Assembly: GCA_016839705.1 (NCBI GenBank)
Contig: JAEOTR010000003.1
Location: 1 to 61,308 of the forward strand
DNA from: Promethearchaeota archaeon
GTDB lineage: Archaea > Asgardarchaeota > Lokiarchaeia > Sigyniarchaeales > SOKP01
Direction of reading: 5' to 3'
Length of the DNA stretch: 61,308 nucleotides
In this document: in pieces, positions 1 to 61,308 of the stretch
How the letters are laid out: each line of letters opens with the position of its first letter
Position numbering within the stretch: the first letter of the stretch is position 1
The notes under the pieces: model-generated
The model's input: only the letters and a program-made list of their open reading frames with translations
Databases searched by the model: none
Told to the model about the DNA's origin: nothing
Position numbers and translations under genes: made by a program

Positions 1-43
1 ATAATAAATAAATTACTCACAAAAAAGTTGGAGGTAAAATATC

Positions 44-142
44 ATGAAAAAATCAAAAAGTTATGAAGAACTAGAATATGTAAAAAGCAACACCTATTCG
101 AAGTTAATGTTTGGGGGTTTACCAATTTATATTAACATATAA
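44..142 (+). CDS. Putative 32-aa micro-ORF (MKKSKSYEELEYVKSNTYSKLMFGGLPIYINI)
   Basis: ATG at 44 with GGAGGT at SD spacing upstream; open to TAA at 140-142; below the ORF-track cutoff. Confidence 0.4.
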   Translation: MKKSKSYEELEYVKSNTYSKLMFGGLPIYINI

Positions 143-192
143 TTAGTTAAAATAATCTTATTAAATAAAAATTAAATAAAGAGGTTCAAAAA

Positions 193-312
193 ATGAATCA
201 AGTATATGATGAAAAGCTACTAGAGAATTTAAATCCAAGATATTTTGAAGAAATTATTAGTCTTGAAAAAGTAAAAAACAAGGTATATTTTTTAGGAGGT
301 ATAATATCGTGA
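193..312 (+). CDS. Putative 39-aa micro-ORF (MNQVYDEKLLENLNPRYFEEIISLEKVKNKVYFLGGIIS)
   Basis: GAGGT SD at 181-185, ATG at 193; TGA stop overlaps the GTG start of the next gene (GTGA). Confidence 0.45.
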   Translation: MNQVYDEKLLENLNPRYFEEIISLEKVKNKVYFLGGIIS

Positions 313-1028
313 GAATTTCTGGATCAGGAAAGCTTTCGGGAGGAAAAATAGATGAGGAATTACACACATCAGGCTCAACAAGGATAGAGGGAGATTTTGA
401 GTGTAATGGATTTAAATCATCTGGTTCTTTTAGGGGGTCAGGAAATCTAACTGTTCATGGTGATATTAGAAGTTCGGGGTCATTTAGGCTTGAGGGATCC
501 ATTCATGGAGATGGTGATATAGGATCTTCTGGTTCAACTAGAGTGGAAGGAGAGATTTCAATTCAAGGGTATTTTAAAAGTTCAGGCTCATTAAGGGTAG
601 GGGATAATATTAAGGCTCTTGAAGGACTTAATTTTTCAGGTTCCTCAAATATTAGAGGAAATATTATTTCTGAAAGAGGTATCTTAATTTCAGGATCTAC
701 TACAATCTATGGGGATATTAATGGAGTTGTTATAGATATAGGTGTTGGGCGTGTTTTGGGTAGTAGAGGTGCATTTAAACACCCAATTAAAGTATATGGA
801 AATGTTTTTGCTACCAAAAGTGTTAACCTTGTAAAGACATTTGTTGAAGGTGATGTTAAAGGACGAAATGTGATTATTGAGAGGAATACCGAGATCTTAG
901 GGAGGGTTTATTATGTTGATACTATTGAAATTAACGAGAAATCCATATTAAATCATGATCCTATTCAAATATCTGCAGAAGAGTTAGATAGCTCTGAAAA
1001 TGTCAATAAACAAGATATAAAATATTAA
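309..1028 (+). CDS. Polymer-forming cytoskeletal (bactofilin-like) beta-helix protein
   Basis: Repeated ~17-18 aa SSGSxRxxGxIxxxGD units typical of long bactofilin-type beta-solenoids; AGGAGGT SD. Confidence 0.7.
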   Translation: MRISGSGKLSGGKIDEELHTSGSTRIEGDFECNGFKSSGSFRGSGNLTVHGDIRSSGSFRLEGSIHGDGDIGSSGSTRVEGEISIQGYFKSSGSLRVGDNIKALEGLNFSGSSNIRGNIISERGILISGSTTIYGDINGVVIDIGVGRVLGSRGAFKHPIKVYGNVFATKSVNLVKTFVEGDVKGRNVIIERNTEILGRVYYVDTIEINEKSILNHDPIQISAEELDSSENVNKQDIKY

Positions 1029-1057
1029 AATTTCAAAATGAAAATGGAGGATTAAAC

Positions 1058-1957
1058 ATGTCAAATGATAAAGAAATAGATGATAAAGAAGAGAGAGATG
1101 AAGAATTAGGGAATGTCAAATGGGAGAAAAGTAGTATTCGCGATAAACTTATGGGCGACCTAGAGGATATTCGCGAGGATTTAAAGGATGAAATTGAGGA
1201 TTTAGCAGAAGAAGCTGACGATATTAAAGAAGATTTAAAAGATGAATTAAAAGATTTTATGGAAGAACGGAGTTCTTTACTTGAAGAACTTGAAGATATT
1301 AAGGAAGGGTTAGAGCTTCATGGGGATGGTGCGAAAGAACAAATTACAAAAGCAGAAGAGAATATAGAACGTCTTAAAAACAAAATTAAAGAACAAGAGA
1401 CAAAGTTTGATAAAAAAGTTAGAAAAAGAGTAGAAAAAGCGGTAAAGAGAATAAATATATCAGTAGATCCTGAGATGAGTGAGGAATGGAAGGATTGGGC
1501 TGAAGATTTAGGTGCTTCAGTGTCAGAACTGGTAAGAAAATCAATGAAATTTGTTAAAAATAATATTGGTGATCTTGCGAAATTAGAAGAATTGGGGAAA
1601 AAAATGGAGAAAGTAGGTCTAAATATTGAAAAAGCTGTTAAAGAGTCAGATATAAAAGAATTTGGGCAACGACTTGAGAAAAAATTGGGGAAGAAGAAGA
1701 TCAAAGTACAATTTTCAGAATCAACCGATAAAGAACGAATAAGGAAGCGAATTCAAGGATTGATAAAGCTTCAAAAATCAATCCCAATTGAAAAGCTTTC
1801 TCAAACGCTGAATATCGCTTATGAAGAAGCTGAAAACTTAATCTATGAGTTAGCAGCCGAGGGAATTGAAGGTGAGTTGGAGGAGGGGGTGTTTAAATTT
1901 ACAAGTGCTTCTGAAGAAGTCCTAACTAAACTCTTTGAATTAATTGATAAAACGTAA
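1058..1957 (+). CDS. Acidic coiled-coil protein with central ribbon-helix-helix and C-terminal winged-helix (PCI-like) domain
   Basis: GGAGG SD; DLEDIREDLKDE-type repeats; RINISVDPEMSEEWKDWAEDLGASVSELVRKSM fits RHH; C-terminal IPIEKLSQTLNIAYEEAENLIYEL fits wHTH. Confidence 0.6.
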   Translation: MSNDKEIDDKEERDEELGNVKWEKSSIRDKLMGDLEDIREDLKDEIEDLAEEADDIKEDLKDELKDFMEERSSLLEELEDIKEGLELHGDGAKEQITKAEENIERLKNKIKEQETKFDKKVRKRVEKAVKRINISVDPEMSEEWKDWAEDLGASVSELVRKSMKFVKNNIGDLAKLEELGKKMEKVGLNIEKAVKESDIKEFGQRLEKKLGKKKIKVQFSESTDKERIRKRIQGLIKLQKSIPIEKLSQTLNIAYEEAENLIYELAAEGIEGELEEGVFKFTSASEEVLTKLFELIDKT

Positions 1958-2001
1958 AACTACAAAATAGAAAAACAAAAAGAATGGTGAATGGTGGATA
2001 T

Positions 2002-3111
2002 ATGTATAATAAAAATTATGAAAAGCTTGCCAAGATAGTAGTTGATTACTCACTTGGGATAAAGAAGGGAGGTAAGGTTGCAATCACTGGACCTTCTTTA
2101 GCAAAAGATCTATTTCAAGCTTTAAATGTAGAGATAATTAAAGCAGGTGCTCATCTTTTATATCTTCCAAAATTAGAAGGAATGAGGGAAATATTTTTTA
2201 AACATGCCTCCGATGAGCAGTTATCATTTGTTGATGATGGTGAGAAGGTTGTTTTCAAAGAATTTGATCATCTAATTCAAATTCGAGCAGACTACAACAC
2301 CCGTAAATATAGTGGTGTTGATCCTGAGAAGATGGCAAAGTTTACTGCGGCACCGGAAAGAGTAAAATTAATAGAGATCTTTGAGAATCGGGTTGCTAAG
2401 GGGGAGATGAATTGGGTTATTGTACCTTTTCCCTACCATGCTAATGCTCAAGAAGCAAACATGGATCTCTTTTCATATTCGGATTTTGTGTTTAAAAGTC
2501 TATACTTAGATAAAGAGAATCCTATTGAAGAATGGCAGAAAATGAGAAGAGATCAAGAAAAGATTGTTGATTATCTGAATAATGTTGAGAAAATTCAGGT
2601 TATTGGGGAGGACACAGATTTAACATTAAATGTTAAGGGACGAAAGTGGATAAATTGCTGTGGTCAGGATAATTTACCTGATGGAGAAATCTTTACAAGT
2701 CCGATTGAAGATTCTGCTAATGGGCATATTAGATTTACATATCCAGGAATATATTACGGGAGAGAGATTGAGGATATATATTTAGAATTTAAAGAAGGAG
2801 AGGTAGTTTCCTTGACAGCAGAAAAAGGCGAATCTCTTCTCAAAGAACTAATAAAAATCGATAACGCCAATAAAATAGGAGAATTTGCAATTGGTACAAA
2901 TTATGGGATTACTAAATTTACTAAAAACATGTTATTTGATGAAAAACTCGGTGGAACTCTACATCTTGCGTTAGGGCTTGGTTTTGAAGAATGTGGTTCA
3001 ACTAATAAATCTACAATTCATTGGGATATCCTTAAGGATATGAAAGTGCCAGGTTCAAAAATAATAGCTGATAATACTGTAATTTATGAAGATGGGAAAT
3101 GGAAAATTTAA
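2002..3111 (+). CDS. Aminopeptidase, M29 family (AmpS/AmpT-like)
   Basis: NLPDGEIFTSP, IGEFAIGTN, LFDEKLGGTLHLALG and HWD motifs; start moved from 1984 to the ATG at 2002 after GGTGGA. Confidence 0.9.
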   Translation: MYNKNYEKLAKIVVDYSLGIKKGGKVAITGPSLAKDLFQALNVEIIKAGAHLLYLPKLEGMREIFFKHASDEQLSFVDDGEKVVFKEFDHLIQIRADYNTRKYSGVDPEKMAKFTAAPERVKLIEIFENRVAKGEMNWVIVPFPYHANAQEANMDLFSYSDFVFKSLYLDKENPIEEWQKMRRDQEKIVDYLNNVEKIQVIGEDTDLTLNVKGRKWINCCGQDNLPDGEIFTSPIEDSANGHIRFTYPGIYYGREIEDIYLEFKEGEVVSLTAEKGESLLKELIKIDNANKIGEFAIGTNYGITKFTKNMLFDEKLGGTLHLALGLGFEECGSTNKSTIHWDILKDMKVPGSKIIADNTVIYEDGKWKI

Positions 3112-3168
3112 TTCTCTAAAATTATGAATTAATAAAATCAAAAATTAGCAAAAAATAGGGGATACTGA

Positions 3169-4458
3169 ATGGAAGAATTAGCAAATATAACAACCTACAA
3201 AAATTATTTATTTTTTTGGGTCGGGCAATTATTTTCCTTACTTGGTTCATCAGTGGTATTTTTTGCTATAACTTGGTGGATTGCAGATTTCTATGTTAGT
3301 GCGGTTTTACTTTCTATTGCAACATTTTTATCTGTACTAATGATGACATTGTTTATGCCTATCGCTGGGGTCATTGCCGATAAGGTTAATAAGAAGAAAC
3401 TAATTTTGATTGCAGATTCATCCCAGGCATTTGTAACATTTTTACTGATAATCTTTTTTCAGTTTGGAATAGCAAACATATGGGTTGTGTTCTTTTTTAT
3501 CAGTCTACGAAGCGTATTTCAGGCGTTTCATGTACCCACTGTAAATTCAATCATTCCGACCATGGTACCTAAAGATAAATTAACAAGGATTAATGGGGTC
3601 AATTTTTTATTTACAGGGGTAGTTCAATTACTCGCGCCCTTTATTGGGGCTTTGTTATTGGTGTTTTTATCAATGTATATGATACTTTGGGTAGATATCA
3701 TTACATTCTTTATTGCGTTGATACCATTATTGCTAATTACAATCCCCTCAGTAAAACAATTGAATCATTCTAAAGATGATATTAAAAAGAGGACCTTTTT
3801 AAAAGATTTTAAGATCGGGCTTAAAACCTTGAAATTAGTTCCAGGATTAATTATTATGATAATCTTATCGATGTTGTTAAACTTTTTACTAACTCCTGCA
3901 AACGCTCTCATGCCATTATTCATTAAAATTAATCATGGAGGTGGGGCTGGACATTTAGCCCTTGTTGAGATGACTCTTACTGGAGGAATGATTGCCGGAG
4001 CTATTCTAACATCAGTAAAGAAGAATTGGAATAACAAAATTCGGACTATTTTTATTAGCATAATAGTTGCATTGATTGGATATACAATATTTGCCTTAGC
4101 TCCTTCAGGGTTATTTCTCATGATGGGAATAGGCGGTGTAATCTTAGGCTTTAATTTACCAATTATAAACTCTCTTTATCAAACATTTTTACAGTTAACA
4201 GTACCTGCGGATAAAATGGGAAGGGTATCTTCAATAGATCACACCTTTTCCTCAGCAATATCGCCCATTGGTTCATTAATATCAGGACCTATCGCAGTCT
4301 TAATAGGAATTCAAGCTCTGTTTTTCTATTGTGGAATAACGGGAGTGATATTTACAGTCGTCTTTTGGTGTTTTACAGGAATTAGGAAAGTAGATATTGA
4401 TAGTAAAAGTGAACTCGAGAGAATCAATAATCAAATAGAGAATTTAATAATAGAATAA
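3169..4458 (+). CDS. MFS transporter (MefA/DHA3-like), copy 1
   Basis: About 12 TM; FWVGQLFSLLGS, GVIADK and MGRVSS motifs. Confidence 0.9.
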   Translation: MEELANITTYKNYLFFWVGQLFSLLGSSVVFFAITWWIADFYVSAVLLSIATFLSVLMMTLFMPIAGVIADKVNKKKLILIADSSQAFVTFLLIIFFQFGIANIWVVFFFISLRSVFQAFHVPTVNSIIPTMVPKDKLTRINGVNFLFTGVVQLLAPFIGALLLVFLSMYMILWVDIITFFIALIPLLLITIPSVKQLNHSKDDIKKRTFLKDFKIGLKTLKLVPGLIIMIILSMLLNFLLTPANALMPLFIKINHGGGAGHLALVEMTLTGGMIAGAILTSVKKNWNNKIRTIFISIIVALIGYTIFALAPSGLFLMMGIGGVILGFNLPIINSLYQTFLQLTVPADKMGRVSSIDHTFSSAISPIGSLISGPIAVLIGIQALFFYCGITGVIFTVVFWCFTGIRKVDIDSKSELERINNQIENLIIE

Positions 4459-4587
4459 TTAGAAGAAATAGAGCTTAATGTGGGAGAGGTAGATCCCCAA
4501 AAAGAAACCGAAAAGTTTGATTAAAATAAATTATTTAAATAAAATGTAGAAATAAATAAAGAAAATTAGGAAATTAGGGGATATAAT

Positions 4588-5868
4588 ATGGAAGAATTAG
4601 CAGATCAAGGAACATTTAAGAGTTATTTATTTTTCTGGTCGGGACAATTAATGTCTCTGATGGGATCATTAATAGTTCAATTTGCTATTACGTGGTGGAT
4701 TACAGTGGTAACAGGTAGTGCACTCTACCTTTCTTTAGGCACCTTTTTATATTTTTTACCTATGGTTTTTCTTACGCCCATTACAGGAGTTTTAGCAGAC
4801 AGATGGGATCGTAAAAAGCTTATTGCATTCGTAGATTCTTTTCAATCATTAGTAACCGTTTGGATTATCGTCTTGTTTTATTTAGGAATAGCAGATCCTT
4901 TAGGAGTAATATTGATAAATAGTTTAAGAGGTGTATTTCAAGCATTTCATATGCCTGCGGTAAGTGCTGTTGTTCCAACAATGGTACCAAAAGAAAAATT
5001 AAGTAGGATTAATGGGGTTGGTTATCTTTTTACAAGTTTAATACAACTTATCGGGCCGGTTATTGGTGCAGTGCTTATAGCATTTATTTCACTGCAATTC
5101 ATTCTTTGGTTAGATGTTATCACTTTTTCTATTGCGATTATACCTTTATTGTTGATTAAAATACCAAATGTAAAAAACATAACTGAAATAAGTGAACAAA
5201 CGAGAACAACATCATTTAAGAAAGATTTCAAGGAGGGAATTACAACAATAAGAATAATCCCAGGATTGGTGATACTTTTATTATTAGATATGATCCTAAA
5301 TTTCTTAGTTGCTCCTGTTAATGTATTACTACCTCTTTTTATAAAAGATGTTCATTTAGGAACAGCTTTAGATTTGGCATTTCTTAGCATGTTTCTAAAT
5401 GGGGGTATGATCTTAGGAGCATTAATAACTAGTTTAAAGAAGGATTGGAAACACAAGAATTCTATATATTTTATAGGTTTGATGATTCTCATGGGATTAC
5501 TCTCGATTTTAGGAATTGCCCCAACAGGAGTCTTTGTAGTATTGTGGATAGGAATAGGAATGGTAGGTCTTGTTCTCCCAATTATAAATACAATTTATAT
5601 GACCATCATACAAACTACTGTTCCTCCCGATAAAATGGGAAGAGTGTCATCCGTCATTCAATCATTATCCTCGGCCATTTTTCCAATAGGAATAATTATC
5701 GCAGGACCTCTTGCTGAAGCAATTGGAATTCGAAGTGTATTTATTTATGGATCACTTATCGGAGTATTAGCTGTATTCATGATATGGCGCTTTACAAAAA
5801 TTCGCCATGTTAATTATGATAATGTTGATCTTATCCTCGAAAAAATCAATAACATAAATGGAAAATGA
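4588..5868 (+). CDS. MFS transporter (MefA/DHA3-like), copy 2
   Basis: FWSGQLMSLMGS, GVLADRWDRK, MGRVSS; clear paralog of copy 1. Confidence 0.9.
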   Translation: MEELADQGTFKSYLFFWSGQLMSLMGSLIVQFAITWWITVVTGSALYLSLGTFLYFLPMVFLTPITGVLADRWDRKKLIAFVDSFQSLVTVWIIVLFYLGIADPLGVILINSLRGVFQAFHMPAVSAVVPTMVPKEKLSRINGVGYLFTSLIQLIGPVIGAVLIAFISLQFILWLDVITFSIAIIPLLLIKIPNVKNITEISEQTRTTSFKKDFKEGITTIRIIPGLVILLLLDMILNFLVAPVNVLLPLFIKDVHLGTALDLAFLSMFLNGGMILGALITSLKKDWKHKNSIYFIGLMILMGLLSILGIAPTGVFVVLWIGIGMVGLVLPIINTIYMTIIQTTVPPDKMGRVSSVIQSLSSAIFPIGIIIAGPLAEAIGIRSVFIYGSLIGVLAVFMIWRFTKIRHVNYDNVDLILEKINNINGK

Positions 5869-5895
5869 ATATCAAACAACAAAGGTGAAAAAATA

Positions 5896-5963
5896 ATGGA
5901 AGAAGTAGCAAATAAAAAAACTTGTTTTTCTGGTCAGGTTAGTTGTTTTCATTATTTGGATCA
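5896..5963 (+). pseudogene. 5' relic of a fifth MFS copy
   Basis: AGGTGA SD, then MEEVANKKT, a frameshifting deletion, then LFFWSG*LFSLFGS; matches the N-termini of the neighbours, with TAG at the conserved Gln. Confidence 0.75.
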
Positions 5964-6113
5964 AAGAGTAGAAAATAACAAAATTTATTTTATTTTTTTA
6001 ATGGTCTTTGTTAATAATTTGATTTTAGGTTTCTCAAATTTCTAAAGGATACAAACCAAAATTAAAAATTCAATTTGTTTGCAAATATTTTTTACTTAAT
6101 GAGTTTGATGTAA

Positions 6114-7379
6114 TTGGAAGAAAGAACTAAAAAAAAAACTTTTCGAAGTTATATGTATTTTTGGTTTGGGCAATTGTTCTCTTTATTAGGCTCATTAGTA
6201 GTCTTTTTTGTTATATTTGTGTGGATTGCTGACGAAACAAGAAGCCCATTAATGTTATCCTTAGCGAGTTTCATTAATCTTGTTCCTCTACTTATCATTA
6301 CACCATTTGCTGGAGTTATCTCAGACAGGCTCAATCGGAAGATTATAATCTTAGTTGTGGATTCATTGCAAGCATATCTGACAATTATTCTAACAATATT
6401 TTTCATCTTGGATTCCGCAGAAATTTGGATCGTGTTTATATTCCTAGGATTTCGAAGCATATGTCAAGCCTTTCATAATCCAACTGTTATGGCTATATTG
6501 CCATCTATGGTTCCACAAGATAAGTTAGGGAGAGTCAATGGTATCAGATACTTATTTTTAGGTATTATACAATTTATAGGTCCTGCAGTAGGGGCAACCT
6601 TATTATTTTTTGTTGAAATAAAATACATTCTCTGGATAGATGTAATTACTTTTATGATTGCACTGGTTCCTCTCATAACTTTAAAATTACCTCAACTTCA
6701 AATTAGCGATGATCTTGGTCAACAAAATTCATTTGTGAAAGATTTTAGAGAAGGAATTAGGGTAATGAAAAATGTTCCTGGACTTCTAATAATTATGCTG
6801 ATTGCGATGTTATTATCTATGTTGACACAACCTTTAATGGTTCTATCCACATTTTATATAAAGTATATACATGGTGGTAATAATTTTACATTAGCAATCA
6901 TTCAAATGGTATGGCAGGGAGGAATGATTTTAGGAGCATTAATTCCTTTTTTTAAAAAACAATGGAAAAATAAGATGAGAATTTTATTTACCGGAATGAT
7001 TGTAATAAATGTTGGTTATATAATGCATGCAGTTGCTCCAATTGGATTCTTTCCTCTGATAGGTACGGGAGCATTTATAATGGGATTCATTATGCCTGTT
7101 GTGAATATAATTGTGATAACAGTAGTTCAAACTACTGTTCCTCATGAAAAAATGGGGAGAGTTTCTTCTATTTTAAATACATTAATGATGATTGGTTCAC
7201 CTTTAGGAGCTATTTTAGCAGGGACATTAAGTGAGGTAATAGGTGTATCATTTCTATATCTACTATGCGCGATTATAGGAATCATTATTACTATTATCCC
7301 CTATTATTTCACGGATATCAGACATGTTAATTATGATAGAGAAATTGGGGCTTCTAATTCTTTAGTAAGCAAAATCTAA
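6114..7379 (+). CDS. MFS transporter (MefA/DHA3-like), copy 3
   Basis: TTG start; FWFGQLFSLLGS, GVISDRLNRK, MGRVSS. Confidence 0.9.
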   Translation: MEERTKKKTFRSYMYFWFGQLFSLLGSLVVFFVIFVWIADETRSPLMLSLASFINLVPLLIITPFAGVISDRLNRKIIILVVDSLQAYLTIILTIFFILDSAEIWIVFIFLGFRSICQAFHNPTVMAILPSMVPQDKLGRVNGIRYLFLGIIQFIGPAVGATLLFFVEIKYILWIDVITFMIALVPLITLKLPQLQISDDLGQQNSFVKDFREGIRVMKNVPGLLIIMLIAMLLSMLTQPLMVLSTFYIKYIHGGNNFTLAIIQMVWQGGMILGALIPFFKKQWKNKMRILFTGMIVINVGYIMHAVAPIGFFPLIGTGAFIMGFIMPVVNIIVITVVQTTVPHEKMGRVSSILNTLMMIGSPLGAILAGTLSEVIGVSFLYLLCAIIGIIITIIPYYFTDIRHVNYDREIGASNSLVSKI

Positions 7380-7441
7380 AACTTCTTTTAATTAATATCA
7401 TTTTCAAAATCATCAATTTGATTGGATTTTGGAGATAAAAT

Positions 7442-8728
7442 GTGGAAATTACAATATCAAAGAAAAGTTACCACCAATATCTTTTTATTTGGGCAGGACA
7501 ATTAATCTCTCTTTTTGGATCTTCTGTTGTTGGATTTGCCTTAATATGGTGGATGACTATAATGACAGGGAGTGCGATGTTCCTTGCGACTAATTCATTT
7601 ATATCTATATTAGTATCAACTATATGTATGCCTATTGCGGGAGTCTTTTCAGATAGGTACAATAGGAAAGTTCTCATTATTCTCTATGATTCATTACTAG
7701 CATTTTCAACAATCATAGTAATAATTTTATTTCAATTTAATCTTATGACTGTTTGGGTTTTGTTATTATTTATGGGCATAAATAGCATATTCCATTCTTT
7801 TCATATGCCTACTTTTAGCGCGATTGTTCCCTCTATGGTTCCCCCGGAAAAATTAATGCGTATTAATTCGATAAGTTTTTTCTTTGTTGGATCCATCCAA
7901 GTTTTCGCTCAATTTATAGCTTCAATACTCTGGCTATTCTTCCCAATCCATATTATTCTTTGGCTGGACTTCATAACTTATGTGATTGCACTGATACCAA
8001 TATTGATAATAAAAATACCTGCGGTGAATTATAAACTCAGTTCAGCTACAGAAGCGCTGAAAAAGCCCTCGTTTTTCAGAGAGTTTAAAACAGGAGTAAA
8101 AACATTGAAATTAATACCTGGACTCACAATTATTATAATAATGATGATGCTCACTACATTTTTCATGAGCCCCATTAAAGTTTTACTACCCTTATATGTT
8201 TATAATACTCATAGTGGTTCAGCGGGTCATTTTGCCTTAACTTTAATATTTTTTCAGGGTGGAATGATTTTGGGGGCTTTAATCCCCTTTTTAAAGAAAC
8301 AGTGGGCTCATAAAGCAAGAGTTATTTTTGTTTGTCTCGGAATTACAATGATTGGATATATAATACTTGCTTTAGCCCCAAGAGGGTCATACTTGATAAT
8401 TGCAATAGGTGCTGGAACGATGGGTTTATCTTTCCCAGTTATCAGTACTTTATCAACAACTTATATTCAAACAGTAGTCCCTCCAGAAAAAATGGGGAGA
8501 ATTATGTCTATTAGTCAAACAATTACAACATTGATACTCCCACTTGGTACGATACTTTCAGGTCCATTAGCGGAGATTATAGGAATTCCATTACTATTCT
8601 TCTATTCTGCAGAGTTGGGATTAATTATCGCTATTTCACTTTGGACTTTAACAAATATTCGAAAATTAGATTATGGCAATTCGGAAAAAATTGAAAAAAT
8701 AGAAGAAAAAATTCTAAAAATAAAGTAG
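7442..8728 (+). CDS. MFS transporter (MefA/DHA3-like), copy 4
   Basis: GTG start; WAGQLISLFGS, GVFSDRYNRK, MGRIMS. Confidence 0.9.
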   Translation: MEITISKKSYHQYLFIWAGQLISLFGSSVVGFALIWWMTIMTGSAMFLATNSFISILVSTICMPIAGVFSDRYNRKVLIILYDSLLAFSTIIVIILFQFNLMTVWVLLLFMGINSIFHSFHMPTFSAIVPSMVPPEKLMRINSISFFFVGSIQVFAQFIASILWLFFPIHIILWLDFITYVIALIPILIIKIPAVNYKLSSATEALKKPSFFREFKTGVKTLKLIPGLTIIIIMMMLTTFFMSPIKVLLPLYVYNTHSGSAGHFALTLIFFQGGMILGALIPFLKKQWAHKARVIFVCLGITMIGYIILALAPRGSYLIIAIGAGTMGLSFPVISTLSTTYIQTVVPPEKMGRIMSISQTITTLILPLGTILSGPLAEIIGIPLLFFYSAELGLIIAISLWTLTNIRKLDYGNSEKIEKIEEKILKIK

Positions 8729-8745
8729 TTGGCTTCTTCTTTTAC

Positions 8746-9573
8746 TCATTTATTTTTATAGTAATTAAGCCAATGGTTTACAGTCATACTTTTCCGACCT
8801 GCATCAGGCTCACCAAAAGTATCTGGAATGCTAATTTTGTCAACAGCAGTATTATCTTTTATAGCATCTCTGATTATATCTCGTAAATCATGATAAAATG
8901 TGATATGTCTATCTAATGTACTCGCTCCTTTCATAGTCGGACCATGCCCGGGTATATAAAAATCAGCATTGATGTCTCGCATTTTCTGTAAAGCATTAAT
9001 TAATAGTTCAGGGTCACATGTAGGATCGCCAGCATAAGGAAAAGTATTCTCGAATATTAAATCTCCTGCGAAAACTACATTCTCATGGGGAAAATTAATA
9101 AAACTTGAACCAGCCGTATGACCTCCAGTATGGAAAATTTCTATATACAGATCATTATCTTGGATTATTAATTTACCATTAAATAGAAGTGTAGGAAGAA
9201 CATACTCGATAGCTTCTCCAATAGGGCCTTCTTTTGCCAAATCCTTTATAAATACTTGATATCTCGATTTAGTTTCTTCATTTAACATAACTTTTGAAGT
9301 TTGTTCGCTACTTAGGATACAGATGTCTTTAAATGCTGCCATGCCAAATATATGATCTCCGTGGTAGTGACTGATTACCAGAAATTTAACCGGCAAACTA
9401 AACTGTTTCTCTAGATTTTGACGCATGATTTCCGAAGTCTTTACGTACATCGTGCTATCAATAGCAACGCAAAAATTTCTTAATGCTAAACCTCCTGCAT
9501 TCCCACGACCTATTCCAGTAGTATTTGCTACTGTTAACTCGGTAATTGATTCTAAATCATAAGTAATGTCCAT
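8746..9573 (-). CDS. Metallo-beta-lactamase fold hydrolase (cyclase-like)
   Basis: SHYHGDH, GHTAGS, FAGDL and IPGHG motifs. Confidence 0.85.
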   Translation of the reverse strand: MDITYDLESITELTVANTTGIGRGNAGGLALRNFCVAIDSTMYVKTSEIMRQNLEKQFSLPVKFLVISHYHGDHIFGMAAFKDICILSSEQTSKVMLNEETKSRYQVFIKDLAKEGPIGEAIEYVLPTLLFNGKLIIQDNDLYIEIFHTGGHTAGSSFINFPHENVVFAGDLIFENTFPYAGDPTCDPELLINALQKMRDINADFYIPGHGPTMKGASTLDRHITFYHDLRDIIRDAIKDNTAVDKISIPDTFGEPDAGRKSMTVNHWLNYYKNK

Positions 9574-9647
9574 ATTAATTCACAATATAAGTTTTAAGAT
9601 AGATAAAGAGCGAATGCCATATATTCTTTCTGCTTAGTTTAAACTCC

Positions 9648-10145
9648 TCATCCTTTTCCCTTAACCCAATTTCTAATATCTTTACTTTTCTTCGGGAAAA
9701 GATCTTTGATTATTGTTAATGCGGTTTCTTTTACCTCTGGATTTTCATCAGAAAGAATACAGCTTTCGAGAATATTGAAAACACTCTCGTTTTTTAACTC
9801 TAAAACTTTGAAAGCCATGATGCTATTTATTCTAACCTCAATCTCCTCACTAATTTCTAAAAAGCGAGCCAAAAGTTCCGTAGCTTCCATCTTATTCATT
9901 TGTTTGGTAGTTACAAACTCGTAAATCTTTGCTACTGATAAATCTTTTTCTATAAAATCTAGAGCATCTTGATAAAGCATTTGAGACTCCTGTAGTGAAT
10001 TTATATTCGTAGATTTCCCTTTTAAATCGAAAGGACATTCATGATTTTCGGGTAATCGGTGGTTACTACAAAAGACCATACCACAGAATTTACATCTGTA
10101 AGGGATATCATCTAACTTAGTTTTACAAAAATAACAATCCGTCAA
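9648..10145 (-). CDS. AN1-type zinc finger protein with C-terminal HEAT-like repeats
   Basis: CYFC...PYRCKFCGMVFCSNHRLPENHEC is the AN1 pattern; C-terminal helical SDENPEVKETAL. Confidence 0.8.
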   Translation of the reverse strand: MTDCYFCKTKLDDIPYRCKFCGMVFCSNHRLPENHECPFDLKGKSTNINSLQESQMLYQDALDFIEKDLSVAKIYEFVTTKQMNKMEATELLARFLEISEEIEVRINSIMAFKVLELKNESVFNILESCILSDENPEVKETALTIIKDLFPKKSKDIRNWVKGKG

Positions 10146-10283
10146 TATTTGGATGGTGATGAATTAGATTTTGTTTTATTCTATTATACTTTAGAATTTT
10201 TTCCATTTAAATCACATTGAAATATAATGATAGTCTCTTTTTTTAATCTTAATAAAAAATAGTTGATCTATATAATTTTTATA

Positions 10284-12683
10284 TTATAAACTATGTTCTA
10301 ACCTATCAATAATGTCATTTTGAATTGGAGTGCCAAGATCAATAAAAGTAGCATTATATCCTCCAACTTTTACAATTAAATCTTGATACTCATCAGGATG
10401 TTGTTGTGCATCTTTAAGAGTTTTAGTCGATACAACAGTAGGTTGTAATTGCATCCCCCCTGAATCGAAATATCCCTTTACAATATAGGTGAATTTTTCA
10501 ATATTTTCTTCAGTTTTAATATTTTGAGGATTGATCCTCACATTAACCGCAACACCATTTATCGCTAGGTCATAGTTCAATTTTGCTATAGAATTTAATG
10601 CGGCAGTAAGACCATTCTTCTCCATTTTATTCACAGGAGAAAGACTATTTGATAATGGTTGATTAGCTTTCCTCCCATCTGCAGATGCTTTTGTAAACAA
10701 TCCCTCTATAACATGTATTCCCATAGAATAAGCTCCTGGATTATATCTACCTTCTCTCAAGCATTTATGCTTAGCTACTTCAGAGCAGAACAAGTCCCAC
10801 AACTCTTTCGCACTTAGATCTATTTCCTCTTTATCATTTCCCCATTTATTATATTTGTTTAATAGTTTTTGTCGTAGTTCTTCTTGCTCACTGAAATTTG
10901 AATTAAGAACTTCAATTAGTTTCGGGAGTGAGATAATTTTTTCTTCATAAACAGATTTCTTGACATTATACATTGAATCGACTAAAGTTGCAAATCCGTA
11001 AGCTGTGATTGAGGAGAAGTTATATTGTGCCCCTCCCGCAGTATAATCCATGCCTTTTTCCATACAACCATCAATGATGGCCGACACAAATGGTTGTGGA
11101 AAATGTTTAATGGTCTCTTCATCTCCAATCCTAGCAATTTTAACAGTTTTTTCAATGTTATATTGTAATTGATGGATAAAAGCCGTATAAAATTCCTCAT
11201 ATGTAGAGAAATTTCTAGGATCACCTGTTTCTAAGCCACCTATCTGTTGTGTTAAATTACAATACCCATTGTTTAATGTGAGTTCAAGAACACCTGGAAG
11301 ATTTATAAACATTCTACCCGTAGCAGCAAAAGTATTTCCTTGACTTGTAGGTTCTACACATCCAATTATTGCATAATTACGAGCGTCTTCGGTAGTATAT
11401 CCTCCCTTTATCATTGCAGGAATAATAATCTCGTCATTATAGAAAGCTATTCCAGAAGTTGATCGAAATACTTTTATCGCCTTTTTTAAAAATCTGGGGG
11501 GAGTTTTGTTATGAATTCTGATTGAAAGATCAGTTGTGAGTGCCTTAAGATTCTTATAGGCTTCTAGGAATAAATAGGAAATTTCATTTGTGGTATCGTT
11601 TCCTTTCTGATCTACCCCAGAAATTGTGATTGTTTGGGTATTTTGTCCAAGAGCATTTGCTATTGTGGTATAATCTGTTGGTAATAGTGTTACATTCCAA
11701 GTGAGTTTCAAATTCAATTCTTCAATCAGTTCAAGTGCGAATTCTTTTGTAATGTTATCTTTTTTGATATCCTCTTTATAATATGGCCATAAGATTTGAT
11801 CTAACCTACCTAAAGCAACAACACTTCTCTGATAAATTATATTAATGATGTTCTGGGTGAAATGTATAAGTTGAATTGCTTCATAAAATGAGTTTGGGCT
11901 AGAATGGGTAAATCTCTCCATCATCCTTCCTATTATTTCGAGCTCCTTCTTCTTTTTTTCATTTTTCTCATCCGATGCTTTTTTATAAACAAGTTTAGAG
12001 TATCTCCTCGAAAATTCTATAGCAGCAGTATAAAGTATCTTTATAGCTTCATAGAAATTAAACTTCTCTTCATAGTTGAGATCGTCTATTTTTATTTTTG
12101 ACTGGTATGATTCTGCTTCTTTAAGAATCCCCTTATATCCTAATTTTAGAAGTTTTTCATATCCTACACATATATGACCTTCATTAGTTCCACTTACGAT
12201 AGCAATATTAGGAACAGCTAAAGCAATTCTATTATCTCCTGTAATTAATTTCTCATCTAAGATTCTTTGAGGAATTATATTACTATAAAGAGCTTTTCCT
12301 TTCCAGAAAGGAATAATTTCCAGAAGCTCATTTATATCATTTTCTTCCATAAAGAAGGGTTGCAGTTTTCTCCTAGTGTATTTTTTAATACCTGAGCGTT
12401 TGTTAAAACTTCCATCATACGAATGTAGGTCAAGATTAATTTTTTCACCTAAATTTTTACTAGTTTCATTTCCGACAAGTAGTTCATCTTCTCTAATAAA
12501 AATGGTCATGTGATTTAAAGTATGAGAAACAGCTTTAGCGTTCTTTATGATTTCAGGATCATCCGGAAATTTTTTATAGACTTCAGTGAAAGATTTCGCT
12601 CTTTCAATACATAATTCATATTTACTCGACAAAAGATTCTTTTTCAATCTCCTAGTTCTTCCAAGGCTTTTATCTAAAATCAA
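10284..12683 (-). CDS. Glycyl radical enzyme (PFL-like, GCVEP type), substrate unknown
   Basis: ELLVG, GRLDQILWPYY, GCVEP Cys loop, ASADGR, and C-terminal DLIVKVGGYNATF Gly loop. Confidence 0.9.
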   Translation of the reverse strand: MILDKSLGRTRRLKKNLLSSKYELCIERAKSFTEVYKKFPDDPEIIKNAKAVSHTLNHMTIFIREDELLVGNETSKNLGEKINLDLHSYDGSFNKRSGIKKYTRRKLQPFFMEENDINELLEIIPFWKGKALYSNIIPQRILDEKLITGDNRIALAVPNIAIVSGTNEGHICVGYEKLLKLGYKGILKEAESYQSKIKIDDLNYEEKFNFYEAIKILYTAAIEFSRRYSKLVYKKASDEKNEKKKKELEIIGRMMERFTHSSPNSFYEAIQLIHFTQNIINIIYQRSVVALGRLDQILWPYYKEDIKKDNITKEFALELIEELNLKLTWNVTLLPTDYTTIANALGQNTQTITISGVDQKGNDTTNEISYLFLEAYKNLKALTTDLSIRIHNKTPPRFLKKAIKVFRSTSGIAFYNDEIIIPAMIKGGYTTEDARNYAIIGCVEPTSQGNTFAATGRMFINLPGVLELTLNNGYCNLTQQIGGLETGDPRNFSTYEEFYTAFIHQLQYNIEKTVKIARIGDEETIKHFPQPFVSAIIDGCMEKGMDYTAGGAQYNFSSITAYGFATLVDSMYNVKKSVYEEKIISLPKLIEVLNSNFSEQEELRQKLLNKYNKWGNDKEEIDLSAKELWDLFCSEVAKHKCLREGRYNPGAYSMGIHVIEGLFTKASADGRKANQPLSNSLSPVNKMEKNGLTAALNSIAKLNYDLAINGVAVNVRINPQNIKTEENIEKFTYIVKGYFDSGGMQLQPTVVSTKTLKDAQQHPDEYQDLIVKVGGYNATFIDLGTPIQNDIIDRLEHSL

Positions 12684-12725
12684 GAATTACCATCAACATC
12701 TACATTTTTCTCTTAAAAACTTAAG

Positions 12726-14537
12726 TTATTTAATTCTAAAAAAGACTCGCATATAAAAGATTACAAAGGGTAACATGACTAGCAGGTAAAGAGAAGAACT
12801 GTTTTTATAAAATTTACCTAGAAACAGAACCAGACTCCTAATGTAGTATAGAATAACTCCAGTTAATAAAATAAATAACACGTGAGAAGCAATACCTCCT
12901 AAAATAGGGAACGGAGGAAGTGGAACAAATGCTAAGAAGATTATAATTGTAATAGGTCGTAATACCATTATTATCATAGCATGACGTCCTTTCATCTCTC
13001 TTAAGTATAAATAGTCCATAATCCCCGAACCTAATCCAAGAACTAAATAGGGTACAGAAGAGATGTTGAATATAGGTATTGTAAAACTCATAGTTAATCC
13101 AGTAACTAAATTATACAACAATAAGAAATAGAGTGTAGGGATAACTACAATTGAAAGTGAATATAAAAAGGGAAATAAGTCATTATTTATCCAATTTTTC
13201 CATTCTTGCCTCCAATTAGAGTGTAATTCACTGGGGATGAATAACATAATAATTATTGATATAATCGGGAATCATATGAAGTAACCATAGAGAATCGATT
13301 GATTAAGTAAGGAAAATATAATTCCTGTGATTATTAATGCCCCCATATAACCTGACGTTCGAAAAATTATCATTTTTTTATATCTTTCTTTACCCTCTCG
13401 AGAATTATCTAAATCTTTTTTCATAGGGAGCTTATCCCAATGTGGTAAAATTCTAAATTTTATTACTAATGAACTTAATCCAATGAATAAAATTATTGCC
13501 GATGCGATAACTAAATCCTCTGAAACAGTATTATATGGGTAATTGAAATTAAATAAGGTAATAGAATTGATTTCGCTGTCTAATTTTGTAATATTAATTG
13601 TCTGATTATGGTAATAATGCTCAAACCATGTGATTGCCATTTTCAACGAAGTTTCATCTTTTTCATTTCCTTCATGACCCCGTCTTGGTCTTACTTTCAT
13701 GACAATATCAGTCCGGTTTGAAGGATTTATCTTATCAAAAAAACTCTCTGTATCAGCGGGAAATATTATATTATCTGCTGAACCTTGTAATAGCAATAGA
13801 TTTTGAGTATTATTCTCGTTAGAGAGGTCATATCCATCTTGAATTTCATCAATGTTTATAACGACTATGTTTGATCCTATTAGATATCGAAGGGGAATCC
13901 TATCTGTTAAACTCCCAATATCCGCTAAAGGGTGATAGAGAACTACAACATGAACTCTGTCTTCTAAAGCTTGTAGAATGGCACCAATACCCCCACCATA
14001 TGAAAACCCTAAAACACCAATATGAGAAGTATTTGCATATTGATAATTAGCTTCGATATAATCAATAACTTCAATCATATCATAAGGTTCAACTGCAAGA
14101 AATCCACTGGGACTACCAGATTCTCCATGACCTCTCTGTTCTACCGAAATTACAGCATAACCCAATTTGACATATTGATAAATGATTCCCGTTTTATGTT
14201 CTTTTCTTCCATTGATACCATGAAGAAGCAAGATAGTGGGAATAGAATTTATATCGTTCTCTTTTAAATTTATATCAACATAAATTAGTCCTTCAATAAT
14301 AATTCCATCTCTCATCTGAATTGAGATCGATTCTACATCAATATTTTCATTAGCAAAATAAGTACGTTGTTGCGTTCTTAAAATTACAGCAAAAGAAACA
14401 GAAATTATGGTTAAAATTACACTCACGGATAAGAATAGAATTCCTATATACCTAATTAATAGTTTTTTTTCAATTCTATTCTTTATTTTTTCTAGGCTCT
14501 TTCCAAGTTTCTCTCTTCTGTTCACTATAATATACAC
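12726..14537 (-). pseudogene. Membrane-anchored alpha/beta hydrolase with C-terminal multi-TM region, split by one in-frame TGA (13272-13274)
   Basis: LLLHG, EQRGHGES, GFSYGG nucleophile elbow, GSADNII, GHEG; ORFs 13272..14537 and 12726..13247 share a frame and read YFI*FPIISIIIMLFIP. Confidence 0.65.
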
Positions 14538-14648
14538 ACAGTCAGAGTTTTATAAAAACAAAATTATTATTGCCTATTAACCAAGTGTTTATAATTATAA
14601 ATGAATATTTATGACTTATATTTGATTTGAAATAAGAGGAATATTACA

Positions 14649-14906
14649 ATGACAGCAGTAACTTGTGCTGAATGTGAAAAGGAGGCGGTTTCCAATTGTG
14701 CGATATGTGGAAAACCTTTATGCCAAGATCACATAAAACATGGACTTTCCAAGAGAACTAATGCTCCTGCTGTTAATTGTGCGAATTGTCAAAAGAAATT
14801 CCCAAAAAAGGTAAGAAAATATAGCTTGATAATGGCTGCTGGACTTAGTGTTGCATCAATCATTTTAATAATCTACTTAAGCACGATTATTCCTTTTTTA
14901 ATATAA
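14649..14906 (+). CDS. Small zinc-finger protein with C-terminal membrane anchor
   Basis: CAEC, CAIC..LC..H and CANC motifs, then a basic stretch and a hydrophobic helix; GAGGA SD. Confidence 0.7.
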   Translation: MTAVTCAECEKEAVSNCAICGKPLCQDHIKHGLSKRTNAPAVNCANCQKKFPKKVRKYSLIMAAGLSVASIILIIYLSTIIPFLI

Positions 14907-14947
14907 TTATTCTTTAATTTTAATTAATTTTTAATGGTGAATGTAAT

Positions 14948-15463
14948 TTGGAAGGTAAAAAAGCCTCAGATTCAAAAGTAGAAATAGCTCAGGTTATGAT
15001 GCCTGAACACTCTAATGCTGCGGGAAATGTACATGGGGGATATATTTTGAAATTGGTAGATCAAGCAGGTGCTATAGTAGCAGCAAGGCATACTCATAGT
15101 AATATAGTGACCGCAAGTTTGGATCGAATGGATTTTATTTCACCTGTTTATGTTGGAAATTTAGTATTCGCTAAAGCTTCAGTTAACTTCGTATCGAATA
15201 CATCAATGGAAATCGGTGTAAGGGTAGAAGCAGAATGCTTAAGAACTGGAACTCATACCCATGTTGGATCTGCCTACTTAACTTTTGTTGCTTTAGATAA
15301 AAACGATAAACCAACTATGGTTCCTAAGCTCATTTTAGAAACTGAAGATGATAAGCGTAGGTTTGAAGAGGCTAAAAACAGAAGAGAATTACGATTACAA
15401 CAAGTTAAAAAACATAAGCATATCCAACAACCTAGTATCGTTCGACCTGAGAAACTAAATTAA
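14948..15463 (+). CDS. Acyl-CoA thioesterase (hotdog fold, YciA-like)
   Basis: NAAGNVHGGYILKLVD, VTASLD, TSMEIGVRVEAE, AYLTFVALD. Confidence 0.9.
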   Translation: MEGKKASDSKVEIAQVMMPEHSNAAGNVHGGYILKLVDQAGAIVAARHTHSNIVTASLDRMDFISPVYVGNLVFAKASVNFVSNTSMEIGVRVEAECLRTGTHTHVGSAYLTFVALDKNDKPTMVPKLILETEDDKRRFEEAKNRRELRLQQVKKHKHIQQPSIVRPEKLN

Positions 15464-15628
15464 ATATATCCTAACGGTATTTCTCTTATCTTATTATAAT
15501 TTACCCAAATTATCTTATAATCAAGGTTTTACAAAACTGTCATTTCTATTTTCATAAACATTTTTAAACTATTCTGTCATAACGTAATATTATAAAATAT
15601 TTTTTTCACCTTTTCTGGTAATTAATCT

Positions 15629-17149
15629 ATGTTATTTCAAGTTTATGGCACCCCAGGTTTTGGAATTACAATCTTCGACCTTATACACTATTCATACATA
15701 ATCTTCATCATACTGATGATGATAAATTCAATTAAACAAAAAATTAAACATACAATTAAGATCACATGGGGATTATACATTCTGATAAACTTTTTTTTAC
15801 CACTCATTTTTGGGATTGGATCCTTCCCATTTTCTCTTCTTTGGCAAGGTGAAATCTATGGATATGAAAGGATTTATAGTCCACAAACAGGATGGGTTAG
15901 TATATTCGCTATATATTTTTATGGTATATTCGAACCTTTAGCAGCTATATTAGTCACAATCCTTTCCTCAACGATTGGCAAAAAGAAAAGAAGAAGGGTA
16001 AAATCTCTTAGAGCACCATCGCTTATAAAGACTTTTCCATTAGATAGAGAGTTAATTTTCATAAGTTATGCAACAGTGGATTCAGATTTTTTCCAGATTC
16101 CGAAACTTACGAAGATTCTAACTAGCTACCCAGAAATTAACGAAATATTATATTGGGAATCTGATATGCATGATGATATTTACCAATACATGGATGAGAA
16201 TTTGAAACAATGTAAAGTTGTTCTTGTTTTTTGCTCTAAAAATTCACTCTACTCAGAAGCAGTTAAAATGGAATGGCGTTCTGCCTTGAAAATGGATAAA
16301 AAAATCATCCCAATATTTGTTGAACCTGATGATTTACCTGCATTACTCTCGACCAAGTTAGGGATCCAATATAATGAAGACGATCCATATTCATCGATAG
16401 AAGATATATATCAGATGATTCTAAGAAAATTAGAAATGAATTCTTTTAGGGAGTTTACGAGGTTTATTATACCGAAGTGGATTACCGAAAAAGATTTCGA
16501 AGAACAAAATCCCGAAACAACAACACAATCAATGGTTTTTGATAGCGATGAATCAATAAAAGATTTAGGGAAAATAATTGCCCTAACTCTCCAAGAAAAT
16601 AATTTTTTCGTTCCTGGCTTGAAAGATTTGGGAGAAAAAATAAGAAAGAAAAAGGACTCGGTCCCAGAATCTGTTGTTCAAGATTTTAACCAATTTAATT
16701 GTTTTGCTGAATTGAAAGATGAACCAGAAGACATTGCATTATCAGTTAGAATCCAAGAAATATCAGAAAGCATATCAAAAGTGTTTATAAATGCCAGAGG
16801 GAAACGAACTTGGGTATTGGATGAGATCTTAAAAGATCTCCAACTAAAATTGATAGATTTAAAAAGTACAAATGAACTTTTACGAAATAATTTAGAAAAG
16901 ATTACTTCCTTATTAACCCAAATGAAAGATGTTGAAAGATTCCTTAGGAAGAATCTTGGGTCGGATATTAAACAAGTAGAATCGTTACTCTCTCAATATA
17001 ATGATGAGATAATTGAAAAAGAGGAACTTATTATAAAAGGAACACAATTAATAGGAAAGAATTTTATTACTGTATTCCTCAAAAATATCCCATTAATATT
17101 GAAAGAAAGCAAAAAGACACCTGTTGAAAAACCCCCTCTTCAATTTTAA
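15629..17149 (+). CDS. Three-TM membrane protein with cytoplasmic TIR domain and conserved C-terminal domain
   Basis: Three hydrophobic helices, then KKKRRR; IFISYA...YWESDM...VLVFCSKNSLYSEAVKMEW..AL...KKIIPIF is a TIR pattern. Confidence 0.85.
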   Translation: MLFQVYGTPGFGITIFDLIHYSYIIFIILMMINSIKQKIKHTIKITWGLYILINFFLPLIFGIGSFPFSLLWQGEIYGYERIYSPQTGWVSIFAIYFYGIFEPLAAILVTILSSTIGKKKRRRVKSLRAPSLIKTFPLDRELIFISYATVDSDFFQIPKLTKILTSYPEINEILYWESDMHDDIYQYMDENLKQCKVVLVFCSKNSLYSEAVKMEWRSALKMDKKIIPIFVEPDDLPALLSTKLGIQYNEDDPYSSIEDIYQMILRKLEMNSFREFTRFIIPKWITEKDFEEQNPETTTQSMVFDSDESIKDLGKIIALTLQENNFFVPGLKDLGEKIRKKKDSVPESVVQDFNQFNCFAELKDEPEDIALSVRIQEISESISKVFINARGKRTWVLDEILKDLQLKLIDLKSTNELLRNNLEKITSLLTQMKDVERFLRKNLGSDIKQVESLLSQYNDEIIEKEELIIKGTQLIGKNFITVFLKNIPLILKESKKTPVEKPPLQF

Positions 17150-17190
17150 TATCTTTTTGTTCTGAAGTTTTTTATATAAAATATAATGGA

Positions 17191-17499
17191 TTAATCTCGA
17201 ATTGCTAGCACAACTAAATCTTCTAAGCTTCGAATACCTCTAGGTTCATTTTCATTTAATGAAATATAATCATTTTCTCCTAATTCTTTTTCTCCTGAAC
17301 CAGTTGTAAATACTCCCCTTCCTTTTAAGACAAAGAACACAACAACGTGAGATCCTTGATGTGGGAGGATCGCTAAACCTTTTTTAAGTGAAATTCGCAT
17401 TATTTTAAAACCACCTGATTTATAAATCAAATCTTTAGCAGGAGTATCCATCAAAAATTTCTGGTCATCAAAGATATTCTTTATTCCTATAACTATCAC
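17191..17499 (-). CDS. Cupin domain protein
   Basis: LKKGLAILPHQ...FFVLKGRG...L.ENDYISLNENEPRGI; start uncertain because the GTG lies inside the SD. Confidence 0.75.
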   Translation of the reverse strand: MIVIGIKNIFDDQKFLMDTPAKDLIYKSGGFKIMRISLKKGLAILPHQGSHVVVFFVLKGRGVFTTGSGEKELGENDYISLNENEPRGIRSLEDLVVLAIRD

Positions 17500-17633
17500 C
17501 TTTCTTTTGATTAAATTATAATGAAATTTTAATAAAATAACCTAACCTTATATTTAATTAATCTTATTCCCAGAAAATGTAACTATTTATAAAAATAAAA
17601 ATAAGATAATTTATAATACTGAGGGAACTTGAA

Positions 17634-18959
17634 GTGGAAGAAGTTTATAAAAAACCAAAGCTAAAGCGTAGAGTCTCTTTATTTGCTCTAACGGTTTATG
17701 GTGTAGGTAATGTATTAGGGGCAGGGATATATTCCTTAATTGGTGAAGTTGTAGGGATAACGGGGAACCTCTCATGGCTAGCTTTCATTATAGCATCTAT
17801 AACTGGAGCGTTAACGGGATTATCATACGCCGAACTTTCAGCAATGTACCCTAAAAGCGCTGCAGAATTTGTTTATACTGAAGAAGCATTTAAAAAAAGG
17901 ATTCTATCATTTATTTTAGGGTGGATAATCATCTTTTCAGGAATACTCTCAGCAGCCACTGTCGCATTAGCTTTTGGAGGATATTTATCTGGATTAATTG
18001 GAATACCCTCTATATATTTAAACATTATTTTCGCAATCATACTCGTAGTAATTCTTAGTGTAATAAATTTAATCGGTATTAAATCATCAACGCGAACTAA
18101 TATAATTTTTACGTTAATTGAGGCATCAGGTTTAATTATTATAATTATTATTGGGATACCCTCTTTTGGAACAGTTGATTATTTTGCGCTTCCAACAGCC
18201 TCAACTTTTACAGCCATTTTTTCCTCGATTGCTCTCATATTTTTTGCTTATATAGGATTCGAAGATATTGCCAATATTGCTGAAGAAGTAAAAGAGCCTC
18301 ATAAAAACCTCCCTAAAGCAATAATTTATTCAATCATTATTACTACTGTAGTCTATTGCCTTACTGCAATTTCAGTAGTGAGTATATTAGACTATAATGT
18401 AATAGCTGCTTCTGAAGCACCACTTAATGAGGTTGCTGCAGAAGTATTAGGTCCGATTGGTGGTATAATCATGTCTTCAATTGCACTATTTGCTACAGCT
18501 AATACAGTCCTCATTATGTTGATTGTGACGTCCCGTATGATGTATGGGATGGCAAGAGATAAAGCACTACCAGATGGTCTTAGTAGAATATCCTCAAAAT
18601 TTAGAACCCCAATGATTGCTGTAATTGTTACTACTTGTTTTACAGTAGTCCCAATCTTATTTGGGGATATTTCATTAGTCGCTCATGCAACCGTTTTTGG
18701 TGTGCTCATCAATTTTATTCTTGTTAACCTTAGTTTGATAGTTTTGCGTAAAACAAAACCAGATATTGAAAGACCATTCAAACTGAAACCAAATATTAAA
18801 TGGGTTCCAATAATCGCTTTATTAGGTTCTATTATATGTTTTACTTTGTTGTTTACTTTTGATTGGGTAGTTCTTCTTATTCAAGCAATTATAATTCTCT
18901 GTGGTATTAGCGTCTTTTATGGGATGAAATCAAAAATAGAGATAAAAACTAGAAAATAA
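17634..18959 (+). CDS. APC-family amino acid permease
   Basis: GNVLGAGIY, SYAELSAMYP, FFAYIGFE..AEEVKEP, SRMMYGMARD. Confidence 0.9.
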   Translation: MEEVYKKPKLKRRVSLFALTVYGVGNVLGAGIYSLIGEVVGITGNLSWLAFIIASITGALTGLSYAELSAMYPKSAAEFVYTEEAFKKRILSFILGWIIIFSGILSAATVALAFGGYLSGLIGIPSIYLNIIFAIILVVILSVINLIGIKSSTRTNIIFTLIEASGLIIIIIIGIPSFGTVDYFALPTASTFTAIFSSIALIFFAYIGFEDIANIAEEVKEPHKNLPKAIIYSIIITTVVYCLTAISVVSILDYNVIAASEAPLNEVAAEVLGPIGGIIMSSIALFATANTVLIMLIVTSRMMYGMARDKALPDGLSRISSKFRTPMIAVIVTTCFTVVPILFGDISLVAHATVFGVLINFILVNLSLIVLRKTKPDIERPFKLKPNIKWVPIIALLGSIICFTLLFTFDWVVLLIQAIIILCGISVFYGMKSKIEIKTRK

Positions 18960-19101
18960 ATTAGTTTTCGATTTCTTACTTTTTTGTATGTAGAATTCCT
19001 TATAGTATATTAAATTGTAAATCTTTTTAAACAATTATATCAAAGTTAATACTTAACAATCCAAAATATTACAATATTGTGAAAATTAACACAAATCTCT
19101 A

Positions 19102-22100
19102 ATGGTTATGATGAATGTCAATATTATCACACCTCAATTTAACGAAAGAAGTAGGAAAAATCTAACTCAGAAATCATACATCAAAAAAATTATCTCTTTT
19201 TCAATTATTCTATTGCTATGTTTTTCAATTAACATTCCAAATTTCTTAAGAGAATCTGGCAGTAGGCAGATAAGGGAAGATCATTCCATTGAAGAAATTT
19301 ATCTTAAATCAAGCAATCAGGGGGATCAAATGTTTAAATTCATATATGGTATTACAAATGGACCTCTTAATCTCGATCCTCATGATGCTTGGGACAAAGT
19401 TTCTTATGATGTAATTGAACAAGTATGTGAAGGATTGTTTTCTGATGACCTCAGTACTCCTGAAGCAGATATCATACCAAACTTAGCAAATGAAACCGGT
19501 ACTTGGATGATAAATGCTACAGATACATGGTATACTGTTTCGCTTAGATCTAACGTAACATTCCATGATGGAACTAAATTTAATGCAACTGCTGTCCAAT
19601 TTAGTTTTGATCGACTAGCTTATTTATTAAATTTCACTGGGACATTACCAGCAAGTGTTGAAACAAGCAGACTTACCGTTGTATATACTTGGGGTGACGG
19701 CACTCCTATCATCAACCATACTGAGATTATTGATGAATTTACAATTAAATTTGTTTTAACAAGACCGTATGCTGCCCTTCCAAGTTTATTATGCTTTTGG
19801 GCTTCATATATCTTATCACCTACCTCAACCAATGCGACTGGTTATATTGATACATTTACAGGAGATCTTGTTGGGACGGGGCCATTTGTATATGACGAAT
19901 ATATATCCGGAGAGGAAGTAAGACTTCATGCCTACGATGATTATTGGAAAGGAAAATCTCAGATAGAACTGCTTACATTTAAAATTGTCACAGATCCGGT
20001 TCAAGCATTAACTTCAGGTGAAGTTGATATGATAAATAATCTATATATTAATATGGTAAGCACCTTAGAAGCAGATCCTAACATTAACGTTGTAGATGTT
20101 GGAAATGGTAGTGTTATATATTTTATGCAAATGAATAATAAACTCCTAAATAGAACTTGGAGAGAAGCTATTTCATACACTGTCAATTACTCATATATTC
20201 TTGATGTCTTATGGCAAGGAAGATATAATAGATTACGTAGCCCACTTCCTGATGGTGTGCTATACGCTAATAATACTAACAAAGTAGCAACGTTTAACAT
20301 ATCATATGCTCGGAGTGTTATGCAATCTATGGGTTATGGAATAGGGTGGGATACGGATTACCCTGGGGTTGATGAGACACTATGGACTTCTTCCACATTT
20401 GCTATAGATGAATTTGGTGTCTCTATAGATTTAAATTTGTTCCCAAACAGTCAATTTAATTCTCTTCTAAATTCTTTACTGATGTCAGATTTATCAAAAA
20501 TAGGTATCGATCTCAGCGAAACAGAAAGATCTTTGAATGATCTCCAAATAGCTGGAGGAAGTAATCCAGATGAATTAGGTCTTTGGATCTTGGGTTGGGG
20601 TGCTGATAGCTATGATCCATCTCACATCATCGATCCTTTCTTTTCTAATGAATCTATATATTCCACTAATCATGCTCAAGTTAATGATTCATACCTTCAA
20701 AATCTCATTGATAATGGGTTAACTGAAACAAACCCAGCTGCTAGAAAAGCAATCTATGATGAAATTCAAAGATATCTTGTTGAGGATAGTATGCCTTGGG
20801 TGTTCCTAGGTATAAATCGTGTATTCGATGCTTATTATGATTATGCTCTTGGATATCAATCAAATTCATTTGGTCGGGTTAATTTATATACAGTATCACA
20901 GAATAGTACCCTATATCCTGGAAGAATATATTTAAATGGAGATCAAGAATGGGATTATTTAAAAACGTTCGGGAAATGTACAGGTTCTGGCACTGCTATT
21001 GATCCTTACATAATTAGGGATTTAGTTATAAACTGTCAAAATCGATCTCAGAGTGGGATTTTAATTGAGAATTCAGATGTGTTTGTTGAAATAAGAAATT
21101 GTACAATATATAATTCAACAGGAGCAGGAATTGAATTTAATAATGTGAGTAATTCCAAAATAATTGGGAATAATTGTTCAAATAATAGTTTTGGAATATT
21201 GTTGGATCTTAATTCAATTAATAATGAAATTTCTACTAATCTTATAGATACTAACAGCCAATATGGAATCATTTTGAATAATGCTCAAAATAACCTTGTT
21301 TTTAATAATACAGTAATTTGGAATAATGTCAATGCATACGATAATGGAACTAATAATGACTGGGATAATGGAGCTATGGGTAATTACTGGAGTGATTATG
21401 ATGGAGTTGATGATGACAATGATGGTATAGGTGATACTCCTTATACCATTCCGGGATCTTCAGGGAGACAAGATAATTTTCCACTATATGACAGGTATTT
21501 TGTTCCCGGCATTCAGGTCTATGTAGCCCCAGATCAAATAATTAAAGTAGGGATTTTAGGTGATCCGAGTCATATTTCCTGTGAACATGCTTGGAAAGGC
21601 GCAGTTCTTGCAGCAAAAGAAATTAATGAAGCTGGGGGGATTTTAATAAATGGAAGTGTATTTTATATAGGTCTTATTTCACAGAATACGTTTGAAGCGG
21701 AAGAAAATCTCGATACAACTAAAGGGATTAATGCTGCGACAAATTTAATTTCAACTTATGATCCTGATTTTATCATAGGAGGACTGAAATATCAATCTGT
21801 ATCAGCGTATCTTGAACCAATTATGGATGCTCAAATACCCTTTCTCCCAACAATTGTTTCTATTGACAATTTCACCCAAAATGTCTTGGATAATTATGAT
21901 CGGTATAAATATTTCTTCAGTCATACACATAACAATTCTGAAATAGCTAGAGAACTCATAACTTTTCAGGTTTATCTAACCTCACTATTATCTTTCACTA
22001 TAGGTCGGTCGGTAGATAAAATAGCAATTCTTCATGATGGTCAAGGTTTATGGCCCGCATTTTTTGATTTTGTAAAATCAAATTTTCTCCCTTTGTATGG

Positions 22101-24594
22101 ATTAGAAGTTGTAAAAGAAATTATATTCAATCAAAGCACTACAAAAGAAAATTTTAAAGATTACTGGTATGAAATTGACAATGCAGGAGCACAGGTTACT
22201 TTTGTTGGATCTTGGTTTTTGGATAATCTACCATTGATAAGCGAAGCATATGGGGAAGTCAAACCAAGGTGTTTATTATTCAGTTCTAATGGATATAACG
22301 TATTAGATACATATTGGAGTGATACTAATGAAGGATGCAAATATGAAGTTGGCCTTCAGGCTGTTTTAAATATTTCACGAACATCTCGATCAATGCCTTT
22401 TTGGAATAATTTCGTAAATGAATATAGTCATGAGCCATTTTTTGCTGCAGCAAGTGCATATGACAGTATTTATTTACTGGAAAACGCTACTTTAGATTCG
22501 CAATCTCTGGATGGTTCGAAGATTGTTGGAAGTTTAGAAAAAATAAATGTTTCCAATCCATTCCCAGGAATATCGGGAAAATTTGCTTATACCTCTTCTC
22601 ATGCTGTATTTCATGGGGTGGGTTATGGTTCCGAAGGTTATGCTTCCTGTATTATGTACCAATGGCAAGCAAACGGAAATAAATTTGTCATCCCAAATGC
22701 TAATTTAATATATCCTGATTCCTTAGCAACGGGTGGTTTACAAATTCCAGACTGGGGTATAAATATTCACTATACTATAAACTCTCCTATTGAAAATACT
22801 ATTTTTACGGAACTCCCTCCGGCTTTTAATGTTGAGATTCTTGATCCAATAGATGAATCTTGGTATATATTAAACTCTGGATCAGAAAAGCACTTTTTCA
22901 CTGCAAATCAATCAATAGATCCCACTGATTGGACCAACTTGCCGGAAGGAATCGTTAATTTAACATTTTATGCTATTGATTCTCAAGGAAAAATTTATCG
23001 TAGATATGTGACTTTCATAAAAGATGTTTCTCCTCCACATGTTACTATAGAACCGATGGAAACAACAACTTTCGGAAGTGAACCTCCTACGATAACTCTT
23101 GATATACAAGATGTTTCGGGTATTAAAGAAAGTTATTATAGCTTGGATGATGGCATAACTAAAATTCCATTTACTGGTAATGTAGTTACAATTAACCAAA
23201 CGATCTGGGAGGCATTGGGAGAAGGAATAGTAACAATTGCTTTTTATATAATAGATGTTGTTGATAAAGAAACCATTGTATATGTAGATGTATTTAAAGA
23301 TTTACCAGGAGCGCCCCCAGGTGACAATATTTTCTTTATTATTATTATTGGAGCCATAGCTCTCTGTTTAGGAATCGTAAGTACTATTACTTATTCACAA
23401 CATAGAAGAAAAAAGCGAAGAAAGACAGATTGGGCTAAACTGAAAAAGAAAAAAGGATTGATGACACCAGAATCCGCTGAAGGGAAGAATCTAGTTTTTA
23501 TAAGCTATGCGACTAAAGATTCTGAGTTATTTCAAATCCCATTGATAACAGATATTTTAATCCAATATCCAGAGATAGATGATATACTCTATTGGGAATC
23601 CGATATGCATGACGATATTTATGAATATATGGATGATAACTTAAAACTCTGCTCTAATTTCCTATTATTTTGTACGGAGAACTCTCTCTATTCTGAAGCT
23701 GTTAAAATGGAATGGCGTGCTGCCTTGAAACTAGATAAGAAAGTAATTCCAATTTTCATCAATCCAAATGATATACCTCCATTGTTAACAACAAAATTAG
23801 GTGTGCAATTTAATGAGGATGAAGTGTACGATTCAATAGAGGGTATATATCAGATGATATTGACAAAATTAGAAGTGCCTTCGTCTAGAGAGTTTTGCAA
23901 TTATCTAATTCCAAAATCGGTTTCTGAAGAATATTTTGACGAGAAAACTGCTCCAATGATAAAAAAAGATGCAATAATTGAAAGTGATATCCCCGCTAAT
24001 GACCTACAGATGAAACTTATATCATTTTTGGAAAAAAATAACTTTGAATTTCTCAAGGAATCAAATAAAGACGAAAAAGCTAAAGAATTTGAAGGATTTG
24101 CTGAAAGAACAAATGAAACACAACTAATATCTCTAAGATTTTTTGCTGAAGATAAATTTGCAAAACAAGAAATCGGATTATCTGCTACAATTCAAAAAGT
24201 TGAAGAATATAAGAGCAAAATATACCTTAGGATTATGGGGAATAAGGAATGGATGATCGGTGAAGTTTTAAAGGATCTCAATGGCAAATTCTATCCGCTA
24301 AAAACAGTTACCGAATTATTGAGAGAATATTCAGAAAAAATTGAAAATTTTATCGATCAAGTGGATAATCTTGAGGAATTTTTAAGTATAAATCTAGGTA
24401 TAGAATTTAGGGAAATTGAAGATATTCTGCATCAATTATCCAGAAATGAAATAGAAAAAGGCGAATTTATAAAAAGAGGGCTTCAATTGCTTGGAAAACA
24501 ATTTATACTGTTGTTCATTGAACACTTACTAAAAACTCCATATGATAAGAAAAAGGCAGAAGAACAAGGCGAAGGAATTCTTAGTCCCCTTTAA
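19102..24594 (+). CDS. Receptor-like protein: family-5 solute-binding domain + NosD-like beta-helix + type-1 periplasmic-binding (LivJ-like) domain + Ig-like repeats + TM + TIR + C-terminal domain
   Basis: NLDPH, IIPNLA, LRSNVTFHDGTKFNA, GTGPF (SBP5); GNYWSDY.G.D...DGIGDTPY (NosD-like); IKVGILG...GAVLAAKEINEAGGI, SAYDSIY (type-1 PBP); TM IFFIIIIGAIALCLGIV then RRKKRRK; TIR VFISYA...SEAVKMEW. Confidence 0.85.
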   Translation: MVMMNVNIITPQFNERSRKNLTQKSYIKKIISFSIILLLCFSINIPNFLRESGSRQIREDHSIEEIYLKSSNQGDQMFKFIYGITNGPLNLDPHDAWDKVSYDVIEQVCEGLFSDDLSTPEADIIPNLANETGTWMINATDTWYTVSLRSNVTFHDGTKFNATAVQFSFDRLAYLLNFTGTLPASVETSRLTVVYTWGDGTPIINHTEIIDEFTIKFVLTRPYAALPSLLCFWASYILSPTSTNATGYIDTFTGDLVGTGPFVYDEYISGEEVRLHAYDDYWKGKSQIELLTFKIVTDPVQALTSGEVDMINNLYINMVSTLEADPNINVVDVGNGSVIYFMQMNNKLLNRTWREAISYTVNYSYILDVLWQGRYNRLRSPLPDGVLYANNTNKVATFNISYARSVMQSMGYGIGWDTDYPGVDETLWTSSTFAIDEFGVSIDLNLFPNSQFNSLLNSLLMSDLSKIGIDLSETERSLNDLQIAGGSNPDELGLWILGWGADSYDPSHIIDPFFSNESIYSTNHAQVNDSYLQNLIDNGLTETNPAARKAIYDEIQRYLVEDSMPWVFLGINRVFDAYYDYALGYQSNSFGRVNLYTVSQNSTLYPGRIYLNGDQEWDYLKTFGKCTGSGTAIDPYIIRDLVINCQNRSQSGILIENSDVFVEIRNCTIYNSTGAGIEFNNVSNSKIIGNNCSNNSFGILLDLNSINNEISTNLIDTNSQYGIILNNAQNNLVFNNTVIWNNVNAYDNGTNNDWDNGAMGNYWSDYDGVDDDNDGIGDTPYTIPGSSGRQDNFPLYDRYFVPGIQVYVAPDQIIKVGILGDPSHISCEHAWKGAVLAAKEINEAGGILINGSVFYIGLISQNTFEAEENLDTTKGINAATNLISTYDPDFIIGGLKYQSVSAYLEPIMDAQIPFLPTIVSIDNFTQNVLDNYDRYKYFFSHTHNNSEIARELITFQVYLTSLLSFTIGRSVDKIAILHDGQGLWPAFFDFVKSNFLPLYGLEVVKEIIFNQSTTKENFKDYWYEIDNAGAQVTFVGSWFLDNLPLISEAYGEVKPRCLLFSSNGYNVLDTYWSDTNEGCKYEVGLQAVLNISRTSRSMPFWNNFVNEYSHEPFFAAASAYDSIYLLENATLDSQSLDGSKIVGSLEKINVSNPFPGISGKFAYTSSHAVFHGVGYGSEGYASCIMYQWQANGNKFVIPNANLIYPDSLATGGLQIPDWGINIHYTINSPIENTIFTELPPAFNVEILDPIDESWYILNSGSEKHFFTANQSIDPTDWTNLPEGIVNLTFYAIDSQGKIYRRYVTFIKDVSPPHVTIEPMETTTFGSEPPTITLDIQDVSGIKESYYSLDDGITKIPFTGNVVTINQTIWEALGEGIVTIAFYIIDVVDKETIVYVDVFKDLPGAPPGDNIFFIIIIGAIALCLGIVSTITYSQHRRKKRRKTDWAKLKKKKGLMTPESAEGKNLVFISYATKDSELFQIPLITDILIQYPEIDDILYWESDMHDDIYEYMDDNLKLCSNFLLFCTENSLYSEAVKMEWRAALKLDKKVIPIFINPNDIPPLLTTKLGVQFNEDEVYDSIEGIYQMILTKLEVPSSREFCNYLIPKSVSEEYFDEKTAPMIKKDAIIESDIPANDLQMKLISFLEKNNFEFLKESNKDEKAKEFEGFAERTNETQLISLRFFAEDKFAKQEIGLSATIQKVEEYKSKIYLRIMGNKEWMIGEVLKDLNGKFYPLKTVTELLREYSEKIENFIDQVDNLEEFLSINLGIEFREIEDILHQLSRNEIEKGEFIKRGLQLLGKQFILLFIEHLLKTPYDKKKAEEQGEGILSPL

Positions 24595-24684
24595 TCTCAA
24601 AATTTAAAAAAATAAAATCAAATACTATTTATTTTTTTTGATAAATTGTTTTAATTTAGGTTAAATTGGTTCTATTTTTTGTAT

Positions 24685-25431
24685 TTATAAGAACAGTTCA
24701 TCAAGATTACAATAACCTACAACTTCATCTCTTAAGAAAAATTTAAAAGGAAACTCCACAGCTTTATACGGTTTTAAAATATTTAGTAAAACTTCATGTT
24801 CAGGCTTCGAAAAAATCTCTTTAAATTCCTCTCCTACACCTTCTAAAAACTGAAATTGTTGAAGAACAAAATTTCCTGAAAATTTTAAATCCCTAAGAAA
24901 TTTTATAATAATCTCAATATCTTTTGAAGATAGAAGACTTTCAACATAAGTAGTACGTATCTCAAACTCTATTTCTTTTTGGATTTTTAGAAATTCAATA
25001 GTATCCCTTATCTTATTTGTATCTACTTTCACACCAGTAATCTTTTCTAGTTTTTTCAGCTCAAGAGGTCCCTTCAAATCTAATGCTACTCTATTAATAT
25101 AAGGAGAAATTGTTTTTATAACCGTGGGATTTGATCCGTTAGTATCAATGCTTAAAAATTTATCGAGGTTTTTAATTTCTCTACATAACTCTGGCAAATC
25201 TTTTTGTAATGTTGGTTCTCCTCCTGTAATACTCACTCCGCTTACTAGTGAGTTAGTACTTATTTGATTAATCAATTCACTGATAGAATATTCTCTCCCA
25301 ACATTGAGTTGTAAAAGATATTTATTATGACAAAAATCACACTTAAAGTTACATCCTACAGTAAATATTACCATAGCGGATTTATGTGGAATGTCCTTTG
25401 TTGAAATGTCAAGGATTCCTCCAATTTTCAT
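24685..25431 (-). CDS. Radical SAM glycyl-radical activating enzyme (NrdG-like)
   Basis: IFTVGCNFKCDFCHN, ITGGEPTLQ, IDTNGSNP, ALDLK, EIRTT. Confidence 0.85.
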   Translation of the reverse strand: MKIGGILDISTKDIPHKSAMVIFTVGCNFKCDFCHNKYLLQLNVGREYSISELINQISTNSLVSGVSITGGEPTLQKDLPELCREIKNLDKFLSIDTNGSNPTVIKTISPYINRVALDLKGPLELKKLEKITGVKVDTNKIRDTIEFLKIQKEIEFEIRTTYVESLLSSKDIEIIIKFLRDLKFSGNFVLQQFQFLEGVGEEFKEIFSKPEHEVLLNILKPYKAVEFPFKFFLRDEVVGYCNLDELFL

Positions 25432-25434
25432 ATT

Positions 25435-26331
25435 TTATCCTGAATATTCTTTTTTAATTAAAGATTCAACTTGATAACGTGGTAAATTAAAAGGTCCTGG
25501 AGTTTCTAATTTAAGAGATGTGAGCGCTGCTGCAAATTTCAATGCATCTTCTGGACTTTTTGTAATTCGAGATCCTAAATAACTAATAAATGCCGTATCT
25601 CCCCTTCCAGTTCTCCCCAATAAGGTTTTATTCTTCCATAGAAAATGATTTGAAAAGTTAGTTCCAAAGACAGAAATACCCTCCTTATGAGTAATAAGAA
25701 TCTCCCTAGGACCAATCTTAAGTATTTCTTTTGCAGCACTTACAATATTTTTCTCATTTGTTAATATTTCAGCCTCAGTTTGGTCTACTTTCAACACATT
25801 AATATTTGAAATAATCTCCTTCTTCTCTTTTGAGGTTAGGGATGAATAAAATACTCTCTTGTCATCCCGAACCCTAATAAAACCTTGTATATCTAAACAT
25901 AAATTATTCGGATAAAGAGTTTTAATATGTTTTAATAATTCTAAATTAACTTCTCCTGCTATAATTGAACCAATTACAAAGAATTTTGAATTAATATTGA
26001 TAATTTCTTCTTTTTTAAACGAACCAGCAAAGCCAAGTGGTTCATAACTCCTAAATTCCATATTTCTTGATGAGTAGATATTTTTTAAACCAGAAGTTTC
26101 ATCAGAAGGATAAGCATAATATTTAATTCCATTCTTTTTAAAAATAGTTAAAATCTCGAAATCTTCTTCTTTAAGTCTCGTAATAACTATAATTTTAAGA
26201 CCCATATGGGTTCCAGCAATACCACCATAATATACTGCACCCCCTAAACTAGTGAAACTCTTATGATCCACTTCGATAATATCCTTAGCTAGATGCCCTA
26301 AAATTACGATATCTGCTGATTCTTTTTTCAT
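25435..26331 (-). CDS. PfkB-family carbohydrate kinase
   Basis: GHLAKD..GGAVYY, DIQG, LKVDQTEA, GRTGRGDT anion-hole motif. Confidence 0.8.
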   Translation of the reverse strand: MKKESADIVILGHLAKDIIEVDHKSFTSLGGAVYYGGIAGTHMGLKIIVITRLKEEDFEILTIFKKNGIKYYAYPSDETSGLKNIYSSRNMEFRSYEPLGFAGSFKKEEIININSKFFVIGSIIAGEVNLELLKHIKTLYPNNLCLDIQGFIRVRDDKRVFYSSLTSKEKKEIISNINVLKVDQTEAEILTNEKNIVSAAKEILKIGPREILITHKEGISVFGTNFSNHFLWKNKTLLGRTGRGDTAFISYLGSRITKSPEDALKFAAALTSLKLETPGPFNLPRYQVESLIKKEYSG

Positions 26332-26422
26332 AAATACAATTATTAAAACAGATTAAATATTAAGAAATTAACGCTTAATAATTAGATTATAGATAAAAAA
26401 AGGAAAAAAGTATGGATAATTA

Positions 26423-26614
26423 TTATGAAGGATTTTCAATCTTCCCTTCGATAAAGGTTTCCAATATGTTTTCTTTTATTTTGGAGAATTCCAATTTTGG
26501 AATCATTATTTTCTTATCACTTTTTATAATACTTTTTGCAAGAACTGAACTTATATGTAAGCTTTTTGAATCACCTCTGTTAATTTGTTCATTTATTATT
26601 TCTTTTTTCATCAT
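26423..26614 (-). CDS. Small hypothetical protein
   Basis: 63-aa ORF with hydrophilic composition like neighbouring genes; no recognisable motif. Confidence 0.35.
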   Translation of the reverse strand: MMKKEIINEQINRGDSKSLHISSVLAKSIIKSDKKIMIPKLEFSKIKENILETFIEGKIENPS

Positions 26615-26888
26615 TATTTAATTATAATTTATGCTATTTAAATCTTTCCCACTTGATTCCCATTACATAAAATAAGCTTAAAAGGCATGAAAATATAAAT
26701 TAAGAAAAAAATTGAACCTTAAATAAACATTGTTCAGTAATTAATCTGAAGAATTGAATAACCATTTAATTAATTTAACAATAAACTGATCCTAAACTGA
26801 AAATAATTTAGATTTTCATTTTAAATGCTTTTATTAAAGTAATAATAAAGAAAGCAATAATAAAAAAAAATTTGATTTGAAGTGGGGT

Positions 26889-27407
26889 TTAATCTGGAAA
26901 ACTTTGTATCGTTAAGTGACAATATTGAATACTATTGGTATCAACAGTAGAACGTACATACATCGATATATTGTGAGTTCCCGCAGTCCATCCCTCACTA
27001 AAATAATCTAGTGAAACAGAATGAAAGTAACTCGAATAATTTCCTGCGTAGCCCCCTGCTCGAGCATTTGGATTACTTATAAGAACTTCATCGATGTAAT
27101 AATATATCATTACATCTGATCTACCCAAATTTCCAGTAATTAAAGCTGTACATGTAAACGAGAGTAGAATTGATGCTTTGGTCGTTAAATCAATACTTAT
27201 AGACATGTTTGGAATTGTCATATACGTACTTGTCAGGTCTACATCAAATATATCTTCATAGTACCGGTGCCAAATGTTTTGTGGTGCTACTCCAACTAGC
27301 TGTGATCTGATGCTATTTTGATTATTCCATACAATGAAAGCAAATCCTAAACCCCCAGCACCTAAAAGTAGCCCCAATATACCTAAAACGACTCCACCTT
27401 TTCCCAT
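26889..27407 (-). CDS. Membrane-anchored hypothetical protein with beta-rich extracellular domain
   Basis: Gly-rich N-terminal TM (VVLGILGLLLGAGGLGFAFIVW), AGTHNISMYV beta-sandwich pattern; AAGGA SD. Confidence 0.7.
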   Translation of the reverse strand: MGKGGVVLGILGLLLGAGGLGFAFIVWNNQNSIRSQLVGVAPQNIWHRYYEDIFDVDLTSTYMTIPNMSISIDLTTKASILLSFTCTALITGNLGRSDVMIYYYIDEVLISNPNARAGGYAGNYSSYFHSVSLDYFSEGWTAGTHNISMYVRSTVDTNSIQYCHLTIQSFPD

Positions 27408-27673
27408 TATAATCTATCCTTTTTTTATTAGTTTTTTTCAAATTTTTTTTGGATGATAATAGGAAATTAAGATATTTCTGTTTTAAACATTTTTGTTCGC
27501 TTTACTAAAACTTTTGAAGACTAACCCTATATCAAAATGAGTTTTTACAGCCATTCAAACATAATAGTTTTAAGATCAAAGATTTTTTAAGGGGTTTTTA
27601 ATTCTCAATTACAATTTAGTATAATATTACTTACATATTTATATTTTAATTAGGTATAGGAGAATAATCAAAA

Positions 27674-27955
27674 ATGATATTTGAAGATTTAATTGGGCTG
27701 TTAAAGAAGAAAGGATTCAAGGATACGCTCTATGTCCTGACCAAGAATGGTAATAAATTGGACAAGCATGCCTTTTATAATGAGTTAAATTCGTTTTCAT
27801 ACTATAACTCGTTCTTTCGTGTTAAAGATGATCTTATTAAAAAGGGATTGATAGAGATCGAAAACAGTAATAAGATCAAATATGTTAAATTAACAGATAA
27901 GGGTTTAGATGTCTACAATAAACTTAACGAAATCAACAATTTAGTTAAAAAATAA
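27674..27955 (+). CDS. Small winged-helix DNA-binding protein
   Basis: LIKKGLIEI...YVKLTDKG wing motif; AGGAG SD. Confidence 0.7.
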   Translation: MIFEDLIGLLKKKGFKDTLYVLTKNGNKLDKHAFYNELNSFSYYNSFFRVKDDLIKKGLIEIENSNKIKYVKLTDKGLDVYNKLNEINNLVKK

Positions 27956-27988
27956 CCCTTTTTATTTTTACTTCTAATTCTATAATAA

Positions 27989-28633
27989 GTGAAGTTTCAA
28001 TTGATATTAAAAAAACTAATTGTTGGACCTATTGGCACTAACTCATATATTTTCGGGTCATCTGAGACTAAGGAAATCGTAGTTATCGATCCAGGTGGAG
28101 ACCCTAGTAAGATTATTGAATCTATAGAAGAATTAGGCGGTAAGCCTATTGCTGTTTTATTAACTCACGGACACTTCGATCATACAGGCGGTATTGGAAA
28201 AATTAAGCGACAATTTGATATTCCTTTAATGTTTAATAAAAATGAGTATGATTCTGGGTCTTACCATCAAAAACAAGCAGATAGATGGCTGAACGAGGGA
28301 GATTCTCTTTCAATTGGAGAAATTACCTTACACGTATTAGAAACTCCGGGACATTCCCCGGGTTCCTTGTGCTTTTATACAAACGATGTAAAGGAGTATG
28401 GGGGACAAAATATTGATGGAATTATTTTCTCGGGTGATTTAATCTTTCGAAGAAGCATAGGAAGATCTGACTTTGGAGGAGGTGACCCAAACTTACTCTT
28501 TTCATCCATTAAGAACAAAATAATGCACAATCCTGAGATTACTGATAATTTCCTAATTTTTGCGGGACATATGGGTGACACCTCAGTAGGAGAAGAGAGA
28601 CGGATGAATATGTTTAGGAATTATTTTCTTTAA
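27989..28633 (+). CDS. MBL-fold hydrolase (glyoxalase II-like), copy 1
   Basis: IDPG, THGHFDH, TPGHSPGS, SGDLIF..IGRSD. Confidence 0.88.
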   Translation: MKFQLILKKLIVGPIGTNSYIFGSSETKEIVVIDPGGDPSKIIESIEELGGKPIAVLLTHGHFDHTGGIGKIKRQFDIPLMFNKNEYDSGSYHQKQADRWLNEGDSLSIGEITLHVLETPGHSPGSLCFYTNDVKEYGGQNIDGIIFSGDLIFRRSIGRSDFGGGDPNLLFSSIKNKIMHNPEITDNFLIFAGHMGDTSVGEERRMNMFRNYFL

Positions 28634-28770
28634 GTAAAAATCAAATTTTAGATCTTTTTCTAAAATCCAAAGAGCCTAAAATCTTTTATAAATAATTGCA
28701 TATCGAATATACGGAACACCTACAAAAAAATCCTTCTATTCAGAATACATTAAATAAATACTTCAATACT

Positions 28771-28800
28771 GGGCAAGTCCTCGAAACAGCGGACTTTCCT
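28771..28800. other. GC-rich stem-loop in the spacer between the two MBL paralogs
   Basis: GGGCAAGTCC-N10-GGACTTTCCT: 10-position stem with one mismatch and one G-U pair. Confidence 0.35.
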
Positions 28801-28903
28801 TTTCTCGAGTCGCTTATAATGGAGATTTTTAAGTGATAAAATAAAAAAAATTATAGGTTAACTAACATTTTATCTTCTAATTTTTGAAAGGAGTAGATTT
28901 CAT

Positions 28904-29545
28904 GTGATCTTAAAACGATTGGTGGTTGGGTCTTATATCGTCAATACATATATCTTTGGGTCAACAAACACAAAAGAAGTTGTAATTATTGATCCTGGGG
29001 CTGAAGCCGAGAAAATTATTAACACAATTGATTCATTAGAAGCTAAACCAATCGCAGTTCTTGTTACTCATGGTCACGGGGATCACACAGGGAATGTGGG
29101 TGTAATTTCAAGCTATTTTGACATTCCCATAATGTTTCATAAATCGAGATATAATTGGGGAAGATATTCTTCAGGTAAAGACAATCGAGGATTGACGGAG
29201 GGGGATACTATCAACGTTGGGGAATACACCTTACATGTCTTAGAAACCCCTGGGCATTCCCCCGATTCCCTTTGTTTCTACTCAAAAGATCCAAAAGAAT
29301 TTGATGGTCAAGAAATTGATGGGATTATCTTTACTGGTGATTTAATTTTCTGTCGTGGAATAGGAAGATCAGATTTCGGAGGAGGAAACTCAAACCAGCT
29401 ATTTTTATCAATTAAAAATAAAATTATGAACAATCCTGAGTTTACAGATAATTTTCTTATATTTTCAGGGCACTCCTACTCCGGAGATGTTACCTCTGTA
29501 GGAGAAGAGAGGAGAGAGAATCCCTATAGACAATATTTTCTTTGA
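28904..29545 (+). CDS. MBL-fold hydrolase (glyoxalase II-like), copy 2
   Basis: THGHGDH, TPGHSPDS, TGDLIF; close tandem paralog of 27989..28633. Confidence 0.88.
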   Translation: MILKRLVVGSYIVNTYIFGSTNTKEVVIIDPGAEAEKIINTIDSLEAKPIAVLVTHGHGDHTGNVGVISSYFDIPIMFHKSRYNWGRYSSGKDNRGLTEGDTINVGEYTLHVLETPGHSPDSLCFYSKDPKEFDGQEIDGIIFTGDLIFCRGIGRSDFGGGNSNQLFLSIKNKIMNNPEFTDNFLIFSGHSYSGDVTSVGEERRENPYRQYFL

Positions 29546-29574
29546 GGGCATAATGGAAAATAGAATAACTCAAA

Positions 29575-30765
29575 TCAACAATCTTTTAGGGGTGTCATAA
29601 AACCTCCCATCGTTCTTTTAGTCAATGGGTTCATTTTATTACATTCTATAGTTGCAACTTTTTTGCCAGTGATAAATTTTCCCATCTTTTTGCACTCTAC
29701 TTCAATCATGTTATGGATTGTAGGATTCACATCTTCAAATAAATGAAATTTTATTAAGGGTTCAGGTTTTTCAACGATGTCCCATACACCAACTATATGT
29801 CCATTTAGTAAAATAGTAGTTGTCGCATTACCAGATCGGTCGAAAATATACTCATAATTAGCATAATTGACGTATCGTTCCCGATTCTTATAGCCCATTA
29901 TATATGGATCGAGTCCAGGGAGTATGTTAACGGTAGGTTGCGAGTTTAACTCAATATCCTCAATAGCTTTTCTTTCAGACTTAAATAAAAGATATTCATA
30001 TTCTAAGTCACCAAGTTTAACGGTTTCTAATGTATCCGCGAATTGTTTCAGCGAAGCTCGAACTTTTCCTTTTGTTATTCCCAGCCACCAGACAATATCA
30101 GTCTCAGTAACGGGGCCATAATTCCTAATATATTTATTTATTAGCTTCGCTGTTGCTTGTGATTCATCATATGCATCAAGTTTGATATCTGGAAAATATT
30201 GTGCGAATGGAGCATAAAATAACCGTCTATCCTTCCAACTACTTATAGGTTTACCCCTAATTATAAACATTTCATCACACATTACAGAAATAACCGCATT
30301 TAAATCTTTTTCAGATTTTATTAAAGTCTTTAATTCGCTGGTTGATTTTTCCTTTTTGGTTAAAAGATTGATGATTTTATTCACTAACTTATCATATTGT
30401 TCTCTTGATATATCTCTTATTTCAAGATACATATTATCTCGCTTTACAGTTTGGTCCTTTATAACGGTGTGTACTAGTGGTATCATCTCTTTTGTAATAA
30501 TAAAAAGAGTCTTTCGCATCCCTCGAATTCGACCTAATCTCTTTTTTTTGTATAATTCATTGTCTAGATCTTCCTTATGAAAATCTTTCATACGAGTAAA
30601 AAGAGATAAATATGGCTCGAGGGTACCAGTTGCATGCAAGCCACATATGTCATCAACAATTTGAAGAATATCATTTATTTTATTTTGTTGCTTTAAGTGA
30701 TGTTTCTCGAGTAGATAGGAATTAACTTGATCAATTTCAAAATTAAACATGATACTAAAAATCAA
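29575..30765 (-). CDS. AlkZ/YcaQ-like (HTH_42) winged-helix DNA glycosylase
   Basis: GLHAT..PYLSLFTR, MRKTLF, YIRNYGPVT..D..WWLG, LPGLDPYIMGY..R, GHIVGVW. Confidence 0.75.
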   Translation of the reverse strand: MIFSIMFNFEIDQVNSYLLEKHHLKQQNKINDILQIVDDICGLHATGTLEPYLSLFTRMKDFHKEDLDNELYKKKRLGRIRGMRKTLFIITKEMIPLVHTVIKDQTVKRDNMYLEIRDISREQYDKLVNKIINLLTKKEKSTSELKTLIKSEKDLNAVISVMCDEMFIIRGKPISSWKDRRLFYAPFAQYFPDIKLDAYDESQATAKLINKYIRNYGPVTETDIVWWLGITKGKVRASLKQFADTLETVKLGDLEYEYLLFKSERKAIEDIELNSQPTVNILPGLDPYIMGYKNRERYVNYANYEYIFDRSGNATTTILLNGHIVGVWDIVEKPEPLIKFHLFEDVNPTIHNMIEVECKKMGKFITGKKVATIECNKMNPLTKRTMGGFMTPLKDC

Positions 30766-30880
30766 AAAAATCGTTGATCTAGATTATTAATCTAAATTAT
30801 TTTAATATAAATTTTTAAAAACCTTAAATCTATTATTATAATATTAAAAATTTAGAATTTTCTTAAAGGTGTAATTTATC

Positions 30881-31165
30881 ATTATAAACCGTCAAGAAGT
30901 AAAAAATATTATCCGACGTTTCGAAGAGAGAGAGGGAATTCGTGGAGTTATCATCTGTGATTCCAGTGGGCTGCCTATTGATTCAAATATGGAGATAGAA
31001 ATTAGTGAAGAAGTAGCAGCATATGTAACATCGCTCATTGGAAAAGGTAAGCAAGTTGTCGAAGCCCTAAATGAAGGATCACTAAATTTTATAAGATTGG
31101 AGACCTCAAAAGGGGAAACAATGGTAGCTCTTGAAGAAAATCTTATTTTAATTATATTGAAATAG
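30881..31165 (+). CDS. Dynein light chain roadblock-like protein (missed by the ORF track; no canonical start codon)
   Basis: Frame reads INRQEVKNIIRRFEEREGIRGVIICDSSGLPIDSNME...LNFIRLETSKGETMVALEENLILIILK*; AGGTG SD at 30867-30871, in-frame TAA at 30872-30874, then only TTT ATC ATT ATA. Confidence 0.85.
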   Translation: MINRQEVKNIIRRFEEREGIRGVIICDSSGLPIDSNMEIEISEEVAAYVTSLIGKGKQVVEALNEGSLNFIRLETSKGETMVALEENLILIILK

Positions 31166-31325
31166 ATCTTATTTATTGTTATTTTTTCACACCTCCTTTT
31201 TTAAATATATTTGATAAATTTAAATTGCTTAAACGATATATTTTAACTAATAATTATTTAAGATAATTTCTTAACCAATTTCAGAATTCAAAACTTTCGA
31301 AATTATTTTTTAAGGAAAATCTATT

Positions 31326-31679
31326 ATGGTTGATAAAAAAGTTCTTGAGAAAAAATTAGCAGAGTTAATGGACATAGTTCCTGAATGTGAAGGTTTGATA
31401 GCTGCTGACTCAAATGGGAAGGTTATCATTGGCCAGACTATTACAGATATGGATCATGGTAAGATCGCAAAAGCTTGTGTTGCCATTGTCAAGGATTCAA
31501 ACACACTTGGTAAAGATACGGGCAAAGGTGGGTTAAAAACAACCACAATTGAATTGGAGAATGGATTTGCTGTTTTGGTTGGTTCCGATAAGAGTACTTT
31601 AATAGCTTTAGCTGGGTCGGATGGAAGAAGTTCTCTTGCGTTATTAAAAAGAAACTTAATGTCAATATCAAACTTATAA
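31326..31679 (+). CDS. Roadblock/LAMTOR2 (MglB-like) protein
   Basis: EGLIAADSNGKVI...TTIELENGFAVLV...LIALA...LALL roadblock pattern; AAGGA SD. Confidence 0.8.
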   Translation: MVDKKVLEKKLAELMDIVPECEGLIAADSNGKVIIGQTITDMDHGKIAKACVAIVKDSNTLGKDTGKGGLKTTTIELENGFAVLVGSDKSTLIALAGSDGRSSLALLKRNLMSISNL

Positions 31680-31726
31680 TTTTATATATCCTTTTTTTTA
31701 GAAAATAAGTATAAAGGGTGGAAAGT

Positions 31727-34700
31727 TTACTTTTTTGGTTTTTTCTTTTTTTGTTTTTCAGCTAAGCCTCTTTCTTCTAACAATGAATCTAAATCAGTTG
31801 TCTTTTTCGGTTTATCTTCTTTCTGCTCGATCTTTTTCTTAGGAATCTTTTTCTCTGGAGTTGGTTTTTTTAAGTCGGATACCATTATGTATTTTCCTTT
31901 TCTTGGTCTTCTTAACGGCACTTCTACAGGTTCTTCAATTCTTTTCCTCACTTTGCGAGCGTAAATTATTGCGAGAGCCCAAACAATAATGAAAATTGCA
32001 ATCATTAAAAACATGAACATCTCAATAAAGAAATCTAATATTGGAGGATCAAAAACACTGAAAGAAGATTCTTCGGAAAAAGTGAAATTTTCACCGGTAA
32101 TAACATTTTGGGCGGTTATTGTAAAATTTATTCGAAGGTGGCTGACTTCAGTCATAAAAATTTCAATCTCTATATCTGATTTATCACCAGAGGAGAGCCA
32201 ATTTAATTCAACGTAATTTACTTCGACAATTGAATACTCTAAATTATTCTCAATGTCTACAGTAATATCAAAAAGTCTTACGTTAGAGTCTCCAATATTG
32301 CTTAAACTATAAGTTATTGTTGTTAATCTATTTCTATATATAAATACATCATTCTGGCTAACTGAAATTGAAATGTCGGTGTCCTCATGAATAGTATTTA
32401 TAGAGAAATTCTCTGAAACACCGTTTATGATATCCCCCGCCCAAGATAATTTTAATAGTAAATCCCCTTCAAAATCGATAATCAAAGTGTCTATGATAAA
32501 CTTAACATAGCCATTAACATCAGTCACACCTGTGGCAATTTCAACCCATGAACTTGAGTCAAAGTACTCACAAGTGACGTTCTTATTTGACAATGCCTCT
32601 CCAAATTCAGTAGTTAACCTTGAACTAAAATTAATCGATTGACCTTTGATTGGGATGGTTGGATCAATCGTCATGTTTGTAAATTTGCTATTAAGCTTTA
32701 TGGAAAATTCATCACTGAATTGCTTATAACTGCTGACATAATTTTTATCAATGATATTTACTAAAAATGATGATTTATTTGGAAAGTACAAACATTCGTC
32801 TCTCTCAAATTCATATAGAATAATTCCACTTGTTATTTCTTCTGCAATTGTTAAACCAAGAATATTACCATCATAATTATCACTTGTCTTATTACTCAGA
32901 AGTGAGAATCTAGGACTTTTATAGACTCCCACAACAACGTCTTCGATATATAGAGTAATTATTGTTTTTGCCCCTCCTAATCTGATAGGTGCATTTACAC
33001 CAAGCCACGTTTTTGAAACAATATCTAAATTTGGTATTGTGAGATTTACATCAAATTCATGACTGTCATCTGGATGTCCAGAGAAATTTAATGTGACCGT
33101 GTTTGAAATATTTTCAGCGATTATCCAATCTTCATTAATATATGAAACTAATTGTGTATCTATTTTTACATCAAGAGGAAGAAAAGGATGGGTATTGTGA
33201 ATTGTTGTTTTAAAGTTAACAATTTCGTTTGGATTTAATATATCTTCGCTTTGTAGAAATGATTCTAATAAAAGAGATAGATCTTGTCCACCCAAATTAT
33301 AAGAGAATTCTTGTGTTAGATCGGAATTATTTATCGCATAAAAATTTGGAATAGGAATGCCTGTGGTATCATTAATTGAGGCAATTAATATGGTATAATT
33401 CCGAAAGACTTTATTATTTAATTTCCCAATAAGAGCATTCGTCCCTAGGTCTGAATAATAAGTTAAATTATATAACTCAAGATCATATAAATCGATATAA
33501 AGAGTGATTTTTTTGCATCCTAAGGCTGAACCGTTTAACCAAAAGAATCCTAATTCATATTCTCCAAAAGTAGTAACTGTAGCGCTTAATTCTAACAATA
33601 TAGCGTTATTGAAATCGTAAGATAATAGTGAACCATCAATAGAACCAGTTGAATTCACCAATTCTGCTCCAGGATATCTTGTACCATTTGGAAAAAAAAG
33701 CGTAGCATTCGCATCACCACTTATTGGGGCATTTAAATTTTGATCTTGTATGTCGAGACTAACTGAAATGTTATCTCCATACATGAAACCATTTGTTTCT
33801 GATAGAATTCCTTTATAATTAATATAACTATGCATTTGATGAATGAAATTATAACTAGTTAAATTGAGTGAGAAGGTACCATCAAGGGTAGTATATGTTT
33901 CATTAATTACTAATTTTAACTTATTATGCTGATCTGTTACAACAGATTCCTCTTCTAATAACCAGAGAAACTCTTCACTATTTGGTTTCGTGAGATTATG
34001 AGCATTCATATAATTCGGATAAACAAACCAGAATTCCTTGAAATCCCAATTATTAAATTTCGAGCTGGATTTATCAAAATCATACTCTAGAACCCACTCA
34101 GGATTTTCATTATAGGTTGCATTATATAAAGCTGTCGCACCCTCAATCCAATAAGCCACTATAGAATATGTAACATTGAATTTAAAACCCTCAATCACAC
34201 TTTTATTCCATTCTAAGTAGACTTCAAATTCATCAGTAGGAGTATCTTCAACGGGTGTGGTAAAATAATTATTCCATCGTCCCAATCCCCAAGTTAAATA
34301 AGAACTTTCATTATATGGAGATGAACTAATTTCTAAATTTTCTATCGTCATATCGTTAATTTTCAGGGTATTACTCCCTTCATATACAAAATCAGAGGGC
34401 ATATATCCTCTAGTGACATTCAACCTAAAAGGGCTGGCATCGAGTTGACTTGATGGATATGGTTCATTAGTAGTTTCTATTTGCTTTGTCGCTAATGACC
34501 AACTAAGTCCATCATTATTAGTAGTTATCAATTGGTGTTCAGTTATCCCATCAGCTGTAAAATCAGTATAGGGTAATGATACTAGACTATATACTTCATC
34601 GGAATTATTTGACTTTATCACAATAAAATAATTTGAAAGGTTCAAATTTTGAGTATTAGCTGTATTAAACTCAAAATAGGAGGTATTGTCTTTGGTATAA

Positions 34701-35848
34701 CTTGTGAATAAATTTGAATCAATCATCTCATTATAGTCTGGGTTTAATTGTGTACCTCGTAAATTCGCTTCAGTCCTAACTATGGTATCATCTGCTCGAT
34801 ACAGTGTGATATTGAGTTCTGTAGTTGCTGCTTTCGTCAAATCTAAGGTTCTTATCCAAGCATAAAATCCATTTACAGTAGTTTTTTCTCCCTTTAAATC
34901 GAATTCCAGAGCAACATAATCGTTATCTGTTATAGGTAAATCAAATGCATATGTTGATGATAATTCTAAATTATAGAAATGACCATCGAAAGGTGTGGTA
35001 TCTTTTCTCTCAAAAATGAATTGGAGATAACAAACATCAAATGTATCAATATAATTCAAGTTTTCATTTATAAATTTCCTTTGAATCTCCTGAATACCTA
35101 TACTACTACTAATAGGAATTGGATTTGTCAAGTTTACCCATGCTGGTTGTGAATCATCCCATATTCTTACTGTCAAATTTGCATCCTCATCAAGCTCAAA
35201 AAGTAAGGAGAGAATTAGAGCTAATATTTTCGTTCTATTAAATTCGACATTACCGTTGATTACCAATGGATTAGTATACACCTCATCAGTATAATTTGCT
35301 TTCACCGTAAAATTTAGTTTGCCATTATCTGCTCTTAACCATAGATTAGTTGAATTTGAGCTATCAACTAAGTCATTAAAAACACCGTCTATAGGCGATG
35401 TACTACTGGGGTCATAAGTATAGTTTGAATAAGGTTGATTTTCGTTAAAGTCAAAGGAAATGAAATCAGCAGCATCTAGACCACTATCATCTTCAAGGAT
35501 ATAATCTGTAGTAAAATTACTTTGAAACGTAAAATTGAAATCACCATAAGTGAGAAACATATCGTCTGAGGGAATAGAGGGAATTTCAAAAAACTCTTCA
35601 TTATCATTTAAATTACTAGATTCATTATTTACATAAATTCTAACATCCTGCTCATCCCCATTACCAACAATATAATCATCTAAATCAAGATTAGAGGTAT
35701 TTGGAAAATCTTCTAGATCTTTAATTTCATTACTATTTTCTCTTATCAAATTAGGATAGAATAAGAATTGTATATTAGATAATAAAATAAATGAAGTAAA
35801 AATTACGACAACTGCTATTCTTTTAATCTCTTTTTTTTGTCGAATCAA
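31727..35848 (-). CDS. Large cell-surface glycoprotein with C-terminal TM and Lys-rich cytoplasmic tail
   Basis: N-terminal hydrophobic segment, acidic beta-rich ectodomain with many NxS/T sequons, TM MFLMIAIFIIVWALAIIYA, basic tail. Confidence 0.75.
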   Translation of the reverse strand: MIRQKKEIKRIAVVVIFTSFILLSNIQFLFYPNLIRENSNEIKDLEDFPNTSNLDLDDYIVGNGDEQDVRIYVNNESSNLNDNEEFFEIPSIPSDDMFLTYGDFNFTFQSNFTTDYILEDDSGLDAADFISFDFNENQPYSNYTYDPSSTSPIDGVFNDLVDSSNSTNLWLRADNGKLNFTVKANYTDEVYTNPLVINGNVEFNRTKILALILSLLFELDEDANLTVRIWDDSQPAWVNLTNPIPISSSIGIQEIQRKFINENLNYIDTFDVCYLQFIFERKDTTPFDGHFYNLELSSTYAFDLPITDNDYVALEFDLKGEKTTVNGFYAWIRTLDLTKAATTELNITLYRADDTIVRTEANLRGTQLNPDYNEMIDSNLFTSYTKDNTSYFEFNTANTQNLNLSNYFIVIKSNNSDEVYSLVSLPYTDFTADGITEHQLITTNNDGLSWSLATKQIETTNEPYPSSQLDASPFRLNVTRGYMPSDFVYEGSNTLKINDMTIENLEISSSPYNESSYLTWGLGRWNNYFTTPVEDTPTDEFEVYLEWNKSVIEGFKFNVTYSIVAYWIEGATALYNATYNENPEWVLEYDFDKSSSKFNNWDFKEFWFVYPNYMNAHNLTKPNSEEFLWLLEEESVVTDQHNKLKLVINETYTTLDGTFSLNLTSYNFIHQMHSYINYKGILSETNGFMYGDNISVSLDIQDQNLNAPISGDANATLFFPNGTRYPGAELVNSTGSIDGSLLSYDFNNAILLELSATVTTFGEYELGFFWLNGSALGCKKITLYIDLYDLELYNLTYYSDLGTNALIGKLNNKVFRNYTILIASINDTTGIPIPNFYAINNSDLTQEFSYNLGGQDLSLLLESFLQSEDILNPNEIVNFKTTIHNTHPFLPLDVKIDTQLVSYINEDWIIAENISNTVTLNFSGHPDDSHEFDVNLTIPNLDIVSKTWLGVNAPIRLGGAKTIITLYIEDVVVGVYKSPRFSLLSNKTSDNYDGNILGLTIAEEITSGIILYEFERDECLYFPNKSSFLVNIIDKNYVSSYKQFSDEFSIKLNSKFTNMTIDPTIPIKGQSINFSSRLTTEFGEALSNKNVTCEYFDSSSWVEIATGVTDVNGYVKFIIDTLIIDFEGDLLLKLSWAGDIINGVSENFSINTIHEDTDISISVSQNDVFIYRNRLTTITYSLSNIGDSNVRLFDITVDIENNLEYSIVEVNYVELNWLSSGDKSDIEIEIFMTEVSHLRINFTITAQNVITGENFTFSEESSFSVFDPPILDFFIEMFMFLMIAIFIIVWALAIIYARKVRKRIEEPVEVPLRRPRKGKYIMVSDLKKPTPEKKIPKKKIEQKEDKPKKTTDLDSLLEERGLAEKQKKKKPKK

Positions 35849-36013
35849 GAAAATAACCGTGAAACCTATTTTTTGAATATAAAATCATTTAAAAGTATTA
35901 AAATTTCCTAAATTTTTAAACTATATCAGCTAGATTACCATATAACAAAATATTTATAATAATCGAATTTACCATAAATAAAAATAAGATCATCTAATCT
36001 GGAGGGAAAGCAA

Positions 36014-37363
36014 TTGACTGAAGAATTAATAATCCAAGAAATCGAAAATAATACTGGAGAATATATCCAATTTTTAAGAGATCTAATACAAACTGAATCT
36101 TATAATCCTCCGGGCAATGAAAAAAATGTAGCACTAAAGATTCAACAATATTTAAAGGATGCAAATATCGAAAGTGATATTTTTCCTTTTGGTGATAATC
36201 GGGCTAATTTAATAGCTACATTGAAAGACGATTCTAAAGGAAAAAATCTATTATTTAATGGACATATGGATGTTGTTCCCCCTGGGATTGAAGAAGAATG
36301 GAAAGTCCCCCCTCTTTCTGCGACGATAAAAAGGAAAAAAATATTTGGGAGAGGTGCTACTGATATGAAGGGAGGACTCGCCGCAATGGTGATCACATTA
36401 AAAATATTGAAAAAATTAGGAGTAAAGCTATCTGGAAATCTAATTTTAAATGCAGTTGGGGATGAAGAAACTCATGGATTATTAGGTACTAAATGGTGTG
36501 TAGATAATAAATTAGAAGCCATTTCCATAGATTTTACTTTGATTGGGGAACCGACAAATATTAGTCCACTACCACATGCAATAATGTTAGGTGAAAGAGG
36601 TCGTGTATTAGTAAAAGTAGTCACAAATGGAATCTCTGCTCATGCAGCATTATCTCCCCTTGGAAGAAACGCTATCTACATGATGAGTAAAATTATTGAA
36701 AAGTTAGATAAACTTGATGAATATATGCCCCATGTAGAACCTCCGATTAAGATGGAACGCTTAAAAAAGCTGGTTGGGGATTCATTTGTAAACCAAGAAA
36801 TCTTTAACAAATTTTTCGATGAACAACCAAGGTTACAAGCTATAGTAGATTCCTTAATTAAATCCACAAGGGTTCTGACAATGATTAGTGGAGGAATAAA
36901 GGACAATGTTGTTCCTGATATGTGCGAGGCAATTATCGATTTTAGATTATTGGCAGGACAAAAAGTAGAAGAGATAATAAACGGTTTTAGTCAACTCATC
37001 AGAAATGAAGTTGGGTTTGATGTTAAAGATGGCCCTACAGGGAATCCTGAAGATATTTTTGTCTATTTGGAGATCCTCAGCGCTTCAGAGGGTTCTTATT
37101 GGAAAGATTGGGAGGATTCTAAGGATTTACAACTTTTATATAAGCTTATATCTGAGACTTACCAGAAGAAACCTTTTTACTTCCTATACCCCCCTTCCTC
37201 GGATGCCCATTACTTAAGAAATTCCGGATTTTGTTCCCAAACTATAATGTTTGGACCTGGTAATGCATTTACGGCTCACTCAACTAACGAGTATATTGAA
37301 ATTCAAGATTTTATTAATTCCATTAAAGTTTATACCTTGTTTGCATATCATTTTTTAAAGTAA
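36014..37363 (+). CDS. M20 metallopeptidase/deacylase (ArgE/DapE family)
   Basis: NGHMDVVP, GRGATDMKGG, DEE, GEPT, SDA, FGPG..AHSTNEY. Confidence 0.9.
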   Translation: MTEELIIQEIENNTGEYIQFLRDLIQTESYNPPGNEKNVALKIQQYLKDANIESDIFPFGDNRANLIATLKDDSKGKNLLFNGHMDVVPPGIEEEWKVPPLSATIKRKKIFGRGATDMKGGLAAMVITLKILKKLGVKLSGNLILNAVGDEETHGLLGTKWCVDNKLEAISIDFTLIGEPTNISPLPHAIMLGERGRVLVKVVTNGISAHAALSPLGRNAIYMMSKIIEKLDKLDEYMPHVEPPIKMERLKKLVGDSFVNQEIFNKFFDEQPRLQAIVDSLIKSTRVLTMISGGIKDNVVPDMCEAIIDFRLLAGQKVEEIINGFSQLIRNEVGFDVKDGPTGNPEDIFVYLEILSASEGSYWKDWEDSKDLQLLYKLISETYQKKPFYFLYPPSSDAHYLRNSGFCSQTIMFGPGNAFTAHSTNEYIEIQDFINSIKVYTLFAYHFLK

Positions 37364-37393
37364 ATAATTAATATAAATAATTTTGGAAAAACC

Positions 37394-38575
37394 GTGCCAG
37401 AGATAAAAATTGAGGATACAGTAATTTTACTTGATACTTCACGATCAATGCTCAGAAAAGATTTTAAGCCAAGTCGATTAGCTGTAGGACTCCACACTGT
37501 GAAAAACTTCATCCAATCCAAATTATCCATCGACTTGAAAGATAGAATTTCAATAATTTCCTTTGGGGATACCACACATAAATTAATTAATTTTGCATTT
37601 GAGGAAGAAAAATTATTAAATTCTCTAAAAAAGATTCAAATTTCTGGTAGGGGTATATTGCATGAAGGTATTGCTTTTGCCTTACAAATTCTTGTTGAAG
37701 AAATGCGTAAAATTGGGGGAAAAGTCCCTAGAATTTTCATAATAACAGATAACAAATTAGTTTTTGATAAAGATCGTTTAGATAAAATGGTAAACATTGC
37801 AAAGGGGTTGGGTGTTTATATCGATGTTTGTCAGTTAGGAGGAATTCAAGGATACGAGGAAGATAAATTGAAAAGAATTACCCAATTAACAAGAGGAAAA
37901 TTTGGATTTTACAATAATACTAAAGAAATTATTAATGCCGGGAAGGTATTTGCGTCAAAAAAAGAAATACGAGAAACGACTGATTATTTTTCACCAGAAA
38001 AAAAAGTAGATATTGCCCCCTTAGTAAGTGAAATTGCTTTACCATTAAGACGCCCACATGTATTAGAAATGAAGTTAATGATGAGCGGAAAGGGTAAGGG
38101 AGAAGAAAAGTGTAATATTTGTCATTCTGTTAAGTCCCCAATAACGAGCTCTGATTTCTATTCCGAGGGTAGATATTGCCCCTCATGCGATAGAGCCATG
38201 CACTTATCATGCGCTGCAATGTGGGCAAAAAAAACAGAATATAAAGAAAATGTATTTCGTTGTCCATTTTGCTTTTTTTTATTGGAATTACCAAGAGCCG
38301 CCCTTAAATTCGCTCAGGATAGGGATGGAGAAACTTCAGAGATAAAGATAATTGAAGAAGATGAAGGAAAAGAAGCAAAGATGATACAAATCTCACAAGA
38401 AAGCGTCAGTCAAATTGATGCCTCATGCTCATATTGCCATAGTATTTTTTTAGGAGATTATAAAGTTTACCAATGCAATAAGTGTGGCTCATATTATCAT
38501 AAACCTTGTTTAGGCAAAATGATTAATGAAATTAGCGCATGCAGAAATTGTGGTGCTAAAATCATATCTAATTAA
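37394..38575 (+). CDS. VWA domain + two RING/C1-like zinc fingers (TFIIH p44/Ssl1-like architecture)
   Basis: LLDTSRSMLRKDFKPSRL (DxSxS MIDAS); CNIC..CPSC..H..C..CPFC and CSYC..CNKC..H..C..CRNC. Confidence 0.75.
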   Translation: MPEIKIEDTVILLDTSRSMLRKDFKPSRLAVGLHTVKNFIQSKLSIDLKDRISIISFGDTTHKLINFAFEEEKLLNSLKKIQISGRGILHEGIAFALQILVEEMRKIGGKVPRIFIITDNKLVFDKDRLDKMVNIAKGLGVYIDVCQLGGIQGYEEDKLKRITQLTRGKFGFYNNTKEIINAGKVFASKKEIRETTDYFSPEKKVDIAPLVSEIALPLRRPHVLEMKLMMSGKGKGEEKCNICHSVKSPITSSDFYSEGRYCPSCDRAMHLSCAAMWAKKTEYKENVFRCPFCFFLLELPRAALKFAQDRDGETSEIKIIEEDEGKEAKMIQISQESVSQIDASCSYCHSIFLGDYKVYQCNKCGSYYHKPCLGKMINEISACRNCGAKIISN

Positions 38576-38669
38576 AAGTTAATTCCTGCAACAAAAATGA
38601 AAATATTACCTATCATAGTTTAAATTATTTAAGCTAATATTCGTTTTATATATAAAAGAGTGTGAATAG

Positions 38670-40727
38670 GTGATTTATTTAACTGATAAACATAAAGGAA
38701 AATGGGTTGTCACTTCTGGATGGCCTTATGTGAATGCTACTCCACATTTGGGTAATTTAATAGGAAGTACACTATCAGCAGATGTGTTTGCAAGGTTCTT
38801 GAGAATGAAAGGAGAAGAAGTGGTGTTTGTTTCAGGATCAGATTCTCATGGAACACCCATTTCAGTGGAAGCAAAAAAATTAAAGGTACCTGCTGAGGAG
38901 TTAGCATTTAAGTATCATGGGATTATTAAAGATCTTCATGAAAAGTGGCAAATATCTTTTGATAACTATACGATAACTCATAATCCAATTCATATTGAAT
39001 ATGTAAAAAAGATGTATTTAGATGTTCAAAAAAATGGGTATGTAAAAGAGAAAGAGATTGAATCTCTCTATTGTGAAAATGATAATTTATTCTTACCCGA
39101 TAGATTTGTAGAAGGAACTTGTCCTCACTGTAAAGATGATGATGCTAGAGGAGATCAATGTGATAAGTGTCAAAAATTACTAACACCTTTAGAATTGATA
39201 AAACCAAGATGTGCAATATGTGGTAATACACCTGTTATTAGAGAAACAAGACATTGGTATTTAAATTTACCGAAATTGCAGGATCGATTGAAAAAATTAA
39301 TTACTGAAAATAAAATTATACCCTCTAACGCGCGACAAATGTGTTTAAATAGTATCGCCGAAGGATTACCAGAACGAGCAATTACTCGTGATATAGAATG
39401 GGGAATTCGCGCACCTTTCAAAGGTGCTGAAGAAAAAACTATTTATGTATGGTTTGAAGCCGTGTTAGGGTATATTACCGCAGTTAAAGAATGGGCAGAT
39501 AAACTTGTTAATAAACCTGACAAATTTGATTCTTTCTGGAAGGATCCAAGTACAAAAACTGTCTTCTTTGTCGGAAAAGATAACATTATATTTCACTTAA
39601 TAGTTTTTCCAGGATTATTAATAGCATATAATGAAGATAAGAAAGATAATGAAAAACTTGTTTTACCATATAATGTCTCATCTACAGAATTCTTGATGTA
39701 TGAGAATGAAAAGTTTTCTAAATCAAGAGGGATTGGGATATGGATTGACGAAGCATTAAAATTAGCTCCTCTTGACTATTGGAGATTTAATTTACTATTT
39801 AATCGGCCAGAAACTAGTGATACATCGTTTCTATGGTCTGAATTTGGAAATAGTATAAAAACCCTTAATGATAATATAGGAAATTTCATACACAGGACTT
39901 TAACATTCATTGAAAAGCAATTTAATAGAAAAATTCCTGAAAAAATAGAATATGATGAGACAGATAAAAAATTCATTGAAAAAATAAATATTATTGGTGT
40001 TGAAGTTGGAGAAAGTTTGTGTAATTTTAAACTAAGAAAAGCCTTAAGAGATATAGTAAATTTTGGAAAAGAAGGGAATATTTATTTAAATGATAAAGCA
40101 CCTTGGCATTTGATTAAAACAAACAAAAATGCCGCGGGGCATGTATTTAACATATGCGCTCAAGCTGTATATGCATTATCCGTGCTGTTAGGACCATTTA
40201 TTCCCGAAACTTCCGAGAAAGTTTTATCCTATCTAAATGCCCCAAAACTATCAGAGATATTATGGGATAGTATTAATGAAGATTCGATAAAATCAGGGCA
40301 AAATATTAAGAAACCTAAACCTCTTTTCCAAAAATTAGATGTTGAAGAAATTAAAAACGAGTATGCAAAATTAAAAGAAGGAAAACCAAAAGAAGGTGAG
40401 AGAGGAACGATTTCATATGATGATTTTCAAAAATTAGATATACGAGTTGCTTTAGTTAAAAAAGTTGAAAAAGTACCTAAAGCGGATAAATTGTATAAAC
40501 TCACAGTAAGTCTTGGGGATGAAGAACGTACCTTAGTTGCGGGATTGGCTGAATTATATAAAATAGACGAATTGGCGGGAAAGAAGATTGTCATTTTAGC
40601 TAACTTAGAACCGAGGAAATTAAGAGGAATTACAAGTCAAGGAATGCTATTAGCCGCTGAAAAGGGAGATATAGTATCTGTCTTAGTTCCAGATAAAGAT
40701 ATAGAGCCTGGTGCAAAAATAAGATAA
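38670..40727 (+). CDS. metG: Methionyl-tRNA synthetase with C-terminal tRNA-binding domain
   Basis: PYVNATPHLGN, zinc knuckles, YVWFEA, GKDNIIFH, KFSKS, C-terminal LDIRV...NLEPRKLRGITSQGMLLA. Confidence 0.97.
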   Translation: MIYLTDKHKGKWVVTSGWPYVNATPHLGNLIGSTLSADVFARFLRMKGEEVVFVSGSDSHGTPISVEAKKLKVPAEELAFKYHGIIKDLHEKWQISFDNYTITHNPIHIEYVKKMYLDVQKNGYVKEKEIESLYCENDNLFLPDRFVEGTCPHCKDDDARGDQCDKCQKLLTPLELIKPRCAICGNTPVIRETRHWYLNLPKLQDRLKKLITENKIIPSNARQMCLNSIAEGLPERAITRDIEWGIRAPFKGAEEKTIYVWFEAVLGYITAVKEWADKLVNKPDKFDSFWKDPSTKTVFFVGKDNIIFHLIVFPGLLIAYNEDKKDNEKLVLPYNVSSTEFLMYENEKFSKSRGIGIWIDEALKLAPLDYWRFNLLFNRPETSDTSFLWSEFGNSIKTLNDNIGNFIHRTLTFIEKQFNRKIPEKIEYDETDKKFIEKINIIGVEVGESLCNFKLRKALRDIVNFGKEGNIYLNDKAPWHLIKTNKNAAGHVFNICAQAVYALSVLLGPFIPETSEKVLSYLNAPKLSEILWDSINEDSIKSGQNIKKPKPLFQKLDVEEIKNEYAKLKEGKPKEGERGTISYDDFQKLDIRVALVKKVEKVPKADKLYKLTVSLGDEERTLVAGLAELYKIDELAGKKIVILANLEPRKLRGITSQGMLLAAEKGDIVSVLVPDKDIEPGAKIR

Positions 40728-40728
40728 T

Positions 40729-42003
40729 TCATAATTTCAATGAAAATAAGGGATTTAAACGAGCAACAATTTCTCCTAAGTTTAACTGGAGTGTTTTTAA
40801 AATTACGTCTCTTCCTCTATATTCAAATTGTAATTCCCCTACATTTCTAATTATTTTTAACCTACTTGTATTTGTTTTTAGTGAAGTTACAAAATACCTT
40901 TGATGTTTATACTCCAAAATATCTAATACATCCTCAATATCTGTTAGTTCATACCCTCCACCATGAGGGAGGAGATAGGCATTAGTCAAGGTATCAACTA
41001 GCTCTAAATTTTCTGCTCTTCCTAGAAACTTCTCATTTCTTAATGTAGTCATTGAAAAACTTTTTTTCCCTCTAAATAGATAAGCAGAAATATCTGCTCT
41101 TAATGTTGTTGGAAATATATCCGAAGTAATAATGCTACAACTAGTATCCGTACAATTGCTTCCTAAGTACATGTTATTATAGTCTTTAAGAAATTGATGG
41201 GGTTGGTTACAAATTATATCGTATCCATAATCAAAAAGTTTACTTGCAATTATCTCTCTTTTTGAATTAGAGAATTTTAAAGCTTGGTTATGAATCTTAA
41301 GAAAAGATTTTGCTTCAGAATCCAGTAAAATATATTGTTTCCCAAGTTTAGTATTTACTTCTACTGATTGCTCTTTCAGTAATTTAGATTTATCAATATA
41401 AAGCCCCGCACCATATTCATTATCGTCTCGAAATTCGGGAGCGGAACCATGAATCAAGAAAATATAAGGTGGAAGGTCTAAATCCGATAAATTCTTTGTT
41501 TCAAAACAATTAATGAAGTGATTAGATATTCCATAATCCCAATTTATCAGAATATCACTATGATAGAGCTCAGTGGATTTAACATCATCTATCTTTTTGA
41601 TTAAGTCGTAAGGATCTGGTACCTCTTTTAATCCTCCAACAAGTAATCCACAACAATTGGGCTTTACGTTTAAAAAAATAATTGTTTCCCCTCCTTCCCC
41701 CCAATTTAAGCGACCCCCGTATCCTAATCCAGAATTCCATCGAAATTTATTTCTCGATATTGTTTCATCTGGAGAACTAATAAATGTTGCTTTTGGTTCA
41801 AATCCGTATTTTTCTTGGATAAGATGCATTTGAGCAAGTCCATATTTCATATTTGCTTTACATAGTTTAGATGCACCATCATTCAGACCTGTGGAAAAAA
41901 TGAATTGATTTGCTCTATCTAATAAATCCAATTTTGTTAGCTCAGAAACTTTTTGGGTTTGAGATGATATTCGCATTTTAACTAGTATTCCGGATAGAAC
42001 CAA
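40729..42003 (-). CDS. Divergent RtcB-like protein
   Basis: SPD, GYGG, PNCCG, SNHF, IHGS, QPHQ and PHGGG occur in the order of the RtcB metal and GMP ligands. Confidence 0.55.
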   Translation of the reverse strand: MVLSGILVKMRISSQTQKVSELTKLDLLDRANQFIFSTGLNDGASKLCKANMKYGLAQMHLIQEKYGFEPKATFISSPDETISRNKFRWNSGLGYGGRLNWGEGGETIIFLNVKPNCCGLLVGGLKEVPDPYDLIKKIDDVKSTELYHSDILINWDYGISNHFINCFETKNLSDLDLPPYIFLIHGSAPEFRDDNEYGAGLYIDKSKLLKEQSVEVNTKLGKQYILLDSEAKSFLKIHNQALKFSNSKREIIASKLFDYGYDIICNQPHQFLKDYNNMYLGSNCTDTSCSIITSDIFPTTLRADISAYLFRGKKSFSMTTLRNEKFLGRAENLELVDTLTNAYLLPHGGGYELTDIEDVLDILEYKHQRYFVTSLKTNTSRLKIIRNVGELQFEYRGRDVILKTLQLNLGEIVARLNPLFSLKL

Positions 42004-42113
42004 TATATTCTAGTCAAAGCATATATAGAAAATATTTATATATAAGATTAATGATATTACATGGAAAAGATCACTGAAAAACTCTTAAAAAAAGTGAAGT
42101 TAAAACATTTAAA

Positions 42114-42734
42114 ATGAATGAATTGACTGATTTTGTATTATACGACGCTTTGAAAAAAAAGGTTAGCATTGGAACTTTTACAGGTTCAATTATTTCAAAG
42201 TGTCAAGATAAAATAATCTTTTCTGATAATCTAACTATTTCAGATTCTGAGAGAATATCAATATCACAGGGTCTTATTGTAGGCTTCGAAAATGGGGATA
42301 AGAAACCATCTGCGATATCCAAAAAGGCTGATTTTTCATGGGAAATTAGAGAAGATTCTCCATTAGAATACGCAGTATTGATATCAGAAAATATAATGGA
42401 GCAATATAATAAAGAACAGTTTCCATTTCCCTTTACCATTAGTTTATGTCATACAGCTGGATTATATTTAAACAATGCGAGAGGAGAAATTGATCATCTT
42501 GATTTTTTTAAAGATGAGATCCTTAAAAATCCCGTGTCGTTAATTGAAAATGGGATTATAATGGCAGATCGGGTAGTGATTAATGAGAAGGGAGATCCTG
42601 TCTTTTATGATTGTATCATCGTTGGCAGAGATGATGATGATGAAATTAAAGCGAGTTATGAGTTTTTTGTTAATGTTGATGATAAAAATGTTTTATACAT
42701 TATTATTTTAGGAATTGAAGAATTGAAGGTATGA
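42114..42734 (+). CDS. Hypothetical protein
   Basis: 206-aa acidic ORF, no recognised motif. Confidence 0.6.
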   Translation: MNELTDFVLYDALKKKVSIGTFTGSIISKCQDKIIFSDNLTISDSERISISQGLIVGFENGDKKPSAISKKADFSWEIREDSPLEYAVLISENIMEQYNKEQFPFPFTISLCHTAGLYLNNARGEIDHLDFFKDEILKNPVSLIENGIIMADRVVINEKGDPVFYDCIIVGRDDDDEIKASYEFFVNVDDKNVLYIIILGIEELKV

Positions 42735-42790
42735 ATCTCTTTTAATAATTCCATTAAAGCAATTAGATAACTTTTTTATAGCTTAATTCT

Positions 42791-43252
42791 TTGGCGTATT
42801 ATATGTTTATGGTTATAACAACAGCAAACATAATTGTTGGTATTTTGATTACCATCTCGGGTATCGCATTACTAAGGTATTTTGCACAAAGAAAAGCTGA
42901 AAATAACTCCTACAAGCCAGCAGTTTTCATTTATATAATTTGGTCGATTATATTCTATTTTGGATTAACATATCTCTATGGTTATATATCTTCCTCATAT
43001 ATTCTTCTAGAATCTCCCTTGAGATCTGGTTTTATGACATTACATGCGATCGTAACTATAATAATTGAATTAATTATTATCAGTATTCTCATTAAATATT
43101 TTTACAAAGCTCGTTTTGAAGATTCGATTTTCATGGCGATTCAAGTTATGTCAGTTCAAATCCTCATGAGAATTATCGCGACAAACATTCTAGCAATAAT
43201 ATTCAATTTAACTACTGGAGGTTTCATCTTCTTTTATTTTTTCCAATACTGA
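42791..43252 (+). CDS. Four-TM membrane protein
   Basis: Four hydrophobic helices; probable paralog of 43265..43726 (LIKYFY..FEDSIF vs LMSYIY..HIDSFI). Confidence 0.65.
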   Translation: MAYYMFMVITTANIIVGILITISGIALLRYFAQRKAENNSYKPAVFIYIIWSIIFYFGLTYLYGYISSSYILLESPLRSGFMTLHAIVTIIIELIIISILIKYFYKARFEDSIFMAIQVMSVQILMRIIATNILAIIFNLTTGGFIFFYFFQY

Positions 43253-43264
43253 ATAAAAAAATAG

Positions 43265-43726
43265 GTGAAAAATATGAACATAATCGTAATTTTGTTTGAT
43301 ATTTTATTTATAATAGTAGTTATAATCCTAAAATCATATCTACTGCTATGGTTGGCAAATCATAAAAAATGGGAGAATAATCTCCAAAAGAGTATTTTAA
43401 CTAATATTTATTGGCTACTTATAATGCTGGGAATTAGCCTCGTTTTGATAATCACTTTACCTATGATATTCAGTGCACTGGTTATAGATTATTTAAATAA
43501 TTTTTTCTGGTTTACATTTATCAACTTAGGATTCTTTGCAATAAATTTTATTATAGGATATTTGCTTATGTCTTACATCTATAATGGATCTCATATTGAT
43601 AGCTTTATAATATCCTTAATTCTAATAATTACAGAAAAAACAGTTATTCTAGTTATCGAAGCCCTAACACTCATAATCTTTAGTACTTATCTATTCGAGG
43701 GAATCTATGTTTTTAGCCCTTATTAA
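43265..43726 (+). CDS. Four-TM membrane protein
   Basis: Four hydrophobic helices; the true start is probably the ATG after AGGTGA. Confidence 0.65.
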   Translation: MKNMNIIVILFDILFIIVVIILKSYLLLWLANHKKWENNLQKSILTNIYWLLIMLGISLVLIITLPMIFSALVIDYLNNFFWFTFINLGFFAINFIIGYLLMSYIYNGSHIDSFIISLILIITEKTVILVIEALTLIIFSTYLFEGIYVFSPY

Positions 43727-43837
43727 AATGATATTCTTTTTTTCTTTTATGAATTTTTAGAAAAACATATTTGATGTAAAAATAACTTTTATTATTCTTT
43801 GAAGACTCATTATAGTGTTTTATAATTATTTTAGTAA

Positions 43838-45118
43838 TTGAATCTTAAGATAATGCTTCTATTTGAAAACAAAGAACAGAAAATAATTAATACACTAAAA
43901 TTTATAGGTTCCCCATTTAAGAAATTTGTCAGTACGGGGGAGATTAAGGAGGATATTGGATTAGTTCCCTCCAGACAAGAATTTTTAGCCGATATTCTTA
44001 ATATCATCAAACGTGATGAAAATTTTATTTTGCCAATAGTAGGGGAGGTAGGCCAAGGGAAGACTCACTTATTTTGGGTATTAAAGAATGTCCTACATAA
44101 TTATAATTCAGTTTATATTTCTTTAGAAACAGTTTATAAGAAATTCTATTATCATACATATTCAGAGTTCATCGAAAGTATGGCAGTCAAACTTGGTGAT
44201 AAGATGGATTCAGAGGATAGAATTGAACCATTAAGGAATATGACAAAACAGTTGTGTAATGAATGGGGTGCAAATCAGAGAAAATTTGGTTTTTTTCCAC
44301 TAGCGGATATGGAAAAAATAAAGGAAATAGCATTCAAAAAATGGTCTAAAAAATATGAAAATAAAGATGCCTTAATAGATATCATTAGCGCAATTACAGC
44401 CCACCAATTAGAACCTTATAAGAAATTTGAAGCGGAACGATGGCTCATTGGTGAATTGATGGATGTGAGAGATCTTTCCAGATTGAATTTAAAACATGAT
44501 CTTAGAAAAAGAAGCCATGCATTCACAATGTTAAGAGTATTTATTGAGAACTCAAATAAAAATAGCTTGTTATTTCTAGATGACTTCGAAAAGGTTGTCC
44601 CAATTCAGAAGGATATCTATGAAAGTTCTGAACATACTGAAGATATTGAAGAAGTATTTGATCCTCGATGGTTTGGAACGAAAAAAGTTCCAGAAGAATA
44701 CTCTGCAGAGAAAACATTAGACAATATCCTTGAGTTGCATAAAATAAGAGGGTTAAAAATGATAATCACTCTTAAATCCACTGAATACTTTGAAGAATTA
44801 AAGAAGAAGATTAGGAGAAAAAATAGAAAGTTATTAATCATGCTTAAAAAACCGTTTATCATATCTGATTTCAAAGAAAAAGATTTATTCCAGTTCTATA
44901 AGGAAAATCTAGAATTCTTCTTCGCAAAAGCTAATTACAATGAATATGCCAAATTTTTCTCACATTCCTACTTTCCATTAAATGAAGCAGTTTTAAAACA
45001 TATTTTTAAAGAAGCAGATGGTAATCCTCGAGAAGTTATAAAATATCTGATTAAAATTTTTAATGATATTATCATTTCAAATGAAAAATTAGATAAAATA
45101 CTTGAAAAGTATCAATGA
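43838..45118 (+). CDS. P-loop AAA-type ATPase (BrxD/DUF2791-like features)
   Basis: Walker A GEVGQGKT, Walker B LLFLDDFE, AERWLIGE, C-terminal GNPRE. Confidence 0.7.
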   Translation: MNLKIMLLFENKEQKIINTLKFIGSPFKKFVSTGEIKEDIGLVPSRQEFLADILNIIKRDENFILPIVGEVGQGKTHLFWVLKNVLHNYNSVYISLETVYKKFYYHTYSEFIESMAVKLGDKMDSEDRIEPLRNMTKQLCNEWGANQRKFGFFPLADMEKIKEIAFKKWSKKYENKDALIDIISAITAHQLEPYKKFEAERWLIGELMDVRDLSRLNLKHDLRKRSHAFTMLRVFIENSNKNSLLFLDDFEKVVPIQKDIYESSEHTEDIEEVFDPRWFGTKKVPEEYSAEKTLDNILELHKIRGLKMIITLKSTEYFEELKKKIRRKNRKLLIMLKKPFIISDFKEKDLFQFYKENLEFFFAKANYNEYAKFFSHSYFPLNEAVLKHIFKEADGNPREVIKYLIKIFNDIIISNEKLDKILEKYQ

Positions 45119-45133
45119 TATTTAAAACATAAC

Positions 45134-45871
45134 TTACAGTGTTTTTAGAAGAATTCTCTGCATTGTGTCTATTTCTTTCAAGTACTGCTCTTTATAGCTA
45201 ACATCCCATCCCGCATTGATGACAAATTCTCGAAATGTCTCCAAATTCGAAATTGAAGTAAATTTCATTAGAAGAAGTGATCTTATTCCTTGTGGTTTTA
45301 GAATTTTATAAATTTCAGAAGAATCTAACAACTTAAATATATTTTCAGTACTTAGAAATAGCCTTTCAAGAACCTGTCTACAAAGATCTAAGATTTCTGA
45401 TTCTTTTGAATTTAAAACACGAAAGAATTGAGCTCTAATAGAATCAGGGAGGATTTCAAGATTTTTTAACATGGTCAAAACACTCCTTTTAACAGGAAGA
45501 TAATCATCATTTAGTGCATTTCCCATTAAGATGATTATTTTTTCATTTAGCTTTGAATGTTTGGAAATCTTGATAATTGCCTGAATTATTTCATATCTAA
45601 TCCATCTATCAGACGTATAATACATATCAATTAATTTCTGTAAGTATGCCTCTGAAATTTGTATTTCCTTCCCAATTTCCCCTAAAACAAAAACCACATT
45701 CAGTTTGACTCTCTCATAGAGTTGCTTTTCTAAATTATTCATAAAAAAATCTAAAAAGCTGAGATATTCTTTATTTGGATTCTTACCTAATTCAATTAAA
45801 AAATTATTGATTATTTCAGGATCTCTAGATTCCTTAGCTTCTTTATAACGAGCCTCAATTAAATCCGTCAT
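45134..45871 (-). CDS. HEAT-repeat protein
   Basis: FVLGEIG, DRWIRYEIIQAI, ALNDDYLPVK helical repeats. Confidence 0.65.
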   Translation of the reverse strand: MTDLIEARYKEAKESRDPEIINNFLIELGKNPNKEYLSFLDFFMNNLEKQLYERVKLNVVFVLGEIGKEIQISEAYLQKLIDMYYTSDRWIRYEIIQAIIKISKHSKLNEKIIILMGNALNDDYLPVKRSVLTMLKNLEILPDSIRAQFFRVLNSKESEILDLCRQVLERLFLSTENIFKLLDSSEIYKILKPQGIRSLLLMKFTSISNLETFREFVINAGWDVSYKEQYLKEIDTMQRILLKTL

Positions 45872-45923
45872 GATTAAAATTATATTTGACCCTTATGAAA
45901 TAAAATAGAAAAGAGATTTATTC

Positions 45924-47324
45924 TTATTTATCTGGATCTTCGACGATTCTTTTTAGAGGTTTCACCATTTCTGTTTTTATATTAGCATAAAACTGTTTTC
46001 TAAAGTCTTCATTGTTTTCAATTAAGGGTATAAGCATATCACTCATTTTTTTTGCATTTTTATCATTTTGAGGAAACGTGTCATATAAACCATGTTGCTC
46101 ATAGTATTTATCATCTGCCCTAAAAATAAATTTCATTCCGCCAAAAACTGCATCTCTGAAAAGCAATTCAGCTCCTTTACTAAGATAAGTACGAGTTTGA
46201 ACATAATTGGAGTTTGAAAATCTAATTGATTGGGCTGCAAAATTTTGTAAGAGTGAGTCGATCTCCTCTGAAGTTCCATATTCATCAGTAACAAAATCAA
46301 TAACATTAGATCCTTGGGATTCAGAGTACGCTGAAAAAATTTGTTTAAGATTAGGAATTTGACTTAGGGGTCCAGATATAATGAAGCCAATTTGTTTATC
46401 CAACAAAGTCGGTACATGATTATTAAAAAAACTCCTATCAAAGACCATTTTCCATCTTGAAGATAAATATCTATCTCTTATGTTTCCAGCAAACACTATA
46501 ATATCTGATTTTCTTACTTTTTCATCCCAAACTTCCATAAAATCATCTTTCTCCTTGTAGACGCATTGATTATCATAACCGCACTGAAGACAACCTAAAC
46601 ATCCTCCCTTAATGTCAATATCATTAATATCAATAACATCAGTTTTCCCAGAAAAAGCTATTCGAAATCTCTTAATCATCTTACCTAGATTTGTTTCTTC
46701 ATCCAAGGAGTCTGTAAGAATAAGGATTTTTTTATTTTCTGTATCAATTTTGTTTTCTTCACTTACTTTTTCTTTTGGTAAATAATTAAATTCACGAGGG
46801 TTTAAGTTTAGAAAATGCTTTGAAGTTGGAACATTGTTTTCAATAATATGGAAAAAATTTTCCGTGAAGGCTATTAATCTCTCTCTCTCTTCTGGTATCA
46901 TTAAATCTCTTGAATCAGCAGAAAAACCTTTAATAAATTTCATTTCAAGGTCTTCTGATATTGCTCGTAAATAATTATGGGAGGTATGATCAAAGTAATG
47001 AATTGACGTCGTTAGAGACACAACGTATTTATCTTTGAAAGCGCTTTCAACATTTTTTTCTGTGATAAGCTCAATAAACCGCTTATATTGAGAGGGGACA
47101 AGGCAATAATATACAGGAGTTCCCCATATTATCCCATCAGCGGCTTGAATTTTATTTATAATATCTTGAAATTTTTCTTGGTTTTTTTCAATCTTTTTAA
47201 TTTGCTGAGATATATTTATTATCTTAAGTGAGTGCTGTGGGAATTTTTTTTGGATATATAAGATATACTGCATAGTAACGCTTTCATCACCCTTGGGACT
47301 TCCATTTAAAACTACAATTTGCAT
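45924..47324 (-). CDS. Two-domain flavodoxin-fold / iron-sulfur flavoprotein (NADPH-dependent FMN reductase family)
   Basis: LNGSPK, ADGIIWGTPVY, second domain GCLGCLQC..NQC...DD, KMVFDR. Confidence 0.8.
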   Translation of the reverse strand: MQIVVLNGSPKGDESVTMQYILYIQKKFPQHSLKIINISQQIKKIEKNQEKFQDIINKIQAADGIIWGTPVYYCLVPSQYKRFIELITEKNVESAFKDKYVVSLTTSIHYFDHTSHNYLRAISEDLEMKFIKGFSADSRDLMIPEERERLIAFTENFFHIIENNVPTSKHFLNLNPREFNYLPKEKVSEENKIDTENKKILILTDSLDEETNLGKMIKRFRIAFSGKTDVIDINDIDIKGGCLGCLQCGYDNQCVYKEKDDFMEVWDEKVRKSDIIVFAGNIRDRYLSSRWKMVFDRSFFNNHVPTLLDKQIGFIISGPLSQIPNLKQIFSAYSESQGSNVIDFVTDEYGTSEEIDSLLQNFAAQSIRFSNSNYVQTRTYLSKGAELLFRDAVFGGMKFIFRADDKYYEQHGLYDTFPQNDKNAKKMSDMLIPLIENNEDFRKQFYANIKTEMVKPLKRIVEDPDK

Positions 47325-47431
47325 TTGAATCTCTCTTTAATTATTTATTAGTAATTATTGATAGGAAAATAGAATTAATAACGGTTTTCCATGGGATTTT
47401 TGATCTTAAATATAACTCCTAAGATTTTCTT

Positions 47432-49375
47432 TTAGACTCTTATCTTACTAATAAATATCCCATTTATCAAAGGTTCAAGAGAAGGGATATCTTTCAATTG
47501 AATTTCTTGATTCATTTCGTAGAACTTCTCAAATGTCTGCCACACTGCCTTATCACTTTGTATTTCATCTAAAAAAGATGTAATCCGAATTTGAGCTGAA
47601 TATGACTGACCTTTGAAAACATAGCATATAAAGAAAGATGATAAAGAGTTAATTAGAATAGTATGTTCACCAAAAATCACACGATCAAGTCCTTCAGAAA
47701 ACATTTCATTAATAAAAGAATTTATTGCACTTAAAAAACCACCAAAAAGATGATCTTCAAAGTCTTGATCTTCACTAAATGAATGAGAGAAGATTGGCTT
47801 TCCTCCCTCTGAAATAATTAAAAGGAAGATAGGGTGTTCATCAGATAGCTCAGGAACATCTATCTCTCGTTTTCTGACCATTCCTTCCATCTGCTCATCT
47901 ATACGTGCTAACTCCATGCGTTCAGATAAGGATGCTTTGGAATCTTTCAATTTCTCCCATATATCTAATTTATTAAGTAATTCATCATGTTCATTTGAAA
48001 TTTTTATTGCTAACCGATTAAGACCATATTTATCTGCTATTTCCTGAGCTTTAGTCAAGAATTGCCGAGTTTTTATCACATCCAATGTCATTAATGACAA
48101 TCTTGCTTTTAATAAATATGTTTCAGCTAATAAAGAATAAGAACGAGAGTTTTTGACAGTGTCAAATAATTGAGAAATATAAACTTGCAATTCATCTAGT
48201 ATTTCTGGTTCGCTAGTAGCATGTAATTCAAATAGTAGCAAGTCACATAAATTAAGGAGAACCATTTTTAAAAATTCAGTTTCGAGAATTCCTTCTTCAA
48301 TTAATTGTTTTAATATCTCTTCAGCTTTACCCCGATTGAGAGCTCGGGGGCTATATTTCAGGTATATTGCTTTATCTATGCTATATAGTAGATTATAAAG
48401 ATATGCTTGATTCTTTTCTTGATCGACGATTTGCTTCATTCGATTTAAATATCGCTGTGCTTTTTCAAGATCTTTCATATCAAGAGCTAAGTGAAACAAA
48501 CTATCAGAAACACCAAATATTCGCACAGCACCTAATTTCTCTCTATATTCTTCTGCAATACTCATACTTTTTTCCAGGTTTTCTAACGCACGGTCGTAGT
48601 CTCCTTTTTCTTGATAGAGTTCTCCAACGCGAATATTTGTAGCATAACGAAATAACAAATCGTTTTCTTTCTCAAAAAATGCTAGAGCTTTTTCAGAATA
48701 ACTAAGAGCTCGATCTAGTTCACCTTTCATATGGTAAATACCTCCAATTTGCCAATAACGCTGATGAAGAAGGCGTATTAAGCCAAGATTAGTGATAATG
48801 GTTATAGATGATTCAGTATATTCTAGAGCACGGTTTAAATCTCCAATTGCCCAGAAAAACCGCCCAAGTGTGCCAAGACAAAGGGCAATATCTGCTTTTT
48901 GATCGAGGTCTTCGTATATTGCTAGAGATTCCTCCCAACATTCTTTGGCTTTTTCAAATTCTACTTTCTGCTGATAATATATGCCTTTTTGCAACAATAC
49001 ATTTGCTTTTCTTTTTGTGAGTTCTGTGGATATGTCTTGAGGAAGCGTCTTCAGTAGTACTTCACTCTGTTTGATAAATTCAGATGCTTCATGTGGCTTG
49101 TCCAAAATCCACAGGAAAGTGTTTGTCATTTGAATATAGACATCAAGCAATAATAGGGAATTTTCAAGCTTTTGACTTTCTTGAAAAGCCTTTTCGGCAT
49201 ATTTTGTACATTCATTCCAATCTAAAAAATAAACAGCGATTCTACTTTTAAGTATATAATAAGATATTCGCTCATGGAAAGGGAGATCTTTTTTCTTTCC
49301 AAAATCATTTAGCAATTGAAGCGCTTTTTCGATTTTCCCTTCCTCAATAAGTTTTTCTACCTTAATCAATTCCAT
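47432..49375 (-). CDS. TPR protein with C-terminal longin-like domain
   Basis: Repeated GELDRAL.Y.EKAL TPRs; C-terminal LLIISEGGKPIFSHSF...LFGGFLSAINSF..EMF...FFICYVF. Confidence 0.75.
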   Translation of the reverse strand: MELIKVEKLIEEGKIEKALQLLNDFGKKKDLPFHERISYYILKSRIAVYFLDWNECTKYAEKAFQESQKLENSLLLLDVYIQMTNTFLWILDKPHEASEFIKQSEVLLKTLPQDISTELTKRKANVLLQKGIYYQQKVEFEKAKECWEESLAIYEDLDQKADIALCLGTLGRFFWAIGDLNRALEYTESSITIITNLGLIRLLHQRYWQIGGIYHMKGELDRALSYSEKALAFFEKENDLLFRYATNIRVGELYQEKGDYDRALENLEKSMSIAEEYREKLGAVRIFGVSDSLFHLALDMKDLEKAQRYLNRMKQIVDQEKNQAYLYNLLYSIDKAIYLKYSPRALNRGKAEEILKQLIEEGILETEFLKMVLLNLCDLLLFELHATSEPEILDELQVYISQLFDTVKNSRSYSLLAETYLLKARLSLMTLDVIKTRQFLTKAQEIADKYGLNRLAIKISNEHDELLNKLDIWEKLKDSKASLSERMELARIDEQMEGMVRKREIDVPELSDEHPIFLLIISEGGKPIFSHSFSEDQDFEDHLFGGFLSAINSFINEMFSEGLDRVIFGEHTILINSLSSFFICYVFKGQSYSAQIRITSFLDEIQSDKAVWQTFEKFYEMNQEIQLKDIPSLEPLINGIFISKIRV

Positions 49376-49594
49376 ATTTTCTGAATGAGAATAACTTTCA
49401 ATTTGGATTATAACCTTAAAAGTACAATTAACATAATATTAAGCTATTTATAATTTTAAATGTAACGAAGGAAATGAAAGAATAGAAAAAAAGAATTTTT
49501 AATATCTTGAAATTAGCAAATAAACATATAATATAATTTAAATGTATTAACAATTTTCTTATAAAATTATTATTAGAAAGTAATGATGTAAAGA

Positions 49595-50959
49595 ATGGAT
49601 GATCAAAATTTTCAAATTGTTGAGGAAGAGTATTTACCCTCTTCTAGAAAAACAAATTTCTTTCAGATTGATCTTCTAAAAGCTGCAATGATATTTTTGG
49701 TCATTTTTGATCATTTCGTATCTTGGAATATTAAAACGGATATTGGGGTCGCTCTATGGGAAAGAATTTCCATCCCCGTCTTATTAGTAATACTTGGATT
49801 TAATATGGGGCATTCTTTTAAGGAACATGGTGATCTCTCGTTAAAACAATTGTATTCAAGGGAGTATTTCAAGAAAAAAATCCTACGTTATGTAGTTCCC
49901 TTTCTTATTCTGTACGCAGTTTCAACCTTTATTGGTTTATTTTTATATGGATTCGATTTTTCTGCCATGTATAATAATCAATATTACCCTGATCACGGAT
50001 TTATTAACTTGTTTTATTTAATATTGCCTTTTTGGGGACCTGGGAATTGGTTCATCCCACTTTTATTCCAATCAATTCTCATCATGCCAATATTATATTG
50101 GGCCTTTACTAAAAAACCAGTACTTACACTAATTTTAACCTTTGTGGTGGAAATCACAATGCAAGTTATTGTTTTTTTCGTTATTGGTGATATCACATCT
50201 TGGGAAGAATTACATTACCTAGGATTATTCATGAATAGTATCTTGTTTTATCTTTCTGCAGTTGGTTTGGGCATATGGTTTTCCTCTGGTCATAAACTTA
50301 CAGAAAAAAGAAATCTCTTTATGTGGATATTATTTCCGATTAGTTTATACTACATAATTTATTATCAATTTTTTGAGTTTCGATTTAGGTTTGGAGGTAC
50401 TCCTCTCATTAGAGGAGACTATCATTTTTTGGTTTTTCCCTATTCTGCATTTTTAGTTTTGCTTGCACTCAATTTTTTACCTAAAACTTCAAAAGCAAGA
50501 ATCTCCAAGACTATATCTTTAATTGGAAAATCAACATATCACATATTACTCACCCAGATATTGGGATATGCAATGATCACTATGTGGTGGGGGACTCATT
50601 ATGGAATGGATGTTCCATTCAATCCTTTTGATATAATAGATTTATTGGTATTGTGGCTTGTTTTTATTTGGTTAGGTATAATCTGGTATAAAATCGATCA
50701 CCAAGAAGATTTAAGAAGAAAAATATTATACTACCTCAATTTTTTCATTATGTTTCCAAGTGTTTTCATATTTACCTTTTGGGCCCAAACTTTCTTGACT
50801 CCAAATCCATTCCTCCCAATTTTTCTTTGTGCAATCGCGGCTGTATTACTACATTTTGTTATTAAAAGACCATTAGATATACATATATTATTTATCTGGA
50901 CGGTATTCTTAGTAATAAGCTTTATTACGGTGATCCCTATCTCTAATTTTTCTCACTAA
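49595..50959 (+). CDS. Acyltransferase-3 (OafA-like) membrane protein
   Basis: QIDLLKAAMIFLVIFDH, IPVLLVILG, WFIP, IGKSTYHILLTQ. Confidence 0.8.
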   Translation: MDDQNFQIVEEEYLPSSRKTNFFQIDLLKAAMIFLVIFDHFVSWNIKTDIGVALWERISIPVLLVILGFNMGHSFKEHGDLSLKQLYSREYFKKKILRYVVPFLILYAVSTFIGLFLYGFDFSAMYNNQYYPDHGFINLFYLILPFWGPGNWFIPLLFQSILIMPILYWAFTKKPVLTLILTFVVEITMQVIVFFVIGDITSWEELHYLGLFMNSILFYLSAVGLGIWFSSGHKLTEKRNLFMWILFPISLYYIIYYQFFEFRFRFGGTPLIRGDYHFLVFPYSAFLVLLALNFLPKTSKARISKTISLIGKSTYHILLTQILGYAMITMWWGTHYGMDVPFNPFDIIDLLVLWLVFIWLGIIWYKIDHQEDLRRKILYYLNFFIMFPSVFIFTFWAQTFLTPNPFLPIFLCAIAAVLLHFVIKRPLDIHILFIWTVFLVISFITVIPISNFSH

Positions 50960-51097
50960 GCGAATTTTGGATTCCATCTATTCATTTGGGAACTTACCTA
51001 ATTTTTGAGATTCGAGACTTATCTAAAAGAGAACAATGCTCAGGATAAAATTCTAAAAAAAAAGAAATTAAAAAAAATTAATTTCAGGTATAAACAC

Positions 51098-51334
51098 TTA
51101 TTTTACAGCTTCAAAATATATATACCATATTTCGTCATCATCAAGGTATTCTGTTCCTAAATGTTTGTGCTTTGTTTTAGCCAAATCTCGTGGGACAGAC
51201 TCACTTGCAGGTTTATAATCTGTAATGACTTTTAATACTGTTCCAGGTCTCATTTTCATGAGTTGTTTTTTAGTCTTTAAAGCAGGAACAGGACATACAA
51301 GTCCACAGGCGTTTAATTCCATATCAAATTTCAT
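51098..51334 (-). CDS. tusA: TusA-family sulfur carrier
   Basis: LNACGLVCPVP..KTKK.L..M.PG.VLKVITD. Confidence 0.85.
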   Translation of the reverse strand: MKFDMELNACGLVCPVPALKTKKQLMKMRPGTVLKVITDYKPASESVPRDLAKTKHKHLGTEYLDDDEIWYIYFEAVK

Positions 51335-51364
51335 GATTTTTACCTCTTTAGTATTTTTTCGTTT

Positions 51365-53836
51365 TTATTCACATATTAAACTAAATATTGGTTCGTCCAT
51401 TTCAGGATCAACATTCATCTCAACTTGCATTAATTGTGTCAATCGAAGGGCTTCATAGCGTACTTTTGTAGCTTCTAAGTTTAAGTTTTTTGCCATATTA
51501 CTTATAGTCGTTGGTCCTTGAAGAGTAATATAATCTAAGACTTGTTGTCTTGGTGTTTTTTCAAATGTAAGGAGTTCGCGTTTAGATTTAAGATTGATTG
51601 CTTCATTAATTACCTCCTCGTTTACTTTTCCCTCTTCAAATAATCCCTTATTAATTGCATCATCTAAAATTTCTTTTCCTTTATCAGTCCACGCAACTAT
51701 TGTAGTATATCCTTTTTCAGAACCAACTTCTCCGGCAGTTATATCAGAATAAATGGCAGGAAAATCTTGACAGTGAGAACAGAAATTATTACAACTTAAA
51801 CATCTACGTGCTTCTTGTAGTGCCATATCTTCATTAAATTGGTGTTCGATCTCTTCAAAACTCCACGCTATTTCTTGAGTAGCTTCTTCTAAAGTTTCAG
51901 GCTTTGGTGAATAATCTTTTGGGGGTTTTTTTGGGCCAGTAAAGAACATTCTATTTTGCAGATACCTTCCCTCCATTAAATCTTCACCTTTAAGATACCT
52001 ATCAATTGAAAACGCCGCTTCTTTTCCATGAGCTATTGCAGCAATTGCCACTGCTTTTGAGTTATTAATAATATCTCCTCCCGCAAATACTCCTGGAATG
52101 TTTGTTTCAAAACTGATCTCGTTAACTTTTATTTTATTGTGTTCTTTTTCTAGTTTATTCTCAGTCGCAGCATCAATTTGATCAAAATCAACAGCTTGAC
52201 CAACAGCAATTACAATCGAATTGGTTACAATTTCATATTCTGAATCTTTAACCTTATTTATCGGTCTTTTTCCATTTTCATCAGGTGATCCCCATTCTAT
52301 TTTATAGGAGTTTAGCACTAAATTACCATCGGTATTTTGAGTAATTTTAGATGTTGAGGTAGTGAAATGATATTCCATAAATTCAAGCTCATTTTCCGGT
52401 ATTTCTTTTAACACTAATTCAAGTTGTTCTTCTGTCATGATATCAACAAGATGAACTTTAGCTGCACCTAATCTGAGAGCTGTTTGAGCTACATCAACAG
52501 CAACCGGACCACCACCAATTATTCCTACTGTTTTGTCTTTAAATTCTTCATTATTTTCCCAGTACCTGTACTTTCTATCCATAAGAAATGTAATTGCAAC
52601 ATGAACATTAGGAAGCTCCTCTCCCTCTAAATGTAAAGTTCGTGGTTTATATTGTCCTGTTGCGATAAAAATTGCTTCAAATCCATCATTTTTTAAATCA
52701 TCAAGAGTCATTTCAGGTCCTAATGGTTTATTCAAGACTATTTCTACTCCTGAATTTTTAATCATGTTAACGTCATAATCTAATACATAATTTGGTAATC
52801 TAAATTGTGGTACACCGAATCTTAGCATCCCTCCGGTCTGATCAGTCTTTTCAAATATAGTTGGAACATATCCCATCCCTCGCAAGAAATATCCCGCGGT
52901 TAATCCAGCTGGACCTGCCCCAATAATTGCCACTTTTTTAGCATTCTTCTTAGTTTTAATTGTAGATTTTGACTTGGATTTGATATCCTGTTTAATCTCC
53001 CATTCGGTAACAAATTTCTTTAATTCCCGAATTGCAACTGGATGGTCATTACCTATCAAAGTACACCCATGCTCACATTCATTAGTACAAATTCTTCCAC
53101 ATATCGATGGAAGCGGGTTTGCTTCACGAATTAAATCTACAGCATCTTGATACTTACCTTGCCTAATCAAAGAAATATATCCTTGGGCATTTACTCCTGA
53201 TGGGCAACCATTACAGCATGGTGAGCATGCTAATCCTCTATCAGTATGCTCTGTTCGCATTTGAGAATTACAGAATAAGCCAATTTTCAAGATTTCTCTA
53301 TTCATCTCTTCCTCTAATTCAGCAGCACCTCTCATTTCACATGGGACACCAACAATCCCTACCGGTTCAAAAGTTTTTCCTACTAGATCTACTAATTTTT
53401 GTAGAACGCCTGAACGTCCATAAACAACACCTGCCTTATTTACGACATCATCTGGATCAGAAACTGTATCTGCTTCCGGTTTATCATCAGTATCTTGAAC
53501 CATCACAATTTCAGCGAGTGATTGCGTATCAAGTAGTTCCTTTGCTAGGGTTGTAACCACACCACCATTAGCCGCTTTTGCTAATATTTCAGGATTTTTA
53601 CTTCTTAATGAATAAATCGCTTTCGGTTGTTTTTGCTTAAATTTTTTCTGAATAACTTGAGGACAATCTTGGTAACATTTTCCGCAATCTTGCCCATTTC
53701 TTTCAAGGATACAAAAATCTTTTAGTGTTGGTCGTAGTATATCCATTTGTATATGCTTACATGAACCAGCACACAATCCACATCCTTGACATAATCCAGT
53801 TTCAATAATTTCTTTTTCTAATAATTCAAAACTCAT
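51365..53836 (-). CDS. Chimeric flavoprotein: ferredoxin + FrhB-like domain interrupted by a GltD/NfnB-like FAD/NAD module + C-terminal winged helix
   Basis: GGVVT, GIVGVPCE, IGLFC (FrhB); insert PC..GCP, NPLPSICGRIC, GAGPAG, GVPQFRLP, GGGPVAVD, FAGGD, EARRCL; FrhB resumes at CSHCQDF..YSDITAG.VGS.KGYTTIV. Confidence 0.8.
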   Translation of the reverse strand: MSFELLEKEIIETGLCQGCGLCAGSCKHIQMDILRPTLKDFCILERNGQDCGKCYQDCPQVIQKKFKQKQPKAIYSLRSKNPEILAKAANGGVVTTLAKELLDTQSLAEIVMVQDTDDKPEADTVSDPDDVVNKAGVVYGRSGVLQKLVDLVGKTFEPVGIVGVPCEMRGAAELEEEMNREILKIGLFCNSQMRTEHTDRGLACSPCCNGCPSGVNAQGYISLIRQGKYQDAVDLIREANPLPSICGRICTNECEHGCTLIGNDHPVAIRELKKFVTEWEIKQDIKSKSKSTIKTKKNAKKVAIIGAGPAGLTAGYFLRGMGYVPTIFEKTDQTGGMLRFGVPQFRLPNYVLDYDVNMIKNSGVEIVLNKPLGPEMTLDDLKNDGFEAIFIATGQYKPRTLHLEGEELPNVHVAITFLMDRKYRYWENNEEFKDKTVGIIGGGPVAVDVAQTALRLGAAKVHLVDIMTEEQLELVLKEIPENELEFMEYHFTTSTSKITQNTDGNLVLNSYKIEWGSPDENGKRPINKVKDSEYEIVTNSIVIAVGQAVDFDQIDAATENKLEKEHNKIKVNEISFETNIPGVFAGGDIINNSKAVAIAAIAHGKEAAFSIDRYLKGEDLMEGRYLQNRMFFTGPKKPPKDYSPKPETLEEATQEIAWSFEEIEHQFNEDMALQEARRCLSCNNFCSHCQDFPAIYSDITAGEVGSEKGYTTIVAWTDKGKEILDDAINKGLFEEGKVNEEVINEAINLKSKRELLTFEKTPRQQVLDYITLQGPTTISNMAKNLNLEATKVRYEALRLTQLMQVEMNVDPEMDEPIFSLICE

Positions 53837-53838
53837 AA

Positions 53839-55074
53839 TTATCCCTCTGTTATTTTAACTTCTTTAATTACTCCTTCAGAGTCTATACTATATTCTACAG
53901 AACCGTTTTTATAGGTCCCCTCTACCACTTCAAAAATGTGGGTTTTATAATCATCAAAATTATCATTATCATCTATTTGCGATTTGAATCCACCAAAAAA
54001 TATGTTGGAAAGGTTCATATTCCCTGCAATTTGACGAATTTCTTCCGTGATTTCTTTATATTGTGTCGCATCTTCATTCTCTATTGCCTTTTGAAGTCTT
54101 TCTTCTAACTTTAACAGCTCCTCTCGATATCTTTTTGTTTGTTCACTGACTTCAATTTGATTTGCTTTTTCATATGTTTCAATGATCTTAAGAGTAAGTG
54201 AAATTGATTTCTCACCACCTAATAATCCCGTTATTAAGGGTAATTCTTCAATCAATCGTCCTGAAAATAAATCTTCTAAGAGAGATCCTGAAGAGGGAAT
54301 CCTTCCTTTAGGTAAACCAGATGTTGGCAATGTAAATCTAAAGAAATTCCCTAAAATATCAGGTAGACTTCGAGTGACATCATCCTCTTCATCAGCTAAT
54401 TTATCTGTCGCTCCTTTTTCAGAATGCTCCGTAGCAACTTCAATATTTCCCATAAGAGTTCCAAACATTCCTAACATACGGATACCAGATCTTTCTACTA
54501 ATTCTTTACAGCCCCTACATGGTGTATTGTAATTAATACATCTTTCTTTACATTCACGAGAGACAAAACCATTACAGAGAAATCCTAAGTCATTAAAACA
54601 TGTTTCTTCATCTTCAAGCTCAATTTGACGATGTACTTCATCCAAGTAATCACAGGTGGCTCTTCTTGTGCATAAATCACATAACTTTTTCGGTTTCTTT
54701 GGTACCTCTTCATTAATTACTGAAAGTAATTCATCGATTTCTCCTAAACATCCTTCCACTTCAATGACATCATTATCGAAAGTTCTTAAGGGAGTAACTT
54801 CATGGCCATGCTGGTTTGCTAACGCAAAAACTCCACCGGTGACTGTACAACTCCCATACGCAATAACTTTTTTCGCATTTGATCTTATTTTAAGTACCTG
54901 TTCCTTATCATTCGGTAATAAATATCCTGTTAATACAGCAGTTTCTATTTTTTCTTCTTTCCAGTTTTTAGGATCTTTTATATATTCAACATTATATTCT
55001 GAATTTAATTTCAACAGTAAGGATTCATTAAAACATTTATTACATCCATTAAATTGAAAAATTTTAACATCCAT
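53839..55074 (-). CDS. MvhG/FrhG-like Fe-S subunit with helical C-terminal extension
   Basis: GCNKC, AYGSCTVTGGV, EGC, LCDLC, CF...G.LC.G, C...C....PCRGC. Confidence 0.75.
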   Translation of the reverse strand: MDVKIFQFNGCNKCFNESLLLKLNSEYNVEYIKDPKNWKEEKIETAVLTGYLLPNDKEQVLKIRSNAKKVIAYGSCTVTGGVFALANQHGHEVTPLRTFDNDVIEVEGCLGEIDELLSVINEEVPKKPKKLCDLCTRRATCDYLDEVHRQIELEDEETCFNDLGFLCNGFVSRECKERCINYNTPCRGCKELVERSGIRMLGMFGTLMGNIEVATEHSEKGATDKLADEEDDVTRSLPDILGNFFRFTLPTSGLPKGRIPSSGSLLEDLFSGRLIEELPLITGLLGGEKSISLTLKIIETYEKANQIEVSEQTKRYREELLKLEERLQKAIENEDATQYKEITEEIRQIAGNMNLSNIFFGGFKSQIDDNDNFDDYKTHIFEVVEGTYKNGSVEYSIDSEGVIKEVKITEG

Positions 55075-55516
55075 CTTTTATCGTACCCTCCTCTTTAATA
55101 GCATTTGATAATCGCTCTACAATATCTTCAAAATCTCCTACAGAAGTCTCTCCTTCAGCAGCTCTAGAGGTATATTGATTTACGAATTGATCACTATATC
55201 CTAATTCTTTGAATACTTTTTTCATAAGTTTGATTCTGTGCATTGATAAGATGTTTCCGTTAAAGAAATGACACGCACCTAAACAACATCCCACACATGC
55301 TACTGCATCAGCACCATTATTTAAAGCATCCATTATTTGTGTAGGTCCAACCTGACCAGTACATTGAACTCGAATAATTCTAATCGCTGGGTCATATGCC
55401 ATTCTTGCAACTCCTGCTGTATTTGCCGATCCCTGACCACACTCGTTACACATGAAAACTACTAAATTCTGAATCTTCTCTCTAATATTTTCATCTATAG
55501 TTTCACAGTCACTCAT
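55064..55516 (-). CDS. mvhD: MvhD-like [2Fe-2S] subunit
   Basis: FMCNEC, IRIIRVQCTG, GADAV..VGC..G.CHFFNGN; ATG at 55516 overlaps the hdrA TGA. Confidence 0.9.
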   Translation of the reverse strand: MSDCETIDENIREKIQNLVVFMCNECGQGSANTAGVARMAYDPAIRIIRVQCTGQVGPTQIMDALNNGADAVACVGCCLGACHFFNGNILSMHRIKLMKKVFKELGYSDQFVNQYTSRAAEGETSVGDFEDIVERLSNAIKEEGTIKDGC

Positions 55517-57543
55517 TCGCAAATAGCACCTCCGCCAGATACGGCAATTATTTCATCTAACAATTGATCATCACTAAAATTTATTAATTGAATTGCTCCT
55601 GTAGGACATGCCGGCATACACATACCGCACGATTTACATGCAATCTCATTTACAGTTGGTACTCCATTTTCATCAATATCAATAGCTGCTGGAGCGCATA
55701 TGGTTTTACAAAGTCCACAATTTACACATAAATCATAATCGATTGAAGGCACTAACATTTCTTTTTCAATGTAACCCTTAACTAAGGGGGCAGCAGCTAA
55801 CGCAGCAGCACTTCCAGCATGAGCTACGGTTTCAGAGATGTCTTTAGGCCCTTGAATTGTACCTGCAAGAAAAACTCCTCCCTTACTACTTAACGTAGGA
55901 TTCATCTTGATATGGAATTCTTTTAAGAAACCTTCTTTTGATCGTAATATATGAAGCTTAGAGCCAAGTGGACCAATTCCTTCTGGAGGAACCATAGCCG
56001 CAGAAAGTACTACTAAATCCGCCTTCAGTTGTAAAGGAGTTTGAGTTAGCGTATCTTCAACAATGACATTTAATTCACCCGAAATTGGGTCTTTAACGAT
56101 TTCTGATGGTCTTCCGCGTATAAATCTGACTCCAATTTCTTGGGCCGATTTATATAATTCTTCAAAGTTTAATCCAGGTGTTCTTACATCAATATAACAA
56201 ATCGAAACATCAGTTTCAGGATACATTTCTTTAATAATTCTCGCATTTTTGATTCCGAATTTACAACATACACCCGTACAATATTTATTCCCGACTTGGT
56301 CGTTTCTACTTCCTACGCATTGAATCATAACAACACTCTTAGGAATTTTCCCATCAGATGGTCGTAATACTTGACTATTAGTCAACGAAGTTGGTGATAA
56401 CATCCGCTCTAGTTTTAATTGGGTAATAACATCTTCATACCCTTCTTGATTGTAATGATACGGTTCAATTTCACTCGGATCATATTCATCAAATCCAGCA
56501 GCAACTATGATTGAGCCAACTTTTACGGTTTTTGTCTCCGCTTCCATAGAAAAATCGATTGCTTGAACAGGACAAATGTTAATACATGTATTACATTCAA
56601 TGCAATTTTTTTTATCTCTCACGTATGTCGCTGGTATCGCTTGAGGATAAGCCTTATAAATAGCATTCCTCATCGACATCCCCTTATCCCATTCGCTTGG
56701 TACTTCTACAGGACAGTGGGCTGCGCATTCTCCACAAGACGTACAATTATCTTTCACGTATCTTGGTTTTATTTCAATTTCAACTTCAAAATTGCCTAAT
56801 GAACCATCTACAGTCTTAATTTGAGCGTTGGTATAAAGTTCTATTAACGGGTGGTTCGCAACTCCATTTGTTAGTGGTGAAATTGAACACTGTGGACATT
56901 CTAAAGTTGGGAATGTTTTATTTAATCGAGTCATATGTCCTCCTATAGTAGAATTTTTTTCTACTAAAACTACAGGAATTCCTAATTCTGCCATGTCATA
57001 AGCTGATCTAAGACCAGCGATTCCAGCTCCGATAACCAATGCTTTTTTAGTCGTGGGTACTCTTCTCGTTTCAACATCTTCTAATTTTCTCGATCTATTT
57101 ACCCCAGCTTCAACTAATCTCATGGCTTTTTCAGTTGCTTTTTCTTTTTCTTTTTGATGAACCCAACTATCGTATTCTCTCACATTAACTTGCTGATGAC
57201 GATGTTTGTTCAATCCAACTTCTTCAATAGCTTTAGCAAAAGTCCTTCCATGTTGATTTTTTGAGCATGACGCAACCACTGTTCTATTAACTCCCAATTC
57301 TTCAATTGAATCTTTAACCATCTGTACTCCCGGTTTGGAACACATAAACATATAATGCTCAGCCTTTACCACGTTTGGTAATGTTGAAGCATAGTCCGCA
57401 ACTTTAGCAACGTCCACAGTGCCGGCAATGTTATGTCCACAGTGACACACGAATACTCCTATTCGTGGTTCTTCGTCTTCTCCAGTCTCAACCTTTTCCC
57501 CTAAACGTTCGGTTTCCTTAACTTTTCCTTCTTTTACAGTCAA
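55513..57543 (-). CDS. hdrA: Heterodisulfide reductase subunit A
   Basis: IGVFVCHCG.NI, GAGIAG, KTFPTLEC..C, inserted ferredoxin, QCVGSR, YCTGVCC, GPKDI, C-terminal ferredoxin; start moved to the TTG at 57543 after GAGGAGG. Confidence 0.95.
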   Translation of the reverse strand: MTVKEGKVKETERLGEKVETGEDEEPRIGVFVCHCGHNIAGTVDVAKVADYASTLPNVVKAEHYMFMCSKPGVQMVKDSIEELGVNRTVVASCSKNQHGRTFAKAIEEVGLNKHRHQQVNVREYDSWVHQKEKEKATEKAMRLVEAGVNRSRKLEDVETRRVPTTKKALVIGAGIAGLRSAYDMAELGIPVVLVEKNSTIGGHMTRLNKTFPTLECPQCSISPLTNGVANHPLIELYTNAQIKTVDGSLGNFEVEIEIKPRYVKDNCTSCGECAAHCPVEVPSEWDKGMSMRNAIYKAYPQAIPATYVRDKKNCIECNTCINICPVQAIDFSMEAETKTVKVGSIIVAAGFDEYDPSEIEPYHYNQEGYEDVITQLKLERMLSPTSLTNSQVLRPSDGKIPKSVVMIQCVGSRNDQVGNKYCTGVCCKFGIKNARIIKEMYPETDVSICYIDVRTPGLNFEELYKSAQEIGVRFIRGRPSEIVKDPISGELNVIVEDTLTQTPLQLKADLVVLSAAMVPPEGIGPLGSKLHILRSKEGFLKEFHIKMNPTLSSKGGVFLAGTIQGPKDISETVAHAGSAAALAAAPLVKGYIEKEMLVPSIDYDLCVNCGLCKTICAPAAIDIDENGVPTVNEIACKSCGMCMPACPTGAIQLINFSDDQLLDEIIAVSGGGAICE

Positions 57544-57544
57544 G

Positions 57545-58462
57545 TTAAATTGCCTCCTCTTCTTTTTGTACTTCTTCTCCCCCAAAAATATACTCCTTAC
57601 CCATTAATTGGTATTGAAGACCAACAAACTCTTGATCCATACCCATACAATAAGCAGTAAGTTGAGAGAGATGAATAACTGGATAATCATAATTACATTC
57701 TTTATTTTTATTTAGATAATCCTGACCCGTCTCATATTGTAAATGACAAAATGGACAGATGTCAAGTATAAAGTCAGGTTTCACTTCATCAATATTCTTC
57801 ATCTTTTCTCCGAAAATCGTCATACTTGCAGTTCCATCGTATGCTTTTACTCCTCCACCAGCACCGCAACATGTAAGTTGCTCTTTGAACCTAACAGATT
57901 CAATACCTAATGCTTCCACGAATTCTTCTATGATTGTTGGCCCTTCAGAACTTTCAATTTCTCTAATCCTCGTAGGCTTTAAGAAATGACATCCATAATG
58001 TATCGCTGCTTTTGCATTTAATTTTCTGACTAATAAGTCTTCTATTCCCCATGGTCCAACTTCATAACCTAATACTTCAGCTACATGTCTTACATCAATT
58101 GTTCCTTTAAATTCATAATCTCCGATTAGTTTCAATCTTTCATTGACCATTTCTCGATGCTCTTCATTTCCCTTTAAGTATTTGTTGACTTCTTGAAGTG
58201 TACCAAAGCATCCATTACATACTGTTAGTATATCTGCATCTAATTGTTCTGCTATACATAAATTTCTTGCAGCTGAAACCATCCAATCAACCTTGTTAAA
58301 AGATCGAAAGACTCCCGGAGCTGGACAACATGTTGCCCTTTCCATGTCTAGAAGGTCATAACCTAACTTATCCATAACATATTTAGTTGCTTTCTCTATT
58401 GCTGGATACCGATTTGGCATCAGACATCCCAGAAAGAAAGCAAATGTATTATCTTTTACCAT
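57545..58462 (-). CDS. hdrB: Heterodisulfide reductase subunit B
   Basis: FLGC, TCCPAPG, TVCNGC, HYGCH..KP, CCGAGGGV, CPFCHLQ: both CCG domains intact. Confidence 0.95.
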   Translation of the reverse strand: MVKDNTFAFFLGCLMPNRYPAIEKATKYVMDKLGYDLLDMERATCCPAPGVFRSFNKVDWMVSAARNLCIAEQLDADILTVCNGCFGTLQEVNKYLKGNEEHREMVNERLKLIGDYEFKGTIDVRHVAEVLGYEVGPWGIEDLLVRKLNAKAAIHYGCHFLKPTRIREIESSEGPTIIEEFVEALGIESVRFKEQLTCCGAGGGVKAYDGTASMTIFGEKMKNIDEVKPDFILDICPFCHLQYETGQDYLNKNKECNYDYPVIHLSQLTAYCMGMDQEFVGLQYQLMGKEYIFGGEEVQKEEEAI

Positions 58463-58474
58463 AATAATTTCCTC

Positions 58475-59017
58475 CTACTTTTCCTCTTCCTCCTCTTCAG
58501 GAGGTAAATCAAAAAAATTCTTTTTTATTTTATCTAAATCATTATCTTCTTCCTCCTTATACTTAAACATTGTAGGAGGAAGTTCGTCTAAACCTAATTC
58601 AACTCTTCGTTTTCTTACTTCGTCATTTATGGGTACCGCATGACCAAAATTCTTTAGATACCCAACAACGGCTCTATGATTTTTCGAAATATTGCCTAAT
58701 TTTGTAGCATAATTTCTGAGCTCCATTATCACATCAGTTGGCCGAACATCCCTCGGACATCGTTCATAACATTGATAACATGTAGTACAAAGCCAGATAT
58801 CAGGATCTTTTAATACTGATAAATCTCCCAAGACAACTTTTCTAATAATCGATCGAGTTTTTAAGGCAGTCCATCTACCACTTTCGCAACTTGCCGTACA
58901 TGTCCCGCATTGAATGCACTGCCAGATATTAGATTTTCTCTCAATATTCTTAAAAAATTCTTTATCAAAATCTTCGTCTGTCTTAAATTCCCTTGCCTCT
59001 TCTTTTACATCAGACGT
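58475..59017 (-). CDS. hdrC: Heterodisulfide reductase subunit C (apparent ACG start)
   Basis: Frame extends 62 codons upstream of the ORF-track start and adds WQCIQCGTCTASC to WLCTTCYQCYERCPR; it begins ACG TCT GAT after AAGGTGA and in-frame TGA TAA. Confidence 0.9.
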   Translation of the reverse strand, partial: TSDVKEEAREFKTDEDFDKEFFKNIERKSNIWQCIQCGTCTASCESGRWTALKTRSIIRKVVLGDLSVLKDPDIWLCTTCYQCYERCPRDVRPTDVIMELRNYATKLGNISKNHRAVVGYLKNFGHAVPINDEVRKRRVELGLDELPPTMFKYKEEEDNDLDKIKKNFFDLPPEEEEEEK

Positions 59018-59076
59018 TTATCATCACCTTTGCTTGAAATTAAAAAAAAAAAAATTGTGTTTATTAGTTATTTATT

Positions 59077-59508
59077 TTATAGTGAGACTATTCTTCCGCC
59101 TTCACTCATTTCTAAAAACGATGCGGCACCAACAGGGTCTTCGGCTTCTTCGATTATATCTTTATGTTTAATTCCCATTAATTGCATGGTCATTTCACAT
59201 GGATATAACTTCATATTGCCATTTTCAATTGCTTCCTTAATTAAACCCCATGGATCTTCAATTCCAAATTTCTTTAGCCTTTTGGTAAACATTTTCGCTG
59301 CCATACCCTTCATTGGGAAAGGCATTCCAGCAACCTTTGGTTTTTTACCTTTTTTCAAAAGCTCTAAACCCCAAAAAGTAAAGAAAAAGTTCATTTTCAT
59401 ATCCATAGCGTCTCCCGTTGTACCAAGGATCATCATCATTGCGAATTTTTCGAATGACTTATCCTTAACAATAAAATTTATTGTTCCGTTTCCATTATTT
59501 TCAGCCAT
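59077..59508 (-). CDS. DsrE2-like (DsrE/DrsE family) sulfurtransferase
   Basis: FFTFWGL.LLKK, LYPCEMTM.LMG, GAASFL; ATG at 59508 after AAGGTGG. Confidence 0.85.
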   Translation of the reverse strand: MAENNGNGTINFIVKDKSFEKFAMMMILGTTGDAMDMKMNFFFTFWGLELLKKGKKPKVAGMPFPMKGMAAKMFTKRLKKFGIEDPWGLIKEAIENGNMKLYPCEMTMQLMGIKHKDIIEEAEDPVGAASFLEMSEGGRIVSL

Positions 59509-59614
59509 ACTTTCCACCTTTTTTCGAAAATTTGGTTTTTTATTTTATTTTATTATTTTTTTCTATTTTTGACGTCAAAAAATTGACCATTATTTTTTTA
59601 AAATTTTTGTTAAC

Positions 59615-59956
59615 CTACATCCACGATATAACTTTTGGGGTATTGTCGATAATATCTATAAGATCATCGTATTCTATTGATTCCACCTTCTTATGAATAA
59701 ATTCTGGTCTAATTCCGCGTGAGATAATATCTCCAATCATCGCAAATACAACAATATCTAAATTAAGGAGCTCTTCCATCAGTTTTGGTATTGTTCCCAT
59801 TGTTGATATTCCTATTACTCCATCCTGAATTAAAACTAACCCAAGTTTCGTGTCTTTTTTGAGTTGACTTTTTAAAATTGGTAATAATCTTCTTAGATGA
59901 TTCCCTGTCATTTCACTAAATCCAAATAAGTATATTACATCAAGTTTGTCTGCCAT
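59615..59956 (-). CDS. DsrH/TusB-like sulfur relay protein
   Basis: VLIQDGV, D..SRG, I.YDDLID.I....VISW. Confidence 0.8.
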   Translation of the reverse strand: MADKLDVIYLFGFSEMTGNHLRRLLPILKSQLKKDTKLGLVLIQDGVIGISTMGTIPKLMEELLNLDIVVFAMIGDIISRGIRPEFIHKKVESIEYDDLIDIIDNTPKVISWM

Positions 59957-59971
59957 TTTTTTTATCCTCCA

Positions 59972-60340
59972 TTAATATCTAAAAGTTGTATCTGCATTTT
60001 CTATTAAATCCGTTAATTCGTCGTAATTAATGACTTTCAAATTCTCATATTCCACTAAATCATCCTTCGTCATACCCGCATCTTTTAATGCAGATTCGAT
60101 AATATACACCTCTAAATCAGACAAATCCGCAATTTCCAACACTTCATCCAATGAATCCATTCCCACTGTTTCCGGATTACAACTCTTATTAAATAAATAT
60201 ACCGCATTACCCGTAAGTACGATTTTACAATCTATATGTTCTCCTAATGCTGTAAATCCAGATCCAATTCGAATTGCTTCAATTGCCGAATTTTTCCCAA
60301 TTGGGGATTGATCACTTATAATCACTACAGATTCTATCAT
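59972..60340 (-). CDS. DsrF/TusC-like sulfur relay protein
   Basis: SPIG...A.EAIR, GNAVY, VY..ESAL...G, LIENAD. Confidence 0.75.
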   Translation of the reverse strand: MIESVVIISDQSPIGKNSAIEAIRIGSGFTALGEHIDCKIVLTGNAVYLFNKSCNPETVGMDSLDEVLEIADLSDLEVYIIESALKDAGMTKDDLVEYENLKVINYDELTDLIENADTTFRY

Positions 60341-60346
60341 AGTTTT

Positions 60347-60715
60347 TTAACCACCTGCTCCAAACACAATCATTTTATCAGCATTTATTGCCCAATTTGA
60401 AAAATCTCCTAATCCTTCCTCAGTTGCCCCTTCAATGAATTCTTGTTCTTTTAAACCTGTTATACTCACCCATGTACTACAACCTGCAACTGGAATATTG
60501 TTTTCAGTGCTAAATTTCTCAATTTTCTCAGGTATATTTCTTATCGAAGTTCCACAACTAATCTCTTTCTTTAGATTGTAGACACCAGTTCCGAAGAAAA
60601 ATATTCCACCTATTTCATTCCCCTTTCGAAGTACTGCTTTTCCCATTTCTACCAAAGTATCAACAGCTTGGTACTTGTAAGGTTCAGTGCTAATAAAAAA
60701 TACATATTTAGCCAT
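60347..60715 (-). CDS. DsrE/TusD-like sulfurtransferase
   Basis: PY, A.LRKG, IFFFGTGVYN, AGCST (conserved Cys), GL.D......ADKMI.F; start at ATG 60715. Confidence 0.8.
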   Translation of the reverse strand: MAKYVFFISTEPYKYQAVDTLVEMGKAVLRKGNEIGGIFFFGTGVYNLKKEISCGTSIRNIPEKIEKFSTENNIPVAGCSTWVSITGLKEQEFIEGATEEGLGDFSNWAINADKMIVFGAGG

Positions 60716-60743
60716 AGTTTTACTTAACTCCGTGTTATATGTT

Positions 60744-60968
60744 TTAACCCTTCTTAATAACAAAAATTAAATTGCCGTTATCTTCCCTAAGCTCAACTAA
60801 TTCATTCCCAGTTTTATTCAACATTGCAGGAATATCTTTTTTAGCTCCAATGTCATCAACAACTACTTCGATAACTTGCCCCGAAGTGAAGTTTTTCAAC
60901 TCTTTCTTCGTTTTCAATACCGGCATTGGACATCTCAAGCCAGTAAAATCAAATGTTTTTTCAACCAT
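60744..60968 (-). CDS. tusA: TusA-family sulfur carrier
   Basis: D.TGLRCPMPVLKTKKEL...GQVIEVV.DD.GAKKDIP. Confidence 0.9.
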   Translation of the reverse strand: MVEKTFDFTGLRCPMPVLKTKKELKNFTSGQVIEVVVDDIGAKKDIPAMLNKTGNELVELREDNGNLIFVIKKG

Positions 60969-61066
60969 TTTATTCAACCTTTTTAGTTTTTTTTTCTAGT
61001 TTTTTGAATTTAATATTAAATTAAATTACAAATTGAAACTCTTTATAGATAAAAAATATAAAATAG

Positions 61067-61146
61067 TATTTAAACTATAGTTTTTTTAACTATAAACGAT
61101 TCGTTTATTAAACAAATATCACTATTAAAGAATAAGTCAATAGTGA
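61067..61146. promoter_or_regulatory. Candidate promoter/operator region of the sulfur relay-Hdr cluster
   Basis: Minus-strand TTTAAATA at 61074-61067; palindromes AAACTATAGTTT (61072-61083), ATAAACGA-T-TCGTTTAT (61092-61108) and TCACTATT-N12-AATAGTGA (61119-61146). Confidence 0.4.
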
Positions 61147-61308
61147 AAAAAGTTATATATTAAGCTTTCATTATAAAAAGTATAAAAGATGATTTTTCAT
61201 TGGTATCTTCGATACTGATATATTATAAATTGAGTAAATATAACTTATATAACCAAAAAAAAGAAGTGAGTTTCCAGTGTTAGAAGATGGAATTGTTGAT
61301 GAAACAGA

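Follow-up and report, generated by a model that had tools for sequence, protein, structure and literature searches.

The window analyzed here is the whole 61,308-nucleotide stretch of contig JAEOTR010000003.1 from a Promethearchaeota archaeon of the class Lokiarchaeia. Two of its genes, on the same strand and 2 kb apart, encode membrane proteins with cytoplasmic TIR domains, designated P0001 and P0002, and Pfam annotation of the neighbors of this pair identifies 4HBT, cupin, permease, radical-SAM, PfkB and hydrolase genes. The features of the locus, with the evidence for each, are as follows:

10284..12683, minus strand: glycyl radical enzyme (GRE), the conserved outer left landmark (Pfam, synteny)
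14948..15463, plus strand: 4HBT thioesterase, left border of TIR slot 1, conserved in both genera (Pfam, synteny)
15629..17149, plus strand: P0001, small membrane TIR protein of 506 aa with a 3-TM anchor, TIR, platform and helical end (ORF; Pfam TIR_2, 56 bits)
15665..15964, plus strand: P0001 membrane anchor of three hydrophobic helices, residues 13-112, then GKKKRRR (hydropathy, alignment A7)
16055..16381, plus strand: P0001 TIR domain, with Glu E215 at 16271-16273 (PF13676 match, profile alignment, fold Z 13-14.7)
16451..16840, plus strand: P0001 alpha/beta domain like the adaptin/COPI appendage platform, residues 275-404 (HMM, VIA-align)
16841..17098, plus strand: P0001 helical end module, residues 405-490, weakly RST/PAH-like (HMM, alignment A5, Pfam RST matches in relatives)
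17191..17499, minus strand: small cupin, 102 aa (Cupin_2 slightly below Pfam cut-off)
17634..18959, plus strand: APC-family amino-acid permease, 441 aa (AA_permease_2, E 3e-53)
19102..24594, plus strand: P0002, type I receptor-like protein, 1830 aa (ORF, Pfam, orthologues)
19471..20655, plus strand: P0002 ectodomain SBP_bac_5, an oligopeptide-type solute-binding domain, residues 124-518 (Pfam, E 1.6e-55)
21034..21405, plus strand: P0002 ectodomain NosD/right-handed beta-helix, residues 645-768 (Pfam)
21565..22566, plus strand: P0002 ectodomain Peripla_BP_6, a LivJ-type amino-acid-binding/Venus-flytrap domain, residues 822-1155 (Pfam, E 1.2e-10)
23329..23385, plus strand: P0002 single transmembrane helix, residues 1410-1428, then a polybasic stretch (hydropathy)
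23494..23820, plus strand: P0002 TIR domain, with Glu E1537 at 23710-23712 (TIR_2, profile alignment)
23887..24276, plus strand: P0002 platform-like domain, residues 1596-1725 (HMM, E 2.5e-56)
24277..24534, plus strand: P0002 helical end module, residues 1726-1811 (HMM, E 2.6e-36)
24685..25431, minus strand: radical-SAM (Fer4_12) activase-like gene, conserved as the right-hand limit of TIR slot 2 (Pfam, synteny)

A cupin and an APC permease had been placed between the two TIR genes from the letters alone, and the open reading frames and Pfam matches bear this out, with the cupin just sub-threshold. A cupin in this place is found only in the genus that includes this genome (G000) and its nearest relative (G004).

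The hydrophobic segments of P0001 span residues 13-31, 45-63 and 94-112 and are followed by GKKKRRR, and those of P0002 are a signal-anchor (30-48) and one transmembrane helix (1410-1428) followed by HRRKKRRK. Potential N-glycosylation sequons in P0002 number 33 in residues 50-1400 versus one in the tail, which agrees with an external ectodomain and an internal tail. The hydropathy of both proteins and this sequon bias uphold the earlier proposal that each TIR domain lies in the cytoplasm behind a polybasic stop-transfer. The type I layout of ectodomain, single transmembrane helix and cytoplasmic TIR applies to P0002 only, P0001 having no ectodomain. Pfam identifies no LRR or Ig family in the P0002 ectodomain; its Peripla_BP_6 domain is matched in an orthologue at E 7e-21 together with an ANF_receptor match, and orthologues at 60-80% identity, ectodomain included, occur in 7 genomes. 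Judged from its domain assignments, P0002 has the appearance of a ligand-binding receptor of type I, its binding domains being of the peptide and amino-acid types. The sequence-only reading had proposed that the module senses amino acids or peptides, and the permease that separates the genes does not bear on this. The permease is present whichever TIR genes adjoin it, even in loci without a receptor-type gene, and for this reason it is treated as a backbone gene of the locus in the two genera that carries no evidence on the ligand and was dropped as a clue.

Full-length orthologues of P0001 are 61-69% identical to it and cover 96-100% of its length, the three-helix anchor included, with the anchor itself being poorly conserved (alignment A7). 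One hypothesis is that P0001 is the decayed leftover of a receptor that was stripped of its ectodomain, since it carries the tail without an ectodomain and broken copies are known in relatives, one in two pieces (G004:C55) and another frameshifted (L084). However, the P0001 reading frame is intact, its tail belongs to a distinct clade whose TIR domains are 72-90% identical to its own, and a second anchor-only class, with four transmembrane helices and ~545 residues, is also conserved. Decay was ruled out on the basis of the conserved full-length orthologues, and we regard it as extremely unlikely.

How far does the resemblance between the two proteins reach? BLASTP aligns them at 44% identity over 404 residues (E 3e-101), a span showing that the likeness covers the entire ~400-residue cytoplasmic tail and extends beyond the TIR domain. 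The near-identity of the TIR domains that was first seen in the letters was confirmed at both levels, the TIR cores being 70% identical as protein and about 68% identical as DNA. TIR_2 is matched above the Pfam cut-off of 28 bits at residues 143-251 of P0001 and 1465-1573 of P0002 (56 and 45 bits, respectively), and a genome-wide search confirmed these matches. Three TIR genes are present in the genome, two of them being P0001 and P0002, and the full tail of TIR, platform and helical end was found in this genome in P0001 and P0002 only. In an AF2 model of the P0001 tail (pLDDT 82.6), the TIR fold matches RPS4, TIR-1, Cat1, MyD88 and ThsB with Z 13-14.7 over 117-130 aligned residues. Sequence searches of PDB chains with the TIR domain and with the whole tail gave no match, whether as single sequences or with profile A1. 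A broader TIR profile (A4) gave weak matches only, and in these weak matches E215 of P0001 and E1537 of P0002 align with the Glu of the TIR-1/SARM1 ‘HKEL’, SPARTA ‘LKEI’ and Cat1 ‘WDEL’ motifs. This residue opens the helix that follows beta-C and is invariant in 38 tails and in 16 diverse TIR domains of the family. On this alignment, the P0001 and P0002 TIR domains look to be of the catalytic, NADase-competent class. The top Foldseek match of the whole tail was the SPARTA TIR-APAZ protein with an rmsd of about 21 Å, a match that is therefore TIR-driven and was not taken as a sign of homology to APAZ.

Trees of the TIR domain, of the remaining C-terminal part of the tail (CTD) and of both combined place the P0001 and P0002 tails in two deep clades. 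The P0001 TIR domain is 70% identical to that of P0002 and 67-72% identical to every other receptor-type TIR, and this equidistance indicates that no homogenization has taken place within the genome. The CTDs of the two proteins are 32% identical. Moreover, the TIR pair has a pS of 0.85, which is saturated, and a pN of 0.17, such that the likeness of the TIR DNA is due to amino-acid constraint and not to recent copying. The deep clades, the equal TIR identities and the saturated synonymous sites rule out recent local duplication or gene conversion, and with it the alternative raised by the sequence-only reading that the pairing is only a local duplication, since the tails represent ancient paralogous clades. 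The very strong conservation of the TIR domain could reflect shared assembly surfaces.

The distribution of both types was surveyed in 161 Lokiarchaeia-class genomes, one per species; most are incomplete metagenome-assembled genomes (G000 is 93% complete), such that absence here means ‘not found’, nor do relatives count as independent samples. Small-type tail proteins occur in 5 of the 161 (G000, G120, G142, G143 and G146) and receptor-type tail proteins in 8 (G000, G004, G022, G102, G106, G121, G141 and G145), and P0001 and P0002 belong to a family-restricted group of membrane proteins in Lokiarchaeia. G000 is the only one of the 12 genomes with either type to contain both, and no metagenome contig carries both types, most of those contigs being short. 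G004 retains the order cupin-permease-receptor and has lost the small gene, with a deletion scar at which the small gene is removed and a neighboring reading frame is truncated; its receptor is intact and under purifying selection (dN/dS 0.22, and 0.10 for the TIR). The closest full-length orthologues of P0001 (G142:C23 and G143:C13) lie in unrelated neighborhoods, and no TIR matching the proteins of the window was found within about 10 kb of them. The conserved co-occurrence and synteny that a paired module would predict for Lokiarchaeia were therefore not observed, the pair being found together in one of 12 genomes and G004 having kept the receptor alone.

These genes occupy a conserved island, which was mapped in six genomes of two genera and in metagenome contigs and has the order GRE ... 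4HBT - slot 1 - APC permease - (HdrD-like) - slot 2 - radical-SAM activase - PfkB. The TIR content of the island differs among genomes. In the mapped islands and contigs, receptor-type genes always adjoin the radical-SAM and PfkB genes, and small-type genes adjoin either 4HBT or a gene for a Nudix membrane protein. The radical-SAM activase adjoins receptor-type genes in 9 loci and adjoins HdrD where slot 2 is empty. The island of the sister genus contains an additional Nudix membrane protein of 575 aa that recurs beside TIR genes and was not found in the present genome. Five of the six mapped islands contain a small or mid-sized membrane TIR protein next to 4HBT and, in addition, one or more large TIR proteins, and this co-occurrence makes some cooperation among the TIR proteins of an island plausible.

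One way in which such cooperation might operate is that P0001 co-assembles with ligand-bound P0002 by contacts between TIR domains and between tails, and boosts or passes on its signal, as IL-1RAcP does for IL-1R or membrane-proximal adaptors do for TLRs. The two proteins share one tail architecture that no other protein found in the genome has in full, both tails are located at the inner face of the membrane, their genes are 2 kb apart on one strand, and islands of relatives usually combine small membrane TIR proteins with large sensor-type ones. Adaptor-like forms also exist in the lineage, P0126 being a soluble protein of 262 aa with a TIR domain and the helical end, and Hydra has a TIR protein that is anchored in the membrane and lacks a ligand-binding domain (PMC7075850). 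However, co-occurrence in a single genome, loss of the small gene in G004 next to a receptor under purifying selection, and the unrelated neighborhoods of the closest small-gene orthologues argue against an obligate partnership, the opposite-strand cupin splits the pair into two transcription units, and the divergent CTDs give no sign of co-evolution or homogenization. Of the earlier suggestion that P0001 is a co-receptor or adaptor, the cytoplasmic, membrane-proximal placement of both TIR domains and the common tail architecture stand, and the conserved module does not; we consider a receptor with its co-receptor to be possible but unlikely. A bolder form of this idea would make P0001 a true membrane TIR adaptor that joins ligand-bound receptors through its TIR domain and helical end in an archaeal signalosome, with the platform recruiting trafficking or effector proteins. 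We hold out little expectation for this form, which, if true, would represent a prokaryotic counterpart of TLR/IL-1R adaptor signaling in the closest relatives of eukaryotes.

We hypothesize instead that P0001 and P0002, anciently diverged paralogues that fill two independently variable slots of the island, probably each act alone. The look of a pair would then arise because both slots are filled in this genome, which also lacks the genes lying between them in the sister genus. P0002 would be an outside-in receptor whose binding domains alter its clustering and gather the TIR domains, and the gathered TIR domains, as putative enzymes, may cleave NAD+ or produce an ADP-ribose-type signal. Docking of cytoplasmic partners, or restraint of the TIR domain, might fall to the platform and helical end. 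P0001 would be an anchor-only form of the same output module, presumably controlled from the membrane or cytoplasm and not by an outside ligand. Each protein would work independently, and mixed P0001-P0002 assemblies would be possible but not required. Independence of the paralogues predicts that each protein would be active by itself, and it carries the caution that adjacency in one genome need not mean a functional pair.

The variability of the island invites a further hypothesis, namely that the variable TIR genes encode sentinels at the cell surface that serve a Thoeris-like defense against viruses, in which the output of the TIR domain would kill the cell or arrest it, with the solute-binding ectodomain serving as a virus-contact sensor or decoy and not as a nutrient sensor. 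Gene content does vary among close relatives, ectodomains are swapped (SBP, beta-helix, WD40 and LVIVD), and the catalytic-type Glu is present. P0001 matches ThsB_TIR (E 6.2e-7, 30.2 bits versus a cut-off of 21.2) and, weakly, the bSEFIR defense model of PADLOC, and the Nudix domain of the membrane protein that recurs beside TIR genes matches the PADLOC candidate model PDC-S07. However, the PADLOC Thoeris models gave no match at E 0.01, and neither P0002 nor the third TIR protein of the genome matched any PADLOC model. The island sits within a stable order of metabolic genes (GRE, activase, PfkB and permease), no mobile-element genes were seen in its annotated parts, and annotation of the genes around the pair showed no ThsA-type effector, the Nudix partner likewise not being found in the genome. 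Moreover, the receptor orthologues are not hypervariable, retaining 60-80% identity across two genera, ectodomain included, with a dN/dS of 0.23. A role in defense is, for these reasons, doubtful. It is the presence in relatives of several TIR genes next to a single conserved partner that is not a TIR protein, as well as the TIR_2 and ThsB_TIR matches and a Glu that aligns with those of TIR-1, SPARTA and Cat1, that makes the family resemble Thoeris and other NADase-type systems. It differs in that its proteins are membrane-anchored with large ectodomains, the recurrent partner in relatives is a Nudix membrane protein of 575 aa, annotation of the genes around the pair revealed no SIR2, SLOG or Macro effector, and the locus is one of stable chromosomal synteny and not a mobile island. 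The N-domain of the Nudix membrane protein matched unnamed clusters in the ESM Atlas and one ‘CorA-like’ cluster.

The remainder of the tail consists of the platform and the helical end. The platform of the model matches 1w80_A with Z 12.2 (112 residues aligned, rmsd 2.8; Z 11.2 with a CTD-only model), followed by 3h1z (11.3/10.3), 2mj7 (10.6/9.9) and 1r4x (9.9), with values across 3h1z, 2mj7, 1r4x and 5a1u of 9.1-11.3. The best matches are thus the AP-2 alpha/beta2, AP-4 and gamma-COP appendages, and KA1 and helix-grip domains score almost as high. Identity to the appendage structures is about 10-13%, and a Pfam search of 15 CTDs gave no appendage family at E values up to 10. In adaptins an immunoglobulin-like sandwich precedes the platform; in the P0001 model the TIR domain takes its place and passes straight into the platform. 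A conserved segment ahead of the platform is present in non-TIR relatives, where it is known as a consensus alone. The platform and helical end also stand at the C-terminus of TPR, TPR+PCI, WD40/propeller, beta-helix and LRR proteins. Helical ends exist by themselves as well, one being encoded by a 67-aa ORF of this genome (G000:C58:2156-2359). Together the platform and helical end are a lineage-restricted C-terminal module that is carried chiefly by non-TIR proteins, and the place to seek partners.

Multidomain Asgard proteins that combine an adaptin appendage region with Vps28-C, TPR, IG and PCI domains have been described (Makarova et al. 2024, doi 10.1101/2024.02.06.579148), and the adaptin-appendage and Vps28-C-like helical bundle proposed there suggests that the tail could act as a sorting tag. 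The platform and helical module would tie membrane proteins to ESCRT or coat-like trafficking machinery, marking P0001 and P0002 as cargo or cargo adaptors. The fold of the platform, closest to the AP-2, AP-4 and COPI appendages, is consistent with this idea, as are the TPR, TPR+PCI and propeller partners of the module on non-TIR carriers, which match those of the published proteins. However, the platform is also near KA1 and helix-grip domains, no ESCRT gene adjoins the pair, and the main text of that paper does not mention TIR domains or their fusion to this module. Comparison of the helical end with the Vps28-like protein of the same genome (hhalign) returned a probability of 0.3%, and helical ends have no Pfam match to PF03997 (VPS28), the recurrent weak matches being to RST/PAH; on sequence comparison the Vps28-C identity is therefore unsupported. 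A search of the ESM Atlas with the helical end gave no usable match. We regard a sorting tag as quite improbable.

TIR domains are common to animal, plant and bacterial immunity, and in animals outside-in TIR receptors are known whose ectodomain binds a ligand. No description of such receptors in archaea was found in the literature searched. P0002 resembles the IL-1R family and TLRs, the former being the source of the idea that two TIR chains cooperate (the IL-1R1/IL-1RAcP heterodimer), in its order of ectodomain, single transmembrane helix and cytoplasmic TIR, and the TIR fold matches MyD88, MAL, IL-1RAcPb and IL-18Rbeta with Z 12.7-13.7. Fold scores are alike for plant, animal and bacterial structures, such that they demonstrate no particular kinship to the animal families. 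In contrast to those families, the P0002 ectodomain has solute-binding domains of the transporter type and a beta-helix in place of LRR or Ig domains, the TIR domains keep a Glu at the catalytic position, the tail has two further domains, P0001 has no ectodomain and its pairing with P0002 is not conserved. What the locus presents is an Asgard archaeon with a receptor layout made of transporter-type binding domains, an enzymatic-looking TIR domain and a fold otherwise found in eukaryotic vesicle-coat adaptors. P0001, with a membrane anchor and a TIR domain and no ectodomain, is similar in layout to the Hydra TRR proteins, which probably act together with a distinct, TIR-free LRR membrane protein. 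P0001 differs in having a neighbor with a complete TIR tail of its own, in its anchor of three transmembrane helices and in the platform and helical end that follow the TIR domain. The TIR domain of Hydra TRR-2 (4w8h) is among the best fold matches, with Z 13.5.

The four open reading frames lie exactly where the sequence-only reading had placed them, in a genome (G000) of 3.36 Mb that is 93% complete. Metagenomic relatives of the small protein, P0001, bear the NCBI label Promethearchaeota.

Features of the window and Pfam domains of the receptor
15629-17149, + strand: P0001, small membrane TIR protein, 506 aa; Pfam TIR_2 above cut-off
17191-17499, - strand: cupin, 102 aa
17634-18959, + strand: APC permease, 441 aa
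19102-24594, + strand: P0002, receptor, 1830 aa; Pfam TIR_2 above cut-off
P0002 residues 124-518: SBP_bac_5
P0002 residues 645-768: NosD/beta-helix
P0002 residues 822-1155: Peripla_BP_6

Hydropathy analysis resolves three helices in P0001 (13-31, 45-63 and 94-112), followed by GKKKRRR, and in P0002 a signal-anchor (30-48) and one transmembrane helix (1410-1428), followed by HRRKKRRK. N-glycosylation sequons in P0002 number 33 within residues 50-1400 versus one in the tail, and the two observations together fit an ectodomain outside and a tail inside. The proposal that each TIR follows a polybasic stretch and faces the cytoplasm thus agrees with hydropathy for both proteins and with the sequon bias for P0002.

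The TIRs had been described as nearly identical, and the likeness proved to be real and wider than claimed: BLASTP aligns 404 residues of P0001 and P0002 at 44% identity (E 3e-101), such that the shared part is the entire cytoplasmic tail. Residues 125-506 of P0001, modeled with AlphaFold2 (input alignment of 38 sequences; pLDDT 82.6, pTM 0.79), form three parts, namely a TIR, an alpha/beta domain and a helical end. The modeled TIR matches plant RPS4, TIR-1/SARM1, Cat1, MyD88, MAL, Hydra TRR-2 and ThsB with Z of 13-14.7. The glutamate of the motif AVKMEW (E215 in P0001, E1537 in P0002) is conserved without exception in 38/38 tails and in 16 further, more divergent TIRs from this lineage, and in a profile search it aligns with the catalytic glutamate of TIR-1, SPARTA TIR-APAZ and Cat1. 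For this reason, the TIRs of both proteins look enzyme-competent.

Thoeris, SARM1, SPARTA and Cat1 are the closest known systems in predicted TIR chemistry, although no ThsA-type effector of Thoeris turned up among the annotated neighbours of the two genes. One alternative is that the locus is a defence island using the same biochemistry, which concerns the trigger and not the pairing; we regard this as unlikely. P0002 is laid out like a Toll/IL-1-type receptor, but its ectodomain does not match theirs, and by sequence it has a catalytic-type TIR. P0001 is similar to a membrane-anchored TIR protein of Hydra that lacks a ligand-binding domain (PMC7075850). Neither membrane TIR receptors of archaea nor a fusion of TIR and appendage are described in the literature searched.

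The best structural matches of the alpha/beta domain are platform subdomains of coat appendages. In the whole-tail model and in a model of the part after the TIR (CTD; pLDDT 86.5), respectively, Z is 12.2 and 11.2 against AP-2 alpha (1w80), 11.3 and 10.3 against AP-2 beta2 (3h1z), and 10.6 and 9.9 against AP-4 beta (2mj7); gamma-COP (1r4x) gives 9.9 with the CTD-only model. Scores only slightly lower come from KA1 domains (Z about 10) and helix-grip proteins, identity to the appendage platforms is about 10-13%, and Pfam appendage models do not match the tail CTDs. The models indicate a fold resemblance rather than demonstrated homology. That the tail is a trafficking tag, as an appendage-like platform might suggest, we consider improbable. 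The helical end (~85 residues) gives recurrent weak Pfam matches to the helical peptide-binding domains RST and PAH, the best scoring 29 bits in a relative, and an hhalign comparison with the genome's own Vps28-like protein was negative (probability 0.3%).

How old is the split between the two proteins? Whether built from the TIR, from the CTD or from the whole tail, the trees split into two clades, one of small proteins (P0001 and proteins of 487-550 aa) and one of receptors (P0002 and proteins of 1015-1831 aa). The P0001 TIR shares 70% identity with that of P0002 and 67-72% with each of the remaining receptor-type TIRs, and the two CTDs share 32% identity. The DNA-level likeness of the TIRs noted earlier is real (68% identity), but it is not a sign of recent copying: pS is saturated (0.85) against a pN of 0.17, so the DNA identity reflects protein constraint only. 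The two clades, the even TIR identities and the saturated pS rule out recent duplication or gene conversion, and with them the alternative that the pair is merely a local recent duplication.

The sequence-only reading had proposed a candidate receptor/co-receptor module around the permease. We examined 161 genomes of the class, with one MAG per species, mostly incomplete and mutually related, so that missing genes count as not found and not as proven absence. Tail-bearing proteins occur in only one family and two of its genera. The small type is found in G000, G120, G142, G143 and G146, and the receptor type in G000, G004, G022, G102, G106, G121 (two copies), G141 and G145; only G000 has both. 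Even allowing for incomplete MAGs, an obligate pair would not give this pattern. In the nearest relative, G004, GRE (glycyl radical enzyme) is followed by what remains (89 aa) of the window's 173-aa ORF, and then by cupin, permease, receptor and activase. Only the C-terminal 88 residues of that ORF (12726-13247, -) are left (L036:9661-9930, -; 83% identity), marking the edge of a ~4.4-kb deletion that took out the hydrolase, the 85-aa ORF, the thioesterase (4HBT) and the small TIR gene. The G004 receptor, 76% identical to P0002, is intact; its dN/dS is 0.22 as a whole, 0.10 for the TIR and 0.17 for the CTD. Facultative hetero-assembly of P0001 and P0002, the earlier idea, is doubtful. G004 has another tail-bearing TIR gene (L038, contig C55), broken into two pieces ~1 kb apart: 5955-6989 (-) encodes 344 aa with Ig-like, TM and TIR parts, and 4261-4932 (-) encodes 223 aa with platform and helical end. 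This gene adjoins a 575-aa Nudix gene, is syntenic with an intact 1424-aa beta-helix receptor of G022, and is probably a pseudogene.

Island maps cover six loci in two genera, including the following.

Gene order in the island (rSAM, radical-SAM activase-like gene; hyp, hypothetical; numbers, aa)
G000 (window): GRE, hyp173, hydrolase, hyp85, 4HBT, small TIR, cupin, permease, receptor, rSAM, PfkB
G145: GRE ... 4HBT, TIR (~680), Nudix575, permease, hyp249, HdrD-like, receptor1404, rSAM, PfkB
G142: GRE ... small548, 4HBT, WD40-TIR544, LVIVD-TIR1071, Nudix576, permease, HdrD, rSAM, PfkB
G146: small548, WD40-TIR, LVIVD-TIR, Nudix576, hyp149, WD40-TIR (~1221), permease, HdrD, rSAM, PfkB
G120: GRE ... 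4HBT, small544, Nudix574, hyp148, WD40-TIR1221, 376-aa gene (-) ... rSAM

Receptor-type genes adjoin rSAM-PfkB on metagenome contigs L080-L083 (two tandem copies on L080) and small-type genes adjoin the Nudix gene on L078 and L084; none of the metagenome contigs, most of them short, carries both types. Maps and contigs together identify the permease and GRE/activase/PfkB as the backbone, while the permease is flanked by two slots, one to its left and one to its right, whose TIR genes vary from genome to genome. The seemingly tight module of G000 arises because both slots are filled and the separating Nudix, HdrD-like and other TIR genes are absent. The GRE (10284-12683, -) lies 12 kb from its candidate activase (24685-25431, -; 248 aa, Radical_SAM and Fer4_12), and conservation of this arrangement in both genera suggests that the TIR island sits between an enzyme and its activase. 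On metagenome contig L079 (1-1894), the sequence of the APC permease that precedes a 940-aa receptor-type gene is distributed among three frames, through either frameshifts or assembly errors.

The Nudix partner (574-576 aa) joins a C-terminal Nudix domain to a ~440-aa N-domain without family assignment (weak 'CorA-like' match, ESM Atlas) and lies next to TIR genes at six loci, each in a different genome.

Loci of the Nudix protein
L062:17224-18954 (-)
L037:9031-10758 (-)
L066:1494-3221 (-)
L064:10981-12705 (-)
L063:10062-11792 (-)
L038:7358-9085 (+)

Queries with the whole protein and with the N-domain alone did not find it in G000 (93% complete), which has only three TIR genes versus 2-14 in relatives. 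The product of the third (L005, contig C91, 4659-7175, +), 838 aa long, carries TM helices at its N-terminus and, at its C-terminus, a TIR from the same clade (44% identity), along with a long, repetitive coiled-coil region; it has neither platform nor helical end, and its gene follows that of a repetitive surface protein of >1472 aa.

P0001 orthologues (P0005-P0008, G142:C23, G143:C13) span 96-100% of its length at 61-69% identity, so we rejected the idea that the small gene is a decayed remnant; the closest full-length ones, on G142:C23 and G143:C13, have unrelated neighbourhoods. Another anchor-only class, of ~545 aa, spans the membrane with four TM helices. In the small proteins the membrane part is poorly conserved and the juxtamembrane motif and tail are well conserved, which suggests that the N-terminus serves as an anchor and not as a sensor. 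The most likely reading, which we hold with some confidence, is that P0001 and P0002 are autonomous membrane TIR signallers. P0002 would sense an outside ligand via its peptide-type and amino-acid-type binding domains and cluster, bringing TIRs together that would then cleave NAD+ or make an ADP-ribose-type signal; platform and helical end may dock partners or restrain the TIR, and P0001 would combine this output module with an anchor only. The explicit pairing test, the two-slot map and the small-gene loss in G004 are new, as is the placement of the tail module mainly on non-TIR proteins.

This placement comes from a profile search of 1.84 billion representative proteins, which returned only 186 clusters at E <= 1e-3. 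Among the best 147 of these 186, a TIR is present in 7, platform and helical end occur without TIR in 47, the helical end alone in 75 (many 60-250 aa) and the platform alone in 18. N-terminal partners in 52 full-length matches include TPR (11), WD40 propellers (6) and beta-helix (6), and several non-TIR carriers are predicted type I membrane proteins. Makarova et al. 2024 described Asgard proteins combining an adaptin appendage and helical bundle with TPR/IG/PCI, tied to ESCRT (doi 10.1101/2024.02.06.579148); the distribution of the module found here matches these proteins, and TIR goes unmentioned in the main text of that paper. G000 itself has a platform without TIR in a 606-aa propeller protein (L076, contig C85, 4224-6044, -), near a 577-aa HAMP-TPR-VWA protein (6559-8292, -), and a helical end alone in a 67-aa ORF (L006, C58:2156-2359; E 1.8e-12 to the helical-end profile). 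Directly after the G004 receptor gene, a 132-aa open frame carries only the helical end (L036:17761-18048, E 1.5e-24), and the representative library holds dozens of stand-alone helical-end mini-proteins; such small proteins may dock onto the tails or compete with them. The same library contains P0126, a soluble 262-aa protein with TIR and helical end in an adaptor-like layout, and P0120, whose helical end is RST-like (PF12174, 29 bits) and fused to a histone-fold/TAF-like domain.

Follow-up and report, generated by a model that had tools for sequence, protein, structure and literature searches.

A gene for a protein of 1830 aa from a Lokiarchaeial genome, here called P0001, encodes an accessory type-I surface receptor of Lokiarchaeia in which binding domains of transporter type outside the cell are joined, through one transmembrane helix, to a cytoplasmic TIR domain and one half of an adaptin ear. 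The gene lies within a window of 61,308 nucleotides, the whole stretch of DNA that was analysed (contig JAEOTR010000003.1 of assembly GCA_016839705.1). Judged from its sequence, the receptor is real, undescribed in the literature searched and cheaply testable, with NAD+ cleavage as its putative output. Asgard archaea are the archaeal sister group of eukaryotes. To our knowledge, those TIRs that have been characterised as enzymes are activated from within the cell, and those characterised in receptors (TLR, IL-1R) are scaffolds.

The receptor gene is a stop-free, single open reading frame with a GC content close to that of the remainder of the window. Its parts and the genes around it are the following.

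15629..17149, + strand: paralog P0002 (44% identity), in which three TM segments precede the TIR-platform-tail module found in the receptor; no obligate partner (Pfam, hydropathy)
17634..18959, + strand: APC amino-acid permease, a conserved neighbour that bounds the slot on the left (Pfam, synteny)
19102..24594, + strand: receptor gene, single-pass membrane protein of 1830 aa (ORF, Pfam)
19189..19245, + strand: N-terminal signal peptide or anchor, aa 30-48 (hydropathy)
19324..20901, + strand: family-5 (DppA/HbpA-like) solute-binding domain (SBP5), exchangeable between orthologs, with the WD and GWxxD motifs retained as part of the pocket (Pfam)
20914..21501, + strand: NosD-like right-handed beta-helix spacer (Pfam)
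21535..22767, + strand: LivJ-like Venus-flytrap (Peripla_BP_6), scaffold conserved, cleft hypervariable and without the transporter signature (Pfam, LivJ alignment)
22777..23316, + strand: two Ig-like (Big) stalk repeats (paralogous repeats, Atlas lead)
23329..23424, + strand: transmembrane helix and positive-inside stop (RRKKRRK) (hydropathy, K/R counts)
23485..23889, + strand: TIR domain of the Lokiarchaeia clade, with catalytic-type Glu1537 at 23710-23712 and Ala1533 (23698-23700) where cyclases have Trp (Pfam, alignments)
23890..24291, + strand: platform (TBP-like) subdomain of an adaptin/COPI appendage
24292..24537, + strand: tail of four helices, which in relatives resembles RST/PAH domains (alpha-alpha hubs) and is distinct from Vps28-C
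24685..25431, - strand: gene for an activase-like radical SAM protein, which bounds the slot on the right and abuts the permease in 25 genus relatives (Pfam, synteny)

The Pfam matches to the receptor domains all pass curated cut-offs and comprise SBP_bac_5 (aa 124-518, 1.6e-55), NosD (aa 647-768, 7.6e-15, with a Beta_helix match too), Peripla_BP_6 (aa 822-1155, 1.2e-10) and TIR_2 (aa 1465-1573, 1.8e-11). Together with two hydrophobic segments (aa 30-48 and aa 1410-1428, by hydropathy) they bear out the domain order SBP5, NosD, flytrap, TM and TIR proposed in the initial annotation, whose coordinates are all correct within about 30 nt and whose two motifs were found in their places, RRKKRRK at aa 1435-1441 (nt 23404-23424) and SEAVKMEW at aa 1531-1538 (nt 23692-23715). 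The Ig-like repeats that it also proposed have no Pfam match, and the evidence for them consists of an Atlas lead (Big_7, 0.92) and of paralogous repeats in other surface proteins. N-glycosylation sequons number 33 before the TM, where shuffles expect 17, and one after it, while lysine and arginine make up 1 of the 15 residues before the helix and 11 of the 20 residues after it; the K/R asymmetry is the same in eight homologs, six of which are clearly enriched in sequons. Because of the sequon bias on one side and the charge bias on the other, the TIR is placed in the cytoplasm, in agreement with the ectodomain-TM-TIR receptor topology first suggested and against an extracellular TIR.

It is very improbable, and largely refuted, that the gene is chimeric through mis-assembly, or that a passenger tail became attached to a transporter-binding protein. 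NosD and Ig repeats are also found in other surface genes of the same genome, which favours a chimera, and an orphan SBP could serve in trans the Opp ATPases that most relatives possess (105/135); however, Logan contigs bridge every receptor junction from SBP5 through the platform at 100% identity, albeit in four samples of one marine-sediment study and, for the NosD/flytrap junction, only in a run that is possibly the source of the assembly. The domain order is the same in the independent assemblies that encode P0003 (1828 aa, GCA_019894975.1, Lokiarchaeota) and P0008 (2016 aa), and the architecture recurs with the same flanking genes in other assemblies, one of which is a Lokiarchaeota genome of the same genus. 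On these grounds, contig support across the junctions and synteny in independent genomes, a chimera was rejected, and the purifying selection on all receptor domains speaks against a chimera and a passenger tail alike.

A single monophyletic TM-TIR-platform-tail module is joined to many ectodomains, which include SBP5-NosD-flytrap-Ig, NosD2-flytrap-Ig, NosD repeats, WD40, Ig repeats, an unannotated ectodomain of 1080 aa, or just three to four TM helices. The module is present in 12 of the 135 genomes of the family, and a phylogeny, as the initial annotation had called for, places its 45 TIR sequences in one clade (FastTree support 98) nested within a wider Lokiarchaeia TIR family that includes soluble fusions. 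The TIR of the planctomycete Candidatus Uabimicrobium (P0091) also nests in the Lokiarchaeia TIR clade, and a transfer is possible.

Orthologs at the same slot carry differing, swapped ectodomains and are sometimes tandem duplicates. In 25 genus genomes without the receptor, no more than 12-58 bp separate the APC permease from the radical SAM gene, in the P0001 genome the receptor sits between them, and in other genomes the slot holds Fe-S/CCG, NUDIX or other metabolic genes. Since the slot is empty or metabolic elsewhere and the ectodomains vary, the gene is accessory, the permease is no partner and the locus is no defence island. A functional link to the permease was rejected on the abutting pairs; a defence island is not supported by the metabolic slot, and PADLOC gave no match to the cytoplasmic part of the receptor. 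An obligate pairing of receptor and co-receptor with the three-TM paralog was rejected as well, large and small forms occurring together in one of the 12 carriers, the P0001 genome itself. As first annotated, no ABC permease or ATPase lies beside the receptor, whose neighbours are by Pfam an APC permease, a radical SAM protein and PfkB. A sigma-70 promoter scan, with a model ill-suited to an archaeon, stayed at chance level. In the wider window, a PFL-like glycyl-radical enzyme (10284-12683) and the activase-like radical SAM gene (24685-25431) flank both TIR genes, and a Roadblock/LC7 gene (31326-31679) next to a gene for a surface protein of 1373 aa (31727-35848) is syntenic in relatives.

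Both SBP5 and Peripla_BP_6, the folds of ABC importer binding proteins, are present in P0001, and the initial annotation took the receptor to make an NAD-derived signal in response to outside metabolites. Spelled out, this model is a nutrient sensor that binds a defined peptide or amino acid and makes an NAD-derived second messenger. We consider it rather unlikely. The SBP5 domain speaks in its favour in that it is DppA/HbpA-like over its full length (E 2.8e-34), evolves with a dN/dS of 0.255 and keeps the WD and GWxxD motifs of the pocket, although a conserved Trp has changed, as has the Tyr that follows the Asp (pocket positions assigned in part tentatively, after DppA); the metabolic neighbourhood fits as well. 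Pocket conservation is nevertheless 0.41 compared with 0.56 in opp-operon proteins, and SBP5 is missing from most orthologs. Because the P0008 and P0001 copies group apart, SBP5 has been recruited more than once. A peptide is a possible ligand. The argument that a genome without an Opp transporter makes SBP5 a sensor was dropped: oligo_HPY has no match in the P0001 genome, but 105 of the 135 family genomes have it, the carrier of P0003 included.

The flytrap also counts against a nutrient sensor. Its cleft was delimited as 35 positions mapped by alignment to LivJ 4gnr, with a pocket assignment that is in part tentative. In LivJ-like proteins encoded beside liv genes (n=14) conservation is 0.75 in the cleft versus 0.52 elsewhere, with the motifs GGFRTES, TGA and EDLxW, whereas in the receptors of the P0001 family (n=10) identity is 0.31 in the cleft versus 0.62 in the remainder of the domain. 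None of 5000 random column sets was as poorly conserved, and P0001 reads GGLKYQS at the GGFRTES motif, so that the LivJ-type ligand cleft is not conserved in this family. Pairwise dN/dS in the cleft is 0.4-1.7 in nearly all pairs, at near-saturated dS, compared with 0.22-0.46 elsewhere; these values do not demonstrate positive selection, and the cleft appears to evolve near neutrality, either relaxed or diversifying. A single conserved metabolite as ligand would not fit the P0001 family, and the proposed response to outside metabolites is weakened by the unconserved, near-neutral cleft and by ectodomains that are swapped at the same locus.

A second Loki TIR-receptor clade retains the LivJ pocket signature, which lends the nutrient sensor some support and, for the same reason, makes the loss of the signature specific to the P0001 family. 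Its receptors (loci L086, L089, L090 and L091) are of the form flytrap/SBP5-NosD-TM-(helical/PCI)-TIR and stand tail-to-tail with a conserved multi-TM gene of 318-328 aa; they appear to be better candidates for true metabolite sensing. These second-clade receptors, and many surface proteins without a cytoplasmic domain, use the ectodomain kit of P0001. Two other surface proteins of the P0001 genome, encoded at G000:C32:62566-67254 and G000:C50:10441-13572, use the Ig/NosD/SBP5 kit, one with a different cytoplasmic domain of ~290 aa and one without.

The TIR is the most constrained domain of the receptor (90% identity to P0003, dN/dS 0.105, compared with 0.15-0.28 in the other folded domains) and has the fold of the NAD+-cleaving TIR enzymes. 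The Glu of the SxxxxxE motif, which the initial annotation reported as kept and regarded as catalytic, is invariant, in a domain under strong purifying selection: it lies in helix C and occupies the catalytic-type position in 105/105 motif matches, and Glu1537 of P0001 aligns with the Glu of the SPARTA TIR. A catalytic role is less secure, as the Glu alone is no proof and is also found in >90% of the non-enzymatic TLR1/2/6/10 TIRs (PMC7075850). In every cyclase TIR that has been tested, the residue four positions ahead of the Glu is aromatic (WxxxE; 10.1101/2022.05.07.491051). P0001 has Ala there, SPARTA has Gly, and the 105 matches have Ala or Pro in 96 cases (A 57, P 39, S 6, T 1, N 1, F 1, W 0). 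Because the cyclase aromatic is absent, the TIR should, if active, consume NAD+ and give linear ADPR, not a cADPR isomer. The NAD-derived signal first proposed is weakened by these residues, and no ThsA-type reader (SLOG/Macro) was found in the locus; both points tell against the nutrient sensor too, as does a permease that is a mere neighbour. One standalone Macro gene lies elsewhere in the P0001 genome, in which STALD had no match in a search whose control also went undetected. A membrane NUDIX protein of 575 aa adjoins TIR genes in several relatives (L002:2563-4290, L033:8066-9793, L038, L044, L047-L049); it was rejected as an ADPR-clearing partner, no full-length copy being found in the P0001 genome.

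Alternatively, P0001 may be a non-enzymatic, TLR-like scaffold in which ligand causes clustering, the TIR recruits other TIR proteins or partners, proteins of trafficking or regulation are drawn in by the platform and tail, and the Glu is structural. This is possible but doubtful. The Glu does not track activity (PMC7075850), platforms and alpha-alpha-hub-like tails are interaction modules (PMC11188069), and relatives encode many soluble TIR proteins of the same clade (GTPase-like, TPR, LRR, WD40 and SMC-AAA fusions). However, Box 2 (RDxxPG) and Box 3 (FW), the motifs of TLR/MyD88 TIRs (PMC7075850), are absent from the TIR alignments, and the best PDB sequence neighbours are bacterial SEFIR, TIR-TPR and SPARTA proteins. 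The P0001 genome, 93% complete, has only three TIR_2 genes and no soluble TIR protein was found in it; because all three genes encode membrane proteins, no MyD88-like soluble adaptor is evident.

The extra C-terminal domain noted at first is present and, left without a name at that time, is an adaptin-ear platform. The cytoplasmic part is soluble, comprises 376 aa and has a confident fold prediction (pLDDT 83, pTM 0.79), in which the platform of the adaptin/COPI appendage follows the TIR. Sequence searches with the platform in Atlas and PDB returned nothing useful. Relatives without a TIR have an Ig-like sandwich (GAE) ahead of the platform; in P0001 the sandwich is missing and the TIR stands in its place, which sets it apart from the appendages of AP2 alpha/beta2, AP4 beta4 and COPI beta/gamma and from BBS7/9. 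The receptor thus has half an adaptin ear, the platform only. Vps28-C was rejected as the identity of the tail, whose profile misses Vps28-C-bearing proteins and which has no Pfam VPS28 match; compared with the Asgard proteins that combine an adaptin appendage with Vps28-C (PMC11188069; 10.1101/2020.10.19.343400), the tail of P0001 is RST-like and fused to a receptor. Its fusion to the TIR places the platform, an Asgard 'eukaryotic signature' domain of undefined function, in a concrete context for the first time. About 40 apparently Asgard proteins (P0104-P0154) end in a full adaptin ear and an RST-like tail, and some have SBP5 or NosD ectodomains and a TM ahead of it, a TIR-less sister receptor family. 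A protein of 606 aa (G000:C85:7223-9043, - strand, locus L041) combines a beta-propeller (weak BBS2_Mid 8.7e-5, Itfg2), a GAE sandwich, a platform and a zinc ribbon, the domain order of the BBSome subunits BBS2/7/9.

The platform also raises the possibility of a cargo or adhesion receptor for endocytosis-like sorting, in which the ectodomain captures, the platform couples to Asgard coat or ESCRT proteins and the TIR is a secondary timer or regulator. This is improbable, as no other domain is constrained as strongly as the TIR, the tail differs from Vps28-C, the locus contains no ESCRT gene and a common fold is no proof of coat function.

The best explanation, to which we give somewhat less than an even chance, is a ligand-clustered receptor with an enzymatic, NAD+-cleaving TIR output. 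From the computed architecture, topology, family, folds and selection we infer its ligand, clustering, catalysis, product and partners as follows. An outside ligand, more probably variable (for instance a peptide, a glycoprotein, a virus or the surface of a partner cell) than a single fixed amino acid, would bind the stack of SBP5, flytrap and beta-helix and cause several receptors to gather. TIR NADases need TIR assembly (PMC10937652), and the clustered TIRs would form a two-TIR active site that cleaves NAD+ to nicotinamide and, with no cyclase Trp, mainly linear ADP-ribose, so that NAD+ near the membrane would fall. The adaptin platform and helical tail may serve for docking, either keeping the TIR inactive or bringing in partners for sorting or regulation. 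The outcome may be defence, through a loss of NAD+ when a virus or another cell makes contact, or it may be regulation; patchiness, ectodomain swapping and the variable cleft lean towards the recognition of biological surfaces, and the metabolic neighbourhood gives no added support.

The NAD+-depleting TIR effectors SPARTA TIR-APAZ, Cat1, SARM1 and archaeal TcpA/TcpO are soluble and respond to nucleic acid, cyclic oligoadenylate or NMN, unlike P0001, which spans the membrane and would take its input from outside. With Toll-like and IL-1 receptors (PMC7075850) it shares the type-I layout of ectodomain, one TM, basic stop and cytoplasmic TIR, and with IL-1R an Ig-like stalk. Unlike them, it has transporter-derived binding domains (SBP5, NosD, flytrap) and no LRR, its Ig-like repeats being merely a stalk, it lacks Box 2 and Box 3, an adaptin platform follows the TIR and its sequence neighbours are bacterial; the TLR-like layout is best read as convergent. 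Thoeris ThsB, AbTir and the plant TIR cyclases have the same fold and Glu, with a weak ThsB_TIR Pfam similarity in P0001, but the WxxxE aromatic and a ThsA-type partner in the locus are absent (10.1101/2022.05.07.491051). DppA/OppA and LivJ have the same folds, but P0001 has no transporter operon and has lost the LivJ pocket signature. Class C GPCRs and natriuretic peptide receptors likewise reuse a flytrap as ectodomain, but in P0001 one TM leads to a TIR and not to a 7TM bundle, kinase-homology domain or guanylyl cyclase. P0001 is thus a member of none of the TLR/IL-1R, Thoeris, ABC-importer and class C GPCR families; on the enzymatic reading, it would be a TLR in layout and a SPARTA, Cat1 or SARM1 in output.

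Bacterial defence TIRs with TM segments are known, and a 2024 survey of TIR systems in E. coli remarks that bacteria seem to lack some of the features of TLR-like receptors (PMC11350192). The openly accessible main texts searched included no paper on such receptors, in line with the initial annotation, and TIR goes unmentioned in the main text of PMC11188069, PMC12962969, PMC13734099, PMC10307638 and 10.1101/2020.10.19.343400. With a Toll-like topology and a catalytic-type TIR combined in one Asgard receptor, the long-standing question of whether NAD+ cleavage gated by a ligand was the origin of transmembrane TIR signalling becomes testable, and the 376-aa cytoplasmic part can be assayed in E. 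coli. A bolder and unlikely reading is that swappable, diversifying receptors of Lokiarchaeia switch on an enzymatic TIR and that the same tail docks, through the adaptin-ear platform, onto the Asgard membrane-sorting machinery. If true, P0001 would, as a receptor of a prokaryote, link the signalling or depletion of NAD+ with proto-endocytic trafficking, and would be a functional forerunner or analogue of the Toll-like receptors.

Follow-up and report, generated by a model that had tools for sequence, protein, structure and literature searches.

Based on comparisons of gene content, cofactor ligands, predicted folds and gene neighbourhoods, we propose that a cluster on the minus strand of a Lokiarchaeia contig encodes an Hdr complex whose architecture is very probably hydrogenase-free. 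In our best model, which we hold tentatively, this complex is an NADH-fed bifurcating Hdr that reduces sulfane sulfur borne by TusA and DsrE. The window, i.e. the whole 61,308-nt stretch analysed, is an entire contig from a genome that is 93% complete with 6.8% contamination, and the contig ends 331 nt upstream of tusA1. All 12 co-oriented, mostly abutting genes named in the original prediction are borne out by ORF positions and Pfam/NCBIfam domains (Table 1), with successive intergenic gaps from tusA1 to tusA2 of 28, 6, 15, 106, 59, 12, -41, -10, -11, 2 and 30 nt. The relay ORFs match TusA, DsrE, DsrE/F, DsrH and DsrE_2, the Hdr ORFs match CCG twice (TIGR03288 above cutoff; both expected domains of HdrB), HdrA, FlpD and Oxidored_q6, and the FrhB-family ORF matches FrhB_N, a GltD-type domain and FrhB_C. 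The cysteines expected to be intact, those of CPxP in both TusAs, of DsrE and of DsrE2, are invariant in 45-59 orthologues. The DsrEFH proteins score below the TusBCD cutoffs.

Table 1 Features of the relay and Hdr genes in the window
Feature	Position	Strand	Description
tusA1	60744..60977	-	CPxP (C16) sulfur carrier; 42-87% identity, variable; part of separable upstream relay block
dsrE/tusD-like	60347..60715	-	C79 invariant, 46 orthologues
dsrF/tusC-like	59972..60340	-	C38 kept in 46/48
dsrH/tusB-like	59615..59956	-	Without cysteine
dsrE2-like	59077..59508	-	C104 invariant, 53 orthologues
13-T run, terminator-like	59042..59054	-	Between dsrE2 and hdrC
hdrC	58475..59017	-	Two [4Fe-4S] motifs; non-canonical ACG start (59017) behind GGTGA Shine-Dalgarno site
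hdrB	57545..58462	-	Class-I-methanogen-like; noncubane ligands all present; CoB site partly altered
hdrA	55513..57585	-	Full domain set, 690 aa; start codon uncertain
mvhD	55064..55522	-	[2Fe-2S] connector
mvhG::large-subunit remnant	53839..55074	-	13 conserved Cys, three clusters; remnant residues ~265-411, nt ~54282-53842
frhB::gltD	51365..53836	-	2x[4Fe-4S]-FrhB with GltD/NfnB-type FAD/NAD(P) insert ~190-685; C-terminal winged-helix-like domain
tusA2	51098..51334	-	CPxP (C14); 70-95% identity in Lokiarchaeia; co-distributed with Hdr arm

In the proposed mechanism, the hdrC-to-tusA2 block would give rise to a hydrogenase-free soluble Hdr complex. NADH from amino-acid fermentation would be oxidised at the GltD flavin, and the electrons would pass through FrhB and the ferredoxin clusters to the three MvhG clusters, held in place by the dead MvhA stub, and on via MvhD to the HdrA flavin. 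HdrA would then bifurcate them to ferredoxin and, via HdrC, to HdrB, which would reduce sulfane sulfur (a persulfide or short polysulfide) with release of sulfide. This sulfur would be brought by TusA2, as dedicated carrier, together with DsrE-type proteins, and the upstream, Lrp-controlled tusA1-dsrEFH-dsrE2 block would gather and supply it, serving further outlets too. The reductive direction is likely, and it is somewhat more probable than not that carrier-borne sulfur is the direct or near-direct HdrB substrate. Gene content, cofactor ligands, the dead large subunit, the position of the GltD insert and the co-inheritance of TusA2 are supported by sequence and model comparisons; NADH specificity, complex assembly, bifurcation, substrate and direction are what we infer.

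The single 12-gene unit originally predicted is doubtful, and the cluster appears to comprise two modules, the upstream tusA1-dsrEFH-dsrE2 relay and the hdrC-to-tusA2 block. The former persists without this hdr in eight genomes, one of them closed, and the suspected T-run between the blocks is indeed present as 13 T. At least 13 T occur in none of 492 comparable spacers of the same genome (at least 10 T in 1%), so the run is not due to chance, and nearly all short dsrE2-hdrC spacers among relatives contain a run of at least seven T. Both the free-standing relay and the T-run count against the best model. In an MK-D1 RNA run, coverage of the region is flat and DNA-like, and the published RPKM values of DSAG12_01139-01151 (182-348) are at the level of neighbouring genes; hence, neither demonstrates co-transcription. 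One sediment RNA contig from an MK-D1 relative, running from tusA1 through the start of hdrC, gives a weak hint only.

The gene predicted as mvhG-like encodes MvhG fused to a shrunken, Ni-less remnant of a [NiFe] large subunit. Foldseek ranks the MvhG fold first for the protein, and comparison of residues 265-411 with the FrhA fold gave Z 12.5 (145 residues superposed at 2.5 A), with hhalign giving 93% for the remnant; pairwise BLAST against VhuA returned nothing, the match requiring profile and fold comparison. In the protein from the window, the remnant contains no cysteine, and RICGIC is aligned to GLLGGE. Hence, the claim that the window lacks mvhA is true for an active one only, as a vestigial large-subunit domain is fused to MvhG. 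This fold match argues for the best model. In a literature search outside which most subscription papers lay, no paper was found on the MvhG fusion and dead-hydrogenase arm or on a donor swap.

Compared to HdrABC-MvhAGD of class I methanogens (PDB 5ODC/5ODR, 8RVU, 9SFI), HdrA, HdrB, HdrC and MvhD are close homologues with all cluster ligands (E ~1e-192 and ~1e-89 for homology to its subunits), whereas MvhA is a Cys-free stub rather than an active large subunit, an FrhB::GltD input module has been added and sulfur carriers lie inside the cluster. The genome is nevertheless not devoid of mvhA: a second relay-linked hdr locus, on contig C70, encodes an intact NiFeSe hydrogenase (VhuG-VhuA-VhuU(Sec)). 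This set, together with the closeness of HdrA and HdrB to the methanogen enzymes, would be compatible with an ordinary Mvh-Hdr in which the distal MvhA/VhuU is taken up into the complex and CoM-S-S-CoB is reduced, with the relay genes adjacent by chance. Such an arrangement is highly improbable and already largely refuted by synteny, since the dead remnant fills the large-subunit position in cis, mcrA and comA were not found in the genome, and the linkage has survived rearrangement in three classes.

As to the donor, the GltD fingerprint is V-D-I-M instead of the Y-R-R of NADPH-type relatives, which fits the predicted use of NADH and speaks for the best model. The GltD insert replaces the ENF and GKGK-loop region of FrhB, i.e. 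the F420-access sheet, of which the Methermicoccaceae copy alone has an intact version; together with the fingerprint, this makes F420H2, the alternative donor originally considered, unlikely here. No GltD module is present in any of the Thorarchaeia, in Harpocratesius or in two further Lokiarchaeia, so the donor is not NADH throughout, a point against the best model. The short FrhB of L022 and L035 was considered as an ancestral form and dropped, as GltD scars remain.

In HdrA, E393 and K446, conserved in 65/65, match E356 and K409 of 5ODC chain A, reportedly described by Wagner in 2017 as the Glu/Lys pair of the bifurcating flavin. In HdrB, the noncubane ligands (C13/45/46/82/85 and C158/H159/C198/199/236/239) show no variation and have aligned counterparts in 5ODC chain B. 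In a tree without bacterial Flx-Hdr and sHdrB sequences and without formal rooting, the HdrBs of these clusters form one clade (99/97), separate from class I methanogens. As anticipated for a non-methanogen, the 93%-complete genome yielded no mcrA or comA, and the absence of dsrC, dsrAB and lbpA extends from the window to this genome, where searches for dsrC (PF04358), for a sulfite-reductase domain and for a second GcvH (LbpA) gave no match and the single GcvH-family gene lies on C88, away from the cluster. Known HdrB substrates hence appear absent, which, with the separate HdrB clade, argues for the best model.

At the CoB site of HdrB, R14 is kept, R201 is replaced by K, R240 by T, at a position where R also varies among methanogens, and G49 by R, with a new R/K at this position. 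The two basic pocket residues kept suit a small anionic substrate and count against the best model. The same complex could then turn over a small-molecule disulfide or persulfide (e.g. CoA-, cysteine- or sulfonate-based), with TusA2 and DsrE merely loading or recycling that molecule. We consider this unlikely: the altered pocket, the retained proton-path residues E87 and H154 and the acceptance of several anionic CoB/CoM analogues by methanogen Hdr (PMC13261682) favour it, yet comA and mcrA were not found in the genome, and a small molecule alone leaves the co-inheritance of one specific TusA, from Lokiarchaeia to Methermicoccaceae, unexplained. The TusA cysteine sits at a helix cap, unlike the flexible arm of DsrC, so that its reach to the noncubane clusters may be hard, again counting against the best model. 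Complex prediction of HdrB with TusA2 scored 0.01 and was weighed neither for nor against contact.

The layout is kept in 72 of 161 Lokiarchaeia genomes (about half), P. syntrophicum MK-D1 and other cultured strains included, and a rearranged form occurs in Thorarchaeia and Methermicoccaceae. The relay block lies upstream of hdr in 43/43 loci with contigs extending that far. TusA2 and/or DsrE adjoin hdr in six of seven Thorarchaeia loci, the seventh being interrupted by a contig end, and, in differing orders, in two Methermicoccaceae-type loci and one further lineage, so the predicted linkage of sulfur carriers to hdr has been kept across all three groups despite gene shuffling. Judging from its distribution, TusA2 is co-inherited with the Hdr arm, this last TusA being found in 69 of the 72 genomes with the arm; across the 161 genomes, TusA2 and the fusion occur together in 69, the fusion alone in 3, TusA2 alone in 9 and neither in 80. 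In five of six TusA2-only genomes inspected, it adjoins frhB::gltD, mostly at contig ends. After deletion of hdr, TusA2 is present as fragments (3/4 without CPxP). This decay and the linkage across rearranged loci argue for the best model, as do sulfur carriers linked to two other Hdr types. Most of what a metagenome scan returned was ordinary MvhG, and a single new locus proved informative.

TusA2 is far better conserved than TusA1 and always comes next after the ferredoxin/winged-helix gene, including at loci in which the latter is shortened to 130-142 aa. These features would also suit a structural or maintenance partner, whose sulfur assembles or repairs the noncubane clusters of HdrB, or a redox sensor acting with the winged helix, the HdrB substrate being unrelated to the relay; the tusA-yeeE-dsrEFH genes adjoining hypEDF maturation genes at the second locus point in the same direction. 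Methanogen Hdr and the other hdrB loci of the genome (C13 and C32) are, however, without adjacent TusA, so noncubane clusters generally do without one, and we regard such a role as improbable. TusA2 as a DsrC-like two-cysteine carrier was dropped, C10 being absent in MK-D1, most Thorarchaeia and Methermicoccaceae.

By our own estimate, NADH-driven bifurcation to persulfide, with a standard potential of ~-250 mV, is uphill under standard conditions and only marginally feasible at ≤1 mM sulfide, which counts against the best model. Operation in reverse (confurcation), in which reduced ferredoxin and sulfide or a thiol reduce NAD+ and persulfide is left on the carriers for Fe-S, thio-tRNA or cofactor synthesis, would be downhill at standard potentials, again by our estimate. 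Flx-Hdr has been proposed to reverse in fermentation, and the Harpocratesius relay block, with an inserted cysteine desulfurase, a ThiF/MoeB-like gene and an extra TusA, ties the relay to biosynthetic sulfur. Even so, confurcation seems distinctly unlikely, as the three cysteine desulfurases of the genome already make persulfide, the 93%-complete genome yielded no LbpA, DsrAB or DsrC for further sulfur oxidation, and Lokiarchaeia that live by fermentation require outlets for NADH rather than a further supply.

The cluster provides a testable candidate for what Hdr reduces in non-methanogenic archaea, naming carrier (TusA2 C14), donor (NADH) and enzyme, all of which occur in cultured strains and are of a size suited to expression. 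If the reductive model is true, Asgard archaea, whose metabolism underlies models of eukaryote origin, possess a sulfur-linked electron sink that also yields reduced ferredoxin, and Lokiarchaeia could dump NADH on sulfane sulfur without relying on H2 transfer alone. More speculatively, it is possible that these complexes form a distinct bifurcating-Hdr clade with TusA-bound persulfide as dedicated substrate and a decayed hydrogenase as plug-in wire, its donor end swapped between F420 (Methermicoccaceae), bare or ferredoxin-only (Thorarchaeia, Harpocratesius) and NADH (most Lokiarchaeia). A hydrogenase would then have become a metal-free wire, as in the parallel cases of Elp-Hdr and complex I, and three states of its donor end can still be seen.

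A persulfide substrate for Loki Hdr has already been proposed in a 2025 preprint on Nerearchaeum marumarumayae (bioRxiv 10.1101/2025.07.22.663070; orthologous loci LOKIASV2_09800-09920 in Data S5), with reduction of TusA- and DsrE-bound persulfides. There, H2 and a group 3c hydrogenase serve as donor, the fusion is called plain MvhG and, in the passages found, the FrhB::GltD gene is unlisted and the linkage undiscussed. Elp-Hdr of Methanothermobacter marburgensis likewise has a nickel-free arm, in which a catalytically inactive large subunit and a flavoprotein of the FrhB family pass electrons to HdrA by way of an MvhD homologue, but that arm derives from FdhAB and carries electrons from F420H2 to CoM-S-S-CoB (PMC12350162). 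The arm described here lacks FdhA/FdhB, derives from MvhAG and consists of MvhG::MvhA-remnant and an FpoF/Fsr-type FrhB, which, with its F420-access sheet replaced, is not an intact F420-binding subunit.

Precedents for the best model come from two further systems. TusA pulls down sHdrB subunits of sHdr-LbpA (PMC11094781), the system of sulfur oxidisers in which an Hdr-like complex is also clustered with TusA and DsrE bearing active cysteines. The layout is different, as predicted: a single hdrCB pair instead of C1B1AHC2B2, LbpA not found in the genome, a full-length HdrA of which sHdrA (6TJR) matches residues 354-601 only, and an anaerobic fermenter as host. The type II DsrEFH/YTD cluster shares a tusA-dsrEFH(-yeeE) relay, as at the C70 locus, but co-occurs with reductive DsrAB and passes sulfur to DsrC (PMC13293266), neither of which was found in this genome. 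The other precedent, FlxABCD-HdrABC of Desulfovibrio and other anaerobes, is a bifurcating Hdr, fed by NADH, for which action on DsrC has been proposed (PMC10920352), and thus appears alike in proposed NADH feed and protein sulfur carrier; its NADH module is FlxABC, whereas the present cluster, without flx genes, has GltD in FrhB together with MvhG, and TusA/DsrE as carrier instead of DsrC, which, like DsrAB, was not found. We note that the hdr locus on C32 carries an apparent Flx-like tail.

The cluster is real and conserved. Its 12 ORFs are separated by spacers of -41 to 106 nt, in a window that is the entire contig C18 (61,308 nt) of a 3.36-Mb genome, G000 (completeness 93%, contamination 6.8%). 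Close homologues carry the names Promethearchaeota/Lokiarchaeia. Family scans bear out the gene names first proposed, and the active cysteines of the sulfur carriers are kept as first noted, being invariant across 45-59 orthologues; HdrB clears the threshold set for TIGR03288, the methanogen-type model. The hdrC gene lacks an ATG and is read from an ACG preceded by a GGTGA site, with an in-frame stop further 5'. This start is common to 13 relatives, with ATG there in others and ATA in L012, L014 and L015, and may reduce HdrC translation.

The synteny is conserved. Gene order is preserved across 60 fetched loci, including P. syntrophicum MK-D1 (DSAG12_01139-01151), Harpocratesius repetitus and one closed 6.04-Mb genome, and tusA-dsrE-dsrF-(dsrH)-dsrE2 lies ahead of hdrC in all 43 loci extending far enough upstream. 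A full-length orthologue of the mvhG-like fusion occurs in 72 of 161 Lokiarchaeia genomes and a normal [NiFe] large subunit in 152, which makes the cluster an accessory system. Seven Thorarchaeia genomes, Methermicoccaceae MAGs and one further lineage (L099) carry a homologous core, and its presence in Methermicoccaceae-type archaea means that the module is not limited to Asgard archaea. Outside Lokiarchaeia, a DsrE-like gene mostly lies 5' of hdrC (5' of hdrA in the L099 lineage) and TusA2 mostly 3' of frhB, with dsrEFH, where present, downstream. In the HdrB tree, the proteins of all such clusters group as one clade (support 99/97) that excludes class I methanogens and the other HdrB paralogues of G000.

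One arm of the cluster is a predicted dead hydrogenase. In the 411-aa mvhG-like protein, residues 1-255 correspond to MvhG with every cluster cysteine present, and the predicted model superposes, over residues 265-411, on [NiFe] large subunits (FrhA 6QGT, Z 12.5, 2.5 A, 145 residues) and also on complex I NuoD. Against a profile of 51 MvhA sequences this remnant scores a probability of 92.7%, versus 0.2% for the reversed control; the Ni-binding RICGIC faces GLLGGE in the remnant profile alignment, and the window's domain is cysteine-free. That the cluster is an ordinary Mvh-Hdr is highly improbable; on the tested features it falls outside that system. The reported lack of mvhA holds in the window for an active one, but the genome has an intact VhuA, on contig C70; it also has one TtuA/TilS-family gene.

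The electron donor is variable, and the constant part is Hdr plus carrier. FrhB of Methermicoccaceae retains the ENF motif and GKGK-like loop, sited at the F420 access channel (PMC3591093). The F420-access sheet is deleted in Thorarchaeia; in most Lokiarchaeia a GltD/NfnB-type module, secondarily lost in two genomes, occupies its place. This module reads V-D-I-M at the site of Y-R-R in NADPH-using relatives, and an acidic residue there usually indicates NADH. Harpocratesius and the L099 lineage retain only a ferredoxin and winged helix at the donor end, FrhB::GltD being shortened to 142 aa in Harpocratesius (L005, L193).

We tentatively propose, ahead of all rivals, that NADH would feed a bifurcating Hdr and that carrier-borne sulfane sulfur would be reduced. 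Searches of G000 (93% complete), which cover the check on mcr and CoM synthesis called for by the original prediction, detected no mcrA, comA, dsrC or sulfite-reductase domain; the genome holds one GcvH-family gene, an F420 ligase and three cysteine desulfurases. Compared with the CoB-binding arginines of HdrB (PMC13261682), R14 is retained, R201 is replaced by K and R240 by T (V in Methanobacteriales), and position 49, a G in class I methanogens, carries R/K across the carrier-linked clade and in some other non-methanogen HdrBs. On these residues, the pocket speaks neither for nor against a small anionic substrate; a small-molecule substrate, with the carriers serving that molecule, is possible, if doubtful. 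From textbook potentials, persulfide reduction is estimated to lie at about -250 mV at standard state and at about -160 mV at 1 mM sulfide, a level at which NADH (about -290 mV) would have barely enough driving force to bring ferredoxin to about -420 mV. NADH-driven bifurcation to persulfide is thus estimated to be feasible yet marginal, so that the reverse direction, confurcation with persulfide formed, stays a real rival, although an unlikely one.

The cluster divides into two modules. The T-run suspected of separating relay from hdr is present, conserved in relatives and outside genome background (13 T in 0 of 492 spacers); an Lrp gene lies at this point in all three closed genomes and, divergent, 5' of tusA1 in most others. 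Eight fusion-less genomes, one closed, retain the upstream block (tusA1-dsrEFH-dsrE2), or tusA1-dsrE2, without adjoining hdr. TusA2 and the fusion co-occur in 69 genomes, with the fusion alone in 3, TusA2 alone in 9 and neither in 80. These relatives do not count as independent samples, but inside two large genera the distribution is patchy. Five of six inspected TusA2-only cases adjoin frhB::gltD, in most instances at the end of a contig. In genomes from which the hdr block has gone, TusA2 is left as fragments, immediately 3' of dsrE2 in two genomes, and CPxP is missing in three of four. Since TusA2 tracks the fusion and the upstream block persists without hdr, unlinking from hdr, which would count against the original prediction, applies in part to the upstream relay and not to TusA2. 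A maintenance role for TusA2 seems improbable.

The cluster would work like Flx-Hdr with DsrC (PMC10920352) and is built like Elp-Hdr (PMC12350162), but on the tested features belongs to neither, nor to sHdr. Reduction of TusA/DsrE persulfides by a Loki Hdr, with H2 as donor, has already been proposed in the Nerearchaeum preprint (bioRxiv 10.1101/2025.07.22.663070), whose list of orthologues of the cluster genes shows neither the fusion nor FrhB::GltD. The literature searched yielded no paper on the predicted dead-hydrogenase arm, on the series of donors or on the dedicated TusA.

Coordinates of the cluster, related loci and other features
Feature	Location	Strand	Remarks
Twelve-gene cluster	window 60977-51098	minus	
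T-run	window 59054-59042	minus	
hdrC ACG start	window 59017-59015	minus	non-canonical codon, Shine-Dalgarno site 5' of it
hdrC ACG start, further loci	L023-L029, L031, L034, L035, L037, L038, L042, L043		
Second relay-Hdr locus	L002 8635-16784 (G000 C70)		hdrB-hdrC-vhuU-vhuA-vhuG; back to back with tusA-yeeE-dsrE-dsrF-dsrH-hypE-hypD-hypF
Different Hdr cluster	L192 6347-20000 (G006)		dsrE/F, dsrE2 and tusA1 inside; tandem multi-domain hdrA genes
Module with intact F420-type FrhB	L098 5334-12629; L179 8711-15943		Methermicoccaceae-type archaea
Module of the L099 lineage	L099 352-6982		dsrE-hdrA-mvhD-fusion-ferredoxin/wHTH-tusA2-tusA::dsrE2 fusion; divergent HdrD-like gene in place of hdrCB
Genes between dsrH and dsrE2	L005 14414-16989; L193 3690-6156		Harpocratesius; cysteine desulfurase, extra TusA, ThiF/MoeB-like gene
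GltD domain deleted	L022 4094-5500; L035		second C70-type hdrC-hdrB pair 3' of tusA2
Ssl1/p44-like ORF	window 37394-38575	plus	VWA domain, C1/PHD-like zinc fingers; eukaryote-like architecture
Large ORF, 1373 aa	window 31727-35848	minus	no Pfam match
Large ORF, 424 aa	window 40729-42003	minus	no Pfam match
Large ORF, 1830 aa	window 19102-24594	plus	

Contig C70 of G000 carries an intact VhuG-VhuA-VhuU(Sec) hydrogenase with its own hdrCB (VhuU Sec motif DCULSCAAH; VhuG extended, 440 aa), so that, together with the window cluster, sulfur carriers are tied to Hdr twice in this genome; the arrangement in G006 is a third independent carrier-Hdr association. Contigs C1, C3, C13, C15, C32 and C81 of G000 hold at least five HdrB-type and at least nine HdrA-type modules, several hdrA genes appearing split or frameshifted, and C3 encodes an HdrC-like::GltD fusion of 920 aa, its GltD part sharing 54% identity with the insert in the window.
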